64,000 bases of DNA from IMG/VR virus record IMGVR_UViG_3300045988_114753. One strand, 5' to 3'. How positions within the stretch are numbered: position 1 is the stretch's first letter; each line of letters starts with the position of its first letter. The notes beneath the pieces were generated by a model, which was not told the DNA's origin, did not search any database, and saw only the letters and a list, made by a program, of their open reading frames with translations. Below, one piece after another: positions 1-64,000 of this stretch. This stretch comes from a virus. The translations under genes were made by a program, and so were the position numbers.

Positions 1-1908
1 AAAATTGATGAGGCGAAAGCCAAATATGATGGTCAGGCTATCCAAGAAATAGTGCAACACTTTGGCTTGGCTGACACTTATAATGAGAGAGAAAAAAGTT
101 GCTCTTGTCCTTGGCATAGGGATAAAACTCCATCGTTTATTTGGAACGAAAAGACAAACTGTTTTCATTGTTTCTCTTGTGGTCGTAACTACGGCATCAT
201 AGATTTATATTTAGAGCAAGGTATGACTTACCTAGAAGCAGTTGAAAAGTTGTTTAAACAAGTAGATATGGAATATAACTTTAATCAAAGAGGGGCTCAA
301 ACGTCCCCCTCTTACCAATATCCCAAAAGAGAGACCTATGATAGAACGCGAATACTTGAATACCTAAGTGTAAGAAAGATTAGTAAAGCGACGGCTGATT
401 ATTGTGATATTCAATGTGGAGAGAAAGATAGTATCGCTTTCCCATATTATGATAGCAACGATGTACTTATGACTATGAAGTATCACGTTGGTCACAAATT
501 TAATAAAGCCACAGACCATTCAAAATGTTGGTCTCAAGTGGGTGCATCGTTTTCACCCCTACTATTTAATATGAATAGAGTTGACCCATCTAAACCATTA
601 GTTATAACAGAAGGCGAACTTGATACTTTATCTGTCATTGAGTCTGGTTATAACAACGTTGTATCTATTCCAAATGGTTGTAGCAATACACAATGGGTAG
701 CATATAACTGGGATTGGTTAGAACAATTTGATAAAATTATATTATGGTTTGATAGTGATGAACCAGGTGTAAAAGCAAGAAACGATGTTATTTATCGTTT
801 AGGGACTTGGAGGACATATTATATCGAAATAAGTCCTGAAGATGTGGCAACGAATGGTGCGGTTCTTAAGGATGCTAATGAAGTATTATTCTTTAAAGGT
901 AAAGAAAGAGTGTTACAATACATTAACAAACCTTTAGAAATACCAGTTGAGAATGTATCAGATTTATCAAAGGCAGAAGACTTTGATATAGAACACGCCG
1001 AGGGGCTTTATACAGGCATTAAAGAACTGGATGACCAAATATATAAACTAACTTTTGGCACTTTAAATATCATTACTGGTAAAAGTGGTGAAGGTAAGTC
1101 GGTGTTTGTAAATCAGGTAGCAATTTGTCAAGCTGTTCAACAAGGTTATGATGTATTTGTGTTTAGTGGCGAATTACCAGCACCTATTTTGAGAAATTGG
1201 GTTGAAACTAATATGATAGGTAGAGAATACATTACAATGAAAGATGGGCACGTTCGTGTGTTTAATCCAGAACAACGAAAGTTAATGCAGAATTGGTATG
1301 CTGGTAAAGTATTAGTTTATGATGACGATTATAATACTACTGCAACAGCACTCCTTAATAAAATGGAGGAGTTAGCTCGTAAATGTGGGACAAAAGTATT
1401 TCTAATTGATAACCTAATGATGATTGATTTAGAGTGTAATGAAGAAGGTCGTCTTCAAGCAGAAAAAGAATTTGTTAATAAACTAATCTTTTTTGCTAAG
1501 AAATATAATGTTTTAGTATTCTTAGTAGCACATCCTCGTAAAACAGGAGAAATAAGAGTTACTAAGGAAGATATTGCTGGTAGTGGTAATATTGTAAATC
1601 TAGCACATATGGTATTTAGCATTCACAGATATACCGCTAAAGAAAAAGAGGGCGAAACAAACACTAGAAATCAATATATAAAGGGTAAAGAGCCAATACC
1701 TGAAGACTCGTGTGTTGAGGTATTAAAAAATCGTATAACTGGCATATTGCCTTTAGTAAAACTGTACTTTGATTATCCTAGTTATCGTTTTTATAAAAAA
1801 CCTTCTGAACTTTGGTTTAGGTATGGTTGGAATAAAGATACTAGCCCAATAAGAACGGATGACCCAAATCCACATAATGTTGTAGCAGAGGAGGTTTCAC
1901 CGCTTTGA
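1..1908 (+). CDS. Bifunctional DNA primase-helicase (T7 gp4-like); 5' end probably outside window
   Basis: Reading frame is open from nt 1. CHC2 zinc finger CPWHRDKTPSF, Toprim ITEGELD and DSDEPG, RecA/DnaB-type P-loop GKSGEGKS. Confidence 0.85.
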   Translation, partial: KIDEAKAKYDGQAIQEIVQHFGLADTYNEREKSCSCPWHRDKTPSFIWNEKTNCFHCFSCGRNYGIIDLYLEQGMTYLEAVEKLFKQVDMEYNFNQRGAQTSPSYQYPKRETYDRTRILEYLSVRKISKATADYCDIQCGEKDSIAFPYYDSNDVLMTMKYHVGHKFNKATDHSKCWSQVGASFSPLLFNMNRVDPSKPLVITEGELDTLSVIESGYNNVVSIPNGCSNTQWVAYNWDWLEQFDKIILWFDSDEPGVKARNDVIYRLGTWRTYYIEISPEDVATNGAVLKDANEVLFFKGKERVLQYINKPLEIPVENVSDLSKAEDFDIEHAEGLYTGIKELDDQIYKLTFGTLNIITGKSGEGKSVFVNQVAICQAVQQGYDVFVFSGELPAPILRNWVETNMIGREYITMKDGHVRVFNPEQRKLMQNWYAGKVLVYDDDYNTTATALLNKMEELARKCGTKVFLIDNLMMIDLECNEEGRLQAEKEFVNKLIFFAKKYNVLVFLVAHPRKTGEIRVTKEDIAGSGNIVNLAHMVFSIHRYTAKEKEGETNTRNQYIKGKEPIPEDSCVEVLKNRITGILPLVKLYFDYPSYRFYKKPSELWFRYGWNKDTSPIRTDDPNPHNVVAEEVSPL

Positions 1909-2765
1909 TGATATTTACAAAAAATAAAGAAGAAGAGGCTTTGGTACAAAGTTTCAAAGACAAACTTCAAGTATTTAATAAATTTCATTTTGAAGAGGAA
2001 CCTCATATATATTGGTGGCTCGATGAAAATGGTAACAGACGTCAAGCACAAACGTCAATGACGGCACTCATCCACTCTCACTCTCAGCCATTTGATGCGG
2101 AAAGGATTGCCCCATTTACAGCTAAGAAATTGCATATGCCCGTACAGGATGTACTGGATATGTGGAAGTTAGAAAATGACTTGGCAAAAGTAAAGGGCAC
2201 TCATATTCACGCATTTAACGAATATATGTGGTCTAATAGGGAATATACTTATCCTAAAGATAAAGTTATAGAACAGTTTGGTTTTGATATTTTGGAGCCA
2301 TTATGGCCAAGACTAACAAAAATCGCCACCGATTTCTACAATAGATATAAAGACAGAATTGTACCTATTGGTTTAGAGTTAGTAGTCGGTGACGAAGAAC
2401 TAGAGATATGTGGAAGTATAGATTTCCTATGTTATTCTAGGAAATTAAAATCTCTAGTAATAATCGATTATAAATCAAATAAGGAAATTAAGTTCAAACC
2501 ATATAAGGGGCAGAAGATGACAGGATGTCTGTCACATTTAGATGATTGTAATTATATTCATTATAGTCTTCAATTAAACGGCTATCAATACATCCTGGAA
2601 AAGAAAACTGGTTTAAAGTTGCGTAATGAGCACTTCTTAATATGGATGAATGAAAATAATGATACTTATGAGATTTATAAAACCAAAGACTTGTACGAAG
2701 AAGCAAAAACTATGTTGCTAGAATGCAAAGTTGACAAATCTTTAGATGACGAGTGCCCTTTTTAA
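1905..2765 (+). CDS. PD-(D/E)XK-family nuclease (RecB/Cas4-like exonuclease)
   Basis: GSIDFLC ... IIDYKSNK matches a D...(D/E)xK core. ATGA overlap with the primase-helicase stop. Confidence 0.55.
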   Translation: MMIFTKNKEEEALVQSFKDKLQVFNKFHFEEEPHIYWWLDENGNRRQAQTSMTALIHSHSQPFDAERIAPFTAKKLHMPVQDVLDMWKLENDLAKVKGTHIHAFNEYMWSNREYTYPKDKVIEQFGFDILEPLWPRLTKIATDFYNRYKDRIVPIGLELVVGDEELEICGSIDFLCYSRKLKSLVIIDYKSNKEIKFKPYKGQKMTGCLSHLDDCNYIHYSLQLNGYQYILEKKTGLKLRNEHFLIWMNENNDTYEIYKTKDLYEEAKTMLLECKVDKSLDDECPF

Positions 2766-2835
2766 AGGGTACAGTCAAAGATTATATAACTTTTTTGCTA
2801 ATTTGTCAAGATAGACGTAAAAAAGGAGAAAAAAT

Positions 2836-3036
2836 ATGTTTGAAAATACTATTGCGTATAAACGCATAATGAAAAGAAAACTTCTTGCTGAAGCAGTTGA
2901 AAAGGCTAAAGAAGAAGGTATAGATTGGAAGATAAGACAATCAGAGGGCAAGCTCGCTTGTTTTGATAGAAAGTATTATCCTAAGGTATTATGGGATAGT
3001 GCTAAAGGGACTTATCATAAACCTAAGGAGGCTTAA
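2836..3036 (+). CDS. hypothetical protein
   Basis: AAAGGAGAA RBS upstream of ATG; co-directional tiling. Confidence 0.6.
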   Translation: MFENTIAYKRIMKRKLLAEAVEKAKEEGIDWKIRQSEGKLACFDRKYYPKVLWDSAKGTYHKPKEA

Positions 3037-3038
3037 AG

Positions 3039-3266
3039 ATGGGAATGACACAAAAAGATAGGATTTTAAGACATTTAAAAGACTATGGTCATATTACATC
3101 TTGGGAAAGCTTCAGTGAATATGGTATCACTAGACTTAGTGCTATCATATATAATTTAAAACATATCGATGGTTATTCATTTGACGAAGAGTGGCAAACT
3201 CGTATTAATCGTTATGGTGAAAAGACATCTTTTAAAAAATATATATTGAAAATAAGGGAGGCTTAA
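3039..3266 (+). CDS. hypothetical small winged-helix-like protein
   Basis: AAGGAGG RBS. The pattern DRILRHLKDYGHITSWES looks like a wHTH recognition region. Confidence 0.5.
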   Translation: MGMTQKDRILRHLKDYGHITSWESFSEYGITRLSAIIYNLKHIDGYSFDEEWQTRINRYGEKTSFKKYILKIREA

Positions 3267-3270
3267 ATAT

Positions 3271-3831
3271 ATGGATATTAATGAATTAAGTGGTTGGGGA
3301 ATATCTCAACAAATTGCTCAGATAGTAGAAAACGGTTTTACTTTTGATGAAGAAACTGGAGAAGTGTTTTTTACAACTGATGACCTAGATGCTTTAAATG
3401 AAGCATTAGATAATAAATTAGAGTCATTGGCTGGTATATATCAAATGTATGAGTCAAAGGCTGACGCTCTTAAAGCTCGTAGCAAAGAAATTGCTGATAG
3501 AGCAAAATCTTTTGAAAATAAGGCTGATAAACTAAAAAACTATATCGATAGTTTAATGAAGGCTAATCAAAAGGACAAATTAGAGGTTGGAGATAAGAAA
3601 TTATCATATAGAAAAAGTTCGGCTGGTAATGTAGTTGATGACTCTGAATTAAGGAAGTATATCAATTCTAAGGACGAATACAAACAAAGATATTTCACAT
3701 ATGAAGAGCCTAAAATCTCTAAGAAAAATCTTAAAGATGATGTATTGGCTTCAAAACAAGCAGACGGCAGCTATTCTTTAGTAATTCCTGGATTTGAAAT
3801 AGTTGAAAATAAGAATTTATTGATAAAGTAG
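3271..3831 (+). CDS. Gp157-like phage protein (coiled-coil)
   Basis: N-terminal ...FDEETGEVFFTTDDLDALNE...LESLAGIY...K..A..LKARSKEI resembles the Siphovirus Gp157 family pattern. Judged by eye only. Confidence 0.4.
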   Translation: MDINELSGWGISQQIAQIVENGFTFDEETGEVFFTTDDLDALNEALDNKLESLAGIYQMYESKADALKARSKEIADRAKSFENKADKLKNYIDSLMKANQKDKLEVGDKKLSYRKSSAGNVVDDSELRKYINSKDEYKQRYFTYEEPKISKKNLKDDVLASKQADGSYSLVIPGFEIVENKNLLIK

Positions 3832-3838
3832 GTGTATT

Positions 3839-4042
3839 ATGGAAAATAATATATCAAAAGACTTTAGAGTTTCTATATTTACGACTATAGAAGAAGCTGA
3901 TATAATTCTAAATGCGTTAGCAGAAAAGGCTTTAAGAATAGAAGATTTGAGGCAATACATTTATGATAGCGTAAATGAACAAGTTAAAATGGTCAATCCT
4001 CCCAAAGAGGAAGAAAAGGTTAAAAAAAGGAAGGAAAAATAA
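3839..4042 (+). CDS. hypothetical protein
   Basis: Track ORF, co-directional tiling. Confidence 0.55.
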   Translation: MENNISKDFRVSIFTTIEEADIILNALAEKALRIEDLRQYIYDSVNEQVKMVNPPKEEEKVKKRKEK

Positions 4043-4045
4043 GTA

Positions 4046-4279
4046 ATGGAAAATATTAAATTAGTATGTAAAGATTGTAAGAAAGAATTTGATTTTACAG
4101 TAGGAGAACAAAGATTTTATGAAGAAAAGGGGTTTGCTGCTCCAATTCGTTGTAAAGAATGTAGAGATGCTAAAAAGGCTCGTAATCTTGAAAGAGAACA
4201 AGCTAATAGCAACACAGAAGAAACTTTTGAAGATATGTTAAAAAGATTTCAAGCTAATACTGTAAAAATTGAAAAATAA
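4046..4279 (+). CDS. zinc-ribbon protein
   Basis: CKDCKKEF...EQRFYEEKGF..PIRCKECR, a CxxC...CxxC ribbon. Confidence 0.6.
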   Translation: MENIKLVCKDCKKEFDFTVGEQRFYEEKGFAAPIRCKECRDAKKARNLEREQANSNTEETFEDMLKRFQANTVKIEK

Positions 4280-4292
4280 TAGGAGAGATAAT

Positions 4293-4643
4293 ATGGACAC
4301 TAAAGAATTTAAAGGTGTCATTGAGGACATCGTGGAAACAAGGATGACCAAAAAAGGTATAACTAAATATGTATCTGCTATTGTAAAGAAAGTCAATAGT
4401 GATGGTAGTGTAAATGTATATTTACCTCCAGATACAGAAAAAGTAATTTCTAATGTACTTAATAAGACGGGAGAAAGCCTTACTGTAGGTGACTCTGTTG
4501 AGTTATGTACAAAAAACGGAAAAACAAGCAATGCTTGGGTTTCGGTTAAACACGGCACGAATTTTAGTGTCGATAAAAAGATTGCTGATTTAAAACTTGG
4601 CAATGTCTCACAACTTAATTATACAGTTGTAGATGAATGGTAA
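4293..4643 (+). CDS. hypothetical protein
   Basis: ATG at 4293 is preceded by an AGGAGAG RBS. The track start at 4269 lacks an RBS. Confidence 0.55.
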   Translation: MDTKEFKGVIEDIVETRMTKKGITKYVSAIVKKVNSDGSVNVYLPPDTEKVISNVLNKTGESLTVGDSVELCTKNGKTSNAWVSVKHGTNFSVDKKIADLKLGNVSQLNYTVVDEW

Positions 4644-4825
4644 AAGGAGGAAATATTATGTTTAGAAAAATGTTCATAGGGGGGGGGCATCTAGGATTTA
4701 ATTCTAGTGTCCATTCTCCTATAAAAAACTTAGTTGAGGGGGGGGGCAGCTACAACTTATAGTTGTCGCTCTTACTCAACAAATAAACCTTCTGCAAAGG
4801 AGGTTAAATGTTAGAGGTGGTTTAA

Positions 4826-5236
4826 TTGGCTAAATCAATTAAACTAAAAGACAATACCTATTGGGACAGTAAAGGAGTCATTTATAAGGGTGCTGATTTA
4901 GAAACAACTATCGATACTATAAAAAGTAGTATCCCTATTAAAATAAGCCAACTATCTAATGATAGTGGTTATGTAACATTAAATCATTTACCTATGGCAT
5001 ACAGTTTCAACGCTAGCTCGTCGGGGAGTGCTGGTGTAGATGAGTTTAAAAATTATATTATCAATAGTGCCCCTGTGGGCTTTAGTTGGTGGTATGTAAA
5101 TATAGGAGGGTCTGTTAGTTGTGCTTTAGTACAAAAAGCAAACAGTAACTATTTAAGTTTTTTACATTTCTCTTATGGAATAACTCTCACTCAATATAGG
5201 TACTTGGCTGGGACTTGGTACAGTACTAGCTTTTAA
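4826..5236 (+). CDS. Cassette paralog A (conserved N-terminus AKSIKLKDNTYWDS, unique C-terminus)
   Basis: TTG start with GAGGTGG RBS. The first ~30 aa are shared with the ORFs at 5268, 5959 and 6349. Confidence 0.6.
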   Translation: MAKSIKLKDNTYWDSKGVIYKGADLETTIDTIKSSIPIKISQLSNDSGYVTLNHLPMAYSFNASSSGSAGVDEFKNYIINSAPVGFSWWYVNIGGSVSCALVQKANSNYLSFLHFSYGITLTQYRYLAGTWYSTSF

Positions 5237-5267
5237 TCATTAAAATAAAACTCTAACAAAATTAAAT

Positions 5268-5822
5268 ATGAGTAAAAGTATAAAATTAAACAATGATACA
5301 TTTTGGGATAGTTCTGCTGTGTCACATAATAAAAAGCCATTAAACGATATTTTAAATAATATTGTTTGTGATTATACTTTACCTGAAAACAAAAGTTATA
5401 TGAGCGTTTCTGTGACGTTAGAGCCAAATGCTGTATATCGTTTTGAATTAGGTATTGTATTTATTGGTGCTGAAAGAAATGTGTTTTTAGTGCCTAATGG
5501 TTTATGGGACAGTAATAGTTGTAGTTATTCTTTTATAACTATTCAATCAAGCGAGATTTATAAAGAGCAGCAAACTAGTGCTAGTAGAATAGGATTAGGA
5601 TTGGCAAATTCTTCTAACGATTATTGGAGTGTCTTTACTGGGACTATTGATACATCGTATGGAAGGTTTAATATATTTAGTCAATCTAATAGTATTAATG
5701 GTTCAAGTGTTGGTGGAGGAAGATATAATGGCGATATAAATATCGTGTCATTAACCTTTATATCAGCCGATTGGAAAGATATATTAGCAGGGGCTAAATT
5801 CAAAATGTGGAAAGTTGGTTAA
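5268..5822 (+). CDS. Cassette paralog B (SKSIKLNNDTFWDS N-terminus)
   Basis: ATG 31 nt after the paralog A stop; no obvious SD; shared N-terminal module. Confidence 0.6.
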   Translation: MSKSIKLNNDTFWDSSAVSHNKKPLNDILNNIVCDYTLPENKSYMSVSVTLEPNAVYRFELGIVFIGAERNVFLVPNGLWDSNSCSYSFITIQSSEIYKEQQTSASRIGLGLANSSNDYWSVFTGTIDTSYGRFNIFSQSNSINGSSVGGGRYNGDINIVSLTFISADWKDILAGAKFKMWKVG

Positions 5823-5958
5823 TAGCAAACTATAAGTAGCGATACTTATGAATAAACAAAATAAATTTGTATATGTAGGGGGGGGCAACCAAGTAGTTGT
5901 GACAACTCCCATAATGAGTATATCTCCGAAAGGAGGTATGTGTTAGGTGGTGATTTAG

Positions 5959-6324
5959 TTGAGTAAGTCAATTAAATTGACCAATAATACTTATATAGAC
6001 TCTTCAGGTATTACTCACAATCAAAACAAACTTAGTGACGTATTAACTGATTTTGTTAAAGAAGTAGACGTTATGCTTGACAGAATTACATCTTATTCTG
6101 TAGGCACATATTACAGAGGAGTTAAGGATTTGTCGGGTTATATTCCAAAAGGATATAAAATTGTTTCAATAATTCCTACTTATCAATCATATGGAGATAG
6201 AAATTTTTTACAATATAATTTATATTATCAAAATAATTTGTTATATTGGCAAATGCTAGCTCAATATAATGGCGGCAACGCATTGATTATTGAAATCAGG
6301 TTATATCTAGTAAAAGATATATAA
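5959..6324 (+). CDS. Cassette paralog C (SKSIKLTNNTYIDSSG N-terminus)
   Basis: TTG start with GGTGGTGA RBS, behind the third G-run/hairpin leader. Confidence 0.6.
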   Translation: MSKSIKLTNNTYIDSSGITHNQNKLSDVLTDFVKEVDVMLDRITSYSVGTYYRGVKDLSGYIPKGYKIVSIIPTYQSYGDRNFLQYNLYYQNNLLYWQMLAQYNGGNALIIEIRLYLVKDI

Positions 6325-6348
6325 GTATTGTATAACACGAAATTCGAT

Positions 6349-6813
6349 ATGAGTAAATCAATTAAATTAAAAGATAATACATTCATCGACAGTTCTGGTG
6401 TTTCTCATAACAGAGTAACACTAAAAGCATATTTGCAATCATTGTTAGATGATGTAATACATATGAATTATAAAGATAATACTGAAATAGCAACTAATGA
6501 ATATAAAAACGGTAAAAGGGTATATGCAAAGAAATTAGTATTTACTACTACATTATCTGGGTCAGAAACGACGACCATTATTGCACACGGTATTACTGGT
6601 ATGACAGATATTTGGATAGATATGGGCAATTCCTATCTTAAATCTGTTGGTGCAACTATGGTTAGATGCCCTTTGCCTGTTTTAGGTTATTACGGAAACT
6701 TTAGTGATAGACTATATGTAATGTGTGATAATACTAACTTATATTTTTATCACGATACTGGGTGGGGAACTGCTTGGGAAAAGATTATCTTAGTTAAATA
6801 TACAAAAGATTAA
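6349..6813 (+). CDS. Cassette paralog D (SKSIKLKDNTFIDSSG N-terminus; C-terminus vaguely receptor-binding-protein-like)
   Basis: ATG at 6349, 24 nt after the paralog C stop; no SD. The TNEYKNGKRVYAKK segment is reminiscent of tail-fibre head domains (weak). Confidence 0.55.
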   Translation: MSKSIKLKDNTFIDSSGVSHNRVTLKAYLQSLLDDVIHMNYKDNTEIATNEYKNGKRVYAKKLVFTTTLSGSETTTIIAHGITGMTDIWIDMGNSYLKSVGATMVRCPLPVLGYYGNFSDRLYVMCDNTNLYFYHDTGWGTAWEKIILVKYTKD

Positions 6814-6830
6814 AAAGTCAGGAATTTATC

Positions 6831-6859
6831 TTGACTTTTTTCTTCGTCTATGTTATCAT
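6831..6859 (+). promoter_or_regulatory. sigma-A-like promoter for the polymerase gene
   Basis: TTGACT (6831-6836), 17-nt spacer, TGtTATCAT extended -10 (6854-6859). Confidence 0.5.
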
Positions 6860-6887
6860 TTATATGAAGATAGAGGGAGGCATAAAG

Positions 6888-9800
6888 ATGAATGAAGAAA
6901 AATCTAATTACGTCGTATATCATCTACATAGTGACTTTAGTCTTTTAGATAGCACAACGAAATTTGAAGATTATGTCATAATGGCTTCTAGTTTAGGACA
7001 AAAGGCAATATGTTTCACTGAGCACGGAAATATTATGCACTGGGTTGCTAAGAAGATGGCGTGTGATAAAGCTGGAATAAAATATCTTCACGGATGTGAG
7101 GTGTATTTAACAGCACAATTGGAGCCAAAGGTTCGTGACAATTATCATACGATTTTGATTGCAAAAAATATGGATGGATTAAGAGAACTAAATCAGCTAG
7201 TTAGTACATCCAATACTAGTAGTCACTTTTACTTTAAACCTAGAATATCATTCGATGAGTTCTTGAATATAAGTGATAATGTGATTAAAATATCGGCTTG
7301 TTTAGCATCGCCATTGGCACGATTAGAAGATGAAATAACTAATTTAACAATGAAAGATGATATTACAGACGAGGAAAAGCAAAGATTAGATTACTTGAAA
7401 AATAGTTTCAATGATGTATTATTGAAATATGATTATTATGAAATTCAACCACACATTAACAGTAAAGAACAAAAAATATACAACAAGAGATTATTTGAGT
7501 GGGCTAAAAAGTATAACAAACCATTAATTGCTGGCACAGATACTCATAGTCTTAATCAATATAAAGCAGAATGTCGTTCAATATTACAACTAGCTAAAGG
7601 TATTGAATTTGCAAATGAAGACCAATTTGATTTGACATATAAGTCTTATGACGAATTGGTACATATGTTTGAAGAACAAGACGCACTGCCAAGAAGTGTT
7701 TATCTACAAGCTATTGAAAATACAAACGTTATGGCAGACTCTTGTGAAGAAATTGTATTAGACAAGGAGTTCAAATATCCTAAAGTCTATGATGATGATA
7801 TTGCAACCATAAAAAGCAGATTGTGGGAGATGCTTAAAGAAAAAGTTGCTAGTGGGGCTATTCCTCAGGAGCAAATGCAATTATTCATAGATAATATCAA
7901 AACTGAACTTGCTGTATTTGAAAAGATTAATATGTGTGGTTTTATGTTATTTATGTCTGACTTAGTTAATTGGTGTCATAGTCACAATATACCAACAGGT
8001 TTCGCACGTGGTTCTTGTGGAGGTTCTTGTGTAGCCTATGTTTTAGGTATTATTGATATTAATCCAATTAAATGGAAAACGGTGTTCTCTCGTTTCGCTA
8101 ATGAAGATAGAAAAGAAATAGGCGATATTGATGTTGACTTTGCACCTAATGACCGTGAGATGGTATATAATCATATGATTGAAGAGTTTGGTGAACAATA
8201 TACAGCCTATATATTAGCAATTGGTACCGTTTCAGATAAAGGTTGTATCGATGAAATCGGTAGAGCCTTACACAGAAAAACAGATAAAGATATGTATTCT
8301 TTAGAAAACTTAAAGAAGATTAAAAAGGAATACGAGTCAAATCCAGAACAAGCAAAAGAAAAATATAGTGAATTATTTTACTATTTTGATGGTTTATTAA
8401 ACACTAATATATCTCAATCTATGCACCCTTGTGGTATGGTTGTTAGTCCAATTACATTAGAAGACAATTATGGCACATTATATAAAGACGACAAAAAGAT
8501 ACTTCAAATTGATATGGAAGATGTACACGAAATATCACTAGTTAAGTATGATATTTTAGGACTAAAAAATGTTGGAATTATAAAGGATGCCTGTGAGTAT
8601 GCTAATATCCCTTATCCAAAATCTAATGAAATAAATTGGGATGACCAAAAAGTTTGGGATGATATGTTGAGATGTCCTCAAGGTATATTTCAATTTGAGG
8701 GAGCATACGCATTTCAAATGCTATGCGAATTTAAACCAAAAAGTATATTTGATATGTCATTAGTAACGGCGGCATTACGACCAGGTGGAGCATCATATCG
8801 TGACTCATTAATGAAAAAAGACATACATCATAATATATCACCAATGATAGATGATATGTTAAAAGACAACTATGGTTATCTGGTGTATCAGGAAGACGTC
8901 TTAAAATTTTTACAACAAATATGTGGTTTGAGTGGAAGTGCCGCAGATAATGTTCGTAGAGCCATCGCTAGAAAGCAAATGGATAGGCTAGAACAAGCGT
9001 TACCATCAATTCAAGACGGATATGTCGAGAAGTCAGGAAAACCTCGTGAAGAGGCTATAAATGAGTTACAGGAGTATATCCAAATATTAATTGACTCTAG
9101 TTCGTATATGTTTGGTTACAATCACTCAATAGCGTATTGTATGGTTGGTTATCTATGTGCGTATTTAAGATATTATCATACTCCATATTTTATAATGGCG
9201 TATCTAAACAATGCACAAAATGAAGATGATATTGTTGGTGGTTTTGAAATGGCAAAATTATATGGTTATCAAATATTGCCACCTCGTTTTAGACACTCAA
9301 CTAATAAATATATGTATGACGAGGAAAATCATCATATTTATAAAGGTGTTGCTAGTATAAAATATTTGAATGATGGTGCGGCAGAATATCTTTATTCATT
9401 GCGTCACAATCATTATGACAACTTTATTAGTTTGTTACAACAAATTGAAGAAGATAGACAAATTAATTCCAGACAAATGGAAATATTGATACAATTACAA
9501 TATTTTGATGAGTTTGGCAAAAATAAAAAGTTGCTTGATACTTATAAATATTTCAAGGCATTGTATGGAAGAAAGACATTAGTAAAAGAAAAGTTGACAG
9601 ACCAAGGATTAACAACAGAAGATATTATAGATTGCTATGAAAAAGAAACAGAAAAGCAGTATGTTAATATAGACTATATGAAGATATTGGCTAATGTCGA
9701 GAAAAGAATACCTGATGAAATAGTGCCTATTACAGAACAAGTATTATTTGAGGCTGACGTTGTGGGATATATTAGTATGGTTTATGATGTTGACAAACGT

Positions 9801-10058
9801 TATTGTTTAGTGACTGATGTTGATACTAAATATAGCCCTAGAGTAACATTATATTCATTAGGTTCTGGTAAAGAGGTTATTTGTAAAATAAACAAAGCAC
9901 TATTCAAGGAGGAACCATTCAAGAGAGGACAATTAATCAAGTGTGGCAGGTTCTTTGAGAAGTATAAGCAACGTAAAACCGAAAACGGTTGGGAACAAAC
10001 TAACGAAAAAGAATGGTGGTTAAATGATTACGAACTAATTGATAATTTAGAAATGTAA
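6888..10058 (+). CDS. dnaE: DNA polymerase III alpha subunit (PHP domain N-terminus)
   Basis: ATG 6888 after GAGGGAGG. PHP motif YHLHSDFSLLDS...FTEHGN; Pol IIIa core GFARGSCGGSCVAYVLGI and DIDVDF. Confidence 0.85.
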   Translation: MNEEKSNYVVYHLHSDFSLLDSTTKFEDYVIMASSLGQKAICFTEHGNIMHWVAKKMACDKAGIKYLHGCEVYLTAQLEPKVRDNYHTILIAKNMDGLRELNQLVSTSNTSSHFYFKPRISFDEFLNISDNVIKISACLASPLARLEDEITNLTMKDDITDEEKQRLDYLKNSFNDVLLKYDYYEIQPHINSKEQKIYNKRLFEWAKKYNKPLIAGTDTHSLNQYKAECRSILQLAKGIEFANEDQFDLTYKSYDELVHMFEEQDALPRSVYLQAIENTNVMADSCEEIVLDKEFKYPKVYDDDIATIKSRLWEMLKEKVASGAIPQEQMQLFIDNIKTELAVFEKINMCGFMLFMSDLVNWCHSHNIPTGFARGSCGGSCVAYVLGIIDINPIKWKTVFSRFANEDRKEIGDIDVDFAPNDREMVYNHMIEEFGEQYTAYILAIGTVSDKGCIDEIGRALHRKTDKDMYSLENLKKIKKEYESNPEQAKEKYSELFYYFDGLLNTNISQSMHPCGMVVSPITLEDNYGTLYKDDKKILQIDMEDVHEISLVKYDILGLKNVGIIKDACEYANIPYPKSNEINWDDQKVWDDMLRCPQGIFQFEGAYAFQMLCEFKPKSIFDMSLVTAALRPGGASYRDSLMKKDIHHNISPMIDDMLKDNYGYLVYQEDVLKFLQQICGLSGSAADNVRRAIARKQMDRLEQALPSIQDGYVEKSGKPREEAINELQEYIQILIDSSSYMFGYNHSIAYCMVGYLCAYLRYYHTPYFIMAYLNNAQNEDDIVGGFEMAKLYGYQILPPRFRHSTNKYMYDEENHHIYKGVASIKYLNDGAAEYLYSLRHNHYDNFISLLQQIEEDRQINSRQMEILIQLQYFDEFGKNKKLLDTYKYFKALYGRKTLVKEKLTDQGLTTEDIIDCYEKETEKQYVNIDYMKILANVEKRIPDEIVPITEQVLFEADVVGYISMVYDVDKRYCLVTDVDTKYSPRVTLYSLGSGKEVICKINKALFKEEPFKRGQLIKCGRFFEKYKQRKTENGWEQTNEKEWWLNDYELIDNLEM

Positions 10059-10073
10059 AAAAGGAGTAAAGAA

Positions 10074-11276
10074 ATGAAAAATAAATTAAAATTAAAGATA
10101 TTAAGATTTATTAATTCTAACCATAATTGGAGGGCTATTTTATCAGCCCCTCCATACAATTTAATGTTTAGAGATTTTGATGGTTATACTTTAATTAAAT
10201 ATAATCAATTATTCTCTGACTTTAAAGAACCGATGGTTAGAGAGGCAAGAGGATTTATAGTAAAAAAAGAAGGGCATAAATATGTACCTGTATGTGTCCC
10301 ATTTACTAAGTTCTTTTGTGTTGGAGACCCTAATGCACAGGATGCTTTATATAAGTTAGCACATCGCGATGAATGGTATGTGGAAGAAAAAATAGATGGC
10401 AGTTTAATTAAGTTGTGGTGGGATAATGACGAATGGCACATTTCTACTAGTGGCACAACAGATGCCGAAAAAGCAGCCGTTCAATTTGAAATGAATGATA
10501 TTGCTAATTACAAACAATTATTTATGTATGCGTCTAAAGATAAAATTGATTACGACAGATTAGATAAAAGATACACTTATATGTTTGAACTTATTGGATT
10601 AGAGAATAAGGTAATTGTTCCATATGAGAAAGAAGACGTTTATTATTTAGGACGTCGTGATAATTATACTTTATTAGAAATGCCATATTTTGATGACGAT
10701 TGTGCTGGTGTAGAGAAATGTAAACGCCCTAAATGTAAAATTGTAAAAGTAAATAAGAACCCTAAAAAAGTAATGAAAGAATTGCAAAAAGAGGTAAATA
10801 GTTTTACTAAAGAGCACGAACATTTTGAGGGATATGTAATTTCAGATAAGAGTTTGAAAACTAGAGTTAAAATGAAGTCAACTCAGTATATGGAATTGTT
10901 CTTTCAGAAGGGTAATGGTATTTTCTCCCCACGCAAAATATTATTAATGATATTAGACCAAAAAGACGATGATGTCTTATCATCATTTCCAGAGTATAGA
11001 CCTCAATTTGATGAAGTAAGAAGGGCTTTTTGTGTTTGGCTTGAAGCAGTTAAGAGCGATTTAAGATATATGGATGCTCGTAATTGGGATGACAGAAAGA
11101 AGTTTGCCGAATGGGCTAAAGGTACGACGTGTCCATCAATCGTTTTTAGTGCTTTCAATAATGAAGAAAGATTAGATGGGGATTGGTTAGAGAAACAAGT
11201 GAGAAGAATACAAATCTCAAACTTGGCTATTCAGATTGGAATTGAAGAAAGAAAGGAAGACAAAACAGATGTTTAA
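10074..11276 (+). CDS. ATP-dependent RNA ligase (KxDG nucleotidyltransferase, T4 Rnl1-like)
   Basis: Motif I VEEKIDGSL; upstream EARGFIV; size ~400 aa. Confidence 0.6.
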   Translation: MKNKLKLKILRFINSNHNWRAILSAPPYNLMFRDFDGYTLIKYNQLFSDFKEPMVREARGFIVKKEGHKYVPVCVPFTKFFCVGDPNAQDALYKLAHRDEWYVEEKIDGSLIKLWWDNDEWHISTSGTTDAEKAAVQFEMNDIANYKQLFMYASKDKIDYDRLDKRYTYMFELIGLENKVIVPYEKEDVYYLGRRDNYTLLEMPYFDDDCAGVEKCKRPKCKIVKVNKNPKKVMKELQKEVNSFTKEHEHFEGYVISDKSLKTRVKMKSTQYMELFFQKGNGIFSPRKILLMILDQKDDDVLSSFPEYRPQFDEVRRAFCVWLEAVKSDLRYMDARNWDDRKKFAEWAKGTTCPSIVFSAFNNEERLDGDWLEKQVRRIQISNLAIQIGIEERKEDKTDV

Positions 11277-11844
11277 AGATTATAAAAGGATGTTTATATT
11301 CGATACAGAAACAAGTGGTTTAAATCCTCAACCATTTGGTGAGATACTAGAACTTGGAGGAATATTACTTACTAAAGAAGAAGGAGAAGAACGATTTGCA
11401 TCTCGAGAAGATATAGATGTATTAGTTAAAAACAAATACCCTATTTTAAATAGTGATATTCACCATATAACAGCTGAAATGTGTCAGGGGGATGGAGTTA
11501 CTAAGGAAGAGTTGTTTGGGCTCCTAAAAGGCATTTTTGGGGATTATAGCGACACATTAATTGTAGCATATAATTCACCATTTGATATGAAGTTTGTAAG
11601 GGCGTTTATGGAAGAAATGTCACCAGGTTATAAAATTACGAACCCAGTATTAGATATGTTAGAAGTTGCTAGGGATAGAACTGGTTTATATAGAGGTAAT
11701 AAACTTTGTGATATGATTGTGAAATATGACGTTAAAGATGTACAAAATTCACATAGAGCCTTGGATGATTGTAACGCTTTATTAGGGGTTATGAGAGCAA
11801 TGTGGGTTGAAAAGTCAGACTTGGAAAATTATATTAGGAGGTAA
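11269..11844 (+). CDS. DEDDh 3'-5' exonuclease (DnaQ-like)
   Basis: ExoI FDTETSGL, ExoII YNSPFDMKF, ExoIII HRALDD. ATG 11269 with GAAAGGAAG RBS is preferred over the track TTG at 11236. Confidence 0.8.
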   Translation: MFKDYKRMFIFDTETSGLNPQPFGEILELGGILLTKEEGEERFASREDIDVLVKNKYPILNSDIHHITAEMCQGDGVTKEELFGLLKGIFGDYSDTLIVAYNSPFDMKFVRAFMEEMSPGYKITNPVLDMLEVARDRTGLYRGNKLCDMIVKYDVKDVQNSHRALDDCNALLGVMRAMWVEKSDLENYIRR

Positions 11845-11846
11845 TT

Positions 11847-12422
11847 ATGTCTAAACTTTATTTCAGATATGGAGCAATGGGAAGTGGTAAGACTTCTGCA
11901 TTGCTACAAGTTGCATATAACTACGAACAAAAAGGAATGCACATAGTATTAATCAAACCACAAATAGACACCAAAGGAGATAATAAGGTTGTTAGTAGGA
12001 TTGGGTTAGATAGAGACGTAGATATTTTATTAGGAGCAGACGATAAAATATTACAAAAGATGCAGCCTATAAAACCTGATGCTATAATTGTTGATGAGGC
12101 TCAATTCTTAACACCTAAACAAGTTGATGAATTGTATAACATTACAAAAGAATACGACGTCCCTGTTTTATGTTATGGGTTGCGAGCAGACTTTAGAATG
12201 CAAGGTTTTCCTGGTTCCACAAGATTATTGCAAATAGCAGATGATATAGAAGAATTAAAAACTATTTGTAAATGTGGAGCTAAAGCAACTCAAAATCTGC
12301 GAATACAAGATGATATACCAGTATTTGATGGGCAACAAGTTATAATAGATGGAGCCACTTCAGCAAGATATGAAGGTGTCTGTGGGAAATGCTATCTCAA
12401 ATTAAAAAGGGGTAAAAGATAA
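11847..12422 (+). CDS. tdk: thymidine kinase
   Basis: P-loop GAMGSGKTS, VDEAQF, C-terminal CKCG...CGKCY zinc site. Confidence 0.9.
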   Translation: MSKLYFRYGAMGSGKTSALLQVAYNYEQKGMHIVLIKPQIDTKGDNKVVSRIGLDRDVDILLGADDKILQKMQPIKPDAIIVDEAQFLTPKQVDELYNITKEYDVPVLCYGLRADFRMQGFPGSTRLLQIADDIEELKTICKCGAKATQNLRIQDDIPVFDGQQVIIDGATSARYEGVCGKCYLKLKRGKR

Positions 12423-12718
12423 TGAGGGAATACAAGGAGTTAATAAAAAGATTAAAAGAGCAGGGGTTTATAGATAGTGAAGATGAATTTTATGTCTATA
12501 TTGAAAATAGGTCTTTAGATGGCGAGGAATGTTTAAAAGGTACGCAATCCCAAGATGGTAAGTGGTTATGCATACCAATTAAACGTTATGACGATTTTAC
12601 TGATGCAGTATATTATGAACCACGATGTTTTGAAATTCACACTCGTTTTCAGACATATTTAAAAAATGATGATATGTACTATTTAGTTACAGCATATCTA
12701 TTATATAAGGAGGAATAA
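12422..12718 (+). CDS. hypothetical protein
   Basis: Track ORF; start overlaps the tdk stop (ATAATG). Confidence 0.6.
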   Translation: MREYKELIKRLKEQGFIDSEDEFYVYIENRSLDGEECLKGTQSQDGKWLCIPIKRYDDFTDAVYYEPRCFEIHTRFQTYLKNDDMYYLVTAYLLYKEE

Positions 12719-12721
12719 ACA

Positions 12722-13360
12722 ATGGAAAAATATAATACTTCAGCAAAAATAACATATTTTAATGTAGATTGGCTTCGTATCAAATCTGCTTGTATGACAA
12801 CAATTAGTAAACAGGCAAAGCAAATGCCTGGCAAAGAATGGAGAAGAAAACTTTTAATTTGTGAACATTCTCCAATTAGAAGAAGCGAAATAAGCTGGAA
12901 ATGGGATGCCATCCCATATGCTATTAGCACTCATTTTGCTAGACACCACGAAGGATGTGAAAAGTTTGTAGGAACTGAAAGAACAGACCGTACTGGCGTT
13001 AACAGGGAAGAAAGAAGCCAAATGAACCCAGTGCCAATGGAAATGGACGCCAATATTCAAGCACTTATTAATATTAGTGCAAAAAGATTATGCACTTGTG
13101 CAGACCCTACCACTAAAAAATATTGGGAGTCTGTATTAGAGGCAATAAGAGAATATGATGAAGATGTTTTCTGGGCGTGTGTGCCTCAATGTATTCGTTG
13201 TGGAGCGTGTGTAGAACCATTTAGTGATTGTAGATTTTATGAAAACTTTTCTAAAAACTTAACGCCAGAACAACAAACTGACATTATGGCTAGATATGAC
13301 GCATATAACAAGTATCGTGATAAAGTATTATCTTTAAAAAAGGGGAATAAGAGTAAATAA
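12722..13360 (+). CDS. ThyX-like protein (divergent flavin-dependent thymidylate synthase family)
   Basis: EHSPIRRSEISWKW...STHFARHHEG parallels the ThyX HxSxxE...F.I...SR....RHR layout. The canonical RHRxxSxxxxSxRY motif is not intact. Confidence 0.45.
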   Translation: MEKYNTSAKITYFNVDWLRIKSACMTTISKQAKQMPGKEWRRKLLICEHSPIRRSEISWKWDAIPYAISTHFARHHEGCEKFVGTERTDRTGVNREERSQMNPVPMEMDANIQALINISAKRLCTCADPTTKKYWESVLEAIREYDEDVFWACVPQCIRCGACVEPFSDCRFYENFSKNLTPEQQTDIMARYDAYNKYRDKVLSLKKGNKSK

Positions 13361-13371
13361 GGAGTAATATT

Positions 13372-14328
13372 ATGACTGATAAAGAAAAGAAAGAACATAT
13401 AAAAAGTCGTTTAAAGGCACATTATAAGTATATTGAGTCTTTAGGCTATGAGATAGTAGGAGTGTTTTTACAAGGTAGTCAGAATTATAACTTGGATATT
13501 TATGAAAGCGATTATATGTCTGATGTAGATACTAAGTGCTTGGTAATTCCAAAACTAGACAATCTTATAAAAGGTTCTGCTATGGTATCAACTAAATACG
13601 ATTTTGAAGGAGAACAAATCGATGTAAAAGATGTAAGAGTAATGATGGAGATGTGGAAAAAGCAAAACCAATCTTATATAGAAATACTATTTACTAAATA
13701 TAAATTGATTAATCCTAAATACAAGTCGTATGTCAATGAAATTATTGCTATGCGAGATGATATAACTCAAATGAATACACCACAGTTAGCACGTTGTATC
13801 AGTGGTATGAGCAAAGAAAAAGTTTGTGCTTTAGAACACGAATATTCAGCAACAATAGAAAAAATTAAGAAATTTGGTTATGACCCTAAACAATTGGCTA
13901 GTATAATCAGATTAACACATTTGATAGAAAATCTATTTGAGAAAAATAAAAAGTTTGAAGATGCCATTATATATCACAATGGTGAACTTAGAAACTATAT
14001 GATAGATGTTAAAAAAGGCAAAATAGAATTAGAAGAAGCCAGAAAATTGGCTGAACTATATGATACTAAAACTAACGCAATAAAGGATGATGTTGTAGAA
14101 CAATATGGCAAAGATAATTTTAATTCAGAAATATGTGAGAAGTTAGAAACAGCTATCTACAAACTTGTTAGATTTGGCATTATTAGTGGTGTAATAGAAG
14201 CACGACAAAACGCTTTTAAAGAATTATGTGATATGATGGTTTCAAGTGATTGCGATGATGCCGCAGATAAAGTTATAAAAGAATTATCAGTGGAACACAA
14301 GGAGAATTTCTTAGATTATTATAAATAG
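13372..14328 (+). CDS. Pol-beta superfamily nucleotidyltransferase (RNA-ligase-associated RlaP-like?)
   Basis: hG[GS]x9-13DhD pattern in FLQGSQNYNLDIYESDYMSDVDTK. Confidence 0.5.
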   Translation: MTDKEKKEHIKSRLKAHYKYIESLGYEIVGVFLQGSQNYNLDIYESDYMSDVDTKCLVIPKLDNLIKGSAMVSTKYDFEGEQIDVKDVRVMMEMWKKQNQSYIEILFTKYKLINPKYKSYVNEIIAMRDDITQMNTPQLARCISGMSKEKVCALEHEYSATIEKIKKFGYDPKQLASIIRLTHLIENLFEKNKKFEDAIIYHNGELRNYMIDVKKGKIELEEARKLAELYDTKTNAIKDDVVEQYGKDNFNSEICEKLETAIYKLVRFGIISGVIEARQNAFKELCDMMVSSDCDDAADKVIKELSVEHKENFLDYYK

Positions 14329-14339
14329 GAGGTTCTTTT

Positions 14340-14756
14340 ATGAGAGAAATTACTAGAGAAATGATTAAAGAGTACAGATTAATGAAGTTGGGTTATGATT
14401 TTATGGGCTATGAAATTAAAAACAAACAAGATTTAAGTTTTCATCATTTAATAGTCCCTAGAAGAAATTGTAAGGCTTTAGGTCTTGGAGAAGGCTATTT
14501 AAAATGGAATGGCTCTATTCTTAATCAAAATACGTCGCACGATTACTTACATTTGATTGAGGCAAAAGACTTAGATATGTTTATGGCTATTACTAGCGAA
14601 ATGATAGACCAAAATATCAAAGGTTGTCTTGATATAGAGAATTTGAGAAGAATAAGAGATATATTAGAGTGCTTTGAAAGAGAGCATTCGTCAGATAGAG
14701 GTAAAAAGGGTAGGTTATTAATAAAGGACGACTATGTGAGACGTAGAAAGTTTTAG
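14340..14756 (+). CDS. hypothetical protein (possible degenerate HNH fold)
   Basis: SFHHLIVPRRNC...WNGSILNQNTSHDYLH has H-N-H spacing. Weak. Confidence 0.5.
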   Translation: MREITREMIKEYRLMKLGYDFMGYEIKNKQDLSFHHLIVPRRNCKALGLGEGYLKWNGSILNQNTSHDYLHLIEAKDLDMFMAITSEMIDQNIKGCLDIENLRRIRDILECFEREHSSDRGKKGRLLIKDDYVRRRKF

Positions 14757-14776
14757 TAAGTAAGGAGGAATTGACT

Positions 14777-15595
14777 ATGAAGAAAAAAATATTTGCAGTA
14801 TCGGATATTCACGGCGAATATGAAATATTAATTAAAGGATTAAAAGAGGCTGGTTTTGATGAAGACAATCCAGAGCATTTATTGGTTAGTGTCGGAGATG
14901 CTTTTGACCGTGGAGGAAATGCTTTGGCAGTATATGAATATTTAAAAAGATTATCTGATAAAGGAAGTGCAGTTGTACTAAAAGGTAATCATACTGGTTT
15001 CTTTACAGGATATTTAGATGGTACAATCTTATCGCCATTTAACTATTATAATAACGGGACAAACGAAACTATGGCTGACTTTTTACACGAAACAGCCCCA
15101 TTTGAGATGTATTGTGTATTAAGAGAAATAGACCAGCCAACCTATGGCGATTTTGCAGACTGGGTTAGTAGAGCTAGACAAGAAATAAATGGAGAGTTCC
15201 CAGAGTTATTAGAGTGGCTAAATACAAGACCATATTATTTAGAAACAGAGAACTATATATTTACTCACGGGGCAATAGATACAAATGCAAAAGATTGGCA
15301 TAAGCCACATTGTGAAAGATACCATTTTACAGATTGGGACGCCTTAATGTGGGATGATGGAAGTTTTTTTGAAAAAGAGATAAATAATACACATAAGACT
15401 GTCGTAATTGGTCATTTTGGGACAGCTACTTTAAGAAAAATGTATGGCTATTCACCAAATAGAAACCTAAAAGGAAGTTTTGACATATTAAAAAGAAAGG
15501 ATGGACGAGTTATTGCAATAGACGCAACAACCAATCTCTCTAAAAAAATTAATGTGTTAGTATTAGAAGATGAAGAAGTTATAGATAACATATAA
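14777..15595 (+). CDS. calcineurin-like metallophosphoesterase
   Basis: VSDIHGEY, GDAFDRGG and GNHT motifs. ATG 14777 lies 7 nt after AAGGAGGAA. Confidence 0.8.
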   Translation: MKKKIFAVSDIHGEYEILIKGLKEAGFDEDNPEHLLVSVGDAFDRGGNALAVYEYLKRLSDKGSAVVLKGNHTGFFTGYLDGTILSPFNYYNNGTNETMADFLHETAPFEMYCVLREIDQPTYGDFADWVSRARQEINGEFPELLEWLNTRPYYLETENYIFTHGAIDTNAKDWHKPHCERYHFTDWDALMWDDGSFFEKEINNTHKTVVIGHFGTATLRKMYGYSPNRNLKGSFDILKRKDGRVIAIDATTNLSKKINVLVLEDEEVIDNI

Positions 15596-15632
15596 TCTTT
15601 TCACTACAACAATAAAGAAGGAGGGAATATTT

Positions 15633-17573
15633 ATGAAAAACGATACAAAAAAGAAAATAATGGAAGTCTTAAATTGTTCAAATGTGCAAAATTCCAATGC
15701 TAATGTGGATGAATACTCATTTGGTGGCAGAAAGTTTGAAGCCGCTGGTATCTTATTAAAAGAAGTTGCCAGAGATGAATTTATTGAACCAGATGTATGG
15801 GAAGCATTTCAAGATAACCGTATTTATATTCACGATATGGATAACTATGCAACAGGTATGCATAATTGTTTATTTATAGATTTTGCAAAGCTATTTAAAG
15901 ATGGTTTTACAACTAGAAACGGCGACGTAAGACCACCTAGAAGTATTAGTACAGCAATGCAACAAGTAGCAGTAATATTTCAATGCCAAAGTCAAGTTCA
16001 ATTTGGTGGTGTAGCAAGTGCTCATATTGATTTTGATTTAGCACCATTTGTTGCGATGTCTTTTAAAAAGCATTTTAAAGATGGTTTGAAATATGTTTAT
16101 GAAGAGCCATTAAATTGCTATATACCACCAGAAGAAGAATGGCGTGTTGGAAATAAAGAATTACAAGAAAAATATTCAAAGGCATACAATTATGCTATTG
16201 ATATGTTAGAAAGAGAAGGTATGCAAGCTGCTCAAGGTTTATATCACAACTTAAATACTTTAGAAAGTAGAGCAGGTAGTCAATTACCATTTACATCTAT
16301 CAATTTTGGTAGAGATACTAGTGAAGAAGGTAGAATGGTCAGTAGATGGCTATTAATGGCTAGTTTAGATGGTATTGGCAAATTTCATAGAACCAGTATA
16401 TTCCCTATTGCTATATTTCAACATAAAAAAGGTATTAATGCAAATCCAGGAGACCCTAATTATGATTTGAAACAACTAGCAATAAAATCATTATGTAAGA
16501 GAATTTATCCTAACTTTGTAAACTGTGACTTTAGTGGTAATGTTGAAGACCCAGAAAATCCTGATACTTACAATTGCACAATGGGTTGTAGAACTGCTAT
16601 GTCATACGATAGACACGGTTTTGGTTATTCAAAGGTTGGACGTGGTAATGTAAGCCCCGTTACTATCAATTTACCAAAGATTGGTTTAAAACACGGAATT
16701 GCTTTAGGAACACGTAAAACAGCCGACATAAATGGCTTTTGGAAGGAACTAGATGAGGTATTAGCCATTGTGGAAAAAGCCTTAGTATCACGTTACAATC
16801 ATATTTGTAATCAAAATCCAAAAGCTGCCCCATTTATGTATAAAAATGAAACTATCAGAGGTTTTGATGGTGAAAACATTGCTAGTGCTATGAGACACGG
16901 CTCTCAAGCAGTTGGCGTACTTGGTATTGCAGAAATGTGTCAAGCGTTATTTGGTAAGAACCATTTAGACCCAGAAGTACATCAATTTGTAACAAAACTA
17001 GTACAACATATTAGTGGCTTTTGCAAAGAAGCATCTGAAAGAAACGATTTAAACTTTGGTGTTTATTATACTCCAGCCGAAAGTTGTTGCTATACTATAT
17101 GTAAAAGAACACGTGATGAATTTGGAGAAATTCCTAATATTACAGATAAAGAGTTCTTTACCAATAGTATTCACGTTCCTGTGTGGGAAGAAGTCGACGT
17201 CTTTAAGAAAATTGATATAGAGGCTCCTTTATGCAAATACGGAACTAGTGGTTGTATTACTTATACTGAATTTGAAAGTAAGATTATGGATAATCCTGAA
17301 GCCGTAGAACAAATTATTAACTACGCAATGGATAATGATGTGCCTTATTTTGCAATCAACTTCCCTATTGATACTTGTTTAGGTTGTGGTTATAGTGATG
17401 ACATAGCTGACGAATGTCCAATTTGCCATAGTACAAATATCGAACATTTGGCTCGTGTAACAGGCTATTTAACTACAGATGTATCTCATTTTAATAAAGG
17501 AAAACAAGAAGAAGTAAAATATAGATATAAACACACTAAAAAGACTTTTGGTGATGAAAATGACAAATATTAA
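15633..17573 (+). CDS. nrdD: anaerobic ribonucleoside-triphosphate reductase
   Basis: C-terminal zinc site CLGCGY...CPICHS and glycyl-radical motif ARVTGYL. Confidence 0.9.
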   Translation: MKNDTKKKIMEVLNCSNVQNSNANVDEYSFGGRKFEAAGILLKEVARDEFIEPDVWEAFQDNRIYIHDMDNYATGMHNCLFIDFAKLFKDGFTTRNGDVRPPRSISTAMQQVAVIFQCQSQVQFGGVASAHIDFDLAPFVAMSFKKHFKDGLKYVYEEPLNCYIPPEEEWRVGNKELQEKYSKAYNYAIDMLEREGMQAAQGLYHNLNTLESRAGSQLPFTSINFGRDTSEEGRMVSRWLLMASLDGIGKFHRTSIFPIAIFQHKKGINANPGDPNYDLKQLAIKSLCKRIYPNFVNCDFSGNVEDPENPDTYNCTMGCRTAMSYDRHGFGYSKVGRGNVSPVTINLPKIGLKHGIALGTRKTADINGFWKELDEVLAIVEKALVSRYNHICNQNPKAAPFMYKNETIRGFDGENIASAMRHGSQAVGVLGIAEMCQALFGKNHLDPEVHQFVTKLVQHISGFCKEASERNDLNFGVYYTPAESCCYTICKRTRDEFGEIPNITDKEFFTNSIHVPVWEEVDVFKKIDIEAPLCKYGTSGCITYTEFESKIMDNPEAVEQIINYAMDNDVPYFAINFPIDTCLGCGYSDDIADECPICHSTNIEHLARVTGYLTTDVSHFNKGKQEEVKYRYKHTKKTFGDENDKY

Positions 17574-18060
17574 AATTATGGGTATTGCTCATAATAGTGT
17601 CGTTGATGGTGTAGGCATTCGTGATGTAATATTTACAGCAGGATGCCCTCATCATTGCTATGGTTGTCATAATCCCGAAACGTGGAATATTAATAATGGC
17701 AAAGATTATACTATACAAGATATTATTAAAGAACTAAATACTCATTGTAATTTAACACTAAGTGGTGGAGAGCCATTCATACAAGCGAAACAATTAACAG
17801 AATTGATATTAGAATACAAAAAGATTAAACCAGAGCTTAATGTGTGGGTATATAGTGGCTATACTTATGAAGAAATAGTTCAAGACCCTATTAAATTAGA
17901 ATTGCTAAGACAATGCAATGTACTGGTAGATGGTCATTTTGAATTAGATAAGAAAATTAGAGGTCTTAAATTTAGAGGTTCTGCGAACCAAAGAATTATA
18001 GATATACAAGCCAGTTTAAAGGCTGGTAATGCTCGATTTTCACCAGAAAATATCGTATAA
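17560..18060 (+). CDS. nrdG: anaerobic RNR activating radical-SAM enzyme
   Basis: SVVDGVGIR; CxxxCxxC cluster GCPHHCYGCHN; GGEP. The start is ambiguous (17548, 17554 or 17560). Confidence 0.85.
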   Translation: MTNIKIMGIAHNSVVDGVGIRDVIFTAGCPHHCYGCHNPETWNINNGKDYTIQDIIKELNTHCNLTLSGGEPFIQAKQLTELILEYKKIKPELNVWVYSGYTYEEIVQDPIKLELLRQCNVLVDGHFELDKKIRGLKFRGSANQRIIDIQASLKAGNARFSPENIV

Positions 18061-18155
18061 TGATATTTAGAGGTGAAAATAAGGCATATTTGCTCCAGTA
18101 AATGCACATTTTAGTGCACTATATGGAGAAAATAAAGTAAGAAAGGAAGAGAATT

Positions 18156-18521
18156 ATGAAAGAAAAAATCACAGAAGAATATGAAAAATTTGAAAATATT
18201 ATGAAGGGAATAGATAATCACCTATGTGCCTTGATACTAACTGATATTATGGCATCATTAACTACTGTTTATAAAGATGATAAAGGAGAAATCAATAAAG
18301 ACTATACAGAATTTGACAATATGGTCAAAAACATTAAAGAATTATTGAATAGTGTTGATACAATTCCCACAATTGACTTGATTAGAGCAACACAAGAAAA
18401 TCTTGATAGTATTAAAAGAGTAACAGACGAATGCAAATATTCTATGAGAACATTGTCTTGGATAAAAAATGATTTATTAGAAGAAGAAGATGTTAAAAAA
18501 GGAGGAAAAAAGGATGCGTAA
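18156..18521 (+). CDS. hypothetical protein
   Basis: GAAAGGAAGAG RBS; track ORF. Confidence 0.6.
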   Translation: MKEKITEEYEKFENIMKGIDNHLCALILTDIMASLTTVYKDDKGEINKDYTEFDNMVKNIKELLNSVDTIPTIDLIRATQENLDSIKRVTDECKYSMRTLSWIKNDLLEEEDVKKGGKKDA

Positions 18522-18990
18522 ATTTGAAAGAGTTAGCGATAAAGAATGGAATAAGACTATAGGAACTGTTTGGGCTACAATATATGACGGTATTTTACCA
18601 AAACGTAGCACAAAAAAGTCTGCTGGGTACGACATTTATAGCCCTATTGATGTAACAGTCCCTTCTCACGGAATGGTTAAAATTCCTACTGGTATTAAAG
18701 TTATGATGGAAGATGATGAAATACTATCAATTTATCCTAGAAGTAGTATAGGATTTAAGACTGGTATCCGACTAGCCAATACTGTTGGTATAGTAGATGC
18801 TGACTATTATGGCAATCCTGACAACGAAGGACATATATTTATTAAATTATACAACCCAACAGACACTGCTTATGAAATAGAGGCTGGAGATAAAATTGCT
18901 CAAGGTATTTTTACTAAATATTTGATTGTAGATGACGAAGAAGAAATCGAAACAGAACGTTCTGGTGGCTTAGGTAGCACAGGAAAGTAA
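18514..18990 (+). CDS. dut: dUTP diphosphatase (trimeric dUTPase)
   Basis: AGYDI, PRSS, GIVDADYYG and GGLGSTG motifs. ATG 18514 after AGGAGG. Confidence 0.9.
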   Translation: MRKFERVSDKEWNKTIGTVWATIYDGILPKRSTKKSAGYDIYSPIDVTVPSHGMVKIPTGIKVMMEDDEILSIYPRSSIGFKTGIRLANTVGIVDADYYGNPDNEGHIFIKLYNPTDTAYEIEAGDKIAQGIFTKYLIVDDEEEIETERSGGLGSTGK

Positions 18991-18998
18991 ATTCTATA

Positions 18999-19027
18999 TT
19001 GACAACCTCACTTGTTTTTGATATAAT
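18999..19027 (+). promoter_or_regulatory. sigma-A consensus promoter
   Basis: TTGACA, 17 nt, TATAAT (18999-19004 and 19022-19027). Confidence 0.6.
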
Positions 19028-19055
19028 CTAATTAATTACAAGAAGGAGGAAAATA

Positions 19056-19370
19056 ATGGAGACAATAAAAAGTATCTTAGTTATTATACTTTTATCTCTA
19101 ATGATTATCTTTGTGATTAGTATTATTGTAGACAGTATTCGTACTGAATTACGTAATAAAAAATTAGATAAGAAATTAGAAATCGCTTTTGATGAGTTCA
19201 TAAAGAAAATAGAAAAAGCTAAAGTAGAAGTAAAAGAAACTAAGACAGAACCAACTACTGATTATTCGTCTGAAAACATATTAACCCTTAAAAAGATGGC
19301 TAAAGAAAAAGGCATTAAAGGCTACTATAATATGAAAAAAGATGAACTAGTAAAAGTTCTAAGTAAATAG
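19056..19370 (+). CDS. membrane-anchored protein with Rho-N/SAP-like C-terminal motif
   Basis: N-terminal TM helix ILVIILLSLMIIFVISIIV. C-terminal LTLKKMAKEKGIKGYYNMKKDELVKVL. Confidence 0.6.
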   Translation: METIKSILVIILLSLMIIFVISIIVDSIRTELRNKKLDKKLEIAFDEFIKKIEKAKVEVKETKTEPTTDYSSENILTLKKMAKEKGIKGYYNMKKDELVKVLSK

Positions 19371-19394
19371 AGGATGATAAATCCTCTTTTTTTT
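19370..19394 (+). terminator. rho-independent terminator
   Basis: GAGGAT-gataa-ATCCTC followed by T8. Confidence 0.65.
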
Positions 19395-19405
19395 ACGTTT
19401 TTACA

Positions 19406-19434
19406 TTGACTTCACACCACAAATATGATATAAT
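19406..19434 (+). promoter_or_regulatory. sigma-A-like promoter (extended -10)
   Basis: TTGACT, 17 nt, TGaTATAAT. Confidence 0.6.
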
Positions 19435-19460
19435 TATACTAATAATAAGGAGGATGAAGA

Positions 19461-19736
19461 ATGAGTAAGGAAGACCTTTTAAAGGCGATGTTAGAACTAA
19501 CAAATACAGAAACACACAACGCAGTGAGTACATATGGTAGTGTGAATGTAGACGATTTAATGGCTGCATACGATAGGTTAAATAAAGTTCCCACTTATGA
19601 TGACCTATTAAGAGAAAACAAAAGACAGAAAGAAATAATTGATATGTTCTTAGATAAAGTAGACCGAAACAAAATGCTATTAAATAATCCAGACATTTTA
19701 GACGTGTACTTAAAAATCAAAGGCTTATCAGATTAA
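19461..19736 (+). CDS. hypothetical protein
   Basis: AAGGAGGA RBS; track ORF. Confidence 0.65.
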   Translation: MSKEDLLKAMLELTNTETHNAVSTYGSVNVDDLMAAYDRLNKVPTYDDLLRENKRQKEIIDMFLDKVDRNKMLLNNPDILDVYLKIKGLSD

Positions 19737-19750
19737 AGGAGGAGATAGAA

Positions 19751-20107
19751 ATGTCTTTACGTATTATAATAAGAAATATAAAACATTGGTTTCAAAGAAG
19801 AACCAGAGGCTGGTCTGACGATGAGACTTGGAATTTGAATTATGAGTTTATTTTATGGTTAAACTCCAGATTTAAGAAGTACAGAGAACAAGCTATAAAA
19901 ATGGTAGACCTAGAATATTACAGATTTGAATATAAAGATAATGTATATACTCAATTACAAGTTATAGATAGAATTATAGAGTTGACAGATTATATAATAA
20001 ACAATGACTATTACGAAATGATGTGGTCTGATGTTGAACATTTAGAAGCAATGAAGAATGAAATATTTGACTTATTTAAAATGTCATTTGGTGCTATGTG
20101 GTGGTAA
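19751..20107 (+). CDS. hypothetical protein
   Basis: AAGGAGGAG RBS; track ORF. Confidence 0.65.
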   Translation: MSLRIIIRNIKHWFQRRTRGWSDDETWNLNYEFILWLNSRFKKYREQAIKMVDLEYYRFEYKDNVYTQLQVIDRIIELTDYIINNDYYEMMWSDVEHLEAMKNEIFDLFKMSFGAMWW

Positions 20108-20347
20108 TGTTATTAAATTATAAATATATTGTTAAAATATCATAACAAAATAACATCTCTAATTGCATTTTTATGAACAATGTAAAATAATGCGTATAAT
20201 ACGTTATATACTATATCATACGTCAATAATGACGCTTGTAAATGTATTTTTGGAATAATTACTACAAATTTAAAATACCTCCCTACGGGGCTAAAAATAG
20301 CCTTAAAAGAGGTGTTTAAAAATAATTATTTTTTTTGCAAAAAAGTA

Positions 20348-20376
20348 TTGACAAGGTAAAAATACTATGTTATACT
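20348..20376 (+). promoter_or_regulatory. sigma-A-like promoter with no downstream ORF
   Basis: TTGACA, 17 nt, TGtTATACT. Confidence 0.5.
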
Positions 20377-20382
20377 GAGTAT

Positions 20383-20636
20383 GTAATTTGAAAGAGGAAA
20401 TTTCATAATTTCTATAAAGTATTTTTCTTACGTTTCGGCAACAAATTTGTTATTGAAAAAATTGGTTTTATATTTCAATTATGTTTTATTATAATTTGTG
20501 GTATTTTGAAACAAAATCGATAGAACCGAGTACTCTATTAGTTGAGAATTAATATTTTTGAATTTATGATGCAGTATTCCTCTTCCTTATTACAATATAC
20601 AATAAAAAGACATTGATGAACAATGTCTTTTTTTTA
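20383..20636 (+). ncRNA. candidate ~250-nt non-coding transcript (promoter to terminator, no ORF with RBS)
   Basis: Bounded by the 20348 promoter and the 20605 terminator. Internal palindromes GAAATTtcatAATTTC and ACAAATTTGT. Confidence 0.3.
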
Positions 20637-20640
20637 TTTT
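20605..20640. terminator. bidirectional rho-independent terminator (ends + module and - strand tRNA array)
   Basis: A5-AGACATTG-atgaa-CAATGTCT-T8. Confidence 0.7.
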
Positions 20641-20646
20641 TTTAAT

Positions 20647-20722
20647 TGGTACAGGGAATAGGACTTGAACCTATAACCCCACCCTTATAAGGAGTGTGCT
20701 CTAACCATTGAGCTATCCCTGC
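20647..20722 (-). tRNA. tRNA-Ile (anticodon TAT)
   Basis: GCAGGGA-TA-GCTC..GAGC-A-CACTC CTTATAA GGGTG-GGGTT-ATAGG TTCAAGT CCTAT-TCCCTGT-A-CCA. Confidence 0.8.
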
Positions 20723-20725
20723 ATA

Positions 20726-20785
20726 TGGAGCCGATGGGCAAGAATTTCACTTGCTTAGTTACCTAGGACTATTATACTCATCGAC
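20726..20785 (-). ncRNA. 60-nt tRNA-like mini-element with acceptor stem and encoded CCA
   Basis: GTCGATG...GCAAG TGAAATT CTTGC..CATCGGC-T-CCA. No D arm; non-canonical T loop. Confidence 0.3.
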
Positions 20786-20789
20786 ATAT

Positions 20790-20866
20790 TGGAGCACCTA
20801 ATAAGATTTGAACTTATGTTCAGGGAGTTGCAGTCCCTTGCCTTAACCAAACTTGGCTATAGGTGC
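20790..20866 (-). tRNA. tRNA-Cys (GCA)
   Basis: GCACCTA..AGGGA CTGCAAC TCCCT..ATAAG TTCAAAT CTTAT-TAGGTGC-T-CCA. Confidence 0.8.
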
Positions 20867-20868
20867 AT

Positions 20869-20926
20869 TGGTGGATATTTTTTCGTATTAGATGCAGTAC
20901 TACACCAAATATTTATAGAAATATCC
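20869..20926 (-). ncRNA. 58-nt acceptor-stem/CCA mini-element
   Basis: GGATATT...(10-bp internal hairpin)...AATATCC-A-CCA. No T or D arms. Confidence 0.25.
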
Positions 20927-20933
20927 AAAACTA

Positions 20934-21062
20934 GCTCATACCCGAGTCGAACGGTAACACTCGTCAGTGTGACCCACATCTCTGAGCATATATGGTGGAC
21001 ATAGATAGAGTCAAACTATCCTCCTCAATTTTGTTCCTTAATTGAGTATCTCGGAGTCCGCC
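20934..21062 (-). ncRNA. two further degenerate tRNA-like elements (about 54 and 69 nt, no CCA)
   Basis: First: GCTCAGA..ACACT GACG AGTGT..TTCGACT..TATGAGC. Second: GGCGGAC..CTCAATT AAGGAACAA AATTGAG..GATAG TTTGACT CTATC..GTCCACC. Confidence 0.2.
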
Positions 21063-21067
21063 CAAAT

Positions 21068-21144
21068 TGGTTGCGGAGACGGGATTTGAACCCGTGACAC
21101 CTAGGTTATGAGCCTAGTGAGCTACCAGACTGCTCTACTCCGCG
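21068..21144 (-). tRNA. tRNA-Met (CAT), initiator-like C1-A72 mismatch
   Basis: CGCGGAG..CTAGG CTCATAA CCTAG..ACGGG TTCAAAT CCCGT-CTCCGCA-A-CCA. Confidence 0.8.
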
Positions 21145-21465
21145 ATAATATTGGACATAAAATATGTCCAAACCCTAATTTTAACGAAGGGATGAGGTTG
21201 GAGGGTGATAACTAACCCACTGTAGTGCTGCTAGTTTAAGTATTTAAACAGGTACTAGCGACCGACTATAACCTCTCAAATTCGTCTTCCTACTCGAGTA
21301 GAAATAGAGAAAACTAGGTCGCCGACATAAATGTCGTCGACTACTCTTTACATCAGCAACCACGCAAAAGATAATTCTTTTTTCCCTGAAACCAACTGAA
21401 AACCTACCTCACTCAGTCGGACTTTGCCTAACCCATAATAAACTATTAGACGTTCCAAAACGGCT

Positions 21466-21903
21466 CTAAGAAGCCCTTTTTAATTCCTCATAGTCACAAA
21501 TAATTTGTTGAGGATATTTAACACTAATTCCTAATGACGACATAGATGACAATATGTCTTTTTTATCATCCACTAATAATACTTGAGTATTCATTATTCC
21601 ATTTATTTTTAGGAACCATTCAACATAATCACTCTTACGTTCTCCAGGATGTAAGAAAAATGATTGAGAAGTGTTAGGAAAGTATTTATTCAACCATTCT
21701 ATCTTCTCTTTTATTCCAAAGGCTCCTCCTTGTACTTGAGATATTATAATGAATTTGGCTTTAGGATATAAAGTGTTTAGTGCATCAATAACGATTTGGA
21801 TTGGACGTTTATTAATATACATCCCATCACAAAATTCTATGTCTTTACAAGTGATGTTCTCTGCTATTGTATTATCCATATCAACAAACACATAACTAAT
21901 CAT
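21466..21903 (-). CDS. HAD-family phosphatase (5'(3')-deoxyribonucleotidase-like)
   Basis: Motif I FVDMDNT; AGGAGG RBS. Confidence 0.55.
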   Translation of the reverse strand: MISYVFVDMDNTIAENITCKDIEFCDGMYINKRPIQIVIDALNTLYPKAKFIIISQVQGGAFGIKEKIEWLNKYFPNTSQSFFLHPGERKSDYVEWFLKINGIMNTQVLLVDDKKDILSSMSSLGISVKYPQQIICDYEELKRAS

Positions 21904-22384
21904 TATTGTCGCCTCCTAACAATCTTAATGCCTTTTGATAATCATATATAGTAAACCCTAATTGACAATCGCATCTAACCAACACAGGCAATAAATGGCA
22001 CATATCAGAGTCATCATCAATGATTATAAATTTGTTTTTAAAATTGTTGTCATCAATCCATTTTTGTATTTCTAGTCCTCGTGCTTGATATAATATTGGC
22101 GTCATACCTATTACTTTAATACTAGGATTAAACCCAGATTTAGTAATGATGTCTTGTAATTGCGTTAACGTCATACCAATACGCCAAGAACTAGAAACGA
22201 CTATATCATAAGGTATTTTATTATATAATTCATTAAGCCACCCAATTGCTTGTTTATTATTAAGAGATGCACGACCAATTTTATGTATATTGAAAGACCA
22301 AGAACCATCTTTATCTTTCTCCCAATATATAGTTTCTACAACTCCATCAAAATCTAAAAAGACAACGGGTTTTGAATTACTCAT
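21896..22384 (-). CDS. HAD-like phosphatase (resembles the HAD domain of RNA-repair proteins)
   Basis: VVFLDFDGVV motif I. ATG 22384 after GGAGGT. The track N-terminal extension overlaps tRNA-Gln. Confidence 0.5.
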   Translation of the reverse strand: MSNSKPVVFLDFDGVVETIYWEKDKDGSWSFNIHKIGRASLNNKQAIGWLNELYNKIPYDIVVSSSWRIGMTLTQLQDIITKSGFNPSIKVIGMTPILYQARGLEIQKWIDDNNFKNKFIIIDDDSDMCHLLPVLVRCDCQLGFTIYDYQKALRLLGGDNND

Positions 22385-22404
22385 AATATACCTCCATATT
22401 CTTT

Positions 22405-22481
22405 TGGCTGCCTCGGGAAGCCTCGAACTTCCAAATTCAGGTGTCAAAGACCTGTGGCTTTACCAGTTTGCCTACGAGGCA
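22405..22481 (-). tRNA. tRNA-Gln (TTG)
   Basis: TGCCTCG..CAGGT CTTTGAC ACCTG..GGAAG TTCGAGG CTTCC-CGAGGCA-G-CCA. Confidence 0.8.
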
Positions 22482-22618
22482 ATAAATATTTTCCCAAGGC
22501 TTCTAAAGTTTCTTGGGATAGGACTTATACATAAGGCTTTAAGGGCTTGTACTTGACCCAAAGTTTCTTATGACGCCATAAGTGTAAAGGGGTAAAAAAT
22601 GAAATGAAAACATTTTTC

Positions 22619-22695
22619 TGGTGCACCATCTAAGAGTCGAACTTAGTACCTCTCGCGTATCAGACGAACGCTCTAACCAAATGAGCTAATGGTGC
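22619..22695 (-). tRNA. tRNA-Ile (GAT)
   Basis: GCACCAT-TA-GCTC..GAGC..TTCGT CTGATAC GCGAG..CTAAG TTCGACT CTTAG-ATGGTGC-A-CCA. Confidence 0.8.
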
Positions 22696-22707
22696 AAGGG
22701 AGGGGAA

Positions 22708-24765
22708 TTAATTCCCACTTAATAAATGTATAAGACTGTCTTTTGCTATATTACTTAATGATAAATCAATGTCGGCATCCATTGTTTGAATACTGTCTTG
22801 TGAAGTACCATCGGGCATTACAGTTCTTTGTATAATACTATATTGTGGCTGGTCTATAACTATTGCACCAGCATCTTTTAATAAGTCATTTAATTTTAAT
22901 TGTAGCATATTGTATGTGCGTAGATAATCAAATGAGCCCATTGTAATACTGTTTCTAGTAGATGTACTGCATCCTCTAGGGGTTCTAACATCACCACCAG
23001 CACTAAAGTCGTTGAAGTAGAATTTTACAGTATCTCCTATGGTAATTAAACCAAGAACCTTTTGTCTTTCTGTATTCTTTATTTCCATATCAATCTTTTC
23101 GATTATATCGTTAGGATTAATTGCATAATTTTTACGAATAGCAGATGAATTTGCAGGAGCTTTTGCTAAAACAAACTCAAATGGTACGTCTTTAGTATTA
23201 CTAGTAAACATATTCAATGTAATTAAGAACGCACCGTGACCATAATTACGTCCTACATAGAACAATTCAGTAGCTCCAGTTGGTGCTGGGGCATCTGTAA
23301 TATCGCCACTAAACAAAATATCTGATGCAGAACTTCTATAAGAAGCATCCCAACCAAATACTTCATTTTTGTTCATTTGTTTTAAATCAAGGTCTACTCT
23401 TTCTTCTCCATTAGGTTTTATTTCACCATAGAAACCTCGAGATTGATATTTACCATCGCCTGGTAAATTTGTCCAATGAACACCATATACCAAATCATCA
23501 ATTCTAGGAACTTCAATATACGAACCAGCAGGAATATTACCATTAAATTGTTTTTCACTTGTAGGGGCTGCGTATGTAATATTGTTTGGTATGTATATAT
23601 ATTTACCTTTTACATTTGTTGAAATTCTATCAACCAAGTGAGTCTTAATAATTTGACTAATATCTTCTAATTTTTTGATATATGCTTGTGTTTTTGGTGG
23701 CAGACTTGTAACGTATGACTTACCATTTCTAATCTTATATACTACATTATTATTACCATATAATCTATACAATACCCCGTTTAATATTCTAATCTCTCTA
23801 AAGATAGTAATATTATCAAGAGCACTACATAACTCATTAACGTTAATATTAACATTAGTATCAGTCAAGCAATCTAAAATATTTCTTTTTAGTGGCTTGT
23901 GATTATTATTAGCCATCTTTCTTAATTTATTGATAAGTGCATTAATACTTTTACGAGTAACTTCATCTTTTTCAGTTCTACACTCATCTTGTTTTATCTT
24001 TAATGCAAGAAATAGATTTTTATTTCTTAAGAATATTGAAGATAACTTTTCATAGCCATTTGGAGTTTTGATAACATATAGTTGTAACATATTTAATGCT
24101 TTAGCTTTATCACTTTTCTTTATGGCTCTAATAGTATCTACATTTTGTATTTTTAAAGTACCGTTTGTAAGTTTAAATAATAAAAATCTCAAGAACTCTT
24201 CTGGGTTACGTGGCATAATGTTATATTTATCATATAAGGTAGTTTTTATTTCTCTATTGACAATTTCGTCAAATCTATTTTTGTCAATAAAATCTGATAA
24301 AACCATAACATCTTTGACCGTTTGTTCAGACAATGCAATACCGCTAGTTAAAAGCCCCATTAATTTTTCAGTTAGTTGTTCTGATGTATAAGGTTTAATT
24401 GTAATTAGTTCAATATTATCAACATCTAACTCTGGGATTTCTAACTTTTCTTTAGGAATATACACTAAATCCTCACGATAAATACCTAAACTCTCAAAAC
24501 CATAAGTTGTAATATAGTGCATAATTTGTTGAGCAATTAAATCTTCAATAGGTGCGTTACGAACTATTTCAAAATCTTTATGGAATGTTTGGTTCCATTT
24601 TTGACCGTCTTTACCATATAATTCGATAGCCTCTTTAACAACTGCTTCACTAGCACTACTTGGGATTAATAAACCATATTTTAATCCTTCTTCTGAAACA
24701 CTATTAGATTTTTCTCCTAAAAAACCTTTGAATAATCTTAATACCTCTTTTTCCATTTCTTTCAT
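22708..24765 (-). CDS. large orphan protein (helical N-terminal half, beta-rich C-terminal half)
   Basis: 685-aa ORF immediately downstream of the four structured RNA units. The C-terminal segment VDLDL...FSGDITDAPAPTGATE loosely recalls TerD-type folds. The start could instead be 24756. Confidence 0.75.
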   Translation of the reverse strand: MKEMEKEVLRLFKGFLGEKSNSVSEEGLKYGLLIPSSASEAVVKEAIELYGKDGQKWNQTFHKDFEIVRNAPIEDLIAQQIMHYITTYGFESLGIYREDLVYIPKEKLEIPELDVDNIELITIKPYTSEQLTEKLMGLLTSGIALSEQTVKDVMVLSDFIDKNRFDEIVNREIKTTLYDKYNIMPRNPEEFLRFLLFKLTNGTLKIQNVDTIRAIKKSDKAKALNMLQLYVIKTPNGYEKLSSIFLRNKNLFLALKIKQDECRTEKDEVTRKSINALINKLRKMANNNHKPLKRNILDCLTDTNVNINVNELCSALDNITIFREIRILNGVLYRLYGNNNVVYKIRNGKSYVTSLPPKTQAYIKKLEDISQIIKTHLVDRISTNVKGKYIYIPNNITYAAPTSEKQFNGNIPAGSYIEVPRIDDLVYGVHWTNLPGDGKYQSRGFYGEIKPNGEERVDLDLKQMNKNEVFGWDASYRSSASDILFSGDITDAPAPTGATELFYVGRNYGHGAFLITLNMFTSNTKDVPFEFVLAKAPANSSAIRKNYAINPNDIIEKIDMEIKNTERQKVLGLITIGDTVKFYFNDFSAGGDVRTPRGCSTSTRNSITMGSFDYLRTYNMLQLKLNDLLKDAGAIVIDQPQYSIIQRTVMPDGTSQDSIQTMDADIDLSLSNIAKDSLIHLLSGN

Positions 24766-24784
24766 TCTCCTTTTTTACTTAATA

Positions 24785-24912
24785 CGTCGGAAGGTAATAT
24801 TATGACTGGTGCCTTCAACCACTTGGCTACTCCTCATAAAATGAAGAGGGTGGATTTGAACCACCGTATACCAGTGTCCTCTTTTTTAGTATGAAAGGAA
24901 CCCTCTATGACG
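24785..24912 (-). ncRNA. Structured RNA unit 1: bulged closing helix plus circularly permuted tRNA-like domain
   Basis: 5' CGUC-AUA-GAGGGU pairs with ACCUUC-C-GACG 3'. Inside: ACUGG-UAUAC-GGUGG UUCAAAU CCACC-CUCUUCA-UUUUA-UGAGGAG-UA-GCC AAGUGGUUGAA GGC-A-CCAGU. Confidence 0.6.
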
Positions 24913-24930
24913 TAATTATATTATATTAAA

Positions 24931-25052
24931 AGGCGAAGAGTAACTAATTCGTTGCTCTACCCAGTTGAGCTAATCGCCAGTGATGGCGATATGGGACTCG
25001 AACCCATAACCTACGGCTTACAATGCATTATAAACAGGAACTCTTTATGCCT
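24931..25052 (-). ncRNA. Structured RNA unit 2: bulged closing helix plus permuted tRNA-like domain
   Basis: AGGC-AUA-AAGAGU pairs with ACUCUU-C-GCCU. Inside: AUGGG UUCGAGU CCCAU-AUCGCCA-UCAC-UGGCGAU-UA-GCUC AACUGGGUA GAGC. Confidence 0.6.
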
Positions 25053-25068
25053 AATAATCAAATTGAAT

Positions 25069-25143
25069 AGACGAGAACTAATAATCGTTGGAATTGAACC
25101 AACCAAACCATTCTTTGTTAATAAAAAGGAAGTTCTTATGTCT
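25069..25143 (-). ncRNA. Structured RNA unit 3: same closing helix, apical T-arm-like hairpin only
   Basis: AGAC-AUA-AGAACU pairs with AGUUCU-C-GUCU. Inside: GUUGG UUCAAUU CCAAC. Confidence 0.5.
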
Positions 25144-25160
25144 ATTAAATACAATATTTG

Positions 25161-25222
25161 AGACGAAGAGTAAATCTAAACCATTTACCTAATCAATTGT
25201 AATAAAGGAACTCTTTATGTCT
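25161..25222 (-). ncRNA. Structured RNA unit 4: same closing helix, short apical region
   Basis: AGAC-AUA-AAGAGU pairs with ACUCUU-C-GUCU, with a 38-nt insert. Confidence 0.45.
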
Positions 25223-25242
25223 CATATCATACTGTCAACTAT

Positions 25243-25271
25243 ATAATATCATAATATTACTTAGTTGTCAA
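25243..25271 (-). promoter_or_regulatory. sigma-A-like promoter driving units 4 to 1 and the 685-aa ORF
   Basis: Minus strand TTGACA (25271-25266), 17 nt, TGaTATTAT (-10 at 25248-25243). Confidence 0.5.
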
Positions 25272-25288
25272 GCATTATTTACAAATTT

Positions 25289-25380
25289 TGGCGTTAGGTG
25301 TAGGATTTGAACCCACGGTACGCTTCCACGTACGCTTGATTTCAAGTCAAGTGCTTTAAACCGAACTCAGCCAACCTAAC
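25289..25380 (-). tRNA. tRNA-Ser (TGA), long variable arm
   Basis: GTTAGGT..CTTGA CTTGAAA TCAAG-CGTACGTGGAAGCGTACC-GTGGG TTCAAAT CCTAC-ACCTAAC-G-CCA. Confidence 0.8.
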
Positions 25381-25771
25381 ATTTATTTCTAAAGTTTCTA
25401 GCAGATTTTTTATTCTTTGATTTATATGTTGGTAATTGACTGTCACAATTTGGACATATCAATCTTAAGTTATCCCTATTATTATTAGAAGCATCTCCAT
25501 CTATATGGTCAAGAATAAAGTTTATAGGCTTATTATTCCAAACTTTTGACATCCCACAAATTGCACACCTGTGTAATTGTGAGTCCAAAATGTATGTCCT
25601 GATTATCCCTCTTACAGTACTAGAAATATGATAAGGCCATTTACCGTAAAGTAACCAATTTAATAATGTAGATTTATGTTTACTAAATTGTAAACAATTG
25701 AGACACATATTACTTTTGTTTGGATATATATCAATACCACACATAATACATTTAAGATTTTTTTTACTCAT
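25376..25771 (-). CDS. HNH endonuclease (freestanding, in tRNA island)
   Basis: DHIDGDASNNNRDNLRLICPNCDS plus N-terminal CxxC pairs. Confidence 0.75.
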   Translation of the reverse strand: MSKKNLKCIMCGIDIYPNKSNMCLNCLQFSKHKSTLLNWLLYGKWPYHISSTVRGIIRTYILDSQLHRCAICGMSKVWNNKPINFILDHIDGDASNNNRDNLRLICPNCDSQLPTYKSKNKKSARNFRNKC

Positions 25772-25790
25772 AATAATCTCCCAATCAAAA

Positions 25791-25948
25791 TGGTCGGAGA
25801 AATTGGATTTTCACCAATAAGGTGGTTATTCCCACGTTTCCTCTCTTGTGTGTAACTATATTATATAATCCAATAACACAAGACGAGTTGTCGTATTACC
25901 CACACCCTGCCTCCAGGGTCACGCTAGATATTACGTGAATATTCTCCG
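25791..25948 (-). ncRNA. 158-nt structured RNA with tRNA-type acceptor stem, T-arm-like hairpin and encoded CCA
   Basis: CGGAGAA...(helices TCACG/CGTGA, ACCCTG/CAGGGT, CTTGTGT/ACACAAG)...ATTGG TGAAAAT CCAAT-TTCTCCG-A-CCA. Confidence 0.3.
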
Positions 25949-25951
25949 AAA

Positions 25952-26028
25952 TGGTGCGGGTTTACGGACTCGAACCGCAGACCCTCTGCTTGTAAGGCAG
26001 ATGCTCTAACCAACTGAGCTAAACCCGC
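25952..26028 (-). tRNA. tRNA-Val (TAC)
   Basis: GCGGGTT..TCTGC CTTACAA GCAGA..TGCGG TTCGAGT CCGTA-AACCCGC-A-CCA. Confidence 0.8.
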
Positions 26029-26033
26029 AATTA

Positions 26034-26109
26034 TGGAGTGGGAAACGGGACTCGAACCCGCAACAGTCTGCTTGGAAGGCAGAGACTCTACCAATTGAGC
26101 TATTCCCAC
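26034..26109 (-). tRNA. tRNA-Gly (TCC)
   Basis: GTGGGAA..TCTGC CTTCCAA GCAGA..GCGGG TTCGAGT CCCGT-TTCCCAC-T-CCA. Confidence 0.8.
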
Positions 26110-26344
26110 ATAAGTGATAGATGCCCACAAAGTGGGCGATGCTTAACTCCTTCTACTTTGTGTTTTACCCATTGGGTCGCCGAAGCTAGGCTGGGACTAT
26201 CAACTCCCGTCAAAAATAAATAGGCACTCTTTTATGTATTTTTATCTCAATTTCCTTTACTTGTCTGCGACCATCATACACATTTGACCAGACAATTCCT
26301 ATTTATATGAGCCCTTCTTTAGTATGAATTAAATACGAGGGGTG

Positions 26345-26494
26345 TTAAAACTTATTTTTAATCTTTTCAATTATTTCTTTTAACTTATCTGTGAGGTTGA
26401 TTTCTTTTTTATTTTTAGTATCCCTCACAACTACATCTTCGTCCAGAACTATGAATAACAATAATAAAATAATAATAATTAATATTGCTCCCAT
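26345..26494 (-). CDS. 49-aa small membrane protein
   Basis: AGGAGG, 8 nt, ATG. Translates to MGAILIIIILLLLFIVLDEDVV...; below the track length cut-off. Confidence 0.5.
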   Translation of the reverse strand: MGAILIIIILLLLFIVLDEDVVVRDTKNKKEINLTDKLKEIIEKIKNKF

Positions 26495-26518
26495 TGTTTC
26501 AACCTCCTACTTTTTCAA

Positions 26519-26594
26519 TGGCGTCTTAGGAAGGACTCGAACCTCCGACCTATTGGTTAACAGCCAACCGCTCTACCAACTGAGCTACTAAGAC
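26519..26594 (-). tRNA. tRNA-Asn (GTT)
   Basis: GTCTTAG..GTTGG CTGTTAA CCAAT..GGAGG TTCGAGT CCTTC-CTAAGAC-G-CCA. Confidence 0.8.
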
Positions 26595-26598
26595 AAAA

Positions 26599-26676
26599 TG
26601 GTGACCTCTGCGGGATTTGAACCCACGATACCACCGTGAAAGGGTGGTGGCTTAAACCAGACTTGCCGAAGAGGCC
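26599..26676 (-). tRNA. tRNA-Glu (TTC)
   Basis: GGCCTCT..CCACC CTTTCAC GGTGG..GTGGG TTCAAAT CCCGC-AGAGGTC-A-CCA. Confidence 0.75.
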
Positions 26677-26679
26677 AAA

Positions 26680-26931
26680 TTATTCTATGATTATAGAGTT
26701 ATTTTCCAAGTATTTTATCATTGATTTTAATACTTCTTGATAAAACTCTTTTCCCATACATTCTGTAGTGACTTGAAAACTTCTTGTTTCACCTTCACAA
26801 CCATTTTCATATGGGTCTTCCAAATTAGAATAAATATCTAATTCTCCAAAACCAGGTGTGCCGTGCCATAAACATTTAATATGCCCTTCTCTAATAACAA
26901 CACCATCAACCTCGATTTTTCTATCTTTCAT
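26680..26931 (-). CDS. hypothetical protein
   Basis: ATG 26931 (MKDRKIEV) after GGAGAA. The track N-terminal extension overlaps tRNA-Ser. Confidence 0.55.
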   Translation of the reverse strand: MKDRKIEVDGVVIREGHIKCLWHGTPGFGELDIYSNLEDPYENGCEGETRSFQVTTECMGKEFYQEVLKSMIKYLENNSIIIE

Positions 26932-26950
26932 ACTTATTCTCCTTTTAAAA

Positions 26951-27042
26951 TGGCGTCCACTAGAGGGCTCGAACCTCTGCGTCAACTTAATCGACCTAAG
27001 AGTTTAGCAAACTCTCCTCTTCACCAACTTGAGTAAGTGGAC
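26951..27042 (-). tRNA. tRNA-Ser (GCT), long variable arm
   Basis: GTCCACT..AGAGT TTGCTAA ACTCT-TAGGTCGATTAAGTTGACGC-AGAGG TTCGAGC CCTCT-AGTGGAC-G-CCA. Confidence 0.8.
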
Positions 27043-27049
27043 ATTAAAT

Positions 27050-27136
27050 TGGTGCTCCTGAATGGATTTGAACCATCACGGGATTACTCCCAACGGATTT
27101 TAAGTCCGTTGCGTCTGCCTATTCCGCCACAAGAGC
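27050..27136 (-). tRNA. tRNA-Leu (TAA), long variable arm
   Basis: GCTCTTG..ACGGA CTTAAAA TCCGT-TGGGAGTAATCCCGT-GATGG TTCAAAT CCATT-CAGGAGC-A-CCA. Confidence 0.8.
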
Positions 27137-27143
27137 ATTAAAA

Positions 27144-27218
27144 TGGTGCCGACACCTCGATTTGAACGGGGAACCTATCGCTTACAAGGCGATTGCACTA
27201 CCGTTGTGCTATGTCGGC
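27144..27218 (-). tRNA. tRNA-Thr (TGT)
   Basis: GCCGACA..ATCGC CTTGTAA GCGAT..CCCCG TTCAAAT CGAGG-TGTCGGC-A-CCA. Confidence 0.8.
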
Positions 27219-27366
27219 ATAAAATAGGATAAACTGTATAGATGAAGGTACGTACAACATCACTATCGGCTTTTAATTTTTACTCGTATCAATATTACAA
27301 GATTAGTCGGCACTTGGGGCAAAACTGATTGCCACCCTTGATACGAAACCTATATAAATTACTAAA

Positions 27367-27442
27367 TGGTGGTCAGACCTGGGATTGAACCAGGGACACT
27401 AGCATTTTCAGTGCTATGCTCTACCAACTGAGCTATCTAACC
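27367..27442 (-). tRNA. tRNA-Phe (GAA)
   Basis: GGTTAGA..TAGCA CTGAAAA TGCTA..CCTGG TTCAATC CCAGG-TCTGACC-A-CCA. Confidence 0.8.
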
Positions 27443-27458
27443 AAGAAAGAAGAATTAA

Positions 27459-27791
27459 TTATTCTACGATGTCATAGATACTTTGTTTTAGTTCTTCTAT
27501 TGATTTTGTTAAATCATTATAAATATCTTGATGAATTTTAGCATATTCTTCGCCTTTTTTGATTTCTGCACGAACTTCATTACGAATTGCTACTAACATT
27601 GCACGTCTAGCTCTTCTATAACTGATTTTCGCACCAATTTCAACATCAAAAGTATCTTCTGGAGAACATTTTGCCACTCCAACGAATTTTAATGCTGGAT
27701 TTTCATTAGTCCCTAATAATAATGTAGTGACTGTTCTTCTTTTTTCATCAACGATTACTTTCTTTTCTGTCTTTGGTAATCTGATTTTCAT
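27459..27791 (-). CDS. hypothetical protein
   Basis: AAAGGAGGA RBS; track ORF between tRNAs. Confidence 0.65.
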   Translation of the reverse strand: MKIRLPKTEKKVIVDEKRRTVTTLLLGTNENPALKFVGVAKCSPEDTFDVEIGAKISYRRARRAMLVAIRNEVRAEIKKGEEYAKIHQDIYNDLTKSIEELKQSIYDIVE

Positions 27792-27819
27792 AATTAATCC
27801 TCCTTTTTTACAAAATTAA

Positions 27820-27897
27820 TGGTCGGGAATGCAGGATTTGAACCTACGACCTCTAGTTCCCAAAACTAGCGTTCTAGCCAAGCTGAACTAATTCCCG
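27820..27897 (-). tRNA. tRNA-Pro (TGG)
   Basis: CGGGAAT..CTAGT TTTGGGA ACTAG..GTAGG TTCAAAT CCTGC-ATTCCCG-A-CCA. Confidence 0.8.
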
Positions 27898-27900
27898 AAA

Positions 27901-27978
27901 TGGTGGAGAATGTGGGGCTCGAACCCACAACCTACTGCGTGCAAGGCAGTCGCTCTAGCCAATTAGAGCTAATTCCCC
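27901..27978 (-). tRNA. tRNA-Ala (TGC)
   Basis: GGGGAAT..ACTGC CTTGCAC GCAGT..GTGGG TTCGAGC CCCAC-ATTCTCC-A-CCA. Confidence 0.8.
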
Positions 27979-27983
27979 AATAC

Positions 27984-28060
27984 TGGCGGTTCGTACGAGA
28001 TTTGAACTCGTGATTTCCTGCGTGACAGGCAGGCGTCATAGACTACTAGACCAACGAACC
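27984..28060 (-). tRNA. tRNA-Asp (GTC)
   Basis: GGTTCGT..CCTGC CTGTCAC GCAGG..ACGAG TTCAAAT CTCGT-ACGAACC-G-CCA. Confidence 0.8.
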
Positions 28061-28070
28061 ATAACATATT

Positions 28071-28565
28071 TCAGTCAGCATATTCCCAATAATAACCATA
28101 CGCTGTTTTCCTTTTACCCTTACAAACATCTGTGATATGAGAGTCGTGTCCTCTAACAGCTTTTGCAGCTTCTGATAAAGAATTATATTTTGCAATGATA
28201 TTACCACGCATATCTTTTTGAATACATTTTCTCTTATGATTATTTTCAAAATTCATTGCTCCAATTTTAATTGCGTGTTGTGTATTATATTGATAGGTAC
28301 ACCATTCTAAATTCCAATAATTATTATTTTTTGAATTATTATCTATATGATTAACTATTGGATAATTATTTGGGTTGGGCACAAAATACAAAGCAACAAG
28401 TCGATGTGGGAATACTGTTTTCAATGTGTGATTAACAGAAATAGTTGTTCTCAAATATCCTCTACGGTTAGGTGTCAACTTTAAAACACGCCCTGTAATA
28501 TCATTTCTAATTCTTCCATAATTACTGATAGAATATTTATTAACAAAATTTCTCCATTCTTCCAC
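28071..28565 (-). CDS. HNH homing endonuclease (NUMOD4-like N-terminus, HNH_3 core)
   Basis: EEWRNF..YSISNYGRIRN; HRLVALYFVPNP...VNHIDNNSKNNNYWNLEW. GTG 28565 after AAGAGGTG is preferred, because the track start overlaps tRNA-Trp. Confidence 0.75.
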   Translation of the reverse strand: MEEWRNFVNKYSISNYGRIRNDITGRVLKLTPNRRGYLRTTISVNHTLKTVFPHRLVALYFVPNPNNYPIVNHIDNNSKNNNYWNLEWCTYQYNTQHAIKIGAMNFENNHKRKCIQKDMRGNIIAKYNSLSEAAKAVRGHDSHITDVCKGKRKTAYGYYWEYAD

Positions 28566-28590
28566 CGTCACACCTCTTTTACAATAATAA

Positions 28591-28665
28591 TGGCACGGGA
28601 TTGAGGTTATGCTCCCCATACTTCGGTTTTGGAGACCGACGTCTTTCTGATTAGACTAATCCCGT
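28591..28665 (-). tRNA. tRNA-Trp (CCA) with atypical T loop
   Basis: ACGGGAT-TA-GTCT AATCAGAA AGAC-G-TCGGT CTCCAAA ACCGA-AGTAT-TGGGG AGCATAA CCTCA-ATCCCGT-G-CCA. Confidence 0.6.
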
Positions 28666-28878
28666 ATAAAAGCAACAGGAAATAAGATTTATTGACTTAT
28701 CTGGTTCTATCAATTAATCACAGGGCTACTTCTGTACCACATTTGTATAGTCCAATTCCTGTTGAACACACGCATCTACTGACCAGAAATTCAAGTGGTT
28801 GCGTAGAATAGACGACTTACAAGTTCTTCGCTTTTCACACTTCTCTATGCGTCTTTTTATTATAACAAATGTATTATA

Positions 28879-29226
28879 TCATAAAAAGTCAAAAATGTCA
28901 AGTTGTTTTTCAATTTTTTTCTTATTTTCTGCACTAATTGTACCATTTTTATATTCATTATGAATTTGAATTGCAGAAAGCGTGTTTATTATATTATCGA
29001 CACTAGTAATGCCATTAGATTTCATAACATTAAGTAATTCTAAAAAATGTCCCATAAAATCTTTGTTAAATGTATCAGCAAACGTTTCCAAATATTCTCT
29101 AACATTTTTAGTTTCTCTCCCTAATTTATTTAAGCAACCTATACACGCAAACTTACCACAATCAAGTTGTATATTGGTACTAGCACCACATTGAATACAA
29201 TTTCCCTTATTAGTCACAATTTTCAT
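28879..29226 (-). CDS. zinc-ribbon protein
   Basis: CIQCGAS...CGKFACIGC. ATG 29226 after GGAGG. Confidence 0.6.
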   Translation of the reverse strand: MKIVTNKGNCIQCGASTNIQLDCGKFACIGCLNKLGRETKNVREYLETFADTFNKDFMGHFLELLNVMKSNGITSVDNIINTLSAIQIHNEYKNGTISAENKKKIEKQLDIFDFL

Positions 29227-29638
29227 CTTCTGCCTCCTCATTCATTTCTTCTAACTTTTTGATACATCTATTGTACATATCAATCATTTCATAAACAGTG
29301 TGTTGACTATTCATTGTACAACCACGACCACAATATTTATACCAAGAAATTTCTACGTCCCCACATTTAAAGTTATATGGCTGTATCGTTTCGCCATCCC
29401 AATTATATGCGTGAACCTCAAATACATCGCAAACAAAACTATTACCAGTGTTATCAAAAGGATTGTCATATTCTTCTTGAGTAATATTCCACATTGTAAT
29501 ATCTAATTTTCTAGCAATATCACGAAGTAACGCTACAACATAACCAGGACAATCATATTGTTGTATTTTATTTGGAGAGAATAATATTTGTCCTAATTCA
29601 ACATTAGTTGGTAATCCACACTTTTCACACATTATCAA
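29210..29638 (-). CDS. hypothetical protein
   Basis: Track ORF, tiled on the - strand. Confidence 0.6.
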   Translation of the reverse strand: MIMCEKCGLPTNVELGQILFSPNKIQQYDCPGYVVALLRDIARKLDITMWNITQEEYDNPFDNTGNSFVCDVFEVHAYNWDGETIQPYNFKCGDVEISWYKYCGRGCTMNSQHTVYEMIDMYNRCIKKLEEMNEEAEDENCD

Positions 29639-29837
29639 CTTGACCTCTTTTCTTTTTTATTTTTTCAAATTTATCATAAACAGTTTTTCGCATTTTAGTA
29701 TTAACCCAAAATTCGCCATCTCTAAATATTATTGTATAAGTCTTATTGCCTGTAACAAATATATCTAATACATCATTAATATCAAAATACACCTTTTCAG
29801 TACCAACTGTAGCAACCTCTAACTTAACGGATGCCAT
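29625..29837 (-). CDS. hypothetical protein
   Basis: Track ORF, tiled on the - strand. Confidence 0.6.
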   Translation of the reverse strand: MASVKLEVATVGTEKVYFDINDVLDIFVTGNKTYTIIFRDGEFWVNTKMRKTVYDKFEKIKKKRGQVDNV

Positions 29838-30303
29838 ACTTCTCCTCCAATTCTTTGAATGTTAATGGTGTGTCATTAATAATTATTACTAAACTTTCTC
29901 CACCATCGCCGAACCAGTGTTGATAATATAGATTATTTTGAAGTGCATTTATATACTCATTTCCGTCTTTATCCATCCAAGGGACACTAATGTAATCATT
30001 AGAACCATCTTCATATATTATGTCTAAATGTGTTATGTCTTTATTTTCAATTCTATCTTCTAATAAAGTTTTATCATCCCAGCCTCCAATAGTCGTTAAC
30101 CCTTTACGATTGATAGACAGTAACATTTCTTTGCAAGATACACTTTCGTACACTTCACCATCTTCATATTGAAATACGTTAACTCCAATATTTCTTGTTA
30201 CATCATTAACTACGCACATATCTATCATTTTTGGTGTTAAGCTATATACTTCACAATTTTCAAAAACTATATCTATTGTTTTTATCTTTTTATTCTTCAT
30301 CAT
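29824..30303 (-). CDS. hypothetical protein
   Basis: Track ORF, tiled on the - strand. Confidence 0.6.
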   Translation of the reverse strand: MMKNKKIKTIDIVFENCEVYSLTPKMIDMCVVNDVTRNIGVNVFQYEDGEVYESVSCKEMLLSINRKGLTTIGGWDDKTLLEDRIENKDITHLDIIYEDGSNDYISVPWMDKDGNEYINALQNNLYYQHWFGDGGESLVIIINDTPLTFKELEEKYGIR

Positions 30304-31273
30304 TTTCCCTCCATTCTTTTAACTGACAAGCATTCTCATTTCTACCCCATATATCTGCATCGTGCAATAACTCTAACATATGATATAGGTCATCATCATT
30401 AAACATTTCTTTAATTGGTGTCATATCTTCTCTACGATACCACTCCATATGATTTAATATTAAGGCTCCAATTTGATATGAACTATCATATAAACGCACT
30501 CTATCCAAATCATCTCTCATATTTTGTTTTCTCACGTGGCACATAAATAAATAAGTAGAGACTTTATCGTGTCCATAATACACAAAACAGTTTTTCTTAT
30601 CATTAAATGTTTTAGTGTATAATTTACCAAAATCGTGATAACGAGCTGCTTGTCTTAAGATTTCAGCATCAATACGTAATTTTAAGTTTTTACCTAAATC
30701 CTCTGCTCTCTTTACGACTGCTTTTATATGTTCTTCTAGTGTTTCACAATGATGTGGGTTATCTTGTTTATAGTCTATACAATCGTCTATTAAGAAATTA
30801 TAATCGTATACATCATTATACATACCGCCGTCTATTAAATATATATTATCAAAACCTTCATAATACATTGGTGGTTCTATACTCTGTATCATTTGAATTA
30901 ATTTGTCCCAAGGTATTTGTCTTTCTTGTCTAGTGATATTTCTTTCTAATATTATATTTATAGGGGTGCAACATAAATAAGCGTTAACTTCAGCATCACA
31001 CATTTTAGCCCTCTTTATTATATCACTCCTACGTTTTTTATTAAGATTTGTAGCATCATATATAACATCAAAGTCATTTTGTAGTGCTGTTAAAGTTTCT
31101 CTTTTCATTCTCTCAAAAACTTCTGCGTTGTGGGTTTGGTCTTCAAAACCAAACATATCAACTCTTATATCGTCGCTAGATAAATATACGGTGTTATCGG
31201 TTAATAATTCAGTTTTTGCATATTTTGTCTTTCCACTCCCTGGTATTCCAATCATTATATTTAATTTTGCCAT
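30290..31273 (-). CDS. P-loop kinase (polynucleotide-kinase-like) fused to HD phosphohydrolase
   Basis: IGIPGSGKTKYAK...LSSDDIR...YDATNL kinase layout. C-terminal HHCETLEEH...RYHDFGK HD motif. ATG 31273 after GAGGGAGG. Confidence 0.65.
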   Translation of the reverse strand: MAKLNIMIGIPGSGKTKYAKTELLTDNTVYLSSDDIRVDMFGFEDQTHNAEVFERMKRETLTALQNDFDVIYDATNLNKKRRSDIIKRAKMCDAEVNAYLCCTPINIILERNITRQERQIPWDKLIQMIQSIEPPMYYEGFDNIYLIDGGMYNDVYDYNFLIDDCIDYKQDNPHHCETLEEHIKAVVKRAEDLGKNLKLRIDAEILRQAARYHDFGKLYTKTFNDKKNCFVYYGHDKVSTYLFMCHVRKQNMRDDLDRVRLYDSSYQIGALILNHMEWYRREDMTPIKEMFNDDDLYHMLELLHDADIWGRNENACQLKEWRENDEE

Positions 31274-31340
31274 TATATAGCCTCCCTCTATCATATCTAT
31301 TAAAATTATAACAAAAAAAACGCATTAAGTCAATATGTTT

Positions 31341-31703
31341 TTATAAATTATTTGCAGAAAATAAATTTTCTATAGGAAACTCCATATTTTGAGAACAACG
31401 AGGACATAAACAATCGTTGATATAAGGTTTGATTTCCCTACCACAACAATCACAATAATTCCCTAAACAAAACTCTTTAGCAAATTTTTTAGACATTCTT
31501 TCCGTAGCATTTCCTTGCACGATGCCTCCAGTATCTTTACTAATATAATAATCGTCTTGAAGAACCCCAAATCTATTGCTATAGAAATCAGGTTTAATTA
31601 TTTCCGCATTAGTCATAAAGCCTAAAAATACATTACCGTTTTGGCTATCTACAGCTTTTATGCGAAAATCTCTATTAGATGTTAAATCTACATTATCTTT
31701 CAT
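31341..31703 (-). CDS. zinc-ribbon protein
   Basis: CDCCGREIKPYINDCLCPRCS. Confidence 0.6.
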   Translation of the reverse strand: MKDNVDLTSNRDFRIKAVDSQNGNVFLGFMTNAEIIKPDFYSNRFGVLQDDYYISKDTGGIVQGNATERMSKKFAKEFCLGNYCDCCGREIKPYINDCLCPRCSQNMEFPIENLFSANNL

Positions 31704-32466
31704 TTTTTCTAAATAATCTTCTTAATGAAAACTTCTTATTTCTTTTTAGGCTATTAAATTCTTTATCATTTAGACGTCTTAAATTATCATCAAGTCTTTC
31801 TAATTCTTCTTTTATTTCGTCGGTATTTGTAGGTACGACCACTGTTTGTAATTTTTCTTTGCCAGCCTCTTGTAAGAATTTATCCATTGTTAGGTCGCAA
31901 TATTCATCTTCCCAATCGCCTAAAAAATAAAAACGGTCATTTAATACTACACCACCATTTCGAGTGTCAGTACGTGGCTTTTGAAATGTCCCAAACAACA
32001 TAGGGTCTTTCTCTCTACGTTCTTTAGCAACCTCCTTTTCAGCCTTTCCAGTATAATCAGTAAAGACAACATACATTTTATCAAATATATCTTTTGTCTT
32101 AGCAATAACTTGTACAATATTATCTGGTATATCTCTAGGATAATTTTCCAATTCAATAATTTTAACTACATTTTTAGAAATGTTATCAATATAATCTTCA
32201 ATATCATCTCTATACACAAATGAATTAATACCTAAACCAACTACTTGCATCTCTTTTTCAATGTTGTCTGCTAAAAATCTTAACTTTTCAATAACACGCT
32301 TTTGACCAGTTATGCTATATTTTTCTACTAATAGTAAATAACCATTATAAAGGTCTTTTAAATCTTTGTCTGTTACTGTTTGTTTCTTTTCTTTTAAATA
32401 ATTAAAATATTGAGTAGCATTTAGTTCTTCAACGTTGACTTCGGTTATCTTCTTTTTGCTTGTCAT
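31693..32466 (-). CDS. hypothetical protein
   Basis: Track ORF; overlaps the stop of the radical-SAM gene. Confidence 0.65.
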   Translation of the reverse strand: MTSKKKITEVNVEELNATQYFNYLKEKKQTVTDKDLKDLYNGYLLLVEKYSITGQKRVIEKLRFLADNIEKEMQVVGLGINSFVYRDDIEDYIDNISKNVVKIIELENYPRDIPDNIVQVIAKTKDIFDKMYVVFTDYTGKAEKEVAKERREKDPMLFGTFQKPRTDTRNGGVVLNDRFYFLGDWEDEYCDLTMDKFLQEAGKEKLQTVVVPTNTDEIKEELERLDDNLRRLNDKEFNSLKRNKKFSLRRLFRKNER

Positions 32467-33359
32467 TTATTTTCACTTCCTTTTATTATTTTGAACATAT
32501 CATCAATATTGCTTAATAGTGGATAACGTTCAACGGATGTAGATGTCTTTGCAAATTGTTTGTTTACTAAATCAACATACATCGTATGTGTGCCGTCATC
32601 CCCTTGATAAAACTTATTCCATTGCTCATCTGTTAATACATCTTTAACAGCTAATTGTTCTATCGCTAAGTTATCAAATGATATAACTTTAAATTTCCCC
32701 ATTAAACTAGATAAATTATTTTTTAACCAATCTATTTGTACTTGGATGATTGCACTCGCTTTTTCTAGTAAATCGTGTCCTCGTCCAAAGTCTTTATACC
32801 CTAATATTAATATTTTTACACCTTTATTTGCGAAATAATCAAACACATCTCCACCGTGAATACCAGCAATAAGATGAACCACTAAATTTGGATTATTTTT
32901 TATTGCATTATCCCAAAATTCGTCATCAAATGATGTGAATGAGACACCTAAACCATAAATTAATTTTTCATTTACCAATTTGTTAATTAATTCTAAATGT
33001 CCTTTAAACTCTTTTTGATTGACCGTAATACTAGGTATGACACCTCTTGCCTTTAATTTTTCTAAAAAAGGAATAAGGTCTGGATGACCTGTAACAGCTC
33101 CTCCACCTATTGCCATCTCAGTTCCAGGGCGAAGTTTGTCTATAAATTCAGCATTCATAATATCTCCGTGTTTGCCATCTGGTGTTGATTTTTCGTGACA
33201 CATAGGACATCCAAAAGGACATCTATTAGTGATTTTGCAGTCCATTGACTCTGGGTAATCTGCCTCAAAAAAATCTAAATCATTTTCTCTAATTTTAGTC
33301 CCATCATCAAATATTGTTACAAAATAATTTCCATTTTTATAATGTGCTAATTGTTTCAT
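32463..33359 (-). CDS. radical SAM enzyme (no SPASM extension seen)
   Basis: CxxxCxxC cluster TNRCPFGCPMCHE; GGGAVTGHPD (GGE-like). Confidence 0.75.
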   Translation of the reverse strand: MKQLAHYKNGNYFVTIFDDGTKIRENDLDFFEADYPESMDCKITNRCPFGCPMCHEKSTPDGKHGDIMNAEFIDKLRPGTEMAIGGGAVTGHPDLIPFLEKLKARGVIPSITVNQKEFKGHLELINKLVNEKLIYGLGVSFTSFDDEFWDNAIKNNPNLVVHLIAGIHGGDVFDYFANKGVKILILGYKDFGRGHDLLEKASAIIQVQIDWLKNNLSSLMGKFKVISFDNLAIEQLAVKDVLTDEQWNKFYQGDDGTHTMYVDLVNKQFAKTSTSVERYPLLSNIDDMFKIIKGSENK

Positions 33360-33377
33360 TTTTATCCCTCCTTATTC

Positions 33378-33746
33378 TTAATAGTCTTGTCCGTAATAAC
33401 CAAAGGCAACTACAGTATCTCCATTTGGTGTATTATATTTATCGACATATGTTTCGTATTCTATATAATCATAGTCGTTAAACTCCTCGTATGTATAATA
33501 TGTCTTATCATCATCATTTAGATATTCTTCAAGTTTATCCTTAAAATCTGGGTCTTCTTTACTAACTCCTGTATTTTCTTTTAGAAATTCCTCTTCCACC
33601 GTTTCTTTAGAAACCAATTCATCATTCCATCTATTCCAATACATCTCACCATTTTTCCATTTTAAGAAATCACTCTCCATACACATTGTTATTGAATGTG
33701 TACTACTACTATTTGTTTCAAATGTTCCTATTCTTATTGTTCTCAT
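33378..33746 (-). CDS. FETNSSSTH-motif family paralog 1 (short)
   Basis: MRTIRIGTFETNSSSTHSIT. Confidence 0.7.
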   Translation of the reverse strand: MRTIRIGTFETNSSSTHSITMCMESDFLKWKNGEMYWNRWNDELVSKETVEEEFLKENTGVSKEDPDFKDKLEEYLNDDDKTYYTYEEFNDYDYIEYETYVDKYNTPNGDTVVAFGYYGQDY

Positions 33747-33747
33747 A

Positions 33748-34107
33748 TTACCACCTATCTCCTCTATAAATACTCATAATAACATTATTACCTAGTTCTT
33801 TTTGCTCTACTTCCGCAAAACTCTCGACATACTCTGCCGATGCGTTATCGTCATCAATTACATAACAATAATCGCTTTCCATAAAACTATATTCGCTTTC
33901 AAAGTGTTGTCCGTCATAATCAACAGACCCATCTTCGTTTCTTACAATTTTTTTATCTTCATCGGTTAAGTCTTGCACTTGCCCAGAATGAAGGTTTAAT
34001 GTCTTTTTATTATTTTGCCACGCTTTATAATCTTCTTTTGATAGAATTACTAATGCGTGAGTACTACTAGAATTAGTCTCAAATGTGCCATATCTTATTG
34101 TCTTCAT
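33748..34107 (-). CDS. FETNSSSTH-motif family paralog 2 (short)
   Basis: MKTIRYGTFETNSSSTHALV. Confidence 0.7.
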   Translation of the reverse strand: MKTIRYGTFETNSSSTHALVILSKEDYKAWQNNKKTLNLHSGQVQDLTDEDKKIVRNEDGSVDYDGQHFESEYSFMESDYCYVIDDDNASAEYVESFAEVEQKELGNNVIMSIYRGDRW

Positions 34108-34109
34108 TA

Positions 34110-34619
34110 TTAATCCCTCCCAAACTCTATAACGGTATCTTCTCTTAATACTTCGTCTAATAAATTACGGTCGTGATTTACCAAATCTTCTAGTAACTCA
34201 TCTAAATTAGAACATATTATTTGGTGATTAATATTTACTATATCTTCTAAATCACTATATGTGTCACCATCTTCATCAGTCCATCTGTTAATTTTATATT
34301 CTTTTGGTAACACTACTTTCTTTCCATACCTTGACATCACGAAATCAGCAATTCGCTTAAAATCAAATGACTTTTCCACTTGTTCTTTTAGGTCGTCATA
34401 ATCATATACATCCCATTTGTATCTATTTATAATTTGTGATACCAAATATGATACTTTTTCTTTTAGAGTAGATAAAACTCTACAATCGTCAGTATCTATA
34501 AACTCTACAACTAATGTATCGCTAGGTGATAAATAATCACTATGGTCTCCTTTGGTAACACTAAGTGCGTGTGTACTGCTACTATTTGTTTCAAAAATTC
34601 TATTTCTAATTATTTTCAT
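34110..34619 (-). CDS. FETNSSSTH-motif family paralog 3
   Basis: MKIIRNRIFETNSSSTHALS; mid EKVSYLVSQ; INHQ; C-terminal EFGRD. Confidence 0.7.
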   Translation of the reverse strand: MKIIRNRIFETNSSSTHALSVTKGDHSDYLSPSDTLVVEFIDTDDCRVLSTLKEKVSYLVSQIINRYKWDVYDYDDLKEQVEKSFDFKRIADFVMSRYGKKVVLPKEYKINRWTDEDGDTYSDLEDIVNINHQIICSNLDELLEDLVNHDRNLLDEVLREDTVIEFGRD

Positions 34620-34806
34620 TTTCTGATGCCTCCTTAAAATTATTTTTTATATATTCTTCTGGGGTTATATCCTCATCTGCATTCATTTCATCTGGTTCAT
34701 AGTAACCCTCCCAGTTATCTACACCATTGTTTATAAGTCTAGTTAACTCCCAACTGTCTTCAATTAATTGCTTTAAACTTTTTTCGCTTATTATATAACT
34801 TTTCAT
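34606..34806 (-). CDS. hypothetical small acidic protein
   Basis: Track ORF between paralogs. Confidence 0.6.
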   Translation of the reverse strand: MKSYIISEKSLKQLIEDSWELTRLINNGVDNWEGYYEPDEMNADEDITPEEYIKNNFKEASENENN

Positions 34807-34809
34807 ATT

Positions 34810-35595
34810 TTAATTTCCTTTCAAATAAACATCGTTATTTTTTTCGTACTCTTTTAATTTCTTCCAGAAATCACTATTGTCATACGGATACTCTTTACAA
34901 TATCTATCCCAATACTCATCTTTTATATGACCGTCTTTATCAAACCAATCTGCTGGTGGCTTTTCCCAATCTTCATTCACACAACATCCCTCACTGTCGT
35001 AGTCATATTCAAAGCCAATAGTTTTTATGTTATAGCCCCTAAACTCATCACCACCAATTGTTATATAACTATCTCTATTAAAAATAAATCTTTTAACAAA
35101 TTCGTCATCAGTTTTTAATCTTGCAACAAAGTCTGTACCGTCTAAACCATTTGCGTGGTCTATGTAATTTCCATATCTTTCCTTTAGTATTAAACAAGTA
35201 TCACTGCCAGTTAAATCCCCATCGTCGCCCTTTCTGTCGATGTAGTTAAATACATCTTGTGGTGTAGGATTATATCTTTTATTAGTTTCTAATTGTTTCC
35301 ATATTGCAATCACTCGCTTTTTAAAGTCGTCAATTTCGTCTTTATTTGTAGCATCTTGTGGTTTCCAATTATCGTCATAATGCGACCATTCATAATTATT
35401 TATCAACATCATATAAGCATACGCTAATTTTTCGTCCCAATTATCACACAAACGGCATTCTTCTCTGCCAAACGCATAATCGTGGTCTAAACTATCATAC
35501 AAGTCATATTCCTCATTATTAGCTTGTTTAGGCACCACAATTGCGTGTGTACTTGAACTATTAGTTTCAAAACTTCCATATCTAATCGTTTTCAT
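34810..35595 (-). CDS. FETNSSSTH-motif family paralog 4 (longest)
   Basis: MKTIRYGSFETNSSSTHAIV; EKLAYAYMM; YIDHANG; ITIGGDEF. Confidence 0.7.
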   Translation of the reverse strand: MKTIRYGSFETNSSSTHAIVVPKQANNEEYDLYDSLDHDYAFGREECRLCDNWDEKLAYAYMMLINNYEWSHYDDNWKPQDATNKDEIDDFKKRVIAIWKQLETNKRYNPTPQDVFNYIDRKGDDGDLTGSDTCLILKERYGNYIDHANGLDGTDFVARLKTDDEFVKRFIFNRDSYITIGGDEFRGYNIKTIGFEYDYDSEGCCVNEDWEKPPADWFDKDGHIKDEYWDRYCKEYPYDNSDFWKKLKEYEKNNDVYLKGN

Positions 35596-35606
35596 CTGTT
35601 ACACAC

Positions 35607-36179
35607 CTATCTTTCCATTCCATAAGGGCATACTTCGTTATTGATAAATACATCTTTGTCAAAAATTATTTCTTTTATCTTGTTTTTGAATTTTTCTTTG
35701 TCTGACACTTGTAATAAATCTTTAATTCCAATACACTCATCATAAGTTGTTTCGTAAAATGGAAACCAATCATTTTCTGGTCGGACATAATCTATCATAG
35801 TGCCAGTTTCTTCTAATACTGCCTCTTGTAACCAAACAAACAAATCTGTTTTTATCATTTTTTCAAATACTTCCTCGTTGTAACCCTTTTCATTTCTTCT
35901 ATCATAATCCCACATATCGTCGTGTGTATCCTCAACAACACTAGCAATCATATTGATTATAAAACTTAATTTTTCTGTTTCGGTACGAAGTGTATCACAA
36001 GCATATTCTTCGTCGCCACCTCCACAATCTCCATATTCTACTACACTCAATAACTTTCCAGTATCTCTAGTTAAATTTCTAGGTATATCATCTTCTCTAG
36101 GTTTTTGATATTTTGAAATTGTAATGCTATGTGTACTACTAGAATTTGTTTCAAAAGTTCCGTATCTAATTGTTTTCAT
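35607..36179 (-). CDS. FETNSSSTH-motif family paralog 5
   Basis: MKTIRYGTFETNSSSTHSIT; EKLSFIINM. Confidence 0.7.
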   Translation of the reverse strand: MKTIRYGTFETNSSSTHSITISKYQKPREDDIPRNLTRDTGKLLSVVEYGDCGGGDEEYACDTLRTETEKLSFIINMIASVVEDTHDDMWDYDRRNEKGYNEEVFEKMIKTDLFVWLQEAVLEETGTMIDYVRPENDWFPFYETTYDECIGIKDLLQVSDKEKFKNKIKEIIFDKDVFINNEVCPYGMER

Positions 36180-36185
36180 TATTTA

Positions 36186-36416
36186 TCACTCTCCTATTTT
36201 AAAACTAACTTTTTCTACTATTTCACTAAGATAAACAAACCAAGTACCCTCTTTATAATATTCTCTGTTATAACCATATTCATCGTCATGTTTACCTTTA
36301 TATTGCTTATCAATTAAATACACCTTATTTAAAGATATTGGTTCATTTTTTATATCAACTATTGTTGCAATAGTTCCATTAATCAATCTAACTCTATCTT
36401 TAATCTTTAATATCAT
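36186..36416 (-). CDS. hypothetical protein
   Basis: AGAGGT RBS; track ORF. Confidence 0.6.
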   Translation of the reverse strand: MILKIKDRVRLINGTIATIVDIKNEPISLNKVYLIDKQYKGKHDDEYGYNREYYKEGTWFVYLSEIVEKVSFKIGE

Positions 36417-36726
36417 TTATACCTCTTTCTAGTTCTAACATTTTATCTAAAATTGCAACGAACCATTCGGTATCTATAAACACATCTTCTGGTATTTCAG
36501 TTTTAATATATTTTTTTAACTCAGCCCAATTATCTTTTAGTTGTTTATTTTCTTGTTGTAATTGTTCAAATTTTTCTTCATCATTTAGCCAATGACTAAT
36601 TTTGGTTTTACCATCAGTGTAAATACCTTTAATATTACCATTATCACTCTTATAAGTATATAGTAATCTAAAACTATTTTTAACCAAATGCCAGTCATTA
36701 CCCTGTAATCTTTGAAATTTTTCCAT
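36400..36726 (-). CDS. hypothetical protein
   Basis: Track ORF. Confidence 0.6.
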   Translation of the reverse strand: MEKFQRLQGNDWHLVKNSFRLLYTYKSDNGNIKGIYTDGKTKISHWLNDEEKFEQLQQENKQLKDNWAELKKYIKTEIPEDVFIDTEWFVAILDKMLELERGINDIKD

Positions 36727-36747
36727 TATCTACACCATTTCTTTCCG

Positions 36748-37176
36748 TTAATTTTGTTGTTCTTGTAACATTTCAATCTCTTGATTTAATTCTTTTATTT
36801 TATCTTTTAGTCTAGCAATTTCTAATTCCATTGCTCCACCATCTAACCAATGATGTAAATACCCCTCATCAAATTCTCTTTTGTCTATTATCGATTGTCC
36901 AAACAAATCACAGGCACTAGATAATAATCGTTGTAACCTACAAGCTTGTTCTTGATTAAGTTTGCTATATTCTTTGTCTTTATATATTTTACTACACAAA
37001 TCTTCGCCATAATAGCAAACCATATCATAACTGATTTCTCTAATCATTTTTAATACTTCTTGTAGTGTTAAGGTGCTAATAACATATTCTAATACCTTAT
37101 TCATTCTATCTAAATTTAATTCTTTTGCGTAAAAATCTTTACGAGGTTGTATGTCTTTTGTAATTTCATTATCCAT
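36748..37176 (-). CDS. hypothetical coiled-coil protein
   Basis: ATG 37176 after GAGGGTGGA. C-terminal heptad-like IARLKDKIKELNQEIEMLQ. Confidence 0.6.
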   Translation of the reverse strand: MDNEITKDIQPRKDFYAKELNLDRMNKVLEYVISTLTLQEVLKMIREISYDMVCYYGEDLCSKIYKDKEYSKLNQEQACRLQRLLSSACDLFGQSIIDKREFDEGYLHHWLDGGAMELEIARLKDKIKELNQEIEMLQEQQN

Positions 37177-37603
37177 TATCATTTCCACCCTCTATATAAG
37201 AACTATCACTTAGTAGAAAAGTTAATAATGTATCGTCGTCTTTATATATTTCTTCTATTTCTTCTTGATACCAATCTTCGTGGTCTACATAACCATTTCT
37301 ATATTCTTCATAAGTAGGCAATTCAAAATCAATTCCTAGATTATGCAATCTTTCTTGAATTGGTTTTATTTTGTCTTGCAAGTTCTTTTCATTAAAGTCA
37401 TAGCACACTAGACATCTAATCATATATGCCAACTTTTCTTCTATGGTGTCCCAAGTTTCAAATTGCCAACCAAATTCCCCGTACCAATCTGGGTTGACTG
37501 TTATAGGAAGAATATCATACTTCCCGTTCTTATTTTCGCCAACTGTTATGGAATGTGTAGAACTGCTATTGGTTTCAAATACATTATTTCTTATTTTTTT
37601 CAT
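37169..37603 (-). CDS. FETNSSSTH-motif family paralog 6
   Basis: MKKIRNNVFETNSSSTHSIT; EKLAYMIRC; YVDHED; YIEGGND. Confidence 0.7.
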   Translation of the reverse strand: MKKIRNNVFETNSSSTHSITVGENKNGKYDILPITVNPDWYGEFGWQFETWDTIEEKLAYMIRCLVCYDFNEKNLQDKIKPIQERLHNLGIDFELPTYEEYRNGYVDHEDWYQEEIEEIYKDDDTLLTFLLSDSSYIEGGNDNG

Positions 37604-38009
37604 TCTTCTCTGCTCCTTTGATTATTTCTTTAACATCTGCCTTTATTTGTTTCTCGGCACTCTTTTTAAGTCGCTCAATCTCTTTATCTCTTTTTGATAA
37701 TGTTGATTGTACTTCTTCCAAGGTTTCATTTAAGGCTCTTATTTCCACTTTTAACTCTGCTATTTCTTTCTTTTGTTCCTTTGTTAAATTATAAGTTTCG
37801 CCATACAAATCGTGATAATAAATATATTGGTCAAAGCCTTTTCCTTTTTCTTCTAATAGACTAATGTATTTTTTAACTACATCATCATATTCCCCTTTTA
37901 ACTTTTTATAATCTTCCTTATCGTGTTTTCTTTTCTTTCTTAACTGCTTATTCTCTTCAAGTATAGTGTCCTCGTCCCCTTCTCCAAAAAAATCTTTAAA
38001 TATACTCAT
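37584..38009 (-). CDS. hypothetical coiled-coil protein
   Basis: Lys/Glu-rich heptad pattern. Confidence 0.6.
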   Translation of the reverse strand: MSIFKDFFGEGDEDTILEENKQLRKKRKHDKEDYKKLKGEYDDVVKKYISLLEEKGKGFDQYIYYHDLYGETYNLTKEQKKEIAELKVEIRALNETLEEVQSTLSKRDKEIERLKKSAEKQIKADVKEIIKGAEKNEKNKK

Positions 38010-38024
38010 AATATTTCCTCTCTT

Positions 38025-38558
38025 TTATTTTAATAATTTCTTTATTTCTTTTTCTGCAAGCACTTTTCGTTCTTGCGTATCGTCTGCGTCTAAACCAAAT
38101 CTACGATACCTATATTGTTGATTAAGTTTCTTTGTTGTTTTTCGTATTTCCGTTAAAAAGAATGGTCTTTGTGTTTCTATTGCTAATTTATTTCTATGTG
38201 TACTATATGTTTTCTTAATTTCATAATCATTACACAAACCTCTTCTTATTAATCTTTTTTGCTTAATCAACTTAATCATTTTAGCACATTCTTTAGCCGA
38301 CAAATTATTGTTTTCAATATAATGTAGTAAGTCGCTTAACTCCTCATCTACTTGTGATTGTAAATTAGGGAGGTCGTTAAAATAATCATCTATATCTTTT
38401 AACATTTCCTCAACACCTAATATTTGTGAAACAATAGGAGAGAAAGATGTGTCGGTTTCCTCCGTTTCTCCTCCGTTTTGTTCTAATTCTTGTTCTTTCA
38501 TTTGATATGACAATTCTTCCAAACTTATACCAACTTTATCAAGTTCCGTTTCCGTCAT
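38025..38558 (-). CDS. hypothetical protein
   Basis: Track ORF. Confidence 0.6.
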   Translation of the reverse strand: MTETELDKVGISLEELSYQMKEQELEQNGGETEETDTSFSPIVSQILGVEEMLKDIDDYFNDLPNLQSQVDEELSDLLHYIENNNLSAKECAKMIKLIKQKRLIRRGLCNDYEIKKTYSTHRNKLAIETQRPFFLTEIRKTTKKLNQQYRYRRFGLDADDTQERKVLAEKEIKKLLK

Positions 38559-38569
38559 TCTTATACCTC

Positions 38570-39472
38570 CTAGTCTTCTTCTATATTTCTAAATGCGTCT
38601 TCATTTAACATAGCCATTTTTATTGCGTCCTCTTTAGAGTGAGAATAGTTATTTGTAGTAGCCATATTTGAATGCCCCGCCATATCTCTCACTACTTGTA
38701 TAGGTACTCCTTTATTAAGTTTTCCAGTAATAAAGCCGTGTCTTAATTTGTGTGGGGACATTTCGTCGCTCCAATACAAACCAATTCTACTAGCACAAGT
38801 TTTTAAACTTTTTGAAAAACTTTGCCTTGTCAAAACATTTCCCTCGTCGCCAATAAACAACAAGTCAGTCTTTACTCCAGTTCTTTCCACAATATGTTTC
38901 CTTTTATTGTTAATAAAATCTTTACATATTTTAGCACAAGATGGTGTAAACCATATAGTTCTTTCCTTTCCACCTTTACCCTCAACAACTGCAAAACCTC
39001 TTTCAATATCAGCACAATTAATTTGTATCATTTCTTTAAAACGAACTCCAGTGCATTGCATTACCGATATACCTGCCCTCACTCTTTCATTTGACGACAT
39101 TCTAATCATTTGCTCTGCTATATCTCCGTCTGCATATTTTCTTTCTTTATGTGGTGTCTTTGCAAGAGGTATATTTCCAATTTTTCTATCAACTAATATA
39201 TCTTTTTCAGTTTCAAGATATGAATAAATTTGTTTTATTGCACTTAATTTATTATTTCTAGTAGACGGCTCGTTTCCTTTATCTACTTGTTTAGAAAGCC
39301 AGTCTTTGATAATTTGTGCGTTTACATTTATGAAAGTTTTATAATCTTTAATATTCATTTCTTCACAAAATTCTTTAATATGATTGATATATAAGTCTAC
39401 ACTATTACTATTTCTACCCTCAATGTCAACCTTGTAAGTTTTAAATTCTTTTAGTAAAATTTCCATATTCAT
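38570..39472 (-). CDS. tyrosine recombinase (XerC/D / phage-integrase family)
   Basis: GVRFKE (Arg I), HKLRHGF, GHSNMATTNNYSH (catalytic Tyr). ATG 39472 after GAGGGAGGTG. Confidence 0.8.
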   Translation of the reverse strand: MNMEILLKEFKTYKVDIEGRNSNSVDLYINHIKEFCEEMNIKDYKTFINVNAQIIKDWLSKQVDKGNEPSTRNNKLSAIKQIYSYLETEKDILVDRKIGNIPLAKTPHKERKYADGDIAEQMIRMSSNERVRAGISVMQCTGVRFKEMIQINCADIERGFAVVEGKGGKERTIWFTPSCAKICKDFINNKRKHIVERTGVKTDLLFIGDEGNVLTRQSFSKSLKTCASRIGLYWSDEMSPHKLRHGFITGKLNKGVPIQVVRDMAGHSNMATTNNYSHSKEDAIKMAMLNEDAFRNIEED

Positions 39473-39520
39473 ATTTATTTCACCTCCCTCTATCTTCATT
39501 AATAGAATACTATATTTTTA

Positions 39521-39826
39521 TTACTTTGTCAAGTTATATTTGCCAATTTTCTCTAAATCTAATTGATATAGGGGATAAATGCAAAAACCACTAGCCTTGT
39601 ATTCTCCCGTTGGTAGCCCAAAATCATTGTCTACTAAAAAGTCTTCAGCCCAAGAACAATTATTGGTGTCAATATAAGCCATATTTTTTTCCAATAAGTC
39701 CCCAAGGTTGACTGTTATAATAGCCAATGGTGTACCGTCTTCGCATACTAATTCTAGTGCCGTGTTATTATTTGAATAACTCCTTATATTCATTTCTTTA
39801 ATATTATAATTTTTTACTCTTAACAT
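39521..39826 (-). CDS. hypothetical protein
   Basis: Track ORF. Confidence 0.6.
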   Translation of the reverse strand: MLRVKNYNIKEMNIRSYSNNNTALELVCEDGTPLAIITVNLGDLLEKNMAYIDTNNCSWAEDFLVDNDFGLPTGEYKASGFCIYPLYQLDLEKIGKYNLTK

Positions 39827-40017
39827 TATTTTCCCTCCTTAATCAATACAATTTTATAGAAAGTTCCGTCAAAACTAACTTTAACCTCTTTATTTATTAT
39901 TTGCTTTACTGCATCAACTTGCTCTTGAAAGAACACATAAGTATTTCCTTTATCTTTCAATTCTTCAACTGCGTCCTTTACAATACCCCTAAAATAAGCA
40001 TTTTCTTCCTCTAACAT
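39826..40017 (-). CDS. hypothetical protein
   Basis: Track ORF. Confidence 0.6.
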   Translation of the reverse strand: MLEEENAYFRGIVKDAVEELKDKGNTYVFFQEQVDAVKQIINKEVKVSFDGTFYKIVLIKEGK

Positions 40018-40028
40018 AAATTTCCTCC

Positions 40029-40523
40029 TTATTTTATCTTATAATTATCTTTATTTCTAAATTCGCCTTTAATGATACCCTCAATCGTTGTGTGGCTAAC
40101 TCCATACATTTCTGCCAACTTACGATAACTAATTTTAGTTGTAGGGTCATTCTTTTGCAACCTATTTTCTTTTGATTTTAGGTATATTTCTTTAATTTCT
40201 TCCACCTCTTTATCAGTTAATTTAGCTGAACTACTATTTTCGCCTTGCTTAATCATTTTGATTTTAAAAGGTCTTAAATTGTTAATACTGCAATCTTTTT
40301 CTTCTCCGTTAATATGTTGAATAATTATAGTCCTATCGTTGAAATTAAAGTTTTTAAAATTGAAAGCATAATATACAAAACGGGCATAATTCACTACTCT
40401 TTTCTTCTTTTGCTTTCCCCATTTTATAGAGATTTGCTTATTATTATTTAACTCTTTTCCACTTAAACCTATAATTTTACCATTTTCAAAAATTGTATAA
40501 CCCCATAACTCTACTTTCTTCAT
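40029..40523 (-). CDS. HNH homing endonuclease with C-terminal HTH
   Basis: IIQHINGEEKDCSINNL (HNH_3-like). C-terminal ISYRKLAEMYGVSHTTIEGI. Confidence 0.6.
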   Translation of the reverse strand: MKKVELWGYTIFENGKIIGLSGKELNNNKQISIKWGKQKKKRVVNYARFVYYAFNFKNFNFNDRTIIIQHINGEEKDCSINNLRPFKIKMIKQGENSSSAKLTDKEVEEIKEIYLKSKENRLQKNDPTTKISYRKLAEMYGVSHTTIEGIIKGEFRNKDNYKIK

Positions 40524-40524
40524 A

Positions 40525-40764
40525 CTATTTCCCCTCTATATAATTATTTAATTTATCTATTCCTAGTGTGAATATTGTAGCAAAATCTACATACACACTA
40601 TCTTTGTCTTTCCTATAAAATTTAACTCTTTTCTTATTATTACTTACCTTATAACCCCCAATTTTTTTCATTGCTCTTGCAATAGCCAAGTCTTGTGAAA
40701 TATCTTTACACATTTCATAAAATTCAAACTTTCCATATTTTTTTATAAAATCGGTGTTATTCAT
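40525..40764 (-). CDS. hypothetical protein
   Basis: Track ORF. Confidence 0.6.
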   Translation of the reverse strand: MNNTDFIKKYGKFEFYEMCKDISQDLAIARAMKKIGGYKVSNNKKRVKFYRKDKDSVYVDFATIFTLGIDKLNNYIEGK

Positions 40765-40767
40765 AAG

Positions 40768-40857
40768 TTAATTTCCTCTCTCGTCTTCTTCGTCGTCGTC
40801 CTTTACAATTCCATTTAATAGTCCACTTAAACCCCACATAATTAATAAATCTAACAT
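40768..40857 (-). CDS. 29-aa micro-ORF, TAATG-coupled
   Basis: AGGAGGAAAAATA-ATG overlaps the upstream stop. Translates to MLDLLIMWGLSGLLNGIVKDDDEEDERGN. Confidence 0.4.
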   Translation of the reverse strand: MLDLLIMWGLSGLLNGIVKDDDEEDERGN

Positions 40858-41117
40858 TATTTTTCCTCCTCTGTGTTTTCTAATTCTTTGTTAATATATA
40901 TTAATTCGTCATTTAATTTTTCTAGGTCGTAATTACATAATCTTATTCTGTTTTCTACTTCTATTTTACGACGACCCAATTCTATTTTTCTAGCATTTAA
41001 CATTGTTTGTTCACTTTTCATTTTTGGAAAGCCCTCTTTTAAATATTTATCTAGGGTAGGTCTTGATATACCCATTGCCTTTGCTAGAGAACTTTTAGTC
41101 AACTTCTCGTTTGCCAT
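40857..41117 (-). CDS. HTH DNA-binding protein
   Basis: LTKSSLAKAMGISRPTLDKYLKEG. Confidence 0.65.
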   Translation of the reverse strand: MANEKLTKSSLAKAMGISRPTLDKYLKEGFPKMKSEQTMLNARKIELGRRKIEVENRIRLCNYDLEKLNDELIYINKELENTEEEK

Positions 41118-41127
41118 TTTTTACCTC

Positions 41128-41616
41128 CTAACAAGTGATTTCTATACCACAAATTTCTCCGTCTTTCATATAAAGTTCTGCTACATATTCTCCGTCGCCA
41201 CAACTTGTATTTACCCACACACCATTGTCGTCAGTTATATTAGCACCTCTTCTTAAAGTTTTAGTAAAATCACAAATATTTTTGTCATACCAATCTTCGT
41301 CTATCTTATTTTCAAAATGATATTTTTCATAATAATCTTTATCAAATATTCCAATAGTACCACTATCAACTCCTAAAGACGCACTATCTACCACCTCGTC
41401 ATAATCATTAAATATAGTCATACCATAATCTTCGTGTGCTACACTTAATATCACTTGTTGTTCCATTCCGTCTTCAAACTCGTTATATTCATAATCAATA
41501 ACCCAGTTTCCACTTTTAACTTTCTTTAATAATTGTTGACACCAAGTTGTTATATCATAACAAGGGTCAGTAAGATAAACTTCTTTTCCTAATTTAATTA
41601 CTTTATTTGTTTCCAT
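41128..41616 (-). CDS. hypothetical protein
   Basis: Track ORF. Confidence 0.6.
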   Translation of the reverse strand: METNKVIKLGKEVYLTDPCYDITTWCQQLLKKVKSGNWVIDYEYNEFEDGMEQQVILSVAHEDYGMTIFNDYDEVVDSASLGVDSGTIGIFDKDYYEKYHFENKIDEDWYDKNICDFTKTLRRGANITDDNGVWVNTSCGDGEYVAELYMKDGEICGIEITC

Positions 41617-41726
41617 ATTATTTTTTCTCCTTTTCCTTTACTTTTTGTTCTAAATTATCATACAATATATCTAGTCTATCAAATAATTTGTCAAATTTTT
41701 CTACAAGTTCTTTGTCTACTGCCATA

Positions 41727-42005
41727 TTAATTTTCTTTATGCTTTCTTATTCCGTCCCAGATATATTCAATTAAAATTTCAGTTAAACTTTCTCCAAAAT
41801 AATCGCTATCAATTACATTATTTGCAATACTTTGTAAATCTTGTAGTGTCAATATCTTTCCATTATTTTCGTTGTGTCTTTCTTTTTCCATATAATCATA
41901 AGAATATTCGTTATAAACCTCTAATAATATTCCGTTATATAAACTATCTCCTATATTATTGTGTGTTTCTATATAATCACATACTTCCTTATATAATTCT
42001 TTCAT
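41727..42005 (-). CDS. hypothetical protein
   Basis: Track ORF. Confidence 0.6.
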   Translation of the reverse strand: MKELYKEVCDYIETHNNIGDSLYNGILLEVYNEYSYDYMEKERHNENNGKILTLQDLQSIANNVIDSDYFGESLTEILIEYIWDGIRKHKEN

Positions 42006-42007
42006 AA

Positions 42008-42166
42008 TTATTCTTCCTCCATATTCTCTAATTCTTCTAACTCTGCTAGTAACTCTTCCTTTTCGCCTTTACAACCAAAAGTGCAACAAACCTTATCTCT
42101 TTCTTCAATATATTCTAATTGCTTTTTGATTTCGTTTATTCTTTCTTCAATTTTGCTTTCTTTCAT
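42008..42166 (-). CDS. 52-aa hypothetical protein (below track cut-off)
   Basis: GGAGGTG RBS inside the upstream gene end. Translates to MKESKIEERINEIKKQLEY... Confidence 0.45.
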   Translation of the reverse strand: MKESKIEERINEIKKQLEYIEERDKVCCTFGCKGEKEELLAELEELENMEEE

Positions 42167-42171
42167 TCTCT

Positions 42172-42423
42172 TTACACCTCCACATAATCATAACAATCGC
42201 TAGGTATCTCAAACCAATCAAATTCATTTAATCTTTCGTCTGCTAATATATCGTCAACTTGCCAGTCTAATTCTCCCTCGTCAAAATATTTATTCTTTAC
42301 TTCGTTAATTGCTTGTTGAAATTCTTTTATAGTATGTTTGTTATTTAACATAATCACACCATAACTTACATTTTCGTCCCCACAATCATTAATTCTAACT
42401 GCTCTATAATCTTCTATATTCAT
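42172..42423 (-). CDS. hypothetical acidic protein
   Basis: Track ORF. Confidence 0.6.
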   Translation of the reverse strand: MNIEDYRAVRINDCGDENVSYGVIMLNNKHTIKEFQQAINEVKNKYFDEGELDWQVDDILADERLNEFDWFEIPSDCYDYVEV

Positions 42424-42433
42424 AATTTCCTCC

Positions 42434-42943
42434 TTAATTATAACACATAATTGACTTCAATGGTCTATTTAATTCCATTAATCTCAAAATTATTTCGTCA
42501 ATGCCGTCAATATAATGGTCTTCACTTTCTTTTATTTTTTCTATAAATTTGCCATTTCTATAAATATTATTTCCTACTGCATAATAATATTCTTGTTCGT
42601 CGTATGGGTGGGAAGATTTCACATAAACTTCGCCATCTTCACTAATGCCCGTGTTATATTTAACATAGTTATACATATTCACTAACACAAAGTCTAAACT
42701 TCCGTCATTGTCCCAAACTTCCACATCTCCTAACACTACTAAACTATCTTCTTTTTGTTGTATAGTAGCACAAATGCTTTTATAATTTATATCTATAACA
42801 CCTCTAGTATCTCTTAAATCGTTCGTGATATTATATCTAGGGTTATCATAAATTAATTCTACCAATGTATTTATGTCTTTCACACCCTTTATAGTAGTTC
42901 TTAATTCGTTAAAGTCTTCTAAACCTTTTTGAATACTTATCAT
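42434..42943 (-). CDS. hypothetical protein
   Basis: ATG 42943 (MISIQKG) with AGGGGAAG RBS. The track start would overlap the upstream gene by 79 nt. Confidence 0.6.
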   Translation of the reverse strand: MISIQKGLEDFNELRTTIKGVKDINTLVELIYDNPRYNITNDLRDTRGVIDINYKSICATIQQKEDSLVVLGDVEVWDNDGSLDFVLVNMYNYVKYNTGISEDGEVYVKSSHPYDEQEYYYAVGNNIYRNGKFIEKIKESEDHYIDGIDEIILRLMELNRPLKSIMCYN

Positions 42944-43191
42944 TCTATATCTTCCCCTTTCCAAGTTATCTTTCCGTTTTTTAAATAGAACTTGTCTTTT
43001 ACATATTCTTCTAAACATTCGTATAAGCCTTTTGAACTATCGTTATAATTACTTTCTTCAAAGTCAACTGCAACTTTCTTACAAAATTCGTATGCTAGGT
43101 CGTCTTCATAAGGTAATATACCTTTTAATAAATCTCTGCCTAATACAAACACACTATAATAATATGTATCTGCATAATTTTCAAATCTCAT
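42940..43191 (-). CDS. hypothetical protein
   Basis: Track ORF. Confidence 0.6.
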   Translation of the reverse strand: MRFENYADTYYYSVFVLGRDLLKGILPYEDDLAYEFCKKVAVDFEESNYNDSSKGLYECLEEYVKDKFYLKNGKITWKGEDIE

Positions 43192-43200
43192 AATTCCCTC

Positions 43201-43416
43201 CTAAATACTATCGTCAACACTTATTATTTCTAATATTTGCCACTCGTTTTCCATTATATCTTTGTTTTTAATACATTCTTCTATATCGTCTTTTGAAAGT
43301 CCATAGAAGAAAATACATTCGTCTTCTTTTTCACTATCGCTACAATCAAATGCTTTAATTGTCCCTACGAACTCGGTATCGTCGTCAACCCATTTTAATC
43401 TACAAGTAGTATACAT
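43201..43416 (-). CDS. hypothetical acidic protein
   Basis: Track ORF. Confidence 0.6.
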   Translation of the reverse strand: MYTTCRLKWVDDDTEFVGTIKAFDCSDSEKEDECIFFYGLSKDDIEECIKNKDIMENEWQILEIISVDDSI

Positions 43417-43419
43417 AAG

Positions 43420-43758
43420 TTATTCCTCCTCGTTCAAGATTTCTAGTAGGTCTTCTCCAACTAAATCATATTGAATATTTCTACTTAATATATATTCTCT
43501 AATCTTATCTTCTTTAGATTTCTTGTTGTTAATTTCATTAAATGCTCTTAAAAAGTCGCTCATAAAATCTACAAAATCACTAAACTCACTTTTACTTATA
43601 TCTTGCATAGTATAATCATAATCTTCTCCACTAATATAATTATACCATTTATCAAGGTTGTCATAATGATAATCATATACTCTATTAAAATCTTCGCTTG
43701 TATTATCTCCTAAATTCCAACCATACTCTTGCATTTTTTCAAATATTTTATCTTTCAT
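43420..43758 (-). CDS. hypothetical acidic protein
   Basis: Track ORF. Confidence 0.6.
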   Translation of the reverse strand: MKDKIFEKMQEYGWNLGDNTSEDFNRVYDYHYDNLDKWYNYISGEDYDYTMQDISKSEFSDFVDFMSDFLRAFNEINNKKSKEDKIREYILSRNIQYDLVGEDLLEILNEEE

Positions 43759-43939
43759 TTGTTTTTCCTCCTAACTCTATAACATAATCATTATAATATT
43801 TAAAACTATCAAATGTTCCACCATATTTTGCACTATAATTAAATACACTTACATATTTATTTTCGTCTTTGCACTTTGTATAATGTACTATTCTATCTCC
43901 GTTACTATCTACTAAATCTTTTAAAAACATTCTTTCCAT
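43748..43939 (-). CDS. hypothetical protein
   Basis: ATG 43939 after GAGGGG. Confidence 0.55.
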   Translation of the reverse strand: MERMFLKDLVDSNGDRIVHYTKCKDENKYVSVFNYSAKYGGTFDSFKYYNDYVIELGGKTNER

Positions 43940-43940
43940 T

Positions 43941-44387
43941 TTACCCCTCACTTTCGTTAAGTTCTTTTAATACACTTATCAAACTATCATATTCTGCATA
44001 TAGGTCATTTAATGTGTAGTTATTAATTTTAGCATAATTTATCAAGTTCATTATTCTATCTTTTATATCGCTAATATCATTAATAAAAATACTATCGTCG
44101 CCACCACTATAACTATAAATATCAACTTCTCCACTTACATACCAATCATTTTCTTTATTATTAGTATCAAAGTTTTTATCACTTATAAAAATAGTAGCAT
44201 TGTAACCAAAAGCATTTATAGGTATATAACCATTTTCTTTCCAATCTTCAATAGTAGCACCACAACTCACATCAAATTCGTCATTGTCAATTACTGCTTG
44301 TATCCCACCTTTGTCAAGTAATTCCTTTACTCTTTTATAGCCGTCGTATGCTAATTTATAATCAAAATATTTTCTTGTATCTTCCAT
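43941..44387 (-). CDS. hypothetical protein
   Basis: Track ORF. Confidence 0.6.
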   Translation of the reverse strand: MEDTRKYFDYKLAYDGYKRVKELLDKGGIQAVIDNDEFDVSCGATIEDWKENGYIPINAFGYNATIFISDKNFDTNNKENDWYVSGEVDIYSYSGGDDSIFINDISDIKDRIMNLINYAKINNYTLNDLYAEYDSLISVLKELNESEG

Positions 44388-44435
44388 TTTAATCTTCCTT
44401 TCTCTTTACACTTACATTATATTATATAATAATTG

Positions 44436-44921
44436 TTATTTAGAACTCTTAATAAAATTTTCAATGATTTTTCCGTTCCCTTTGCCAAGATAGTATGGGT
44501 TTTCTTTATTTTTTTCTTTACATACACTATATACAACATTTTTAATGTCATATAATTCACTGCCAAATAAATCAATATATTCTTCAATATAACTGCCACC
44601 TAATATATTTTCCAACATTTGAAACATACAATCTAGGTCGTTTTTATGATAATATTCACTATCATAATCTATCTTTGATATAATAGCATAAGTTCCATTG
44701 ACACCATTTTCAACATAATTTCTTGCATATTCTAATGCCTTATTATAATCTAACTTAAATGCCACATTTTCGTCATAATAACCATATTGTTTGTCATAAA
44801 CACTATTATAACAATCATAATCTTCGTGTTCTTCGTCTTTAGTCCATAACACACCAACCTCAACTTTGTAAATGTCAAATTTATAATTATAATAATTGTT
44901 TTCTATCTCTATCTTATTCAT
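44436..44921 (-). CDS. hypothetical protein
   Basis: Track ORF. Confidence 0.6.
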   Translation of the reverse strand: MNKIEIENNYYNYKFDIYKVEVGVLWTKDEEHEDYDCYNSVYDKQYGYYDENVAFKLDYNKALEYARNYVENGVNGTYAIISKIDYDSEYYHKNDLDCMFQMLENILGGSYIEEYIDLFGSELYDIKNVVYSVCKEKNKENPYYLGKGNGKIIENFIKSSK

Positions 44922-44932
44922 ATTATACCTCC

Positions 44933-45277
44933 TTATTCATTTATAAAATCTTCGTCTTCGTACCAAAAATAATCTAGGTCAAAGCAAGTCATACAACTTA
45001 AATCTTTACCAACTTCATAATCTCCGTCAACACAACGACATATATATACCTTATCGCCGTCAACTTTATGTTCTAATGATTTAACTCTTAAATCTTCTTT
45101 ATCTAATGTTTTATAGAAGTCATAATATATATCTTCAACATTGCTTATTGCATTATCTAATTTACTAATGTTTTCTTCCATTTGTCCCGAACAATGGTCT
45201 ATACAACCATTTTCTCTTATATCTCTTAAATATTCATAACTTCTTTTTAATTCTGCTAATATCTCTTTATTAGTCAT
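44933..45277 (-). CDS. hypothetical protein
   Basis: Track ORF. Confidence 0.6.
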   Translation of the reverse strand: MTNKEILAELKRSYEYLRDIRENGCIDHCSGQMEENISKLDNAISNVEDIYYDFYKTLDKEDLRVKSLEHKVDGDKVYICRCVDGDYEVGKDLSCMTCFDLDYFWYEDEDFINE

Positions 45278-45449
45278 TATTTACCACCTCTTTTTCTGCT
45301 TGAATTTCTTTATAATTAATTGCGTCTTCTAAATATAATTTAATATAATCTAAATCTTCAATAAAATGTTCTTCTTGCATTTTGTTAATGTCTGCTATAA
45401 CTTCACAAATTTTATTTAAAACATTTTGTATTATAATATTATTCTGCAT
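45270..45449 (-). CDS. hypothetical protein
   Basis: ATG 45449 after GAGGTG. Confidence 0.55.
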   Translation of the reverse strand: MQNNIIIQNVLNKICEVIADINKMQEEHFIEDLDYIKLYLEDAINYKEIQAEKEVVNND

Positions 45450-45747
45450 TATCAAACACCTCAATCTTTTCTAAAACTATCATATAATAATCGTCATATA
45501 TCTCAATGCCCTCGTTATAAACTCTACAAGCACCAAGTATATTTTTATTTTCTAATAAATCTAAATCAACTTCTTGTATGAACCAGTCGTACTCGCCGTC
45601 GCTTTGTGTTATAGTTCTTTCCAAATAGTTGTTATATTCCGTAACTGCTTGTTCTTTGTTGTTATATAGTGCTATTAATTTAGTGTTTACTAATAAATCT
45701 TTCAAGTTTCTACACTCGTCAGTATAACTTTCATATAATAAATACAT
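45439..45747 (-). CDS. hypothetical protein
   Basis: Track ORF. Confidence 0.6.
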   Translation of the reverse strand: MYLLYESYTDECRNLKDLLVNTKLIALYNNKEQAVTEYNNYLERTITQSDGEYDWFIQEVDLDLLENKNILGACRVYNEGIEIYDDYYMIVLEKIEVFDNAE

Positions 45748-45756
45748 AATTTCCTC

Positions 45757-46044
45757 CTATAATTCAATCCATAATTTAGTTTCTAACCAATTTACTTCAA
45801 CTGCATTCTTGATTTCTTCGCTCGTAGGTATCTTATTGTTTTCTTCGTAGTATTTATTGATAAATCGTCTTATGTCTTTGTATAATTCTACTGCAAACTC
45901 GTCGTCTTGTTTTAACCCCATTTTATTTAGGTCTAATTCAAACTCGTAGTTATCAATAACATTATCGTCATTACTAATCTCTAAATCAATTATTACTTTA
46001 TTATCTGCTAAATCTTTAATGTCCCAAATACAACAATTAAACAT
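45757..46044 (-). CDS. hypothetical protein
   Basis: Track ORF. Confidence 0.6.
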   Translation of the reverse strand: MFNCCIWDIKDLADNKVIIDLEISNDDNVIDNYEFELDLNKMGLKQDDEFAVELYKDIRRFINKYYEENNKIPTSEEIKNAVEVNWLETKLWIEL

Positions 46045-46046
46045 AT

Positions 46047-46274
46047 CTATTCCTCCTCAATCATACTATCGTCAAGTTCTATATTATTTCCGTTTTCGTC
46101 TATAACATTATGTCCTATAAACTCTAAAGAGTACCATTCTTCTCCCTCGTGTTTACAAGTCAAGCATTCCCAAGGGAAATAACACATTTCTCCCTCAAAT
46201 CTAACTGCTCCATATTCTAAATTATTTTCTCCACAAAAAGGACAATACCCTCCATTATTACTTTTTACTTTCAT
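46047..46274 (-). CDS. zinc-ribbon protein
   Basis: CPFCGENN...CLTCKH. Confidence 0.6.
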   Translation of the reverse strand: MKVKSNNGGYCPFCGENNLEYGAVRFEGEMCYFPWECLTCKHEGEEWYSLEFIGHNVIDENGNNIELDDSMIEEE

Positions 46275-46285
46275 ATTATTACCTC

Positions 46286-46585
46286 CTAATAGTTTTCTAT
46301 TAATTCTAATAAATCTTTTTCAGTTATTTTATTATTTTGTGTATAGTCTAAATACCAATTACAAATGTCCCAAACTCTATTTAAGTCTTCTTCCATTTCA
46401 GTATACATATTATTTTGGAAATATTCAAACTCATCTCTACACCAATCTAAAAGTTCTTCTGCTCCTTGTTCGCCCTTATTTACGGCTTGTGTAATATTTT
46501 CTTTTAAATTTTTGTTGTCAAGATTGTAGTATTCAGTATAACTTTTCCAAAAATCATATAATCTATCAATTAATTTCTCTTTCAT
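46286..46585 (-). CDS. hypothetical protein
   Basis: Track ORF. Confidence 0.6.
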   Translation of the reverse strand: MKEKLIDRLYDFWKSYTEYYNLDNKNLKENITQAVNKGEQGAEELLDWCRDEFEYFQNNMYTEMEEDLNRVWDICNWYLDYTQNNKITEKDLLELIENY

Positions 46586-46586
46586 A

Positions 46587-46940
46587 CTATTCCTCCTCTA
46601 ACCACTTTGTTAAATTCTCTAGGTCTTTATAGTCTACATATTCAAAACCTATGAACGGACAAGGCTCACAATAATAAATGTGTGTACCATTATATTCTTT
46701 ATAATTTAATTCCTCGCCACATAAAGGACACTTTGTAGCATATTCTTCATTAATTCTATCAACAATTTCTTGTATCAATTCATTACATTTTGCTACACTT
46801 TCGTCTTGATTTTTTAATTCGTCTTCAATATCTACAATTAAATCTTCTGCGTCTATCTTTTTTGCTTTAGTTTCCTTTTTTAATATTTCTAAACTTTCTT
46901 CTAATGTGTAGTTATCAAAGTCTTCATAAGTATATTTCAT
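46587..46940 (-). CDS. zinc-ribbon protein
   Basis: CPLCGEEL...YYCEPCPF. Confidence 0.6.
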   Translation of the reverse strand: MKYTYEDFDNYTLEESLEILKKETKAKKIDAEDLIVDIEDELKNQDESVAKCNELIQEIVDRINEEYATKCPLCGEELNYKEYNGTHIYYCEPCPFIGFEYVDYKDLENLTKWLEEE

Positions 46941-46952
46941 ATCTATTCCTCC

Positions 46953-47198
46953 CTATTTCTTTAATTCGTTCAATGCTTTGCTAAACATAAACTCCATTAA
47001 TTCTAAACAACTTAATACACTACCATAAGTATCAAACTTGCCACAAAACAATTCTTTTTTGTTAAGCACTATCGTTAAACAATAGTTGTTAGAACCTTTA
47101 TTTGCATAAGCAATTTTCCATTTTTTATATTTTAATACATTATCATTAAGTAATTTTATTTTATCTTCTATCATTTGTAGTTTTTCTTTTGGTGTCAT
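46953..47198 (-). CDS. hypothetical protein
   Basis: AGGAGG RBS. Confidence 0.6.
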   Translation of the reverse strand: MTPKEKLQMIEDKIKLLNDNVLKYKKWKIAYANKGSNNYCLTIVLNKKELFCGKFDTYGSVLSCLELMEFMFSKALNELKK

Positions 47199-47364
47199 TT
47201 TTAACTACCTCCTTAAATATATTTGCTACCATATTTATATTGTCTTCATAATCTTTATTAATTTTATCGCTCGTTTTCTTCTTCTCTTTTCTTAATTCCT
47301 CTCTTAAGAAGTCAACTTCGCTTTCTAATATAAAGATATATTCTATTAATTCTTCTTCGGTCAT
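47161..47364 (-). CDS. hypothetical protein
   Basis: First gene after promoter repeat P1. Confidence 0.6.
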   Translation of the reverse strand: MTEEELIEYIFILESEVDFLREELRKEKKKTSDKINKDYEDNINMVANIFKEVVKNDTKRKTTNDRR

Positions 47365-47372
47365 TTGTATTT

Positions 47373-47424
47373 CCTCCTCTTTACACTTTAATTATATCAC
47401 ATAAATCGTAAAGTAGGGAAGTAA
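47373..47424 (-). promoter_or_regulatory. early promoter-leader repeat P1
   Basis: Minus strand: TTACTTCCCTAC, N16, TATAAT (TGn extended), TAAAGTGTAAAGAGGAGG. Confidence 0.6.
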
Positions 47425-48051
47425 TTATGCAATTTTTAAATCTTTTTTCAAACTTTCTAGTTCATTATGAAAATCTGCTAACCAATCTTCTTCCCATTTT
47501 GTGCCGTCTTTGTGTCTTATGGCTATATTATAAAGTCCATAACCATAATTTAACTCGTCTTCGTCGTCTTGCCACTCGTGTTCGTCCCTAAAATAATCTA
47601 TGGCTCTACCCACAATTCTATTTACCAATTCACTAAATGTTTTGTAGTCTTCGTCCTCTACAAGTTTATTTAGTTGTAGGTCTAATATATTAAAACCACT
47701 TCCCGTGTCTACGGGTTGCCACTCATAAAAATCACAAAACTCTTTTAACAACTCTAAATCTTCGCCACCACTTAATTTTTGTAAGTCAATATTTTTAAAT
47801 TGTTCCTTAAACATTTGTTCGTATGCCATTTTTTTACCATAATCAGTGATGTCATATACTTCTTGATTAGGAATTTGATTTATACTATTGTAATATTCTG
47901 CATACATTTTCCACCTTTGTTCTCCGTCCTCTTTACACTCTTCTAATTTCTTATCTAATAAATCGTAAATTTGCTCCCAATAATGATATGCACTAACCAT
48001 ATTATTATCTTTATATGCTTGTCTGCATTTATCTATAAGTTCTTGATACAT
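47425..48051 (-). CDS. hypothetical protein
   Basis: Track ORF. Confidence 0.6.
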   Translation of the reverse strand: MYQELIDKCRQAYKDNNMVSAYHYWEQIYDLLDKKLEECKEDGEQRWKMYAEYYNSINQIPNQEVYDITDYGKKMAYEQMFKEQFKNIDLQKLSGGEDLELLKEFCDFYEWQPVDTGSGFNILDLQLNKLVEDEDYKTFSELVNRIVGRAIDYFRDEHEWQDDEDELNYGYGLYNIAIRHKDGTKWEEDWLADFHNELESLKKDLKIA

Positions 48052-48088
48052 AATTATTCCTCCTTATTATTGTAATAGAGAGTAATGG

Positions 48089-48718
48089 CTATTTTACCAT
48101 TACTTCCCTAACTACATTTAATACTTCTTCTTGTGTAGGTATTCTGCCAACACTATAATATAAGTCTTTAATGTCCTTTGATATTTCATAACAAACATTA
48201 AATAATTCTATTTCTTTATACCCTTTAATATTCATTTCTATTTCGTACTCTGCTAGTACATTATTATTATACCCAACTAGTATGATTTTTAAACCTTTTT
48301 CAGTATCATTTACACCAACTCCAATTAATGTTTCTAAAGGCTTATAATCTTCGTCGTCTTCCATATCTTCGTCGTCAAGTAATTTTTCTAAAAACTCCTC
48401 GTTTTCTTTATTAGTTTCTAACTCCTCAATTAAGTCTTTTACATAACTAATATAACTTTCAAAATCTTCTAAACTTTCTTTAATTGTAAAGTTATTTCTA
48501 TATTCTTCATTTTCTCTATACATATCTATTTCGCTATCTATATCAAAATTATCTATGTATTCTTTTAATTGTTCTAATAGAGTATCTCCATTTTTTTCAA
48601 TAGTGATAATCATATCAACTCCCTCGTTAGTCCAAGTTTCTAACTCATAACCACTTTCATTTTCTAATATAGTGAAGTAGTTTTCTAATATTTCTCTTTC
48701 ATTTTTTATAATTCTCAT
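48089..48718 (-). CDS. hypothetical acidic protein
   Basis: Track ORF; follows P2. Confidence 0.6.
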   Translation of the reverse strand: MRIIKNEREILENYFTILENESGYELETWTNEGVDMIITIEKNGDTLLEQLKEYIDNFDIDSEIDMYRENEEYRNNFTIKESLEDFESYISYVKDLIEELETNKENEEFLEKLLDDEDMEDDEDYKPLETLIGVGVNDTEKGLKIILVGYNNNVLAEYEIEMNIKGYKEIELFNVCYEISKDIKDLYYSVGRIPTQEEVLNVVREVMVK

Positions 48719-48724
48719 AATTTT

Positions 48725-48779
48725 CTCCTTTTCTCTTATATATTAATTATACCATATAAATCGCATAGTAGGGAAGTAA
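48725..48779 (-). promoter_or_regulatory. early promoter-leader repeat P2
   Basis: TTACTTCCCTAC, N16, TGGTATAAT. Confidence 0.6.
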
Positions 48780-48787
48780 AATGATAT

Positions 48788-49078
48788 TTAATAATACTTT
48801 TCTTTTTCTTCCTCACTTAATTCGTCTAGGTCAACAAAATCGTGTCCCATACTTTCTAATAAACTTTCTAAATCTGCCTTATTCATTTGATTTTTGAAAA
48901 GGTCATAAAGTTCTCCGTATGTAAAATTATCGTTAAACTCTTCGGTTATATAATTTTCTAGTACCTCTCCCGTCATATCAATTTCTTCAACCAAGTCCAT
49001 TAAATCAGTTGCCACTCTTTCCATATAAAAGTTTTGCATAAATGAACTTTTTAAAATATTTTTTAATTTTTCTTCCAT
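48788..49078 (-). CDS. hypothetical acidic protein
   Basis: ATG 49078, 7 nt after GGAGG. Confidence 0.6.
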   Translation of the reverse strand: MEEKLKNILKSSFMQNFYMERVATDLMDLVEEIDMTGEVLENYITEEFNDNFTYGELYDLFKNQMNKADLESLLESMGHDFVDLDELSEEEKEKYY

Positions 49079-49080
49079 AA

Positions 49081-49407
49081 TTATTCCTCCCAAACATTTA
49101 TTTTTTCTTTTTTATTATAGTATCTCATATAATTTTCTAACCAATCTTCTAACTCCCTAGTAAACATATTATCTCTTTTTAGATAAAACTTTAAGTTTTC
49201 ATAATCAATACTATTGTCTATGTAATAACCTATATACTCGTCAATGTCATTTAACTTGTCATAATGATTGTCTAATTTTTCAACAAGTTCATTCGCAAGA
49301 GTGAGAACTTTATCACATATTTCTTTATATTCGCTCTCATTCTTGCAATTTTCAAAATCATAATCTAAATCATTTAACTTGTCCTCAATTACTCTTAAAC
49401 TGCTCAT
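49081..49407 (-). CDS. hypothetical protein
   Basis: Track ORF. Confidence 0.6.
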   Translation of the reverse strand: MSSLRVIEDKLNDLDYDFENCKNESEYKEICDKVLTLANELVEKLDNHYDKLNDIDEYIGYYIDNSIDYENLKFYLKRDNMFTRELEDWLENYMRYYNKKEKINVWEE

Positions 49408-49408
49408 A

Positions 49409-50965
49409 TTAAAAGTTTACCTCCATTTTTCTACATTTTGCAAAATCTCTTAATGCTTGTTGTTCTTTTTCAGTAGGCTTTCTATTATGTAGTCCTCTAA
49501 CTTGTACTATTGTATTATGTCTTACCTCAAAAGTAATTAAACTTTCTTCTTTATTTGTTCTTAAGAAGTATATTAAACACTCCCCGTCAATAACTCTCTT
49601 AATATAACTTGCTACACAATGATTAAGTCTATCTCCCTCTTTCTTAAGGTCGTTGCTATTCTTTGGTGCTACTACATAGTACATTTTGCCCTTATATTCT
49701 TTAAAATCTTTGTATCTGCTTGTAAATGTTTCTTCTTTTTCCTTTTCTACTATTACTTTATGATTTCTGCTTGTTATATCGTGTGTTTGTTTTAAATAAC
49801 TTGAATATAATGTCGGCTTAATATCGTCCGTAGTACACATATTAAGATAATCTCTTAATTCAACCACAAAGTCGTTAATACTATTATACCCTTGATTGAT
49901 TGTTTCATTGATTACATAATTTGCGAACTTTCCAAATGAATAATTATCTCTAAACACTTGCTCGTGTGTATAACTAGTCAACATAGTGGCTAAAAGACTA
50001 TCGTTTCTGTTATAATAATAACCACTCCTATAAAACTCTATATTATAAAATCTTAAATCTTCTTCATAATGTTTCATTTCGTCAATAAGTTCAAACCACT
50101 CGTTTTCAGTTTTATGTAGATTATACTTTTCGTTATTTTCTCCACTAATAAAGTTTCTATTGTCAAATAACATTTTAATATCTCCTCGCTCAACGGCTTT
50201 GTCGTATGTTTCTTGTGATACACCTATAATTTTATTAATAGGTAGTGGCTTATCTACTTCTAATTTCAATAAATCGTCCACTATTTCTTTTGGAGAAGTT
50301 TTTAAAATTATTTCAAAAGACTTATTTACTGCATATCTTCTTCTTAATTCTTCTAGGTCAAGACTTCCCTCGTAGTTTACACCAAATAATGTATTGATAA
50401 ACTCTTTACTATCTACTCTTTGAAGAGAGTGTGTTATATTCCAATCAATACTATCTCTAGTAGTAGTTTCTTCTTTTTCTACTTCAAACACGGCTTGTTT
50501 GTTTTCAAAAAAACTAATTACATTTTCTTCTAACAACTTCAAATTAATTCTAGTATTATCTCTATTAATATTATATTTATATTTTTTTATAACAATACTT
50601 GCTAATTGAAAACTATAACCAACCACAACACAAAGTGTATCACTCTTGTTATAGATTGTATACACCACTTCGTCGCCTTGTAATTCGTCAAGTGCTAAAC
50701 CAGTTGCCAAATCAAAATATGTCCCATTTGTTCTGCCGTCATACTTAACAACTACTTTACTTGAAAGTGGTACAAAATTATTTGTATAAACATTTTCCAC
50801 TTCCTTATGTAATTCGTCGGTCTTCAATTCTAAATCTTTTTGTAGTTTATTTATTTGTCTTTTGATTTCTTTTATTTTATCGTCGTTATTTGTAGAACTA
50901 TTACCAATTAAACTTGTTAGGTCGTGTTCCTCTGCTTTAAAATATTCCTTTATATAATTTACCAT
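49409..50965 (-). CDS. PcfJ-like domain protein
   Basis: C-terminal GDRLNHCVASYIKRVIDGECLIYFLR matches the PcfJ-like signature as I recall it. Confidence 0.55.
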   Translation of the reverse strand: MVNYIKEYFKAEEHDLTSLIGNSSTNNDDKIKEIKRQINKLQKDLELKTDELHKEVENVYTNNFVPLSSKVVVKYDGRTNGTYFDLATGLALDELQGDEVVYTIYNKSDTLCVVVGYSFQLASIVIKKYKYNINRDNTRINLKLLEENVISFFENKQAVFEVEKEETTTRDSIDWNITHSLQRVDSKEFINTLFGVNYEGSLDLEELRRRYAVNKSFEIILKTSPKEIVDDLLKLEVDKPLPINKIIGVSQETYDKAVERGDIKMLFDNRNFISGENNEKYNLHKTENEWFELIDEMKHYEEDLRFYNIEFYRSGYYYNRNDSLLATMLTSYTHEQVFRDNYSFGKFANYVINETINQGYNSINDFVVELRDYLNMCTTDDIKPTLYSSYLKQTHDITSRNHKVIVEKEKEETFTSRYKDFKEYKGKMYYVVAPKNSNDLKKEGDRLNHCVASYIKRVIDGECLIYFLRTNKEESLITFEVRHNTIVQVRGLHNRKPTEKEQQALRDFAKCRKMEVNF

Positions 50966-50976
50966 AATACTCCTCC

Positions 50977-51525
50977 TTATAATAATTCTTTATTTTCCTT
51001 AATATCTATTATTTTAAAATTACGACAACCACAATTTCTATGAACTCTAGTGTTATGTTTATAAGATAAGAATACCTCTCTTGTCATTCTATATCTATAC
51101 CATTCACACCCACATTTTTCACAAACTATTTTATACTTATAAGAACTTTCTCGGTGGTCGCTTGTAGGTCTAACCTCATTTGCTCTTGCATAAATGTTAT
51201 CAATGCTCGTTGTTCTTGTGATGTGATAATCAGTTCTATTATTTACATATCCTGCATAATATTGCCACTTTGCCTTATGCCCTATCGTGTCTTTAAAAGT
51301 ATGCAATATTTCGTGAATGATTGTATTTTTAATATCGTGGTCTAAACCTATTTCTAATAACCAACTAGATATATTAATATCTCTTTTATCAACACATTGT
51401 CCTAGTCTATTCTTTGCTTTATAGTTAATTGTAAAATGAAGATTTTTTGGTATCATTTTACCTAGTCCAATATCTTCTAATTCTTTTATACTTTCTTTAC
51501 TTAATCTTATCAACTTTTCGTTCAT
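50977..51525 (-). CDS. SprT-like zinc metalloprotease with C-terminal zinc ribbon
   Basis: HExxH in TIIHEILHTF; CEKCGC...CGCRNF. Confidence 0.65.
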   Translation of the reverse strand: MNEKLIRLSKESIKELEDIGLGKMIPKNLHFTINYKAKNRLGQCVDKRDINISSWLLEIGLDHDIKNTIIHEILHTFKDTIGHKAKWQYYAGYVNNRTDYHITRTTSIDNIYARANEVRPTSDHRESSYKYKIVCEKCGCEWYRYRMTREVFLSYKHNTRVHRNCGCRNFKIIDIKENKELL

Positions 51526-51535
51526 AATTGTTCTT

Positions 51536-51587
51536 CCTCCTCTTTACACTTATATTATAACATATAATTTAAAAAGTAGGGAAGTAA
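51536..51587 (-). promoter_or_regulatory. early promoter-leader repeat P3
   Basis: TTACTTCCCTAC, N16, TATAAT, ATAAGTGTAAAGAGGAGG. Confidence 0.6.
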
Positions 51588-51589
51588 AT

Positions 51590-51838
51590 TTAACTAATTA
51601 AGATAAATTTTTCATTTTCTTTAACACTACTACCAATGTTTTCATTAATTAAATCTACTATCATAGTGTTTTCTTCTTCGCCGTCGTTTTCAACAAGTTC
51701 ACAATACCAAGCATTATGTACTCCATTTAATTCGTCGTCGTTTCCTAAAAATACTCTTATTTTAGATAAATCTAACCCTTGTTCTTCTAATTTTAGTGCC
51801 ACTTCTAATATGCTTTGCATAGTTAATTGTGTATTCAT
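51590..51838 (-). CDS. hypothetical protein
   Basis: Track ORF. Confidence 0.6.
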   Translation of the reverse strand: MNTQLTMQSILEVALKLEEQGLDLSKIRVFLGNDDELNGVHNAWYCELVENDGEEENTMIVDLINENIGSSVKENEKFILIS

Positions 51839-52008
51839 TATTTTTCCTCCTTTACATTTAATACAAACACTTGTTCGCTATCGTTCAAATCAATATATAA
51901 TTCGTTTTTATCGGTCAAATAAATACTTGCTCCGTTTTCGTATGCTAATTCCTCAATATGTTCTGCTATAATCTCGTATAAATTATTCATTAATTGTTCT
52001 TTTGTCAT
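51838..52008 (-). CDS. 56-aa hypothetical protein (below track cut-off)
   Basis: TAATG overlaps at both ends. Translates to MTKEQLMNNLYEIIAEHIEE... Confidence 0.5.
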   Translation of the reverse strand: MTKEQLMNNLYEIIAEHIEELAYENGASIYLTDKNELYIDLNDSEQVFVLNVKEEK

Positions 52009-52247
52009 TATATTACACCTCTATTCTTTAAACCCTCGTATGCACTATATTCGTGCTTTGAAATAGGTTTTACAACCATATATAAAGTAGTACATTGCTC
52101 TAATATAATATAATCAATTATTCTATATGCCTTACCATTTAATTCTAATGTTGCTCCTATCGGTGCTAATGAAATAGATTGCATACTTCCTACTTTTGTA
52201 TAATTTACATTTTCATATATTAATATCTGCATATTACCATTATACAT
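52008..52247 (-). CDS. hypothetical protein
   Basis: Track ORF. Confidence 0.6.
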   Translation of the reverse strand: MYNGNMQILIYENVNYTKVGSMQSISLAPIGATLELNGKAYRIIDYIILEQCTTLYMVVKPISKHEYSAYEGLKNRGVI

Positions 52248-52249
52248 AA

Positions 52250-52567
52250 TTATTCTCCTTTACATAGTGGTATATGATTTACCACCTTAAAATTGTGTGC
52301 TTGAAATTTTTTATTTATATTAAAATCAATATCTTTCATAAGTTGCATTAATTCTTCCATACTTTCCAAAACATTATTTTCCTTTTTAAAATCATATACA
52401 CAACTATATAAATTACTATAATCGTGTTCCCTTTCTCCACTCATATATTCTGCATAACTCATTTTTATTGCTTTATCTCTACAATTTGATAGTTTATAAT
52501 ATAAATCATTATATTCTTCACTACAATATTTTTCTACTAATTCTAATCTTTTTAATAAATCTTCCAT
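52250..52567 (-). CDS. hypothetical protein
   Basis: Track ORF. Confidence 0.6.
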   Translation of the reverse strand: MEDLLKRLELVEKYCSEEYNDLYYKLSNCRDKAIKMSYAEYMSGEREHDYSNLYSCVYDFKKENNVLESMEELMQLMKDIDFNINKKFQAHNFKVVNHIPLCKGE

Positions 52568-52570
52568 AAT

Positions 52571-52903
52571 TTACTCTCCCTCATTATCACTAAACATATC
52601 TAAAAAGTCTAGTGCTTGATAATTTCCAAAATCAGTTAATTCTCTCAATTTGTCATAATAATCAAAATTGTCCTCTTTTTGTGATAATTCGTCTAGTGCT
52701 TTAATTAAACCATTTTCAAGTTTTTTAACATAATCTATATTCAACTCGTGTACTAATTCCATTTCACTCTCGTTGCCAATTTGATTAATTATATCTAGTG
52801 GTGCAATTATCTTATCAAAACATTTTTGCATTGTTTTTTCTTTAACTTTGAATAGATTTCCACCTCTATCAATAACTATTACATAAGGCTCTTCGTTAAA
52901 CAT
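52571..52903 (-). CDS. hypothetical protein
   Basis: Track ORF. Confidence 0.6.
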   Translation of the reverse strand: MFNEEPYVIVIDRGGNLFKVKEKTMQKCFDKIIAPLDIINQIGNESEMELVHELNIDYVKKLENGLIKALDELSQKEDNFDYYDKLRELTDFGNYQALDFLDMFSDNEGE

Positions 52904-52904
52904 A

Positions 52905-53168
52905 TTATTTACCTCCTTTGGCTAATTTTTCTAACTTTTCAGTATCAAACATTATGTTTTTGAATAAAACATTTTCTTTTGTTTTTTTAGTATCTACAAT
53001 ATCAAGATAATCGCTCTTTGATATATCAGTATTACTTTCAAGGTCAAGTATATGTTTATCTCCATTATCTTTTTCAATAATCATAACTCCCTCTTTATTT
53101 CCATAACCTTGTTCGTGGTGTTTATTTACTATTACCACATTTGTTTTTATTTTAACTTCTTTAATCAT
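52905..53168 (-). CDS. hypothetical protein
   Basis: ATG 53168 downstream of AGGAGG. The track GTG at 53201 abuts the predicted -10 box (53202-53207), so it is upstream of the expected transcription start. Confidence 0.55.
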   Translation of the reverse strand: MIKEVKIKTNVVIVNKHHEQGYGNKEGVMIIEKDNGDKHILDLESNTDISKSDYLDIVDTKKTKENVLFKNIMFDTEKLEKLAKGGK

Positions 53169-53201
53169 TTTTGTTTTGCTCCTCCTTTTAATATTTTCCA
53201 C

Positions 53202-53230
53202 CTTATAGGCTTTAGGAATAGTATTGTAAA
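53202..53230 (-). promoter_or_regulatory. sigma-A-like promoter
   Basis: Minus strand TTTACA, 17 nt, TATAAG. Confidence 0.45.
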
Positions 53231-53262
53231 AGATTAGGAAAGACTACAACAATACTACTCAT

Positions 53263-53283
53263 AAAACCTACAAAATAGGTTTT
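53263..53283. terminator. hairpin terminator after the 53292 gene
   Basis: AAAACCTA-caaaa-TAGGTTTT with flanking A/T runs. Confidence 0.4.
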
Positions 53284-53291
53284 TTGCCGTG

Positions 53292-53531
53292 TTATAACCA
53301 ACGGCTTTCGCTTTCCTTTAGTCCTACAACATAACCATAATCGTTGTCTTTAACCACAAAGGAATTTTCTTTTATTCTAACCAAGAACTCCGTGTTTTCT
53401 TTGTTAATTTTATTATGTCTTTTAACTAACTTTGTTAGTCTTTTGCAAGTTCTTTTATATTCTCTTCTGCTTTTTATTTCCTTGCTATCTAATAATTTTA
53501 GTGTGTTTACACTTCTTATTTCCATTATCAT
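53292..53531 (-). CDS. hypothetical basic protein
   Basis: Track ORF; follows P4. Confidence 0.6.
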   Translation of the reverse strand: MIMEIRSVNTLKLLDSKEIKSRREYKRTCKRLTKLVKRHNKINKENTEFLVRIKENSFVVKDNDYGYVVGLKESESRWL

Positions 53532-53537
53532 AATATT

Positions 53538-53588
53538 TCCTCCATTACATATTAATTATACCATACAATTTCGTAAGTAGGGAAGTAA
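53538..53588 (-). promoter_or_regulatory. early promoter-leader repeat P4
   Basis: TTACTTCCCTAC, N16, TGGTATAAT. Confidence 0.6.
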
Positions 53589-54680
53589 TTAGAAAGTTCT
53601 AGTAAGCAAATTAGTATCTGCTTTTTCAACCCCAATTAAACCTATTTCGCTACATACTTCGTCGCTTTTGTTATATACATAAGCATAACACTCTTTGTTT
53701 TGTAGGTCTTTTCTATCGGCTTTCCATTCTTCGGTGTTATTGCTAACATAAAGCATACTATATAGATTTCCAAAATTACTTTTTGTATATATAATATGAT
53801 ATACATAAGCATTATAATTTTTTTCAAAATTGTTTATGTCTCTTATTAAGTCCATTTCTCCGTCTTTTACTTCTCTTATGTAGTATCTATCACTCATATA
53901 CAATTTATCACTAAATCGTGGCTCTAAACCTAATAATTCTATTCTCTTTTTACTTTCTGCTATTTGTTCTTTAGTAGGCTTGTATTCTCTTCTAGGGACG
54001 GCTTTTATTTCTACATCTTTACCTATTGTTTCTTTCATACAATATGCTTGTTTGTAATTATCGTATATTTTCATATTTCCCTCAAACACATTATAATAAA
54101 AACTACCTTGTGTGCCTTTTGGTGTAATATTTCCATAAGTTTTGCTATATAAATAATACTTGCCGTCGTGTTTTTCTTCTAAAAATTGCATAAACAACTC
54201 ATAATATTTTTCTAGTACCTCGTGTGTCCTTGCTAATTCTTTGTTATATTCTTCTGCTCTATAATATACTTTACTCTTTCCGTCTTTGCTTTCCCACTCT
54301 AAAACATACTCATAATTGCCACTCTCTATTTCAGTTTGTGTTATAGGTGTATATGTACTACTTATTTGTTCTCCTAAACAATATTCAGTATAGTGCATAG
54401 TAGATAATTCATATAAATCGTATTCACTATATCTCGCTCTTATTTCTTCATTTGTCTTATATAAAGCATAATTCCAATCATAACAACTATCATTTAAAAC
54501 TAAACCTCCACCATTAATTCCTCGTAAAAGTCTTAATTCTTTTTCGTGATAATCTTGTTCGTCTGCTCTAAACTCCCACCTACTATATGTTTTTGGCGTA
54601 CAATTACTACACGCACTTGTTATAAATATTTTACCCTCTTTAGGCTTTAATGTTATATTTTTTACTCTTTCAACACTCAT
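53589..54680 (-). CDS. hypothetical protein (363 aa)
   Basis: Track ORF. Confidence 0.65.
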   Translation of the reverse strand: MSVERVKNITLKPKEGKIFITSACSNCTPKTYSRWEFRADEQDYHEKELRLLRGINGGGLVLNDSCYDWNYALYKTNEEIRARYSEYDLYELSTMHYTEYCLGEQISSTYTPITQTEIESGNYEYVLEWESKDGKSKVYYRAEEYNKELARTHEVLEKYYELFMQFLEEKHDGKYYLYSKTYGNITPKGTQGSFYYNVFEGNMKIYDNYKQAYCMKETIGKDVEIKAVPRREYKPTKEQIAESKKRIELLGLEPRFSDKLYMSDRYYIREVKDGEMDLIRDINNFEKNYNAYVYHIIYTKSNFGNLYSMLYVSNNTEEWKADRKDLQNKECYAYVYNKSDEVCSEIGLIGVEKADTNLLTRTF

Positions 54681-54682
54681 AA

Positions 54683-55021
54683 CTATATCTCCTTTCTTTT
54701 TCTATTTTCTATTGCTTTATTATGTGCTAAAATTTCTTTTTTACTTCTATCGTTCATTTTATTAATTTTTCTTCTTTTATTTTTATATTCAACTTGTTTA
54801 TCAATATTTTGTTTGTGTGTTATAATAAGTTGTTCTATTATATTATTAAATTGCATATAGTCGTCATAAGTAATTGTCGTTATATCGCCATTAAACCATT
54901 TAACTTTTACCACCTTGTCTTTATTTTTTCCAAAAATTTCTTTGCTATATTTCATTATTAAGTTTTCCATTTTTATTAGTGTATTTATTTTTTCTTTACT
55001 AAAATATAATTGTCTTGCCAT
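54683..55021 (-). CDS. hypothetical basic protein
   Basis: ATG 55021 after GAGGTGGA. The C-terminus DRSKKEILAHNKAIENRKRK is shared with the ORF at 55712. Confidence 0.6.
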   Translation of the reverse strand: MARQLYFSKEKINTLIKMENLIMKYSKEIFGKNKDKVVKVKWFNGDITTITYDDYMQFNNIIEQLIITHKQNIDKQVEYKNKRRKINKMNDRSKKEILAHNKAIENRKRKEI

Positions 55022-55022
55022 A

Positions 55023-55364
55023 TTATTCCACCTCAACTAAACTATTATATGTTACACCCTCACAATCAGTATAAACATTTTTCTCAACTTTGCATTTTGT
55101 ATCAAAATAATTTTTTTGGTCGTTATAGACTTCCATAACTCTATCATAACCTAATATATCAATATATTCTTCTGCATAAGGCTTGTTATAATATTCACTA
55201 CAAGCATTGATACAAACACTTGTGAAAATGTCTTCCCCATATACCAAGCAACTCATAATCATACTTCTTAAACTTAATTCTTCTAATTCCAATTCTTGCT
55301 CTTTAGTTAATGTTTCTAGTCTTCTTAATGATTGCTCTTGTTTTCTTATTTCTTCTCTATTCAT
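55023..55364 (-). CDS. hypothetical protein
   Basis: Track ORF; follows P5. Confidence 0.6.
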   Translation of the reverse strand: MNREEIRKQEQSLRRLETLTKEQELELEELSLRSMIMSCLVYGEDIFTSVCINACSEYYNKPYAEEYIDILGYDRVMEVYNDQKNYFDTKCKVEKNVYTDCEGVTYNSLVEVE

Positions 55365-55375
55365 ATATAGTCCTC

Positions 55376-55427
55376 CTTTGTCTTTACACTTATATTATAA
55401 CATAAGATTTTCCAAGTAGGGAAGTAT
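55376..55427 (-). promoter_or_regulatory. early promoter-leader repeat P5
   Basis: TACTTCCCTAC, N16, TATAAT, ATAAGTGTAAAGA. Confidence 0.6.
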
Positions 55428-55702
55428 TATGCAAAATTATCAACAAAATATTTTATATCAATTACTTTATCTTTATCGTCAGTAATATATTCATAATAAT
55501 ATTTTATAATTAGTGGTGGCTTTCCAACCTCTGCTAATTCTATGCTACAAATAAACATATCTAAATCTTCGTCGTATACTTCATTAGCATTGCTTATTTC
55601 GTCCTTATAATCGCAAGTATCTTTACTATACCACCTATTAAAATATTCAGTGGCTTTTTTGCCTATATATTCTCCTAATTTATCATAATCTATATTATAC
55701 AT
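55427..55702 (-). CDS. hypothetical protein
   Basis: Track ORF. Confidence 0.6.
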   Translation of the reverse strand: MYNIDYDKLGEYIGKKATEYFNRWYSKDTCDYKDEISNANEVYDEDLDMFICSIELAEVGKPPLIIKYYYEYITDDKDKVIDIKYFVDNFA

Positions 55703-55711
55703 AATTACCTC

Positions 55712-55954
55712 CTAATTATTTCTTTTGGCTCTTTCGTGTTGTAATATTTCCTTTTTACTTCTAGCATACATTTTATTATATTGTCTTTTGATTGCCACTC
55801 TATTTTTGGCTCTTTCATTTCTTGTTGCCTTTGCTTGTAAAAGTTTGCTATTCAAATTATGAAGTCTTAAATATATGTTAATGTCTTTTTCATTATTCAA
55901 TAAATAGTTTTCTATTTCTAGTAATAACTCTAACTCCTCATTTGATATATTCAT
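55712..55954 (-). CDS. hypothetical basic protein (C-terminal paralog of 54683)
   Basis: ARSKKEILQHERAKRNN tail. Confidence 0.6.
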   Translation of the reverse strand: MNISNEELELLLEIENYLLNNEKDINIYLRLHNLNSKLLQAKATRNERAKNRVAIKRQYNKMYARSKKEILQHERAKRNN

Positions 55955-55963
55955 AATTACCTC

Positions 55964-56176
55964 CTAATTGATTTTATCGTCTTTAGTCCACCAATCAATA
56001 CTATAACCCATTCCGTGGTCGTAGTTAATGGCTACTATATCGTCGTCATTTAATTCCTTTAATTCTTCTAATAAGTCCTCATATTCTTCTATATCTGCTC
56101 CAGTTGTATTGAAATATTCTATAATTTTCTTAACTTCCCCTAAACACATTTCGCCGTTATCATATATTTCTTGCAT
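55964..56176 (-). CDS. hypothetical acidic protein
   Basis: Track ORF. Confidence 0.6.
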   Translation of the reverse strand: MQEIYDNGEMCLGEVKKIIEYFNTTGADIEEYEDLLEELKELNDDDIVAINYDHGMGYSIDWWTKDDKIN

Positions 56177-56178
56177 TG

Positions 56179-56463
56179 TTATTTTTCCTCCTTAATAACC
56201 TTATTTTGCATATATTCGCCACCATTTCCACTCACTATGTTAATAAGTCCTATATCTCTTAAAAGATTTTCCTTATTTTTAGTGTAAATATCAAATATAC
56301 TTCCCTCAATTTCTCCTCGTTCACAACAATCATTTACATAATTTAAAGTTAAAACATTGTTATATCTTTCTTTTAATTCACTAGGAATAAATGGCTTTAA
56401 ATATTCTAAACCTAGTAAATCGCCTTGACTTATTAATTCATTAAACTTTGCTATATCAAACAT
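56179..56463 (-). CDS. hypothetical protein
   Basis: ATG 56463 after AGGAGGT. Confidence 0.6.
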   Translation of the reverse strand: MFDIAKFNELISQGDLLGLEYLKPFIPSELKERYNNVLTLNYVNDCCERGEIEGSIFDIYTKNKENLLRDIGLINIVSGNGGEYMQNKVIKEEK

Positions 56464-56474
56464 ATTATTACCTC

Positions 56475-57008
56475 CTAATTCCATTTTACAAAAGCAAACA
56501 CTTGTTCTCCTCTATATATTGCATATTTTCCGTGTAGTGTTATTGCTATATTATTGCCACAATCATAGTCATAAATGTTAAAGTCGCCCTCAATAGTTGT
56601 TAAGAAGTCCAAACAACTTAAATGCTCGTTATTTTCTAATATATAAACATAATTAGTGCCGTCCCCGTAAAGATTACCTATATTATACTTAAAATCGCTC
56701 GTTCCTACGGCTAAACTTCCTATGTCGCTTTCAGTTGTAAAGTATTTATCGGCTTTACTTCCTAAATATTCTAAAACTAATCTATCATAAAGTTGTATAT
56801 CTTCTTTTGCTAATTCCCAATAACCTTGATTATCTTTTAGTCGCTTGTCGTTAAGAACTAAATCTTTAAACTCATTTATAGTTTTTGCCTTGTTCCAATA
56901 ATCTTTTATGATTGCTATACTCCCCTTATAATCGTATATGCTCTCATTATTTAAACATCTTTTTGTAAAGTCTTTTATTTTCTTTGTTTCTAAAAATTGT
57001 TTTTCCAT
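56475..57008 (-). CDS. hypothetical protein
   Basis: Track ORF. Confidence 0.6.
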   Translation of the reverse strand: MEKQFLETKKIKDFTKRCLNNESIYDYKGSIAIIKDYWNKAKTINEFKDLVLNDKRLKDNQGYWELAKEDIQLYDRLVLEYLGSKADKYFTTESDIGSLAVGTSDFKYNIGNLYGDGTNYVYILENNEHLSCLDFLTTIEGDFNIYDYDCGNNIAITLHGKYAIYRGEQVFAFVKWN

Positions 57009-57020
57009 AATTACACCACC

Positions 57021-57389
57021 TTAATATATAAATTTTATTGTATAATCTTCATTTAAGAAGTCAAAATATTCTTTTTCTAGTGTTATATCTCCAATTTCAA
57101 AATTACACTCTAAACAAGCAACTTCCCTATAATCTAGTTCGGTTTTTCCTTTTTTCCATATAACTATGTTATCATAATAGTTACTAGTGCCACTTGCTAT
57201 GTCTATTGTTAATACATAGTCTTTGTTAATATCTATTGAAAATAAACCAATATTATCGTCTTGTCGTGCATTTAATTCTTTAATTAGTTTTTGCATTTCT
57301 AAACTATCGTCGTCAAAATTAATATCTTGTAATAATCTATTAATATAATCAATATATTTTTTATCTGCTTTTATTTCTATCGTTTTCAT
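57021..57389 (-). CDS. hypothetical protein
   Basis: Track ORF. Confidence 0.6.
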   Translation of the reverse strand: MKTIEIKADKKYIDYINRLLQDINFDDDSLEMQKLIKELNARQDDNIGLFSIDINKDYVLTIDIASGTSNYYDNIVIWKKGKTELDYREVACLECNFEIGDITLEKEYFDFLNEDYTIKFIY

Positions 57390-57391
57390 AT

Positions 57392-57694
57392 TTACACCTC
57401 GTTATCTATCTTATACTCTTTTAATTCTTTTGTTATAATATTGTCTAAATATTTATTTAAAAAGTTTATATTAAGTGTTTTTGATATACTTCCAAAACCA
57501 TACCAATTACTATATAAGAATATTAAATATTGTTTATCATATTTTTCTATTACCATATCTTTTATAACTTGTTTATCTTTTTCCTTAAGGATTTCTATTA
57601 TGGCTCTAATATAACCATTTAAAGATAGTTTTAATTCAATAGACTTGTTATAGTCAATTTTTTCTACTTGATAAAATGCTTTTAAAATATTCAT
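57392..57694 (-). CDS. hypothetical protein
   Basis: Track ORF. Confidence 0.6.
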   Translation of the reverse strand: MNILKAFYQVEKIDYNKSIELKLSLNGYIRAIIEILKEKDKQVIKDMVIEKYDKQYLIFLYSNWYGFGSISKTLNINFLNKYLDNIITKELKEYKIDNEV

Positions 57695-57706
57695 ATTTAC
57701 ACCTCA

Positions 57707-58078
57707 TTAGTCAAAGTTTCTAGTGCTTATTCTTTCCTTAATTTCCATTAAGTCTTTTATATATTCTTTTTGCTCCCACTCTTTAATAACTTCTGCTTTT
57801 TTATTGGCTAGTAGTCTTGATATGCCGTTATCTTCCTTGTATTCTGTTATGTAAGATTTTTGATTGCTTTCTAAAATATTTGCTAGTAGTTGTCGCATAC
57901 AAGTTTGATAAGTGTAGCACTCCCAAGTTCTATTATAATACCTAACTTTATGGCTTTCTACTTCGCCCCAAGGTGCAATTAATGTGCTTTTATGTCCCCA
58001 AGAGTTGCTAGTTTCCCAATATTCATTTACTATATTATATTCATTTCCACTTTTACATTTAATTTTTTTTATTTCCAT
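57707..58078 (-). CDS. hypothetical protein
   Basis: Track ORF; follows P6. Confidence 0.6.
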   Translation of the reverse strand: MEIKKIKCKSGNEYNIVNEYWETSNSWGHKSTLIAPWGEVESHKVRYYNRTWECYTYQTCMRQLLANILESNQKSYITEYKEDNGISRLLANKKAEVIKEWEQKEYIKDLMEIKERISTRNFD

Positions 58079-58086
58079 AATTTTTT

Positions 58087-58138
58087 CCTCCTCTTTACAC
58101 CTATATTATATCATAAGTTTTCCAAATACGGGAAGTAA
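58087..58138 (-). promoter_or_regulatory. early promoter-leader repeat P6 (variant TTACTTCCCGTA)
   Basis: TTACTTCCCGTA, N16, TATAAT, ATAGGTGTAAAGAGGAGG. Confidence 0.55.
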
Positions 58139-58139
58139 A

Positions 58140-58391
58140 TTAATTTTTCCCTTGTTTTAGTTTGTCGTTTATTTCCATTTCTGCTCTTTTGTATAGTTCG
58201 TCTAGGTCGTTATAGTCTATGCTATTATGATATAAGTCAATATCTTTTTGTCCTAACATACTAATATATAAGTGGTCGTCATATAGTCCGTAAGTGTCGC
58301 TACAATCAGCACAAGTCCACCCAATATCTGCATTATATTTTAGTAATAAGTCCTTAAATTCTTTTAAAAATTCTTTTTGTTTTACTGTCAT
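58140..58391 (-). CDS. hypothetical protein
   Basis: GGAGGTG RBS. Confidence 0.6.
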   Translation of the reverse strand: MTVKQKEFLKEFKDLLLKYNADIGWTCADCSDTYGLYDDHLYISMLGQKDIDLYHNSIDYNDLDELYKRAEMEINDKLKQGKN

Positions 58392-58402
58392 ATTGACACC
58401 TC

Positions 58403-58576
58403 CTAAAATAATTTTTCGCCGTCTATTTCCAAATCTAGGTCATATTGTAGGTTGCTTGTTATAGTTGCCTTAATATAATCTATAAAGTCCTCTAGGCTAT
58501 TAATTCCTAATTCTTCCCTCGTATCTGCTCCTATCTCGTCATAAAGTTGTGTTATATATTCCTTATTTAAAGTCAT
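58403..58576 (-). CDS. 57-aa hypothetical acidic protein (below track cut-off)
   Basis: GGAGGGAAAAATT-ATG. Translates to MTLNKEYITQLYDEIGADTREE... Confidence 0.5.
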   Translation of the reverse strand: MTLNKEYITQLYDEIGADTREELGINSLEDFIDYIKATITSNLQYDLDLEIDGEKLF

Positions 58577-58642
58577 AATTTTTCCCTCCTAACTTTCAAT
58601 AAACATTACAAGGTCTACTCCGTCCTTGAAGTTTTGGCTTTC

Positions 58643-58768
58643 TTATTCCGTCATAACTTCGTCGTACTCGTCCTCGTCTAATTCCATTAAATCTCTATAT
58701 AATCTACCATAAAGTCCTTGACTACTTGCTAAACTCTTGATTGTTTCCATAATTTCTTCTCTTTTCAT
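58643..58768 (-). CDS. 41-aa hypothetical acidic protein (below track cut-off)
   Basis: AGAGGTAAAATT-ATG. Translates to MKREEIMETIKSLASSQGLYGRLYRDLMELDEDEYDEVMTE. Confidence 0.45.
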   Translation of the reverse strand: MKREEIMETIKSLASSQGLYGRLYRDLMELDEDEYDEVMTE

Positions 58769-58786
58769 AATTTTACCTCTTTTCCT

Positions 58787-59215
58787 TTATTTTAATTTTT
58801 CCTTTACTAATTCTAAATGATTTTCGTGTATGTTTCCTTGTTCTAGGTCTTCTAAAAGTGCCTTGTGTAGATTTCCCACATACTTTTTAAATGTTGTTAT
58901 AATCTTGTCTTCGTCGCCTTGTGTCTTTCTAAAAGCAACTTTTTTGCTTTCATATACTAAATATTTATTAGTAGGTTTTACAAGGTATCTGCTATTCTCA
59001 TTTTCTATTATGTAGTTATTTTCTGCCGTTTTTGTTATTTTAAATAATATACTAAACATATCATTGCAAAAATAACCATTGATTTCTTCTTGCTCGTTTT
59101 GTGCTAGAAATAATTGTACCCATAAAACATTATCTCCACTAAAACTATTTTTCATTATTGCTATTTTACTATTTTTAAATACTTCTTTATATGCTAATTC
59201 TAATTTACTTTCCAT
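58787..59215 (-). CDS. hypothetical protein
   Basis: Track ORF. Confidence 0.6.
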   Translation of the reverse strand: MESKLELAYKEVFKNSKIAIMKNSFSGDNVLWVQLFLAQNEQEEINGYFCNDMFSILFKITKTAENNYIIENENSRYLVKPTNKYLVYESKKVAFRKTQGDEDKIITTFKKYVGNLHKALLEDLEQGNIHENHLELVKEKLK

Positions 59216-59226
59216 ATTTTTTCCTC

Positions 59227-59499
59227 CTATTCGCTCGTTATCTTATTAAATGCACGGTTATATATTGTAGTAGCTTTTTCAACTCCTAAACTCTCTATAA
59301 TGTCCTTGTAATTTTCAAATATAAACCCCTTGAAATAACCATAATATAAACAATCATAACATATCATATAAAAGTCTTGTTCTAATCTTTCCATAATAAC
59401 TCCTCCGTTCTTTCTCACGGCTCGTGTTATGGCTCTTGTTTCCATAAACACGGCTCGTGATTTCTTTCCGTCGTTTTCAAAAACCTTATAATGTGTCAT
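59227..59499 (-). CDS. hypothetical protein
   Basis: Track ORF. Confidence 0.6.
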   Translation of the reverse strand: MTHYKVFENDGKKSRAVFMETRAITRAVRKNGGVIMERLEQDFYMICYDCLYYGYFKGFIFENYKDIIESLGVEKATTIYNRAFNKITSE

Positions 59500-59561
59500 T
59501 TCTTTCCATAATATGCTTTTTACAAAGCATATAGTCCGTGATTTCTTTCCATTAAGGCTTG

Positions 59562-59846
59562 TTATTCTTCAGTTAAACCAAATCTAACCTCGTCCAAATC
59601 AACCCTATTAAAATTGATTTTATCCCCATAATGAAAATCTTTTAAAATGCCATATAACTCTAAATCACTCAAATCTTTTAACTTGTGCGTGTTATTGACA
59701 ATTCTAGTTATGCCCTCGTAGTTGTTTTGGTCGTTATTCAACCATAACATAACCAACCAAGTATCTCTATTACACCACCCGTTATAGTCCTCAAATGCTA
59801 ATTTATATTTTTTTGCATAGTTTGTTTTATATTCTTTATTATTCAT
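59562..59846 (-). CDS. hypothetical protein
   Basis: Track ORF. Confidence 0.6.
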   Translation of the reverse strand: MNNKEYKTNYAKKYKLAFEDYNGWCNRDTWLVMLWLNNDQNNYEGITRIVNNTHKLKDLSDLELYGILKDFHYGDKINFNRVDLDEVRFGLTEE

Positions 59847-59847
59847 A

Positions 59848-60096
59848 TTATAATACCTCCAATTTTTTATAATTATATTTTACACCATTTATTAATTCAT
59901 AGGCTAGTCGCTCGTTAATAATTGTATAATCATATTGTAAAGTTTTAATCATATCTCTAATACATAATGAGTTATTAATGATAAGATTAATATCGTCATA
60001 CAACCCAGTTGTTATATAAAGTTTTTTCTTCTTTTCACTATAATACCAATTAAGATTATTTTCTAGCATATAATTTTTTATTTCTTCTTTATTCAT
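59848..60096 (-). CDS. hypothetical protein (first gene of the - strand early block)
   Basis: Track ORF; follows P7. Confidence 0.6.
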   Translation of the reverse strand: MNKEEIKNYMLENNLNWYYSEKKKKLYITTGLYDDINLIINNSLCIRDMIKTLQYDYTIINERLAYELINGVKYNYKKLEVL

Positions 60097-60104
60097 AGTA
60101 ATCT

Positions 60105-60155
60105 CTCCTCTTTACACTTATATTATACCATAACTTTTTTAAACTAGGGAAGTAA
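60105..60155 (-). promoter_or_regulatory. early promoter-leader repeat P7
   Basis: TTACTTCCCTAG, N16, TATAAT, ATAAGTGTAAAGAGGAGAG. Confidence 0.6.
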
Positions 60156-60214
60156 ATTGTATTTTTTACAACTTTTTTTTGCAACTTTTTGCACTCTCTA
60201 GTTGTATTATTCCC

Positions 60215-60260
60215 TTTGTTAATTATATTATACCACAAGTTTTGCGAAGTAGGGAAGTAA
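60215..60260 (-). promoter_or_regulatory. early promoter repeat P8 (no ORF before P7)
   Basis: TTACTTCCCTAC, N16, TATAAT. Confidence 0.5.
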
Positions 60261-60261
60261 A

Positions 60262-60420
60262 TTGACTTTTCCCCGTTCTTTTTTGTTCGCCGTGTTATAT
60301 GTTCGCCCCGTTCTTCCTCGGCTCGGCTGTTATAGATAGACTTCTACACCTCGCCCCGTGTTAGGAATACACCCGAACACTTGTTCGCACGAACACCCGT
60401 TCGCCTTGTTCGCTTTTAGT
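60262..60420. repeat. GC-rich iteron cluster (GGCGAAC/GTTCGCC direct and inverted copies)
   Basis: At least 6 copies of GTTCGC(C), including the palindromes GTTCGtgCGAAC and CGAACacttGTTCG, inside an otherwise AT-rich intergenic region. Confidence 0.6.
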
Positions 60421-60484
60421 ATCATATCATTATTATTATATACTATTTTTATTTTAATATACATTTTTTTGACACCTCCTAAAA

Positions 60485-60530
60485 GTTACAATATAATTAT
60501 ATCATAAGTTTAGAAAAGCAGGGAAGTAAA
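60485..60530 (-). promoter_or_regulatory. early promoter repeat P9 (variant TTACTTCCCTGC)
   Basis: TTACTTCCCTGC, N17, TATAAT, then AGGAGG leader. Confidence 0.5.
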
Positions 60531-60619
60531 GGGGGCTTTTTTATTCCTATATAATAAGGAAAAGGAAAAGGCTTTTTTTGTAAAATTGTAAACTTTTTTA
60601 ATAAATTGTAAAAAAGGGG

Positions 60620-60648
60620 TTGTAATTTACTTTTTTTAGTGGTATAAT
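60620..60648 (+). promoter_or_regulatory. sigma-A-like promoter (divergent from the early block)
   Basis: TTGTAA, 17 nt, TGgTATAAT. Confidence 0.5.
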
Positions 60649-60690
60649 TAAAGAGTAGTAAGGGAAAGACTACAAAAGAAAATAACGGAG

Positions 60691-60921
60691 GTGGAAAAAA
60701 TGAAAAAAAGAAAAGTCCTAAAAAATTATATATCATTTATATTATACTTTATTAATACGGCTTTAATAATGCTTGATATAATGCTATTAGCAGAGTTAAA
60801 CACTTGCATTTTATTTTATAGTATATCTATTAATATAGTGATTTTAAATACTTATATAATACATAATTTTAGCAGTAGGGCTTTTAATAATGAATATATG
60901 TATATATTCAAAGAGAATTAA
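60691..60921 (+). CDS. small membrane protein
   Basis: GGAGGTGG RBS; two hydrophobic helices. Confidence 0.6.
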   Translation: MEKMKKRKVLKNYISFILYFINTALIMLDIMLLAELNTCILFYSISINIVILNTYIIHNFSSRAFNNEYMYIFKEN

Positions 60922-60986
60922 AAGCAAGTATAAAAGAATAAAAACGGGGTAAAATAATAATAAGAAAATAAAGGAGATATAAAAAA

Positions 60987-61568
60987 ATGGAATTAAAAGA
61001 CATTAAAAGAATAATAGAAAATAAGGGGGAAACATTAACAAAGGAACTAAAAAAAGCAGAACTAAAAAGGGGTTATATGGTAAGTTTAGAGGGTACGGAA
61101 ACACAAACAAAAGGCGACGACTACCAAGCAATTATAAAAGCAATAGAGGAAAAACAAGCAATCATAAAAGATAAAAATAATATGTATATAGGTTTATGGC
61201 TTGATAGTAATATTATGTATATTGATATTAGTGTTAATATAATTGATAAGGTGGAGGCTTTAGAGTTTGGGAAGTATAACAAACAATTAGCAATTTACGA
61301 CCTAAAAAATAATGATAGTATATATTTAAAAGATTATAATTTTATAAAATATTATACATTATATGAAGTAATAAAAGATAGAAATAATAATATAATTGAT
61401 TATAAAATAAAAGAACAAAAAGAAAATATTAACCTATTTAAAAGCATAAAAGCGAGTGCTAAAACTTTATTAAATGCAACATATAATAGCATAGATAATA
61501 TAAAAAATGATAGTAGATTAATTAATAATAGATATATAATCATAAAAGATTATGATATAATTTTATAA
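60987..61568 (+). CDS. hypothetical protein
   Basis: AAAGGAGA RBS; followed by a terminator. Confidence 0.65.
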   Translation: MELKDIKRIIENKGETLTKELKKAELKRGYMVSLEGTETQTKGDDYQAIIKAIEEKQAIIKDKNNMYIGLWLDSNIMYIDISVNIIDKVEALEFGKYNKQLAIYDLKNNDSIYLKDYNFIKYYTLYEVIKDRNNNIIDYKIKEQKENINLFKSIKASAKTLLNATYNSIDNIKNDSRLINNRYIIIKDYDIIL

Positions 61569-61585
61569 GATAATTCAAGAAAAAC

Positions 61586-61607
61586 GCCCTTTTAAGGGCT
61601 TTTTTTT
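61586..61607 (+). terminator. rho-independent terminator
   Basis: GCCC-ttttaa-GGGC followed by T8. Confidence 0.6.
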
Positions 61608-61721
61608 GGTGCTTTTTTTGTTTTTAAGTATGCTTAAATATACATTTTAGCAATAAAACGGGGGTATTTTACAACGGAAAGCGAACAAGGGGCTTTTTTA
61701 TAATGTGTGCTGCTCTTTTCG

Positions 61722-61846
61722 CACATCCCCCTTAGCATTTCCCACCATCCCATCACCCACACATCCACTCCCCACACCTCACACACCATCTCCCATCTAT
61801 CACTCTCCATAATCCATCCTCACCACTTCAAACCCCGATAATACAA
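61722..61846. repeat. G-depleted C/A/T tract (111 consecutive nt without G on the + strand)
   Basis: 61736-61846 contains no G. Degenerate CCCA/CACC/CATC low-complexity pattern. Confidence 0.8.
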
Positions 61847-62601
61847 GGCTTCTCAGTTTTACCTCCTCTTTACACTCGTGGCGTACTGTCCGCACCCCTC
61901 CCCCTCGTTTACAATAATATAATTCCTAAACAAAAAAGAGGCATAGCCTCTCTGTGACGAATACGGGCTCATCACGAGCTCTTAGTAACGTGGGCAGTAT
62001 AATTACCCTCTGAGCCTTATAAAACCTCATAAAACGGCTTAAAATGCCCTCTGTGAGGGTAGTGGCAGAATGTCGGGCGGAGGTTAGTAGTAACAGACTC
62101 TTTATGTCTTAAGACATTAGTGTAGACTTTTAAAGCCTTAAGACTTATTATATATAAAGACACCTATATAGGAGTCATAATATATAGAGTCGAAGACATT
62201 TTCAAAATCTAGTCTTAAGACTTTTTATGCCTATGTTCGTCTACACCTATAAGCTGTCTACTATTGTTAGATTTTGGAAATGCTCTTCTCCTAAACGATT
62301 TCATCGTTTTGCCAATGGCTCTCTATGGTTAACACCCGCTTAGATGAAATTGCTTTAGGACTGCCTACGCTATGCTCTTTTTAGACTTCAAAATGCCTTA
62401 ATGTAACTTTTGAGCCTTAAAAAAGTTACATCGCCCTCTGCAAAGCCTTATAAATAAAGGTTAAAAAGTGCATTTCCTTAAAGATATATAGTATATAAAA
62501 AGACACCTAAAAAGGAGCCATAAAGAAACCCAGACCCTTTTTTCGTTTTGATTTTACATTTTTGCAAATTACTTTACAATTTTACATTTTTTTATGCAAC
62601 A

Positions 62602-62634
62602 AAAAAAAAGACCTTGTGTGGTCTTTATTATTTT
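62602..62634. terminator. bidirectional terminator
   Basis: A9-AGACC-ttgtgt-GGTCT-TTATTATTTT. Confidence 0.6.
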
Positions 62635-62738
62635 CGTGCAAAGTTTGTTGCTAAACGATAACGTCTTCTCTTACTAGCACTTTCTGGCGTAGCTTTAAAA
62701 GCATTCCAACATAAGGCTCCTAATAATAAATTAAACAT
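62628..62738 (-). CDS. 36-aa small protein with its own promoter and terminator
   Basis: AAAGGAGGAATGAAA-ATG. Translates to MFNLLLGALCWNAFKATPESASKRRRYRLATNFARK. Confidence 0.5.
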   Translation of the reverse strand: MFNLLLGALCWNAFKATPESASKRRRYRLATNFARK

Positions 62739-62780
62739 TTTCATTCCTCCTTTTAATTATTTTCCCCTTTGGTTAAATAT

Positions 62781-62809
62781 AGTATACCACTAACAATATA
62801 ATTTGTCAA
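62781..62809 (-). promoter_or_regulatory. sigma-A consensus promoter for the 36-aa ORF
   Basis: Minus strand TTGACA, 17 nt, TATACT. Confidence 0.55.
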
Positions 62810-62827
62810 CATTTTTTCAAAAATTCA

Positions 62828-62856
62828 TTGACATATATTATATATTATGATATTAT
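62828..62856 (+). promoter_or_regulatory. sigma-A-like promoter for the right-hand + module
   Basis: TTGACA, 17 nt, TGaTATTAT. Same -10 context as the 25243 promoter. Confidence 0.55.
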
Positions 62857-62883
62857 ATATATAAAGATAGGAGGATAAGAAAG

Positions 62884-63177
62884 ATGGAAGAGATACTGGC
62901 TGGCATACTGCAAGGCGAAGATGCAAGTTCACTATATGATAAATATATTGACTTCTTAGTAACGAGCGGATATGTTGATTACGACGGCGTTCCTCAAAAG
63001 TGCCCAATGTGTGGAAGCAAGCACCTAGTTGAGGACAATGCTGAAATTGGAGGATTTAATATACCAGAAGGATGCGTAACCGAATACGACGTGTATTGTG
63101 AAAACTGTAATAGTTTAGTGGCTCACTATGCTTATGGCAGTTGGGATTATGGGGAGGTTAATGATGAAGATTTTTAA
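62884..63177 (+). CDS. zinc-ribbon protein
   Basis: AGGAGGA RBS; CPMCGS...CENCNS. Confidence 0.65.
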   Translation: MEEILAGILQGEDASSLYDKYIDFLVTSGYVDYDGVPQKCPMCGSKHLVEDNAEIGGFNIPEGCVTEYDVYCENCNSLVAHYAYGSWDYGEVNDEDF

Positions 63178-63361
63178 GAGGCGACTTTATTGCTATTTAC
63201 TAGCCTATACTTGTAAAGGTGGCGAGGGCTGTATGACGGTGAACTTAGAACGCAAAATTAAGACGTCAGGCGACCTCAAAGAATTACAAAAATATATAGA
63301 AGATACGACCGAATGTGTAAATGTTGGTATTAAGAATTTTATATTAGTGGGTAGGTGTTAG
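63161..63361 (+). CDS. hypothetical protein
   Basis: ATG 63161 after GGGGAGG. Confidence 0.5.
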   Translation: MMKIFKRRLYCYLLAYTCKGGEGCMTVNLERKIKTSGDLKELQKYIEDTTECVNVGIKNFILVGRC

Positions 63362-63363
63362 AT

Positions 63364-63606
63364 ATGTTTGATTTAGATGAATTGTTTAGAGGCTTCTCAA
63401 ATCAAGATGAATATATTGCTAGAGATATGATGATATTAGAGTTATTAATGAAAAAAGGCTTGATAACGCAGGAAGACATTGTGGAAGAGTTTTCAGCAGA
63501 TAATTTACAAGCCTATATTAAAATAGTACAAGACCAAAAGAAAGCTGAAGCTCAAAAAAGACTTGACGAGTATGCAGAGCGAAAAAAGAAAGATGGCACT
63601 GTTTAA
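63364..63606 (+). CDS. hypothetical protein
   Basis: ATG 63364 after GGTAGGTG. Confidence 0.55.
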   Translation: MFDLDELFRGFSNQDEYIARDMMILELLMKKGLITQEDIVEEFSADNLQAYIKIVQDQKKAEAQKRLDEYAERKKKDGTV

Positions 63607-63898
63607 CGAATTGCAAACTCTTGACTCTATATCTAGTGAAGCATTTCAGGTATTTGGTATGGTTAAGTCATACGAGCAACGTGGCGAAGATATATTGGTT
63701 GTTTGCTCGACATCACGAGTGGCTGAAGCCTTATTCAAAAATTATGCTAAGGATAGGCTAGGTAATAAAATGAACGTTAGTGGCAGATGGATTGAAATAG
63801 AGCCCAATAAAGGCAAAATATATTTTAAACCATTAAGTAGTCTACGCACGTGGTTACCTGGTCGCAGGTTTAAGAAAATATATTTTAGAGAGGACTGA
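63593..63898 (+). CDS. hypothetical protein
   Basis: Track ORF. The start is uncertain (63563 or 63593). Confidence 0.5.
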   Translation: MALFNELQTLDSISSEAFQVFGMVKSYEQRGEDILVVCSTSRVAEALFKNYAKDRLGNKMNVSGRWIEIEPNKGKIYFKPLSSLRTWLPGRRFKKIYFRED

Positions 63899-63902
63899 TA
63901 TT

Positions 63903-64000
63903 ATGGAAGAAAAGGTTAAAGTGTTAAAAGAACAGATATACGCCCGACTTCGTGGAGAGGCACCTAAGGTACAAGTCCAGCTTGGTGGTAGAAGTTCAGG
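63903..64000 (+). CDS. hypothetical protein, 3'-partial at window edge
   Basis: GAGAGGA RBS plus ATG; open to the end of the window. Confidence 0.4.
   Translation, partial: MEEKVKVLKEQIYARLRGEAPKVQVQLGGRSS

Follow-up and report, generated by a model that had tools for sequence, protein, structure and literature searches.

Let us consider first the genes at the locus. The window, by which we mean the whole 64,000-nucleotide stretch of viral DNA that was analysed, contains four consecutive plus-strand ORFs, called cassettes here, which follow the gene of a small base protein.

4293-4643, plus strand: base (putative anchor) protein, 116 aa from the ATG at 4293; the ORF is open from a TTG at 4269
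4826-5236, plus strand: cassette 1, 136 aa, TTG start, an N-terminal adaptor followed by a unique C-terminal head
5268-5822, plus strand: cassette 2, 184 aa, ATG start, without an SD, 31 nt past the cassette 1 stop
5959-6324, plus strand: cassette 3, 121 aa, TTG start
6349-6813, plus strand: cassette 4, 154 aa, ATG start, without an SD, 24 nt past the cassette 3 stop

The four cassettes have in common the motif M[AS]KSIKLxxxT[YF]xDS...L with 10 invariant columns, and their similarity is limited to an N-terminus of about 35 aa. BLASTP aligns one cassette with another over residues 1-32/44 only (E of 1e-6 to 3e-10); past residue 35 the cassettes give no BLASTP match among one another, or matches with E of at least 0.12. 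An earlier note, made from the sequence alone, had described this array as ORFs with a common N-terminus and unrelated C-termini, the first and third starting at TTG codons and the second and fourth beginning 24-31 nt after the preceding stop without an SD. The description holds on each point: the TTG codons are found at 4826 and 5959, and the SD duplex energies of cassettes 2 and 4 (+1.7 and -0.7 kcal/mol, against a genome median of -9.5) amount to essentially none. Translation of cassette 2 is probably coupled to that of cassette 1. The content of the array also varies, with an alternative 143-aa allele of cassette 1 in three assemblies (L003, L008 and L060) and an alternative 169-aa allele of cassette 2 in many. 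A natural deletion variant (L055) is without most of the module, so the module is dispensable.

What kind of proteins are these? A profile search with the N-terminus finds 728 cluster representatives. Among the matches listed, the match begins at residue 1 in 150 of 150, and the PHROG annotations are tail fibre, tail, minor tail, baseplate or virion structural; the Pfam matches in the family include Gp10_C, Gp53-like_C, H_lectin and BclA_C. The suggestion of receptor-binding-like cassettes in the earlier note, which called one C-terminus weakly reminiscent of tail-fibre heads, is thus borne out at the level of the family, where the C-termini match tail-fibre and baseplate head domains, while the window's own four heads have no known-domain match. 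Cassettes without any link to host recognition, an outcome that the earlier note had set against its reading, are not what the family shows. One of these heads was modelled, with a poor result (pLDDT 56), and a fold search with it returned nothing significant. A 728-cluster family of small head proteins of tail fibres, having in common a putatively docking adaptor, is now defined.

The base protein is built from a helix at the N-terminus, an OB-fold barrel and a C-terminal tail that ends, directly before the stop codon, with ...GNVSQLNYTVVDEW. Its AF2 model reaches a pLDDT of 82 for the whole chain and about 90 for residues 1-90, the tail being disordered; among its BFVD fold matches are collagen-repeat, minor tail, Gp5/VgrG OB-fold and baseplate proteins. 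As modelled, the OB-fold resembles those of tail-fibre and spike N-termini. The terminal motif of the base protein also ends the DUF859 tail proteins found ahead of arrays at other loci. In relatives, the base protein is found either with this motif, or without it and fused directly to different heads; the head domain of cassette 4 is one that is fused straight onto the base protein (P0003, P0004). Between the base protein and the DUF859 proteins there is no BLASTP similarity beyond the shared terminal residues, and docking of the cassettes is therefore argued from co-occurrence and fusions only. The ORF at 4269-4643 belongs to the system, likely as its anchor, and the DUF859 tail protein gains a candidate role as a platform for small heads.

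We turn to the regions upstream of cassettes 1 and 3, each of which forms a leader with the following features.

4644-4650, plus strand: SD of upstream ORF 1 (AAGGAGG), duplex energy -12.2 kcal/mol, top 9% of window ORFs
4658-4762, plus strand: upstream ORF (uORF) 1, 34 codons as sequenced, running through both G9 tracts
4679-4687, plus strand: G tract 1, G9
4738-4746, plus strand: G tract 2, G9
4786-4805, plus strand: anti-SD:SD hairpin of leader 1 in the predicted fold, CCUUCU (4788-4793) pairing with AAGGAGG (4797-4803)
4808-4825, plus strand: mini-ORF MLEVV-stop, containing a conserved TAG (4812-4814) that is the stop of one uORF frame
4819-4845, plus strand: predicted start-codon hairpin of cassette 1, whose 5' arm GGUUUAAUUGG holds the TTG (4826-4828)
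5848-5946, plus strand: upstream ORF 3, 32 codons as sequenced, without an SD, running through the G8 tract
5878-5885, plus strand: G tract 3, G8
5919-5940, plus strand: anti-SD:SD hairpin of leader 3 in the predicted fold, with a CUCC-GAAA-GGAG core
5952-5978, plus strand: predicted start-codon hairpin of cassette 3, with the TTG (5959-5961) in its 5' arm

The three G tracts are the sole runs of at least seven G in the 64 kb, and all are on the plus strand; the window contains no G6 or G7 runs, and its longest C run is 5. For this genome of about 31% G+C, 8 overlapping G7 matches are observed against 0.57 expected, and none of 100 shuffles has as many. Across about 20 independent consensus assemblies of the phage, the tracts differ in length in roughly 35-40% of comparisons (every tract length being a consensus-assembly value, not a read-level one). 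Control A/T runs, taken from assemblies that are 96.6-99.98% identical to the window, differ in 3 of 193 cells (1.6%), and the T8 cells in 0 of 17. In other assemblies tract 1 has lengths of 6, 8, 9 and 10 as well as interrupted forms, tract 2 has 8, 9 and 10, and tract 3 has 7, 8 and 9. L004, for example, is separated from the window by one additional G and 6 SNPs over 5.5 kb. The earlier note had located the same three runs, proposed them as slipped-strand sites and named invariant length as the finding that would speak against this; the assemblies show lengths that vary far more than those of the control homopolymers. Two contigs break at G tracts, and one of them ends in a C28 artefact. 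Poly-G is known to trouble Illumina chemistry, a concern that does not touch the cases of di-, tetra- and pentanucleotide repeats to which we now come.

The next question is whether a similar leader exists in other phages. Other phages and prophages have homologues of the leader, which are present in about a third of the loci fetched for the family, so that the lack of conservation which the earlier note had set as the second unfavourable outcome is not what is seen. At the position of the G tract, the related leaders have poly-G, (CA)n, (GCAA)n, (CATA)n, (CTTA)n, (ACGA)n or (GCAAA)n. The repeat units are of 1, 2, 4 and 5 nucleotides across 33 distinct repeat leaders, and a triplet repeat is absent from all 33; the distance from the repeat end to the cassette start in these leaders is 45-138 nt, with a median of 100. 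The 32 kb upstream of cassettes contain 12 tetranucleotide repeats, versus 5 in 506 kb elsewhere, and the homopolymer runs of at least 7 in the family loci are all G on the coding strand and none C. These repeats change length as well: (AC)14 in L078 versus (AC)11 in L079 is the sole difference between two sequences otherwise identical across 8,005 bp, and L086 and L128 have (ATAC)14 versus 18 and (AAGCA)10 versus 8. The observed G-tract lengths of 6-11 are likewise not kept to multiples of three. A TTG start is used by 23 of the 33 cassettes with a repeat leader versus 2 of the 81 without (p = 3e-14). The G tract is one among several interchangeable non-triplet repeats.

A change in repeat length resets the frame in which an upstream ORF is read. 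The strongly SD-led 34-codon ORF through both upstream G tracts, to which the earlier note had drawn attention, is confirmed, with an SD in the top decile. As sequenced, this uORF 1 stops 66 nt short of the cassette 1 start, which we refer to as the early-stop state. With one G more or one G less in tract 1, it terminates within about 15 nt; with tract 2 at G8, its stop is the TAG at 4812-4814, and with tract 2 at G10, it is the TAA at 4831-4833, overlapping the TTG start. Upstream ORF 3 begins 26 nt past the cassette 2 stop and ends at the TAG at 5944-5946, 15 nt before the TTG; with tract 3 at G9 the stop becomes the TAA at 5964-5966, again overlapping the TTG, and at G7 it is an early stop. 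Leader 1 is in the early-stop state in 13 of 17 assemblies, so that cassettes 1 and 2 would be mostly silent if early-stop means OFF. Within the window's lineage, leader 3 is in the start-overlapping state in L007, L008, L011 and L056-L058, and a start-overlapping stop is also the sequenced state in L069, L101, L125 (third leader), L127 (second leader), L078, L118 and others. All three frame states are found, with no obvious preferred pattern.

An upstream ORF that starts at an ATG and reads into the repeat is present in every leader inspected. In 13 of 13 G leaders, the frame designated +2 has no stop between the repeat and the TAA at +5, the chance of this being 0.04-0.29 per leader. When only the non-homologous 5' parts are considered, the frame is open in 10 of 10, for which the product of the probabilities is 8e-6, and it is likewise open in 7 more leaders with repeats other than G, which gives a total of 20 of 20. 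The peptides encoded in this frame have no conservation beyond the shared 3' block.

Both leaders of the window are predicted to fold much better than shuffled sequences (z = -6.1 and -4.0). The RNA of G tract 1 would pair with a CU-rich stretch downstream of it (a predicted hairpin at about 4676-4722), and G tract 2 falls within a predicted hairpin at about 4733-4780. Several elements of the leader had been listed in the earlier note. The hairpin said to mask an AAGGAGG-like sequence is recovered in the predicted folds as CCUUCU:AGGAGG, and the short hairpins whose arms are swapped between copies are present in the sequence, as is the GGTGG SD. The tiny ORF (MLEVV-stop or MC-stop) fares less well: it is there in the window, and it has a counterpart in no more than about half of the related leaders, so it is not a core part of the element. 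In leader 1 this mini-ORF overlaps the GGTGG SD of cassette 1 (4816-4820); that of cassette 3 is at 5946-5950. With a GGTGG SD of their own, cassettes 1 and 3 may have some translation whatever the state.

To these features we add a predicted 11-bp hairpin around the TTG start, the 3' arm of which is formed, for cassette 1, by the S-I-K-L codons. The pairing probability of the start codon is 1.00 for cassette 1 of the window and has this value in 9 of 12 leaders overall, and the mean pairing over the initiation region is 0.76 for repeat leaders versus 0.52 for 54 leaderless cassettes (p = 2e-6). The pairing of the start-codon hairpin is kept in 97.3% of cells over 17 leaders. One of its pairs alternates between A-U, in 8 leaders, and G-C, in 7; the covariation comes down to one or two pairs, in a hairpin whose 3' arm codes for protein.

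Combining the information of the repeats, the reading frames, the predicted folds and the protein family, we propose that the locus is a phage contingency locus, in which the length of a non-triplet repeat sets the frame of an upstream ORF and the frame in turn sets the translation of alternative tail-fibre heads. We put the probability of this reading at roughly 0.7. Since slippage-prone runs sit within short upstream ORFs ahead of the tip genes, one-base changes in G-run length probably switch tail-fibre tips on or off. In the proposed mechanism, the disordered C-terminal tail (...L-x-Y-x-V-V-D-E-W) of the 116-aa OB-fold anchor would dock the adaptor of about 30 aa (MSKSIKLxxNTYxDS...), and the four alternative small heads would form two pairs, each pair behind one switch leader. 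The short upstream ORF would read into the slippage-prone repeat (G8-G9 here), and slippage of DNA polymerase would give a new repeat length and so reset the frame. In the first frame, ribosomes would traverse the structured leader and stop at the TAA overlapping the weak TTG start; this would open the start-hiding hairpin and allow coupled initiation or reinitiation, a state that we take as ON. In the second frame, the stop would come 12-27 nt upstream, beside the SD, and the state is probably partly ON. In the third, the stop would come early and the start would remain locked, which we take as OFF. The second cassette of each pair, having no SD, would be translated through coupling to the first. 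The outcome would be a phage population in which the mix of receptor-binding tips is stochastic, heritable and reversible.

Could the repeats act on transcription instead, by altering promoter spacing, the transcript 5' end, or Rho-dependent polarity after an early uORF stop? A sigma-70-like TTGAGG-18-TATAGT does span tract 2, and in L086, L092, L118 and L126, TTGAC(A/T)-17-xAxAxT boxes can be seen by eye immediately ahead of the repeat; with candidate promoters near some repeats, there is room for a transcriptional component. Selective Rho termination, moreover, has precedent as a source of phase variation at invertible switches (reviewed in PMC12360218). Promoter-like sites are, however, no commoner than in shuffles (20 versus 16.4 +/- 4.6), and tetranucleotide arrays of 56-80 nt cannot fit a promoter spacer. 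A purely transcriptional model also fails to explain the locked TTG start, or why the +2 frame is always open and ends on the start codon. We consider such a model unlikely, although Rho polarity could act together with coupling.

The location of the array bears on a different possibility, in which the cassettes are early intracellular or surface proteins, for example for anti-defence or exclusion, and the shared N-terminus serves for some other targeting. The earlier note had placed the array inside the replication module, and the flanking replication genes agree. Tail-fibre genes are not expected among replication genes, yet the array of the window sits there. The phage itself is very common in the human gut (one of its proteins is indexed in 153 blocks of a public assembly collection), and its hosts are uncultured low-GC gut Bacilli. 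This location, the lack of a known domain in the four heads and the dispensability of the module in L055 would suit a non-virion role; dispensability suits an accessory fibre equally well. The usual position of the array points the other way. In 8 of 10 loci a phrog_372/DUF859 tail protein comes ahead of the array, and holin/endolysin genes come after it wherever this was checked; in most relatives the array lies between the DUF859 tail protein and the lysis genes. In the window it follows the 116-aa OB-fold anchor rather than a DUF859 tail protein, and the placement in the replication module is peculiar to this phage lineage. Against a non-virion role there are also the family-wide domain matches, which are all tail or baseplate, and the partner protein, whose anchor is of the tail-fibre OB-fold type and is also found fused to heads. 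We regard this alternative as quite improbable.

A third alternative is that the G runs act at the level of RNA or the ribosome within one genotype, and that DNA length differences are incidental. Ribosomes might stall at rare GGG codons in an attenuator-like manner, possibly tied to the phage tRNA-Gly, or there might be ribosomal or transcriptional slippage. Each tract is indeed translated as a Gly run in a uORF ahead of alternative hairpins, in a genome of low G+C content that encodes a tRNA-Gly(UCC). The tract lengths, however, range from 6 to 11 without being held to multiples of three, the CA, tetra- and pentanucleotide repeats of homologous leaders are neither ribosome-slippery nor runs of rare codons, and the DNA lengths do vary between near-identical genomes; we judge this account very improbable. 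Least credible of all is the notion that the tract variation is an artefact or a neutral hotspot with no regulation and constitutive cassettes. In its favour, the lengths are short-read consensus values, two contigs break at tracts and the three frame states lack an obvious preferred pattern. Neutral G8-G10 runs, however, should decay in a genome otherwise without G6 or G7, whereas the runs are retained in diverged lineages and in other phages, on the same strand and at the same position throughout. The site is shared by repeat types that are unrelated, and neither the frame pattern nor the TTG association nor the start hairpin is random.

How does the proposed contingency locus compare with systems that are already known? 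Bacterial contingency loci, in which simple-sequence repeats bring about phase variation of surface genes, include the tetranucleotide repeats of Haemophilus, the poly-G/C tracts of Neisseria with the CTCTT repeats of its opa genes, and the poly-G tracts of Campylobacter. As in these, slippage-prone non-triplet repeats in a translated region reset the frame, the controlled genes mediate contact with another organism, and several switches give combinatorial diversity. The locus differs in being phage-borne and in having the repeat in a separate uORF, not in the 5' end of the regulated gene. Its output is apparently relayed via the position of the stop relative to a hairpin-locked start, and the regulated protein itself is therefore never frameshifted. 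Translational coupling by unmasking is known from the MS2 coat-replicase pair, and leader-peptide control from ermC/cat-type leaders. Here too the downstream SD or start would be hidden by a hairpin until a uORF ribosome crosses it or stops there, and stop and start overlap; the input, however, would be a heritable DNA repeat length and not a metabolite, a drug or an upstream translation rate. The genes of such a system, with TTG starts behind structured leaders and repeat-containing uORFs, are easily missed or mis-called in annotation.

Phages with multiple receptor-binding proteins (RBPs) on conserved N-terminal anchors include CBA120 with TSP1-4, G7C with gp63.1/gp66, and SP6 and K1-5 with their adaptors. 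As in these, several RBPs would attach to a common virion site by a conserved N-terminal piece, whereas the adaptor in our family has only about 30 residues, the heads have 100-190 aa, and their presence is apparently switchable one by one. Other host-range switches are the Gin-inverted G segment of Mu, Cin inversion in P1, the shufflons, and the diversity-generating retroelements such as that of BPP-1 Mtd. These likewise provide alternative C-terminal receptor-binding modules on a constant part with stochastic switching; the alternatives of the present array are, in contrast, separate polypeptides with a shared N-terminal adaptor. We reject an invertible segment for the window, as all cassettes are on the plus strand and there are no flanking inverted repeats, only short AT-rich ones of at most 25 nt; the neighbouring genes scanned include no match to a recombinase family. 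A diversity-generating retroelement is rejected as well, there being no long direct repeat pair besides the shared N-terminal codons, and no match to a reverse-transcriptase family among the neighbouring genes scanned.

Slippage at repeats has parallels in other phages. In Campylobacter phages, poly-G tracts reportedly lie within the receptor-binding genes themselves. An in-gene tract of this type is rejected for the window, where all three tracts are upstream of the cassette starts, and the sole in-ORF G8 in a relative (L086) differs from its counterpart in L128 by a G-to-T substitution, not in length. The likeness is that phage poly-G slippage diversifies receptor-binding proteins, as in the hypermutable poly-G tracts ascribed to the receptor-binding genes of phages of Campylobacter (Sorensen et al. 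2021, Cell Rep 35:109214, as cited in PMC12823448); the differences are that our tracts are in uORF leaders, that relatives swap the G tract for other repeats, and that the hosts are gut Bacilli. Homopolymers of at least 6 inside coliphage ORFs, for example in T2 agt and T4 rIIA, have been described as phage contingency loci in a preprint (Gomez, Barrick and Waters 2025, PMC12633550). The present locus has in common with them polymerase slippage at repeats as a form of bet-hedging in phage genomes, and is unlike them in that long G tracts and multi-nucleotide repeats are dedicated to head arrays and would act via a leader.

We see an even chance that the phages of uncultured gut Bacilli have in general a widespread, dedicated leader, composed of a uORF, a non-triplet repeat and a hairpin-locked TTG, that gates individual heads docking in trans on a common anchor. 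To our knowledge, few stochastic switches of phage tropism are known, namely DNA inversion, diversity-generating retroelements, and poly-G in the RBP genes of Campylobacter phages. The locus would add a modular and portable switch that leaves the RBP intact and gates its translation, for which any non-triplet repeat appears to suffice and by which several heads could be controlled independently. Host-range change is central to phage ecology and phage therapy. If the proposal is true, one phage genome would give host-range variants in a mixture that is combinatorial, heritable and reversible, and the leader would represent a third general route to phage tropism switching, beside DNA inversion and diversity-generating retroelements.

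We begin with the cassette array, which an earlier note had described from the sequence alone; every element that it lists is confirmed by reading the sequence again. The ORFs concerned are the following:

4658-4762, first upstream ORF (uORF1), reading through G tracts 1 and 2
4826-5236, + strand, cassette 1, TTG start
5268-5822, + strand, cassette 2, ATG start
5848-5946, second upstream ORF (uORF3), reading through G tract 3
5959-6324, + strand, cassette 3, TTG start
6349-6813, + strand, cassette 4, ATG start

The four cassettes lie on one strand and share an N-terminal adaptor, M[AS]KSIKLxxxT[YF]xDS...L, with ten invariant columns. The C-terminal heads are unrelated, as had been claimed: pairwise BLASTP similarity is restricted to residues 1-32/44 (E 1e-6 to 3e-10), and none is detectable among the four past residue 35. 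The Shine-Dalgarno sequence (SD) of uORF1 is indeed strong (-12.2 kcal/mol, among the strongest in the window), and cassettes 2 and 4 have essentially none. The same holds for uORF3, and these three are among the weakest 1-10% of ORFs (median -9.5). A conserved small hairpin, AUAAGUA-GCGA-UACUUAU, lies at 5831-5850 and ends in the AUG of uORF3, and the same hairpin occurs in L125, a Candidatus Coprovivens contig, just upstream of 4877; RNA structure may thus cover the start of the second switch too, or that start may rely on ribosomes coming from cassette 2. The placement of the array within the replication module is borne out in this phage by its neighbours, which encode a primase-helicase, a PD-(D/E)XK exonuclease, a Gp157/Gam-like protein, a zinc-ribbon protein and DnaE.

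We turn to the G tracts in the leaders of cassettes 1 and 3, which are the only G runs of at least 7 in the 64 kb. The window has no G6 or G7 runs and its C runs reach 5 at most; all three tracts are on the + strand inside 1.2 kb, and their number is reached in no shuffle of the window. They had been proposed as slipped-strand sites, and their lengths were compared in about 20 independent assemblies.

Lengths of the three G tracts among assemblies
4679-4687, + strand, tract 1: G9, usual length 9; 10 in six records (five contigs), 8 in one, an in-frame G6 in one, interrupted in two
4738-4746, + strand, tract 2: G9, usual length 9; 8 in three, 10 in three, G-T-G8 in one
5878-5885, + strand, tract 3: G8, usual length 8; 9 in six, 7 in one

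Between these consensus assemblies the tracts vary far beyond the A/T-run controls, and leader 1 is almost invariant outside them. The same 5.5 kb contains 15 A/T runs of 6-7 nt; 14 of them never change, and the exception appears to track lineage. As a second control we use 13.7-26.1 kb, chosen because 60987-61568 yielded one contig only; in ten independent assemblies with 96.6-99.98% identity to the window, a difference is seen in 3 of 193 A/T-run cells and in none of 17 T8 cells. One assembly (L004) differs from the window in 5.5 kb by one extra G and six SNPs. Lengths taken from consensus assemblies carry some technical risk at poly-G, a concern that is removed by the variation of the same leader with other repeat types. 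Two Logan contigs terminate exactly at G tracts (start of L009 and of L010; window ~4679 and ~4740), one of them in a C28 run; these ends could be assembly-graph breaks from length heterogeneity or a poly-G sequencing artefact. An A7 run at 4022-4028, at the 3' end of the ORF 3839-4042, is A6 in five assemblies, giving a product of 68 rather than 67 aa, and this difference appears to follow lineage rather than to vary freely.

Does the leader exist in other phages? For this question, further loci of the family are taken from viral contigs and genomes, and these have G tracts of 7-11 at a distance of 45-139 nt before cassettes, in unrelated phages and prophages (L068/L069, L070, L101, L120, L125, L126, L127). 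In about 530 kb of family loci, all G/C runs of at least 7 are G on the coding strand and none is C. TTG cassettes that seem leaderless have a homologous leader with another repeat at the position of the tract.

Repeats at the tract position in homologous leaders
(CA)n: L078, L106, L107
(GCAA)n: L092
(GCAAA)n: L086, L128
(CATA)n: L118, L090
(CTTA)n: L126
(ACGA)n and (TGTA)n: L072

Among 33 distinct repeat leaders the unit is 1, 2, 4 or 5 nt and never 3, and the distance from repeat end to cassette start is 45-138 nt (median 100). The 32 kb upstream of cassettes contain 12 tetranucleotide repeats, and the remaining 506 kb contain 5. Two loci from different metagenomes (L078 and L079) are identical over 8,005 bp save for (AC)14 versus (AC)11, and L086 and L128 differ by (ATAC)14 versus 18 and (AAGCA)10 versus 8. 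Since various non-triplet repeats occupy one position in homologous leaders, the sequences imply that frame-shifting hypermutability itself is selected for. The leader belongs to no described RNA family according to the Rfam scans: at gathering thresholds only tRNAs are returned, and a permissive scan of the leaders gives a single chance-level miRNA match. The leader pattern also catches, by chance, an unrelated phage (L034 5350-5620, L035 660-935, L037, L038) with tandem units of ~121 nt, each made of AAAGGAGGTTTATGTTTGAGGTGG and then a GGTGACGG...CCGTCACC hairpin.

We propose a switch in which the repeat length would set the frame of the upstream ORF, and the position of its stop would gate a cassette start locked in a hairpin. 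Every repeat inspected lies inside a short ORF, whose ATG is ~20-50 nt upstream and reads into the repeat; these ORFs have a strong SD in first leaders, and in internal leaders have no SD and begin soon after the stop of the preceding cassette. The frame pattern 3' of the repeat is conserved across leaders. The +2 frame (relative to the cassette) is open for 45-111 nt and ends in a TAA at +5 that overlaps cassette codons 2-3, the second frame stops at -12 to -27, mostly at a conserved TAG next to the SD, and the third meets an early stop, between -35 and -75. The +2 frame is free of stops in every one of the 13 G leaders, with a per-leader chance of 0.04-0.29 from dinucleotide shuffles; for the non-homologous 5' parts alone it is open in 10 of 10 (probability product 8e-6), and it is open in seven non-G leaders too. 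Selection seems to act on translation and not on the upstream peptide, since conservation of the +2-frame peptides is limited to the common 3' block. All three frame states are represented among the reference sequences, and the window as sequenced has leader 1 in the early-stop state and leader 3 in the -15 state.

Frame states of the two leaders in the lineage of the window
Leader 1: early stop 13, stop near the SD 3, +5 overlap 1
Leader 3: early stop 1, stop near the SD 14, +5 overlap 6

The locking of the start is predicted by folding, for which the two window leaders give z = -6.1 and -4.0 against shuffles, and the leader of L015 gives -6.4. Each G tract is paired to a CU-rich stretch downstream and AAGGAGG to CCUUCU, and the TTG start falls inside an 11-bp hairpin, as part of its 5' arm, with the S-I-K-L codons making up the 3' arm. 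The pairing probability of the start codon is 1.00 in 9 of 12 leaders, and that of -15..+6 is 0.76 in leaders versus 0.52 in 54 leaderless cassettes of the family (p = 2e-6). Over 17 leaders the start hairpin holds in 97.3% of cells, with slid registers at 55% or less. One of its pairs alternates between A-U (8 leaders) and G-C (7 leaders), the 3' partner being the synonymous first base of a Leu codon. Two ATG-start leaders appear, by eye, to conceal the start by different sequences. TTG starts are found in 23 of 33 cassettes with a repeat leader versus 2 of 81 without (p = 3e-14). Translational coupling would be expected to look like this, with a weak start inside a hairpin and an upstream stop that overlaps the start in one frame, and from this anatomy we infer which frame states are ON and OFF. 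The tiny ORF that had been counted among the leader's parts is present in the window and is not essential, since about half of the related leaders lack an ATG there.

Transcription or Rho-dependent polarity may also contribute at the leaders. By eye, TTGAC(A/T)-17-xAxAxT boxes are seen inside the upstream ORF directly before the tetra- or pentanucleotide repeat (L086 ~4345-4385, L092 ~4800-4840, L118 ~2395-2430, L126 ~3975-4010); if these are real promoters, some transcripts begin at the repeat, without the ATG of the upstream ORF. Promoter-spacer phase variation as the main mechanism, prompted by a TTGAGG-18-TATAGT that spans tract 2, is set aside because spacers cannot be made of the long tetranucleotide arrays that occupy the same position and because promoter-like sites are not enriched. 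Phase variation of poly-G within an ORF is rejected for L016/L086, where G8 versus G7 is a G-to-T substitution with the length unchanged. Read-through of the upstream ORF into a fusion with the cassette is excluded by several leader stops in the cassette frame, one immediately before the TTG, and locus anatomy rules out both an invertible segment and a diversity-generating retroelement.

What would a switch of upstream-ORF frame control? The profile of the 39 N-terminal residues finds 728 cluster representatives out of 1.84 billion. In all of the best 150 of the 728 the match begins at residue 1, most proteins being of 100-190 aa; where a PHROG annotation is listed among these 150, it is to tail fibre, tail, minor tail, baseplate or virion structural families, and their Pfam matches are Gp10_C, Gp53-like_C, H-type lectin, BclA_C, Alpha-L-AF_C and DUF1128. 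A weak likeness to tail-fibre heads had been noticed for one cassette; the matches across the family are of this kind, and the window's own four heads match nothing known. In 8 of 10 relatives' loci the array follows a phrog_372/DUF859 tail protein, and holin and endolysin genes come after it in the loci checked. An N-terminal signal for capsid targeting, like that of the T4 internal proteins, is dropped on this synteny and the family-wide tail-fibre matches.

Those DUF859 proteins, a family for which the literature searched contains no functional study, cover only the first ~440-480 of 743 profile positions and end in ...L-x-Y-(D/E)-V-(V/I)-D-(E/T)-W. The base protein of the window (4293-4643, 116 aa) ends in the same motif. 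BLASTP finds similarity to DUF859 nowhere but in these terminal residues, and on this a truncated DUF859 C-terminus is rejected as its identity, the shared terminal motif being kept as evidence. The AF2 model of the base is a helix and an OB-fold barrel (pLDDT ~90 over residues 1-90) with a disordered tail, resembling predicted structures of collagen-repeat fibre, minor tail, Gp5/VgrG OB-fold and baseplate proteins. Its similarity to PDB folds is not significant (best E 0.013, generic OB folds including the phi812 baseplate, Mu baseplate and VgrG), and a PDB sequence search with its profile gives no match. Homologues of the base are either stand-alone, with the terminal motif, or fused to differing C-terminal domains, with the motif lost (P0003/P0004, which carry the cassette 4 head; P0171; P0186; P0166/P0176); P0003/P0004 also are without the N-terminal adaptor of cassette 4. 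It is chiefly these fusions that speak for motif and adaptor as a putative docking pair, and for anchor and head as the possible parts of one functional fibre. For the fusion P0003, AF2 reaches pLDDT 56 and the PDB fold search gives nothing at E <= 0.001, with scattered jelly-roll and fibre-head matches below significance; this model is not used as evidence. An effect of the switch on host range would be a plausible consequence.

The module is accessory and quickly evolving, as seen from the alleles of cassette 1 (136 and 143 aa) and cassette 2 (184 and 169 aa), from an out-of-frame deletion in L055, which costs this assembly the greater part of the anchor gene, both leaders, cassettes 1 and 2 and the beginning of cassette 3, and from L065 and L066, where the whole array is collapsed to an anchor-head fusion and the region has no G tracts. 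A 102-aa protein on a 609-nt ENA contig (P0008) joins a cytidine/deoxycytidylate deaminase domain to the last ~35 residues of cassette 4, either as one more deletion variant or through a chimeric assembly. At the 5' end of dnaE (window ~6820-6910), a free-standing homing-endonuclease-like gene, absent from the window, is polymorphic in presence (L002, L005, L007, L009 and L061, 175-aa ORF; L057, 206 aa; L065/L066, 204 aa); in one form 511 nt are inserted, with a faint AP2 match, and another lineage has a NUMOD4/HNH_3 gene at the same site. One assembly (L049 1160-5300) has a ~4-kb insertion matching window ~19.0 kb, between the dUTPase and 104-aa genes, with a DDE_Tnp_1 transposase, three HTH regulators, a zinc-ribbon protein and a 150-aa Gp10_C-domain protein without the SKSIKL adaptor.

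Megablast of deposited phage records finds no DNA similarity to known phages, and tblastn against nucleotide records gives no match for cassette 2 or for the 31-aa adaptor consensus, the latter query being probably too short. The nearest relatives, at ~41-44% DnaE identity, are a human faecal phage contig and large Clostridioides phages. Contigs of this phage, 102-114 kb long, are plentiful in public gut metagenomes; the index of the assembly collection lists one of its proteins in 153 blocks, and the name of one record reads human gut metagenome. Prophage or binned relatives of the cassette family occur in MAGs labelled uncultured Bacilli, Candidatus Coprovivens and uncultured Tenericutes, with samples including goat gut, rabbit and Hadza. 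The Coprovivens contig L125 has the order of the window (zinc-ribbon gene, 120-aa protein, five cassettes, DnaE) and its double-G-tract leader. A nucleotide-metabolism block at 14771-18990 (L045 1027-5240) encodes a metallophosphatase, NrdD with its radical-SAM activase, and a dUTPase, and the anaerobic ribonucleotide reductase NrdD fits an anaerobic gut host. Eighteen tRNA genes, including Ile(UAU), Gly(UCC) and Trp(CCA), are clustered on the - strand at 20647-28665, where genes switch from the + to the - strand; the GC skew changes sign at ~20 kb and again at ~60 kb.

In bacteria, phase variation of host-interaction genes by way of repeats is a classical principle, and poly-G tracts have reportedly been studied in Campylobacter phages. 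In coliphages, homopolymers are described within ORFs (PMC12633550). Our literature search returned no paper on a repeat in an upstream ORF coupled to a locked start of a tail-fibre gene; it is this combination that we did not find described, and the principle on which it draws is one known from bacteria.

What the first reader, a model, noticed from the sequence alone, without database searches (positions are those of the whole stretch)
24785..25271. Four tandem structured RNAs with a covarying bulged stem; two carry circularly permuted tRNA mimics (Y RNA / YrlA-like)
SEEN IN SEQUENCE: Reading the - strand between a TTGACA-17-TATTAT promoter (25271-25243) and the RBS of the 685-aa ORF gives four units separated by 16-18 nt AT-rich spacers.

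Each unit is closed by the same two-part helix. It has a 4-bp outer stem, an AUA bulge on the 5' strand opposite a single C on the 3' strand, and a 6-bp inner stem.
- Unit 1: CGUC-AUA-GAGGGU / ACCUUC-C-GACG
- Unit 2: AGGC-AUA-AAGAGU / ACUCUU-C-GCCU
- Unit 3: AGAC-AUA-AGAACU / AGUUCU-C-GUCU
- Unit 4: AGAC-AUA-AAGAGU / ACUCUU-C-GUCU

Base pairs covary while the bulges and the flanking single-stranded UUCCU (5' side) and AUUAKUU (3' side) stay constant.

In units 1 and 2 the helix encloses, in order: a canonical T arm (GGUGG UUCAAAU CCACC; AUGGG UUCGAGU CCCAU), a 7-nt acceptor 3' strand, a 4-5 nt capping loop, the complementary acceptor 5' strand, UA, and a D arm with the GG dinucleotide. In unit 1 a 5-bp anticodon-stem equivalent (CCAGU/ACUGG) is followed by a 5-nt variable loop. 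This is a tRNA whose acceptor end is capped and whose anticodon loop is replaced by the RNA termini.

Unit 3 keeps only a T-arm-like hairpin. Unit 4 has a short apical region.

ESTABLISHED KNOWLEDGE: Bacterial YrlA-type Y RNAs have this layout. A protein-binding bulged stem is formed by the 5' and 3' ends, and a tRNA-mimicking module lacks a free CCA end. Y RNA loci are often linked to RNA-repair genes.

INFERENCE: This may be a phage-encoded array of modular Y-RNA-like or tRNA-decoy RNAs sharing one protein-binding stem. The partner could be the downstream 685-aa protein, and the genome context is rich in tRNAs and RNA-repair genes. Alternatives are true permuted tRNA genes, RNase P/Z processing punctuation for the mRNA, or a cis-regulatory leader.
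Basis: partly seen in the sequence, partly recalled or inferred. Interest (0 to 1): 0.95.

Follow-up and report, generated by a model that had tools for sequence, protein, structure and literature searches.

The report
Phage Y-RNA-like array, new partner protein
Four small structured RNAs in a row, two of them rearranged tRNA look-alikes, share a conserved "handle" helix that recurs in hundreds of phage genomes beside the gene for one large uncharacterised protein, which points to an undescribed RNA-protein particle that resembles the Ro60/Y RNA system but is not a member of it.

Summary
On the minus strand, a near-consensus promoter is followed by four units (25222-25161, 25143-25069, 25052-24931, 24912-24785). 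Each is closed by a 4-bp stem, an AUA bulge opposite a single C, and a 6-bp stem followed by UCCU.

Units 1 and 2 are circularly permuted tRNA mimics. Unit 2 matches Rfam YrlA below threshold, and both are called tRNAs once un-permuted.

The handle is a real, widespread RNA motif.
- In 85 loci that encode homologues of the downstream 685-aa protein, I found 228 perfectly paired units on the gene strand against 8 on the other.
- They sit in arrays of 1-7 that usually abut the gene.
- A covariance model finds 45 hits, all on the gene strand, in a held-out genome set. Nine of ten pairs covary.

The handle encloses interchangeable cargo: plain hairpins, T-arm hairpins, permuted tRNA mimics, or whole tRNAs.

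The protein is the only gene shared by these loci. It has no Pfam, PDB-sequence or PDB-fold match, and a confident model shows no Ro60 likeness. The Rsr-binding motif is absent.

Best reading: a Ro60-independent, Y-RNA-like phage ribonucleoprotein. Binding and function are inferred, not shown.

The parts
25243..25271 (-). Sigma-70-type promoter TTGACA-17-TATTAT that would drive the RNA array and the downstream gene
   Evidence: 11 of 12 matches, TG before the -10 element, the best site in 22400-25800. Its function is inferred.
25161..25222 (-). Handle AGAC-AUA-AAGAGU/ACUCUU-C-GUCU with a short AU-rich apical cargo.
   Evidence: Model R1 scores it 39.8 bits, E = 1.8e-11.
25069..25143 (-). Unit 3, 75 nt. 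Handle AGAC-AUA-AGAACU/AGUUCU-C-GUCU enclosing a T-arm-like hairpin GUUGG-UUCAAUU-CCAAC preceded by AAUGGUUUGG.
   Evidence: R1 scores it 37.7 bits, E = 1e-10. The same class of unit occurs in L005, L006, L008, L010 and L012.
24931..25052 (-). Unit 2, 122 nt. Handle AGGC-AUA-AAGAGU/ACUCUU-C-GCCU enclosing a permuted tRNA mimic: T arm, capped acceptor helix, D arm.
   Evidence: Rfam YrlA 47 bits, E = 2.8e-9, model positions 23-88. Fold z = -2.6. The un-permuted construct is called a tRNA.
24785..24912 (-). Unit 1, 128 nt. Handle CGUC-AUA-GAGGGU/ACCUUC-C-GACG enclosing a permuted tRNA mimic with a class-II-like D arm and a native 5-bp anticodon-stem equivalent CCAGU/ACUGG.
   Evidence: Fold z = -3.2. 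The un-permuted construct is called a tRNA by ARAGORN. No Rfam YrlA hit for this unit.
22708..24765 (-). Gene for the candidate partner protein, 685 aa from the first ATG. Homologues start at the ATG at 24756, giving 682 aa. The GGAG ribosome-binding site lies 6-15 nt after unit 1.
   Evidence: No Pfam or PHROG hit and no PDB sequence hit. AF2 model with pLDDT 91.7 and pTM 0.90 has no PDB fold match. The family has 1424 clusters at 50% identity. It is the only gene shared by 84 loci.

Best explanation
The region encodes an array of four small non-coding RNAs built on one plan. The 5' and 3' ends of each RNA pair to form a conserved "handle": a 4-bp stem, a 3-nt A-N-A bulge opposite a single C, then a 6-bp stem that ends in an invariant U-A pair, followed by single-stranded UCCU. 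The handle presents a variable apical cargo. In this window the cargo is a short hairpin, a T-arm hairpin and two circularly permuted tRNA mimics.

The array is transcribed from its own promoter together with the adjacent gene for a roughly 680-aa protein of unknown fold. I infer the following steps:
1. The protein binds the handle, recognising the bulges and UCCU, while the helices need only stay paired.
2. The units are released from the polycistronic transcript at the AU-rich spacers.
3. The resulting particles act in trans, as Ro60/Y RNA particles do. The handle tethers the protein and the tRNA-like cargo engages tRNA-recognising factors, such as processing, repair or modification enzymes or tRNA-targeting host nucleases.
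4. Binding to the unit that abuts the ribosome-binding site may also feed back on the protein's own translation.

Shown: the RNA structure, its conservation and covariation, the modular cargo, and the near-obligate genomic linkage to the protein family.
Inferred: direct binding, processing into separate RNAs, and the biological role.
For: Structure: all four units fold into the handle.

Conservation and strand bias:
- A perfect-pairing scan found 228 units on the gene strand against 8 on the opposite strand in 707 kb from 85 sources. 79 of the 85 carry at least one unit, and most of the rest lack upstream DNA or have one-mismatch units.
- Arrays hold 1-7 units with a median spacer of 18 nt. 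The last unit usually ends 17-40 nt before the gene.

Covariation:
- 9 of 10 pairs show compensatory changes, with 412 double-change cells against 107 +/- 15 in shuffles.
- On a held-out GTDB set, model R1 gives 45 hits at E <= 1e-3, all on the gene strand. 98.7% of cells are paired and the covariation score is 0.715 against 0.24 in shuffles.
- U13-A27, UCCU, the bulged C and A5/A7 are invariant or nearly so, although not all were imposed by the search.

Linkage to the protein:
- The link holds at about 30% protein identity in cyanophages S-CRM01 and S-CBWM1 and in gut phage Phass-1.
- Reverse test: of 80 IMG/VR loci retrieved by the RNA pattern alone, 50 carry the protein, almost always immediately downstream on the same strand.
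- No other gene is shared. The next most common gene cluster occurs in 7 of 84 loci.

Trans action: extra units lie kilobases from the gene, or on other stretches of contigs that carry the gene elsewhere.

Cargo: YrlA-like cores at 35-51 bits occur in all 8 loci scanned. Whole tRNAs and tRNA-likes with CCA occur in other units.

Parallel: phage phiLo Ro60 has two Y-RNA-like genes directly upstream of its own gene (PMC12135203).

Protein: the helical N-terminal half is basic, pI 8.95.
Against: - There are no expression, processing or binding data.
- The protein has no recognisable RNA-binding domain.
- Tight abutment of the array to the start codon fits a purely cis-acting leader equally well.
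- About 75% of unique units carry no tRNA-like cargo, so tRNA mimicry cannot be the universal function.
- Some units enclose genuine tRNAs that must be cut out to work, which fits a processing role for the handle.
- About 11 pattern-retrieved loci have more than 2.6 kb of room downstream but no protein gene in the stored stretch.
- Units 3 and 4 are not thermodynamically exceptional on their own.
Confidence: 0.6

Rival explanations
1. Cis-regulatory leader. The units are part of the 5' UTR of the protein's mRNA. The protein, or another factor, binds them to autoregulate translation or mRNA stability, as ribosomal-protein leaders and the T4 RegA and gp32 operators do. They have no role as free RNAs.
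For: In most loci the arrays lie on the gene strand with the last unit 17-40 nt from the start codon. In the window the ribosome-binding site follows unit 1 by a few bases, and no terminator separates them.
Against: One to seven units with elaborate and differing cargo, including whole tRNAs, is excessive for an operator. Units also occur downstream of the gene (L040, L053, L076, L001), inside tRNA arrays kilobases away (L002 1474-1526, L048 1398-1461), and in stretches with no protein gene (L100, L085). This reading is compatible with the main explanation as an added feedback.
Confidence: 0.18
2. Processing cassette. The handle is a maturation signal, comparable to CRISPR repeats cut by Cas6 or to the rRNA processing stalks. 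The adjacent protein is a metal-dependent RNA endonuclease or ligase that cuts at the bulges to release, and perhaps circularise, the enclosed cargo RNAs.
For: The layout is a tandem array of stem-enclosed cargos with short spacers. Some cargos are complete tRNAs with an encoded CCA that must be excised. The protein has an invariant acidic cluster, D457, D459, D487 and E499, in RVDLDLS...FSGDxTDAP...GASE.
Against: No nuclease or ligase fold or motif was detected. Most cargos are tiny AU-rich hairpins with no obvious use once released. RNase P and 3' processing would suffice to release the embedded tRNAs.
Confidence: 0.14
3. Genuine Ro60/YrlA system. The RNAs are divergent YrlA Y RNAs and the 685-aa protein is a highly divergent Ro60 (TROVE) orthologue.
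For: There are sub-threshold YrlA hits. The gene order, RNAs directly upstream of the protein gene, matches phage phiLo Ro60 (PMC12135203). This window carries RNA-repair genes.
Against: - No TROVE hit in 61 diverse family members.
- The family profile finds no PDB sequence even at E <= 10.
- The high-confidence model has no Foldseek match to the Ro60 chains in the PDB, which include 1yvp, 2nvo and 9nen.
- hhalign against human Ro60 gives probability 0.2%.
- The C-terminal half is beta-rich, not a vWA domain.
- The GNCGAAN0-1G Rsr motif is absent, and the YrlA model's own stem does not align to the handle (PMC4201824).
Confidence: 0.03
4. Permuted tRNA genes, or punctuation for RNase P/Z. Units 1 and 2 would be rearranged into functional tRNAs, or would simply mark processing sites in the tRNA-rich transcript.
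For: The T arm, D arm and acceptor helix are good enough for ARAGORN once un-permuted. The array lies in an 18-tRNA region. M. smegmatis YrlA is cut by RNase P (PMC4201824).
Against: The acceptor end is closed by a 3-4-nt loop and the anticodon loop is replaced by the handle, so no aminoacylatable tRNA can result without a splicing and ligation pathway unknown in bacteria. Most family units have no tRNA features. Many loci have no tRNA genes nearby.
Confidence: 0.03

Closest known systems
Bacterial and phage YrlA-type Y RNAs with Ro60/Rsr (Rfam RF02553; Chen et al. 2014, PMC4201824; phage phiLo Ro60 with Yrl1/2, PMC12135203)
   Same: The RNA termini pair into a bulged stem next to conserved single-stranded bases. 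The apical module is a tRNA mimic in the order T arm, capped acceptor helix, D arm. Several RNAs with different apical parts occur per locus, encoded directly upstream of the gene for the presumed partner protein. In this window there is also an RNA-repair gene context.
   Different: The handle sequence and geometry differ: A-N-A/C bulges plus UCCU, against GNCGAA(N)G. The Rfam score is below the gathering threshold. The partner is not a TROVE/vWA protein and has no detectable fold relative. Most family units have no tRNA-like part. Some cargos are whole tRNAs joined through the acceptor end rather than the anticodon side.
tmRNA with SmpB
   Same: A tRNA-like RNA, permuted two-piece in some lineages, that works with a dedicated protein. 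tmRNA genes lie beside the arrays in L007 and Phass-1.
   Different: There is no mRNA-like tag or pseudoknots. The acceptor end is capped, so it cannot be charged. The partner protein is unrelated in size and fold.
CRISPR repeat arrays processed by Cas6-type endoribonucleases
   Same: A tandem array of structured repeats whose stems covary while a few bases stay fixed, encoded beside a dedicated protein.
   Different: Here the conserved halves flank each variable insert and pair with each other across it, rather than forming a local repeat hairpin. The inserts are structured RNAs, not spacers. No Cas-like domains are present.
Large phage-associated structured RNAs found near tRNA genes (GOLLD, ROOL)
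   Same: Non-coding RNAs of unknown function that are frequent in phage tRNA regions.
   Different: Those are 500-800-nt protein-independent assemblies present in Rfam. These units are 42-160 nt, modular, and tied to one protein family. No Rfam hit was found.

Membership tests
YrlA / bacterial Y RNA (Rfam RF02553) | Score at or above the Rfam gathering threshold of 69 bits | tested here: not met
   The best window hit is unit 2 at 47 bits, a local match to model positions 23-88 only. Unit 1 has no hit. Related loci score 35-51 bits.
YrlA / bacterial Y RNA (Rfam RF02553) | tRNA-like module in the order T arm, acceptor-like hairpin, D arm | tested here: met
   The alignment to the YrlA core, the folds and the ARAGORN tRNA calls on un-permuted units 1 and 2 all agree. 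Units 3 and 4 do not meet this feature.
YrlA / bacterial Y RNA (Rfam RF02553) | Rsr-binding motif GNCGAAN0-1G on the 5' strand of the terminal stem (PMC4201824) | tested here: not met
   The 5' strands read NGRC-AUA-RNNNSU-UCCU. The YrlA model's stem positions 1-22 and 89-114 do not align in the window.
YrlA / bacterial Y RNA (Rfam RF02553) | Encoded next to, and bound by, a Ro60/Rsr (TROVE) protein | tested here: not met
   The adjacent protein is not TROVE. tblastn with human Ro60 against the window plus 1.95 Mb of loci finds nothing. Binding itself cannot be tested with these tools.
Ro60 / TROVE protein family | TROVE (HEAT-repeat ring) plus vWA domain detectable by sequence profile | tested here: not met
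   Pfam finds no TROVE or vWA in the window protein or in any of 61 diverse homologues. The family profile finds no PDB sequence at E <= 10. hhalign against human Ro60 gives probability 0.2%.
Ro60 / TROVE protein family | Ring-shaped fold similar to solved Ro60 structures | tested here: not met
   The AF2 model (pLDDT 91.7, pTM 0.90) was searched with Foldseek against the PDB. The best E-value is 0.02 and no Ro60 chain appears. Ro60 chains 9nen, 1yvp and 2nvo are confirmed present in the PDB sequence copy.
Functional tRNA, including permuted tRNA genes | Free, aminoacylatable acceptor end and an anticodon loop | tested here: not met
   In units 1 and 2 the acceptor helix is closed by a 3-4-nt loop and the anticodon loop is replaced by the handle. 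ARAGORN calls nothing in the natural units.
TerD-domain proteins | TerD beta-sandwich with its Ca-binding motifs, detectable by profile or fold | tested here: inconclusive
   Residues about 420-505 align motif by motif with K. pneumoniae TerD, but at hhalign probability 3%. Pfam TerD is not hit. No TerD chain appears among the 50 PDB fold matches listed. The best BFVD match is annotated 'tellurium resistant like protein'.
Kink-turn RNA motif | 3-nt bulge followed by tandem sheared G.A pairs, with GA on both strands | tested here: not met
   After the A-N-A bulge come covarying Watson-Crick pairs (R-Y, N-N...). The opposite strand has a single C, not GA.

The most novel reading that the evidence does not exclude
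This is a previously undescribed, widespread phage ribonucleoprotein. A roughly 650-aa protein with no known fold relative binds a universal handle helix (A-N-A/C bulges plus UCCU). That handle displays interchangeable cargo: hairpins, tRNA-elbow hairpins, permuted tRNA mimics or whole tRNAs. It would be a Ro60-independent counterpart of Y RNPs that phages use to manipulate or protect the tRNA pool, for example by decoying tRNA-targeting defence nucleases or recruiting repair and processing enzymes.
Probability: 0.45. Interest if true: 0.9.

Novelty: new variant of a known kind. Interest (0 to 1): 0.8.

Why it matters
Y RNAs are the only well-known class of small RNAs in which a protein-binding terminal stem carries a tRNA-like effector module, and they are defined by Ro60. 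This finding shows the same design principle, including a YrlA-type permuted tRNA core, attached to a different handle and genetically tied to a large, very common phage protein family. That family has 1424 clusters at 50% identity and no annotation, no Pfam domain and no structural relative.

- It assigns a testable partner and context to a large family of phage proteins with no known function.
- It defines an RNA motif absent from Rfam 15, with hundreds of examples and clean covariation.
- It offers a tractable system for asking what tRNA mimicry does during infection, which matters because tRNA-cleaving defences and phage tRNA arrays are under active study.
- The modular handle could also serve as a natural scaffold for displaying RNAs.

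Tried and rejected
- Near-identical DNA in GenBank phages: none.
- Rfam at gathering and at lenient thresholds: only tRNAs and a partial YrlA hit. No family covers the handle.
- Protein annotation: Pfam, PHROGs, PDB sequences (single sequence and two profiles), and Pfam on 61 members all gave nothing consistent.
- The first AF2 model from a shallow alignment was mediocre (pLDDT 74.7) and uninformative. The second, from a diverse alignment, was confident but still had no PDB match.
- Divergent Ro60 was tested and rejected.
- A TerD-like domain is suggestive only.
- Kink-turn and archaeal bulge-helix-bulge motifs were rejected from the sequence.
- Model R1, built from handle mini-constructs, misses long units because the insert exceeds its window, so scripts were used for those.
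- A conserved neighbouring gene beyond the protein was sought and none found. The HAD_SAK and PNK genes of this window are not conserved partners.
- The four extra CATA...TTCCT matches in the window are antisense ribosome-binding sites.
- The profile built from the diverse alignment A2 was too divergent for the genome scan, so A1 was used.
- Six literature searches found no description of this RNA or protein. A catalogue of 10,006 unnamed viral RNA candidates (PMC10690425) could contain it, and I could not check.
Full report
**1. The observation**

- A promoter-like site TTGACA-17-TATTAT lies at 25271-25243. It matches 11 of 12 positions with a TG upstream of the -10 element and is the best site in the region.
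- Four units follow, at 25222-25161, 25143-25069, 25052-24931 and 24912-24785, separated by 17, 16 and 18 nt.
- A GGAG ribosome-binding site and the 685-aa ORF (22708-24765) come next. Homologues start at the ATG at 24756.

Each unit is closed by a 4-bp stem, an AUA bulge on the 5' strand opposite a single C on the 3' strand, and a 6-bp stem followed by UCCU. A perfect-pairing script finds these four units and no other unit with UCCU anywhere in the window. Minimum-free-energy folds reproduce the handle in all four. Units 1 and 2 fold better than shuffles, with z = -3.2 and -2.6.

Unit 2's core hits Rfam YrlA at 47 bits, E = 2.8e-9, against a gathering score of 69. When units 1 and 2 are re-joined in normal tRNA order, ARAGORN calls them tRNAs. 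Unit 1 needed only an artificial 7-nt loop and an ACCA tail. The natural units give no call.

**2. The handle is a conserved RNA motif**

The downstream protein has homologues at about 30% identity in Synechococcus phages S-CRM01 and S-CBWM1 and in gut phage Phass-1. It has 1906 relatives in metagenome proteins and 1424 clusters at 50% identity.

I fetched 79 IMG/VR loci that encode relatives at 32-100% identity, plus the three phage loci and two metagenome contigs.
- A scan for N4-N3-N5U-UCC...A-N5-C-N4 with perfect pairing found 228 units on the gene strand and 8 on the other, in 707 kb. 79 of 85 sources carry at least one unit. Most of the others lack upstream DNA or have one-mismatch units.
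- The bulge reads AUA in 139 units, AAA in 51, ACA in 28 and AGA in 3.
- Arrays hold 1-7 units. The median spacer is 18 nt. The last unit usually ends 17-40 nt before the gene.
- On 147 distinct handles, 9 of 10 pairs show compensatory changes, with 412 double-change cells against 107 +/- 15 in shuffles. The U-A pair, UCCU and the bulged C never change.

Those units were selected for pairing, so I also built covariance model R1 and ran it on a held-out set: 37 of the 40 GTDB genome loci found through the protein. It gave 45 hits at E <= 1e-3, all on the gene strand. 98.7% of cells are paired, 9 of 10 pairs covary, and the covariation score is 0.715 against 0.24 in shuffles. A script scan of all 40 loci gave 63 units on the gene strand and 2 on the other.

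**3. The link to the protein holds in both directions and is exclusive**

Searching IMG/VR with the RNA pattern alone returned 116 stretches. Of the 80 loci listed, 50 carry the protein, nearly always immediately downstream on the same strand. Most of the others have the unit at the edge of the stored stretch, or lie on contigs whose other stretch carries the protein (L108/L143, L145/L152, L116/L151). About eleven have room downstream but no protein gene in the stretch held.

Clustering all same-strand ORFs of 84 loci shows that the protein is the only shared gene. The next most common cluster occurs in 7 loci. Many loci have no tRNA genes at all. The HAD_SAK_2 and kinase genes downstream in this window are absent elsewhere. 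The conserved module is therefore the RNA array plus this one protein.

**4. The cargo is modular**

Among 198 unique units:
- 149 have no T- or D-arm motif. 118 of these are 70 nt or shorter and are mostly small AU-rich hairpins.
- 17 carry only a T-arm hairpin, like unit 3.
- 28 carry T-then-D permuted tRNA mimics, like units 1 and 2.
- 4 carry D-then-T normal-order tRNAs.

All eight loci scanned against Rfam have at least one sub-threshold YrlA hit of 35-51 bits inside the array, as does S-CRM01. Some units enclose full tRNAs with an encoded CCA (L013, L014, L020, L062). Others enclose tRNA-likes whose anticodon loop is replaced by a GAAA-capped stem (L123, L134).

The handle joins permuted mimics at the anticodon side and normal-order tRNAs at the acceptor end. 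Its geometry relative to the cargo is therefore not conserved, so it behaves as a generic holder.

**5. The protein is not Ro60**

- There is no Pfam, PHROG or PDB-sequence match for the protein, for its halves, or for profiles of 32 or 61 homologues. No TROVE or vWA hit appears in any of 61 diverse members.
- A first model was poor. A second, from the diverse alignment, is confident, with pLDDT 91.7 and pTM 0.90. It shows a helical N-terminal half (about 1-385), a beta-rich domain (about 386-600) and a small alpha/beta C-terminal domain.
- Foldseek against the PDB gives nothing better than E = 0.02 and no Ro60 chain. Ro60 entries are confirmed present in the PDB sequence copy.
- hhalign against human Ro60 gives probability 0.2%. 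tblastn of Ro60 against the window and all loci finds nothing.
- In BFVD the only strong matches are full-length phage proteins of the same kind. One of them is annotated 'tellurium resistant like'.
- Residues about 420-505 align motif by motif with TerD, but at 3% probability. I treat that as a lead only.
- Invariant residues include D457, D459, D487 and E499. The helical half is basic, pI 8.95.

**6. How it most likely works**

The pattern is helices that covary freely, next to invariant bulged and single-stranded bases, encoded beside one protein in every lineage. That is the signature of a specific RNA-protein recognition site.

I therefore rate an RNP as most likely, at confidence 0.6. 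In this reading the protein binds the handle, and the units are released from the polycistronic transcript and act in trans with their cargo. The tRNA-like cargos would engage tRNA-recognising enzymes or nucleases, by analogy with Ro60/YrlA (PMC4201824) and phage phiLo Ro60 with Yrl1/2, whose RNAs also lie just upstream of the protein gene (PMC12135203). Units dispersed far from the gene argue for trans action.

Binding to the gene-proximal unit could add autoregulation. A purely cis leader (0.18) and a processing-cassette reading in which the protein is an endonuclease (0.14) remain open. True Ro60/YrlA (0.03) and functional permuted tRNAs (0.03) are effectively excluded. Nothing about binding, processing or biological role has been shown.

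**7. Comparison and novelty**

The RNAs work like Y RNAs on paper and share the YrlA-type tRNA core. They fail three of four defining features of YrlA: the Rfam threshold, the GNCGAA(N)G motif and a Ro60 partner. The handle matches no Rfam 15 family. Six literature searches found no description of the RNA or the protein. An unnamed entry in a large viral RNA catalogue (PMC10690425) cannot be excluded.

I class it as a new variant of a known kind: a Y-RNA-like RNP with a different handle and a different, novel-fold partner. There is a substantial chance that it deserves to be called a new RNP class.

**8. Context of the window**

The window comes from a phage. It carries a DnaB-primase, a Pol III alpha subunit, NrdD/G, dUTPase and an integrase, with close relatives on roughly 110-kb contigs. 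It has an 18-tRNA array interrupted by HNH endonucleases, an Rnl1 RNA ligase, an AAA_33 kinase-HD protein, a HAD_SAK_2 protein and a PNK-like protein. That context is not a conserved feature of the RNA-protein module.

Noticed in passing
L013 1877-1997; L014 2074-2217; L020 1768-1883; L062 2638-2755: Some handle units enclose complete normal-order tRNAs with an encoded CCA. Those called by ARAGORN have Ile- or Met-type anticodons (GAU, AAU, CAU, and an 8-nt loop CUAU) and are the only tRNAs within 8 kb.
   Followed up: partly
L123 7609-7723; L134 6359-6469 (-); L101 4428-4542 (-); L100 3606-3719: These handle units carry tRNA-like cargo with an acceptor stem and CCA. In L123 and L134 the anticodon loop is replaced by a GAAA-capped stem, so these are anticodon-less tRNA mimics. 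L101 and L100 were not read in detail.
   Followed up: no
L007 2008-2374; L003 (Phass-1) 7515-7953; L008 1-57: tmRNA genes lie directly beside the handle-RNA arrays in several phages.
   Followed up: no
window 22708-24765 (-), residues about 420-505: An invariant acidic motif, RVDLDLS..GWD..YR..LFSGDxTDAPxPxGASE, aligns motif by motif with the Ca-binding region of TerD, but at hhalign probability 3%. The best BFVD structural match is annotated 'tellurium resistant like protein'.
   Followed up: partly
window 14766-14779 (-), 39936-39949 (+), 43414-43427 (+), 58076-58089 (+): The 5' half of the handle (CAUA-N5-UUCCU) is the reverse complement of a typical GGAGGAA-spacer-AUG initiation region. 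These four extra pattern matches are antisense ribosome-binding sites, not units.
   Followed up: yes
window 20647-28665 (-): An 18-tRNA array is interrupted by HNH/NUMOD homing-endonuclease genes (25376-25771, 28071-28619). The window also carries an Rnl1 RNA ligase (10074-11276, +), an AAA_33 kinase+HD protein (30290-31294, -), a HAD_SAK_2 protein (21896-22447, -) and a PNK-like protein (21466-21903, -).
   Followed up: partly
window 25069-25143 (-) and units u61, u63, u91, u93, u97, u101, u102: AUGGUU or CAUUGG motifs recur just 5' of T-arm hairpins and in short cargos. They may mimic the D-loop GG that docks on the T loop to form the tRNA elbow.
   Followed up: no
L221, L240 (cyanobacterial MAG contigs of 946 and 663 kb); L227 (10.5-Mb Limisphaerales chromosome): The protein gene, with a handle unit just upstream, also occurs on very large cellular contigs. 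These may be prophages or cellular copies.
   Followed up: no
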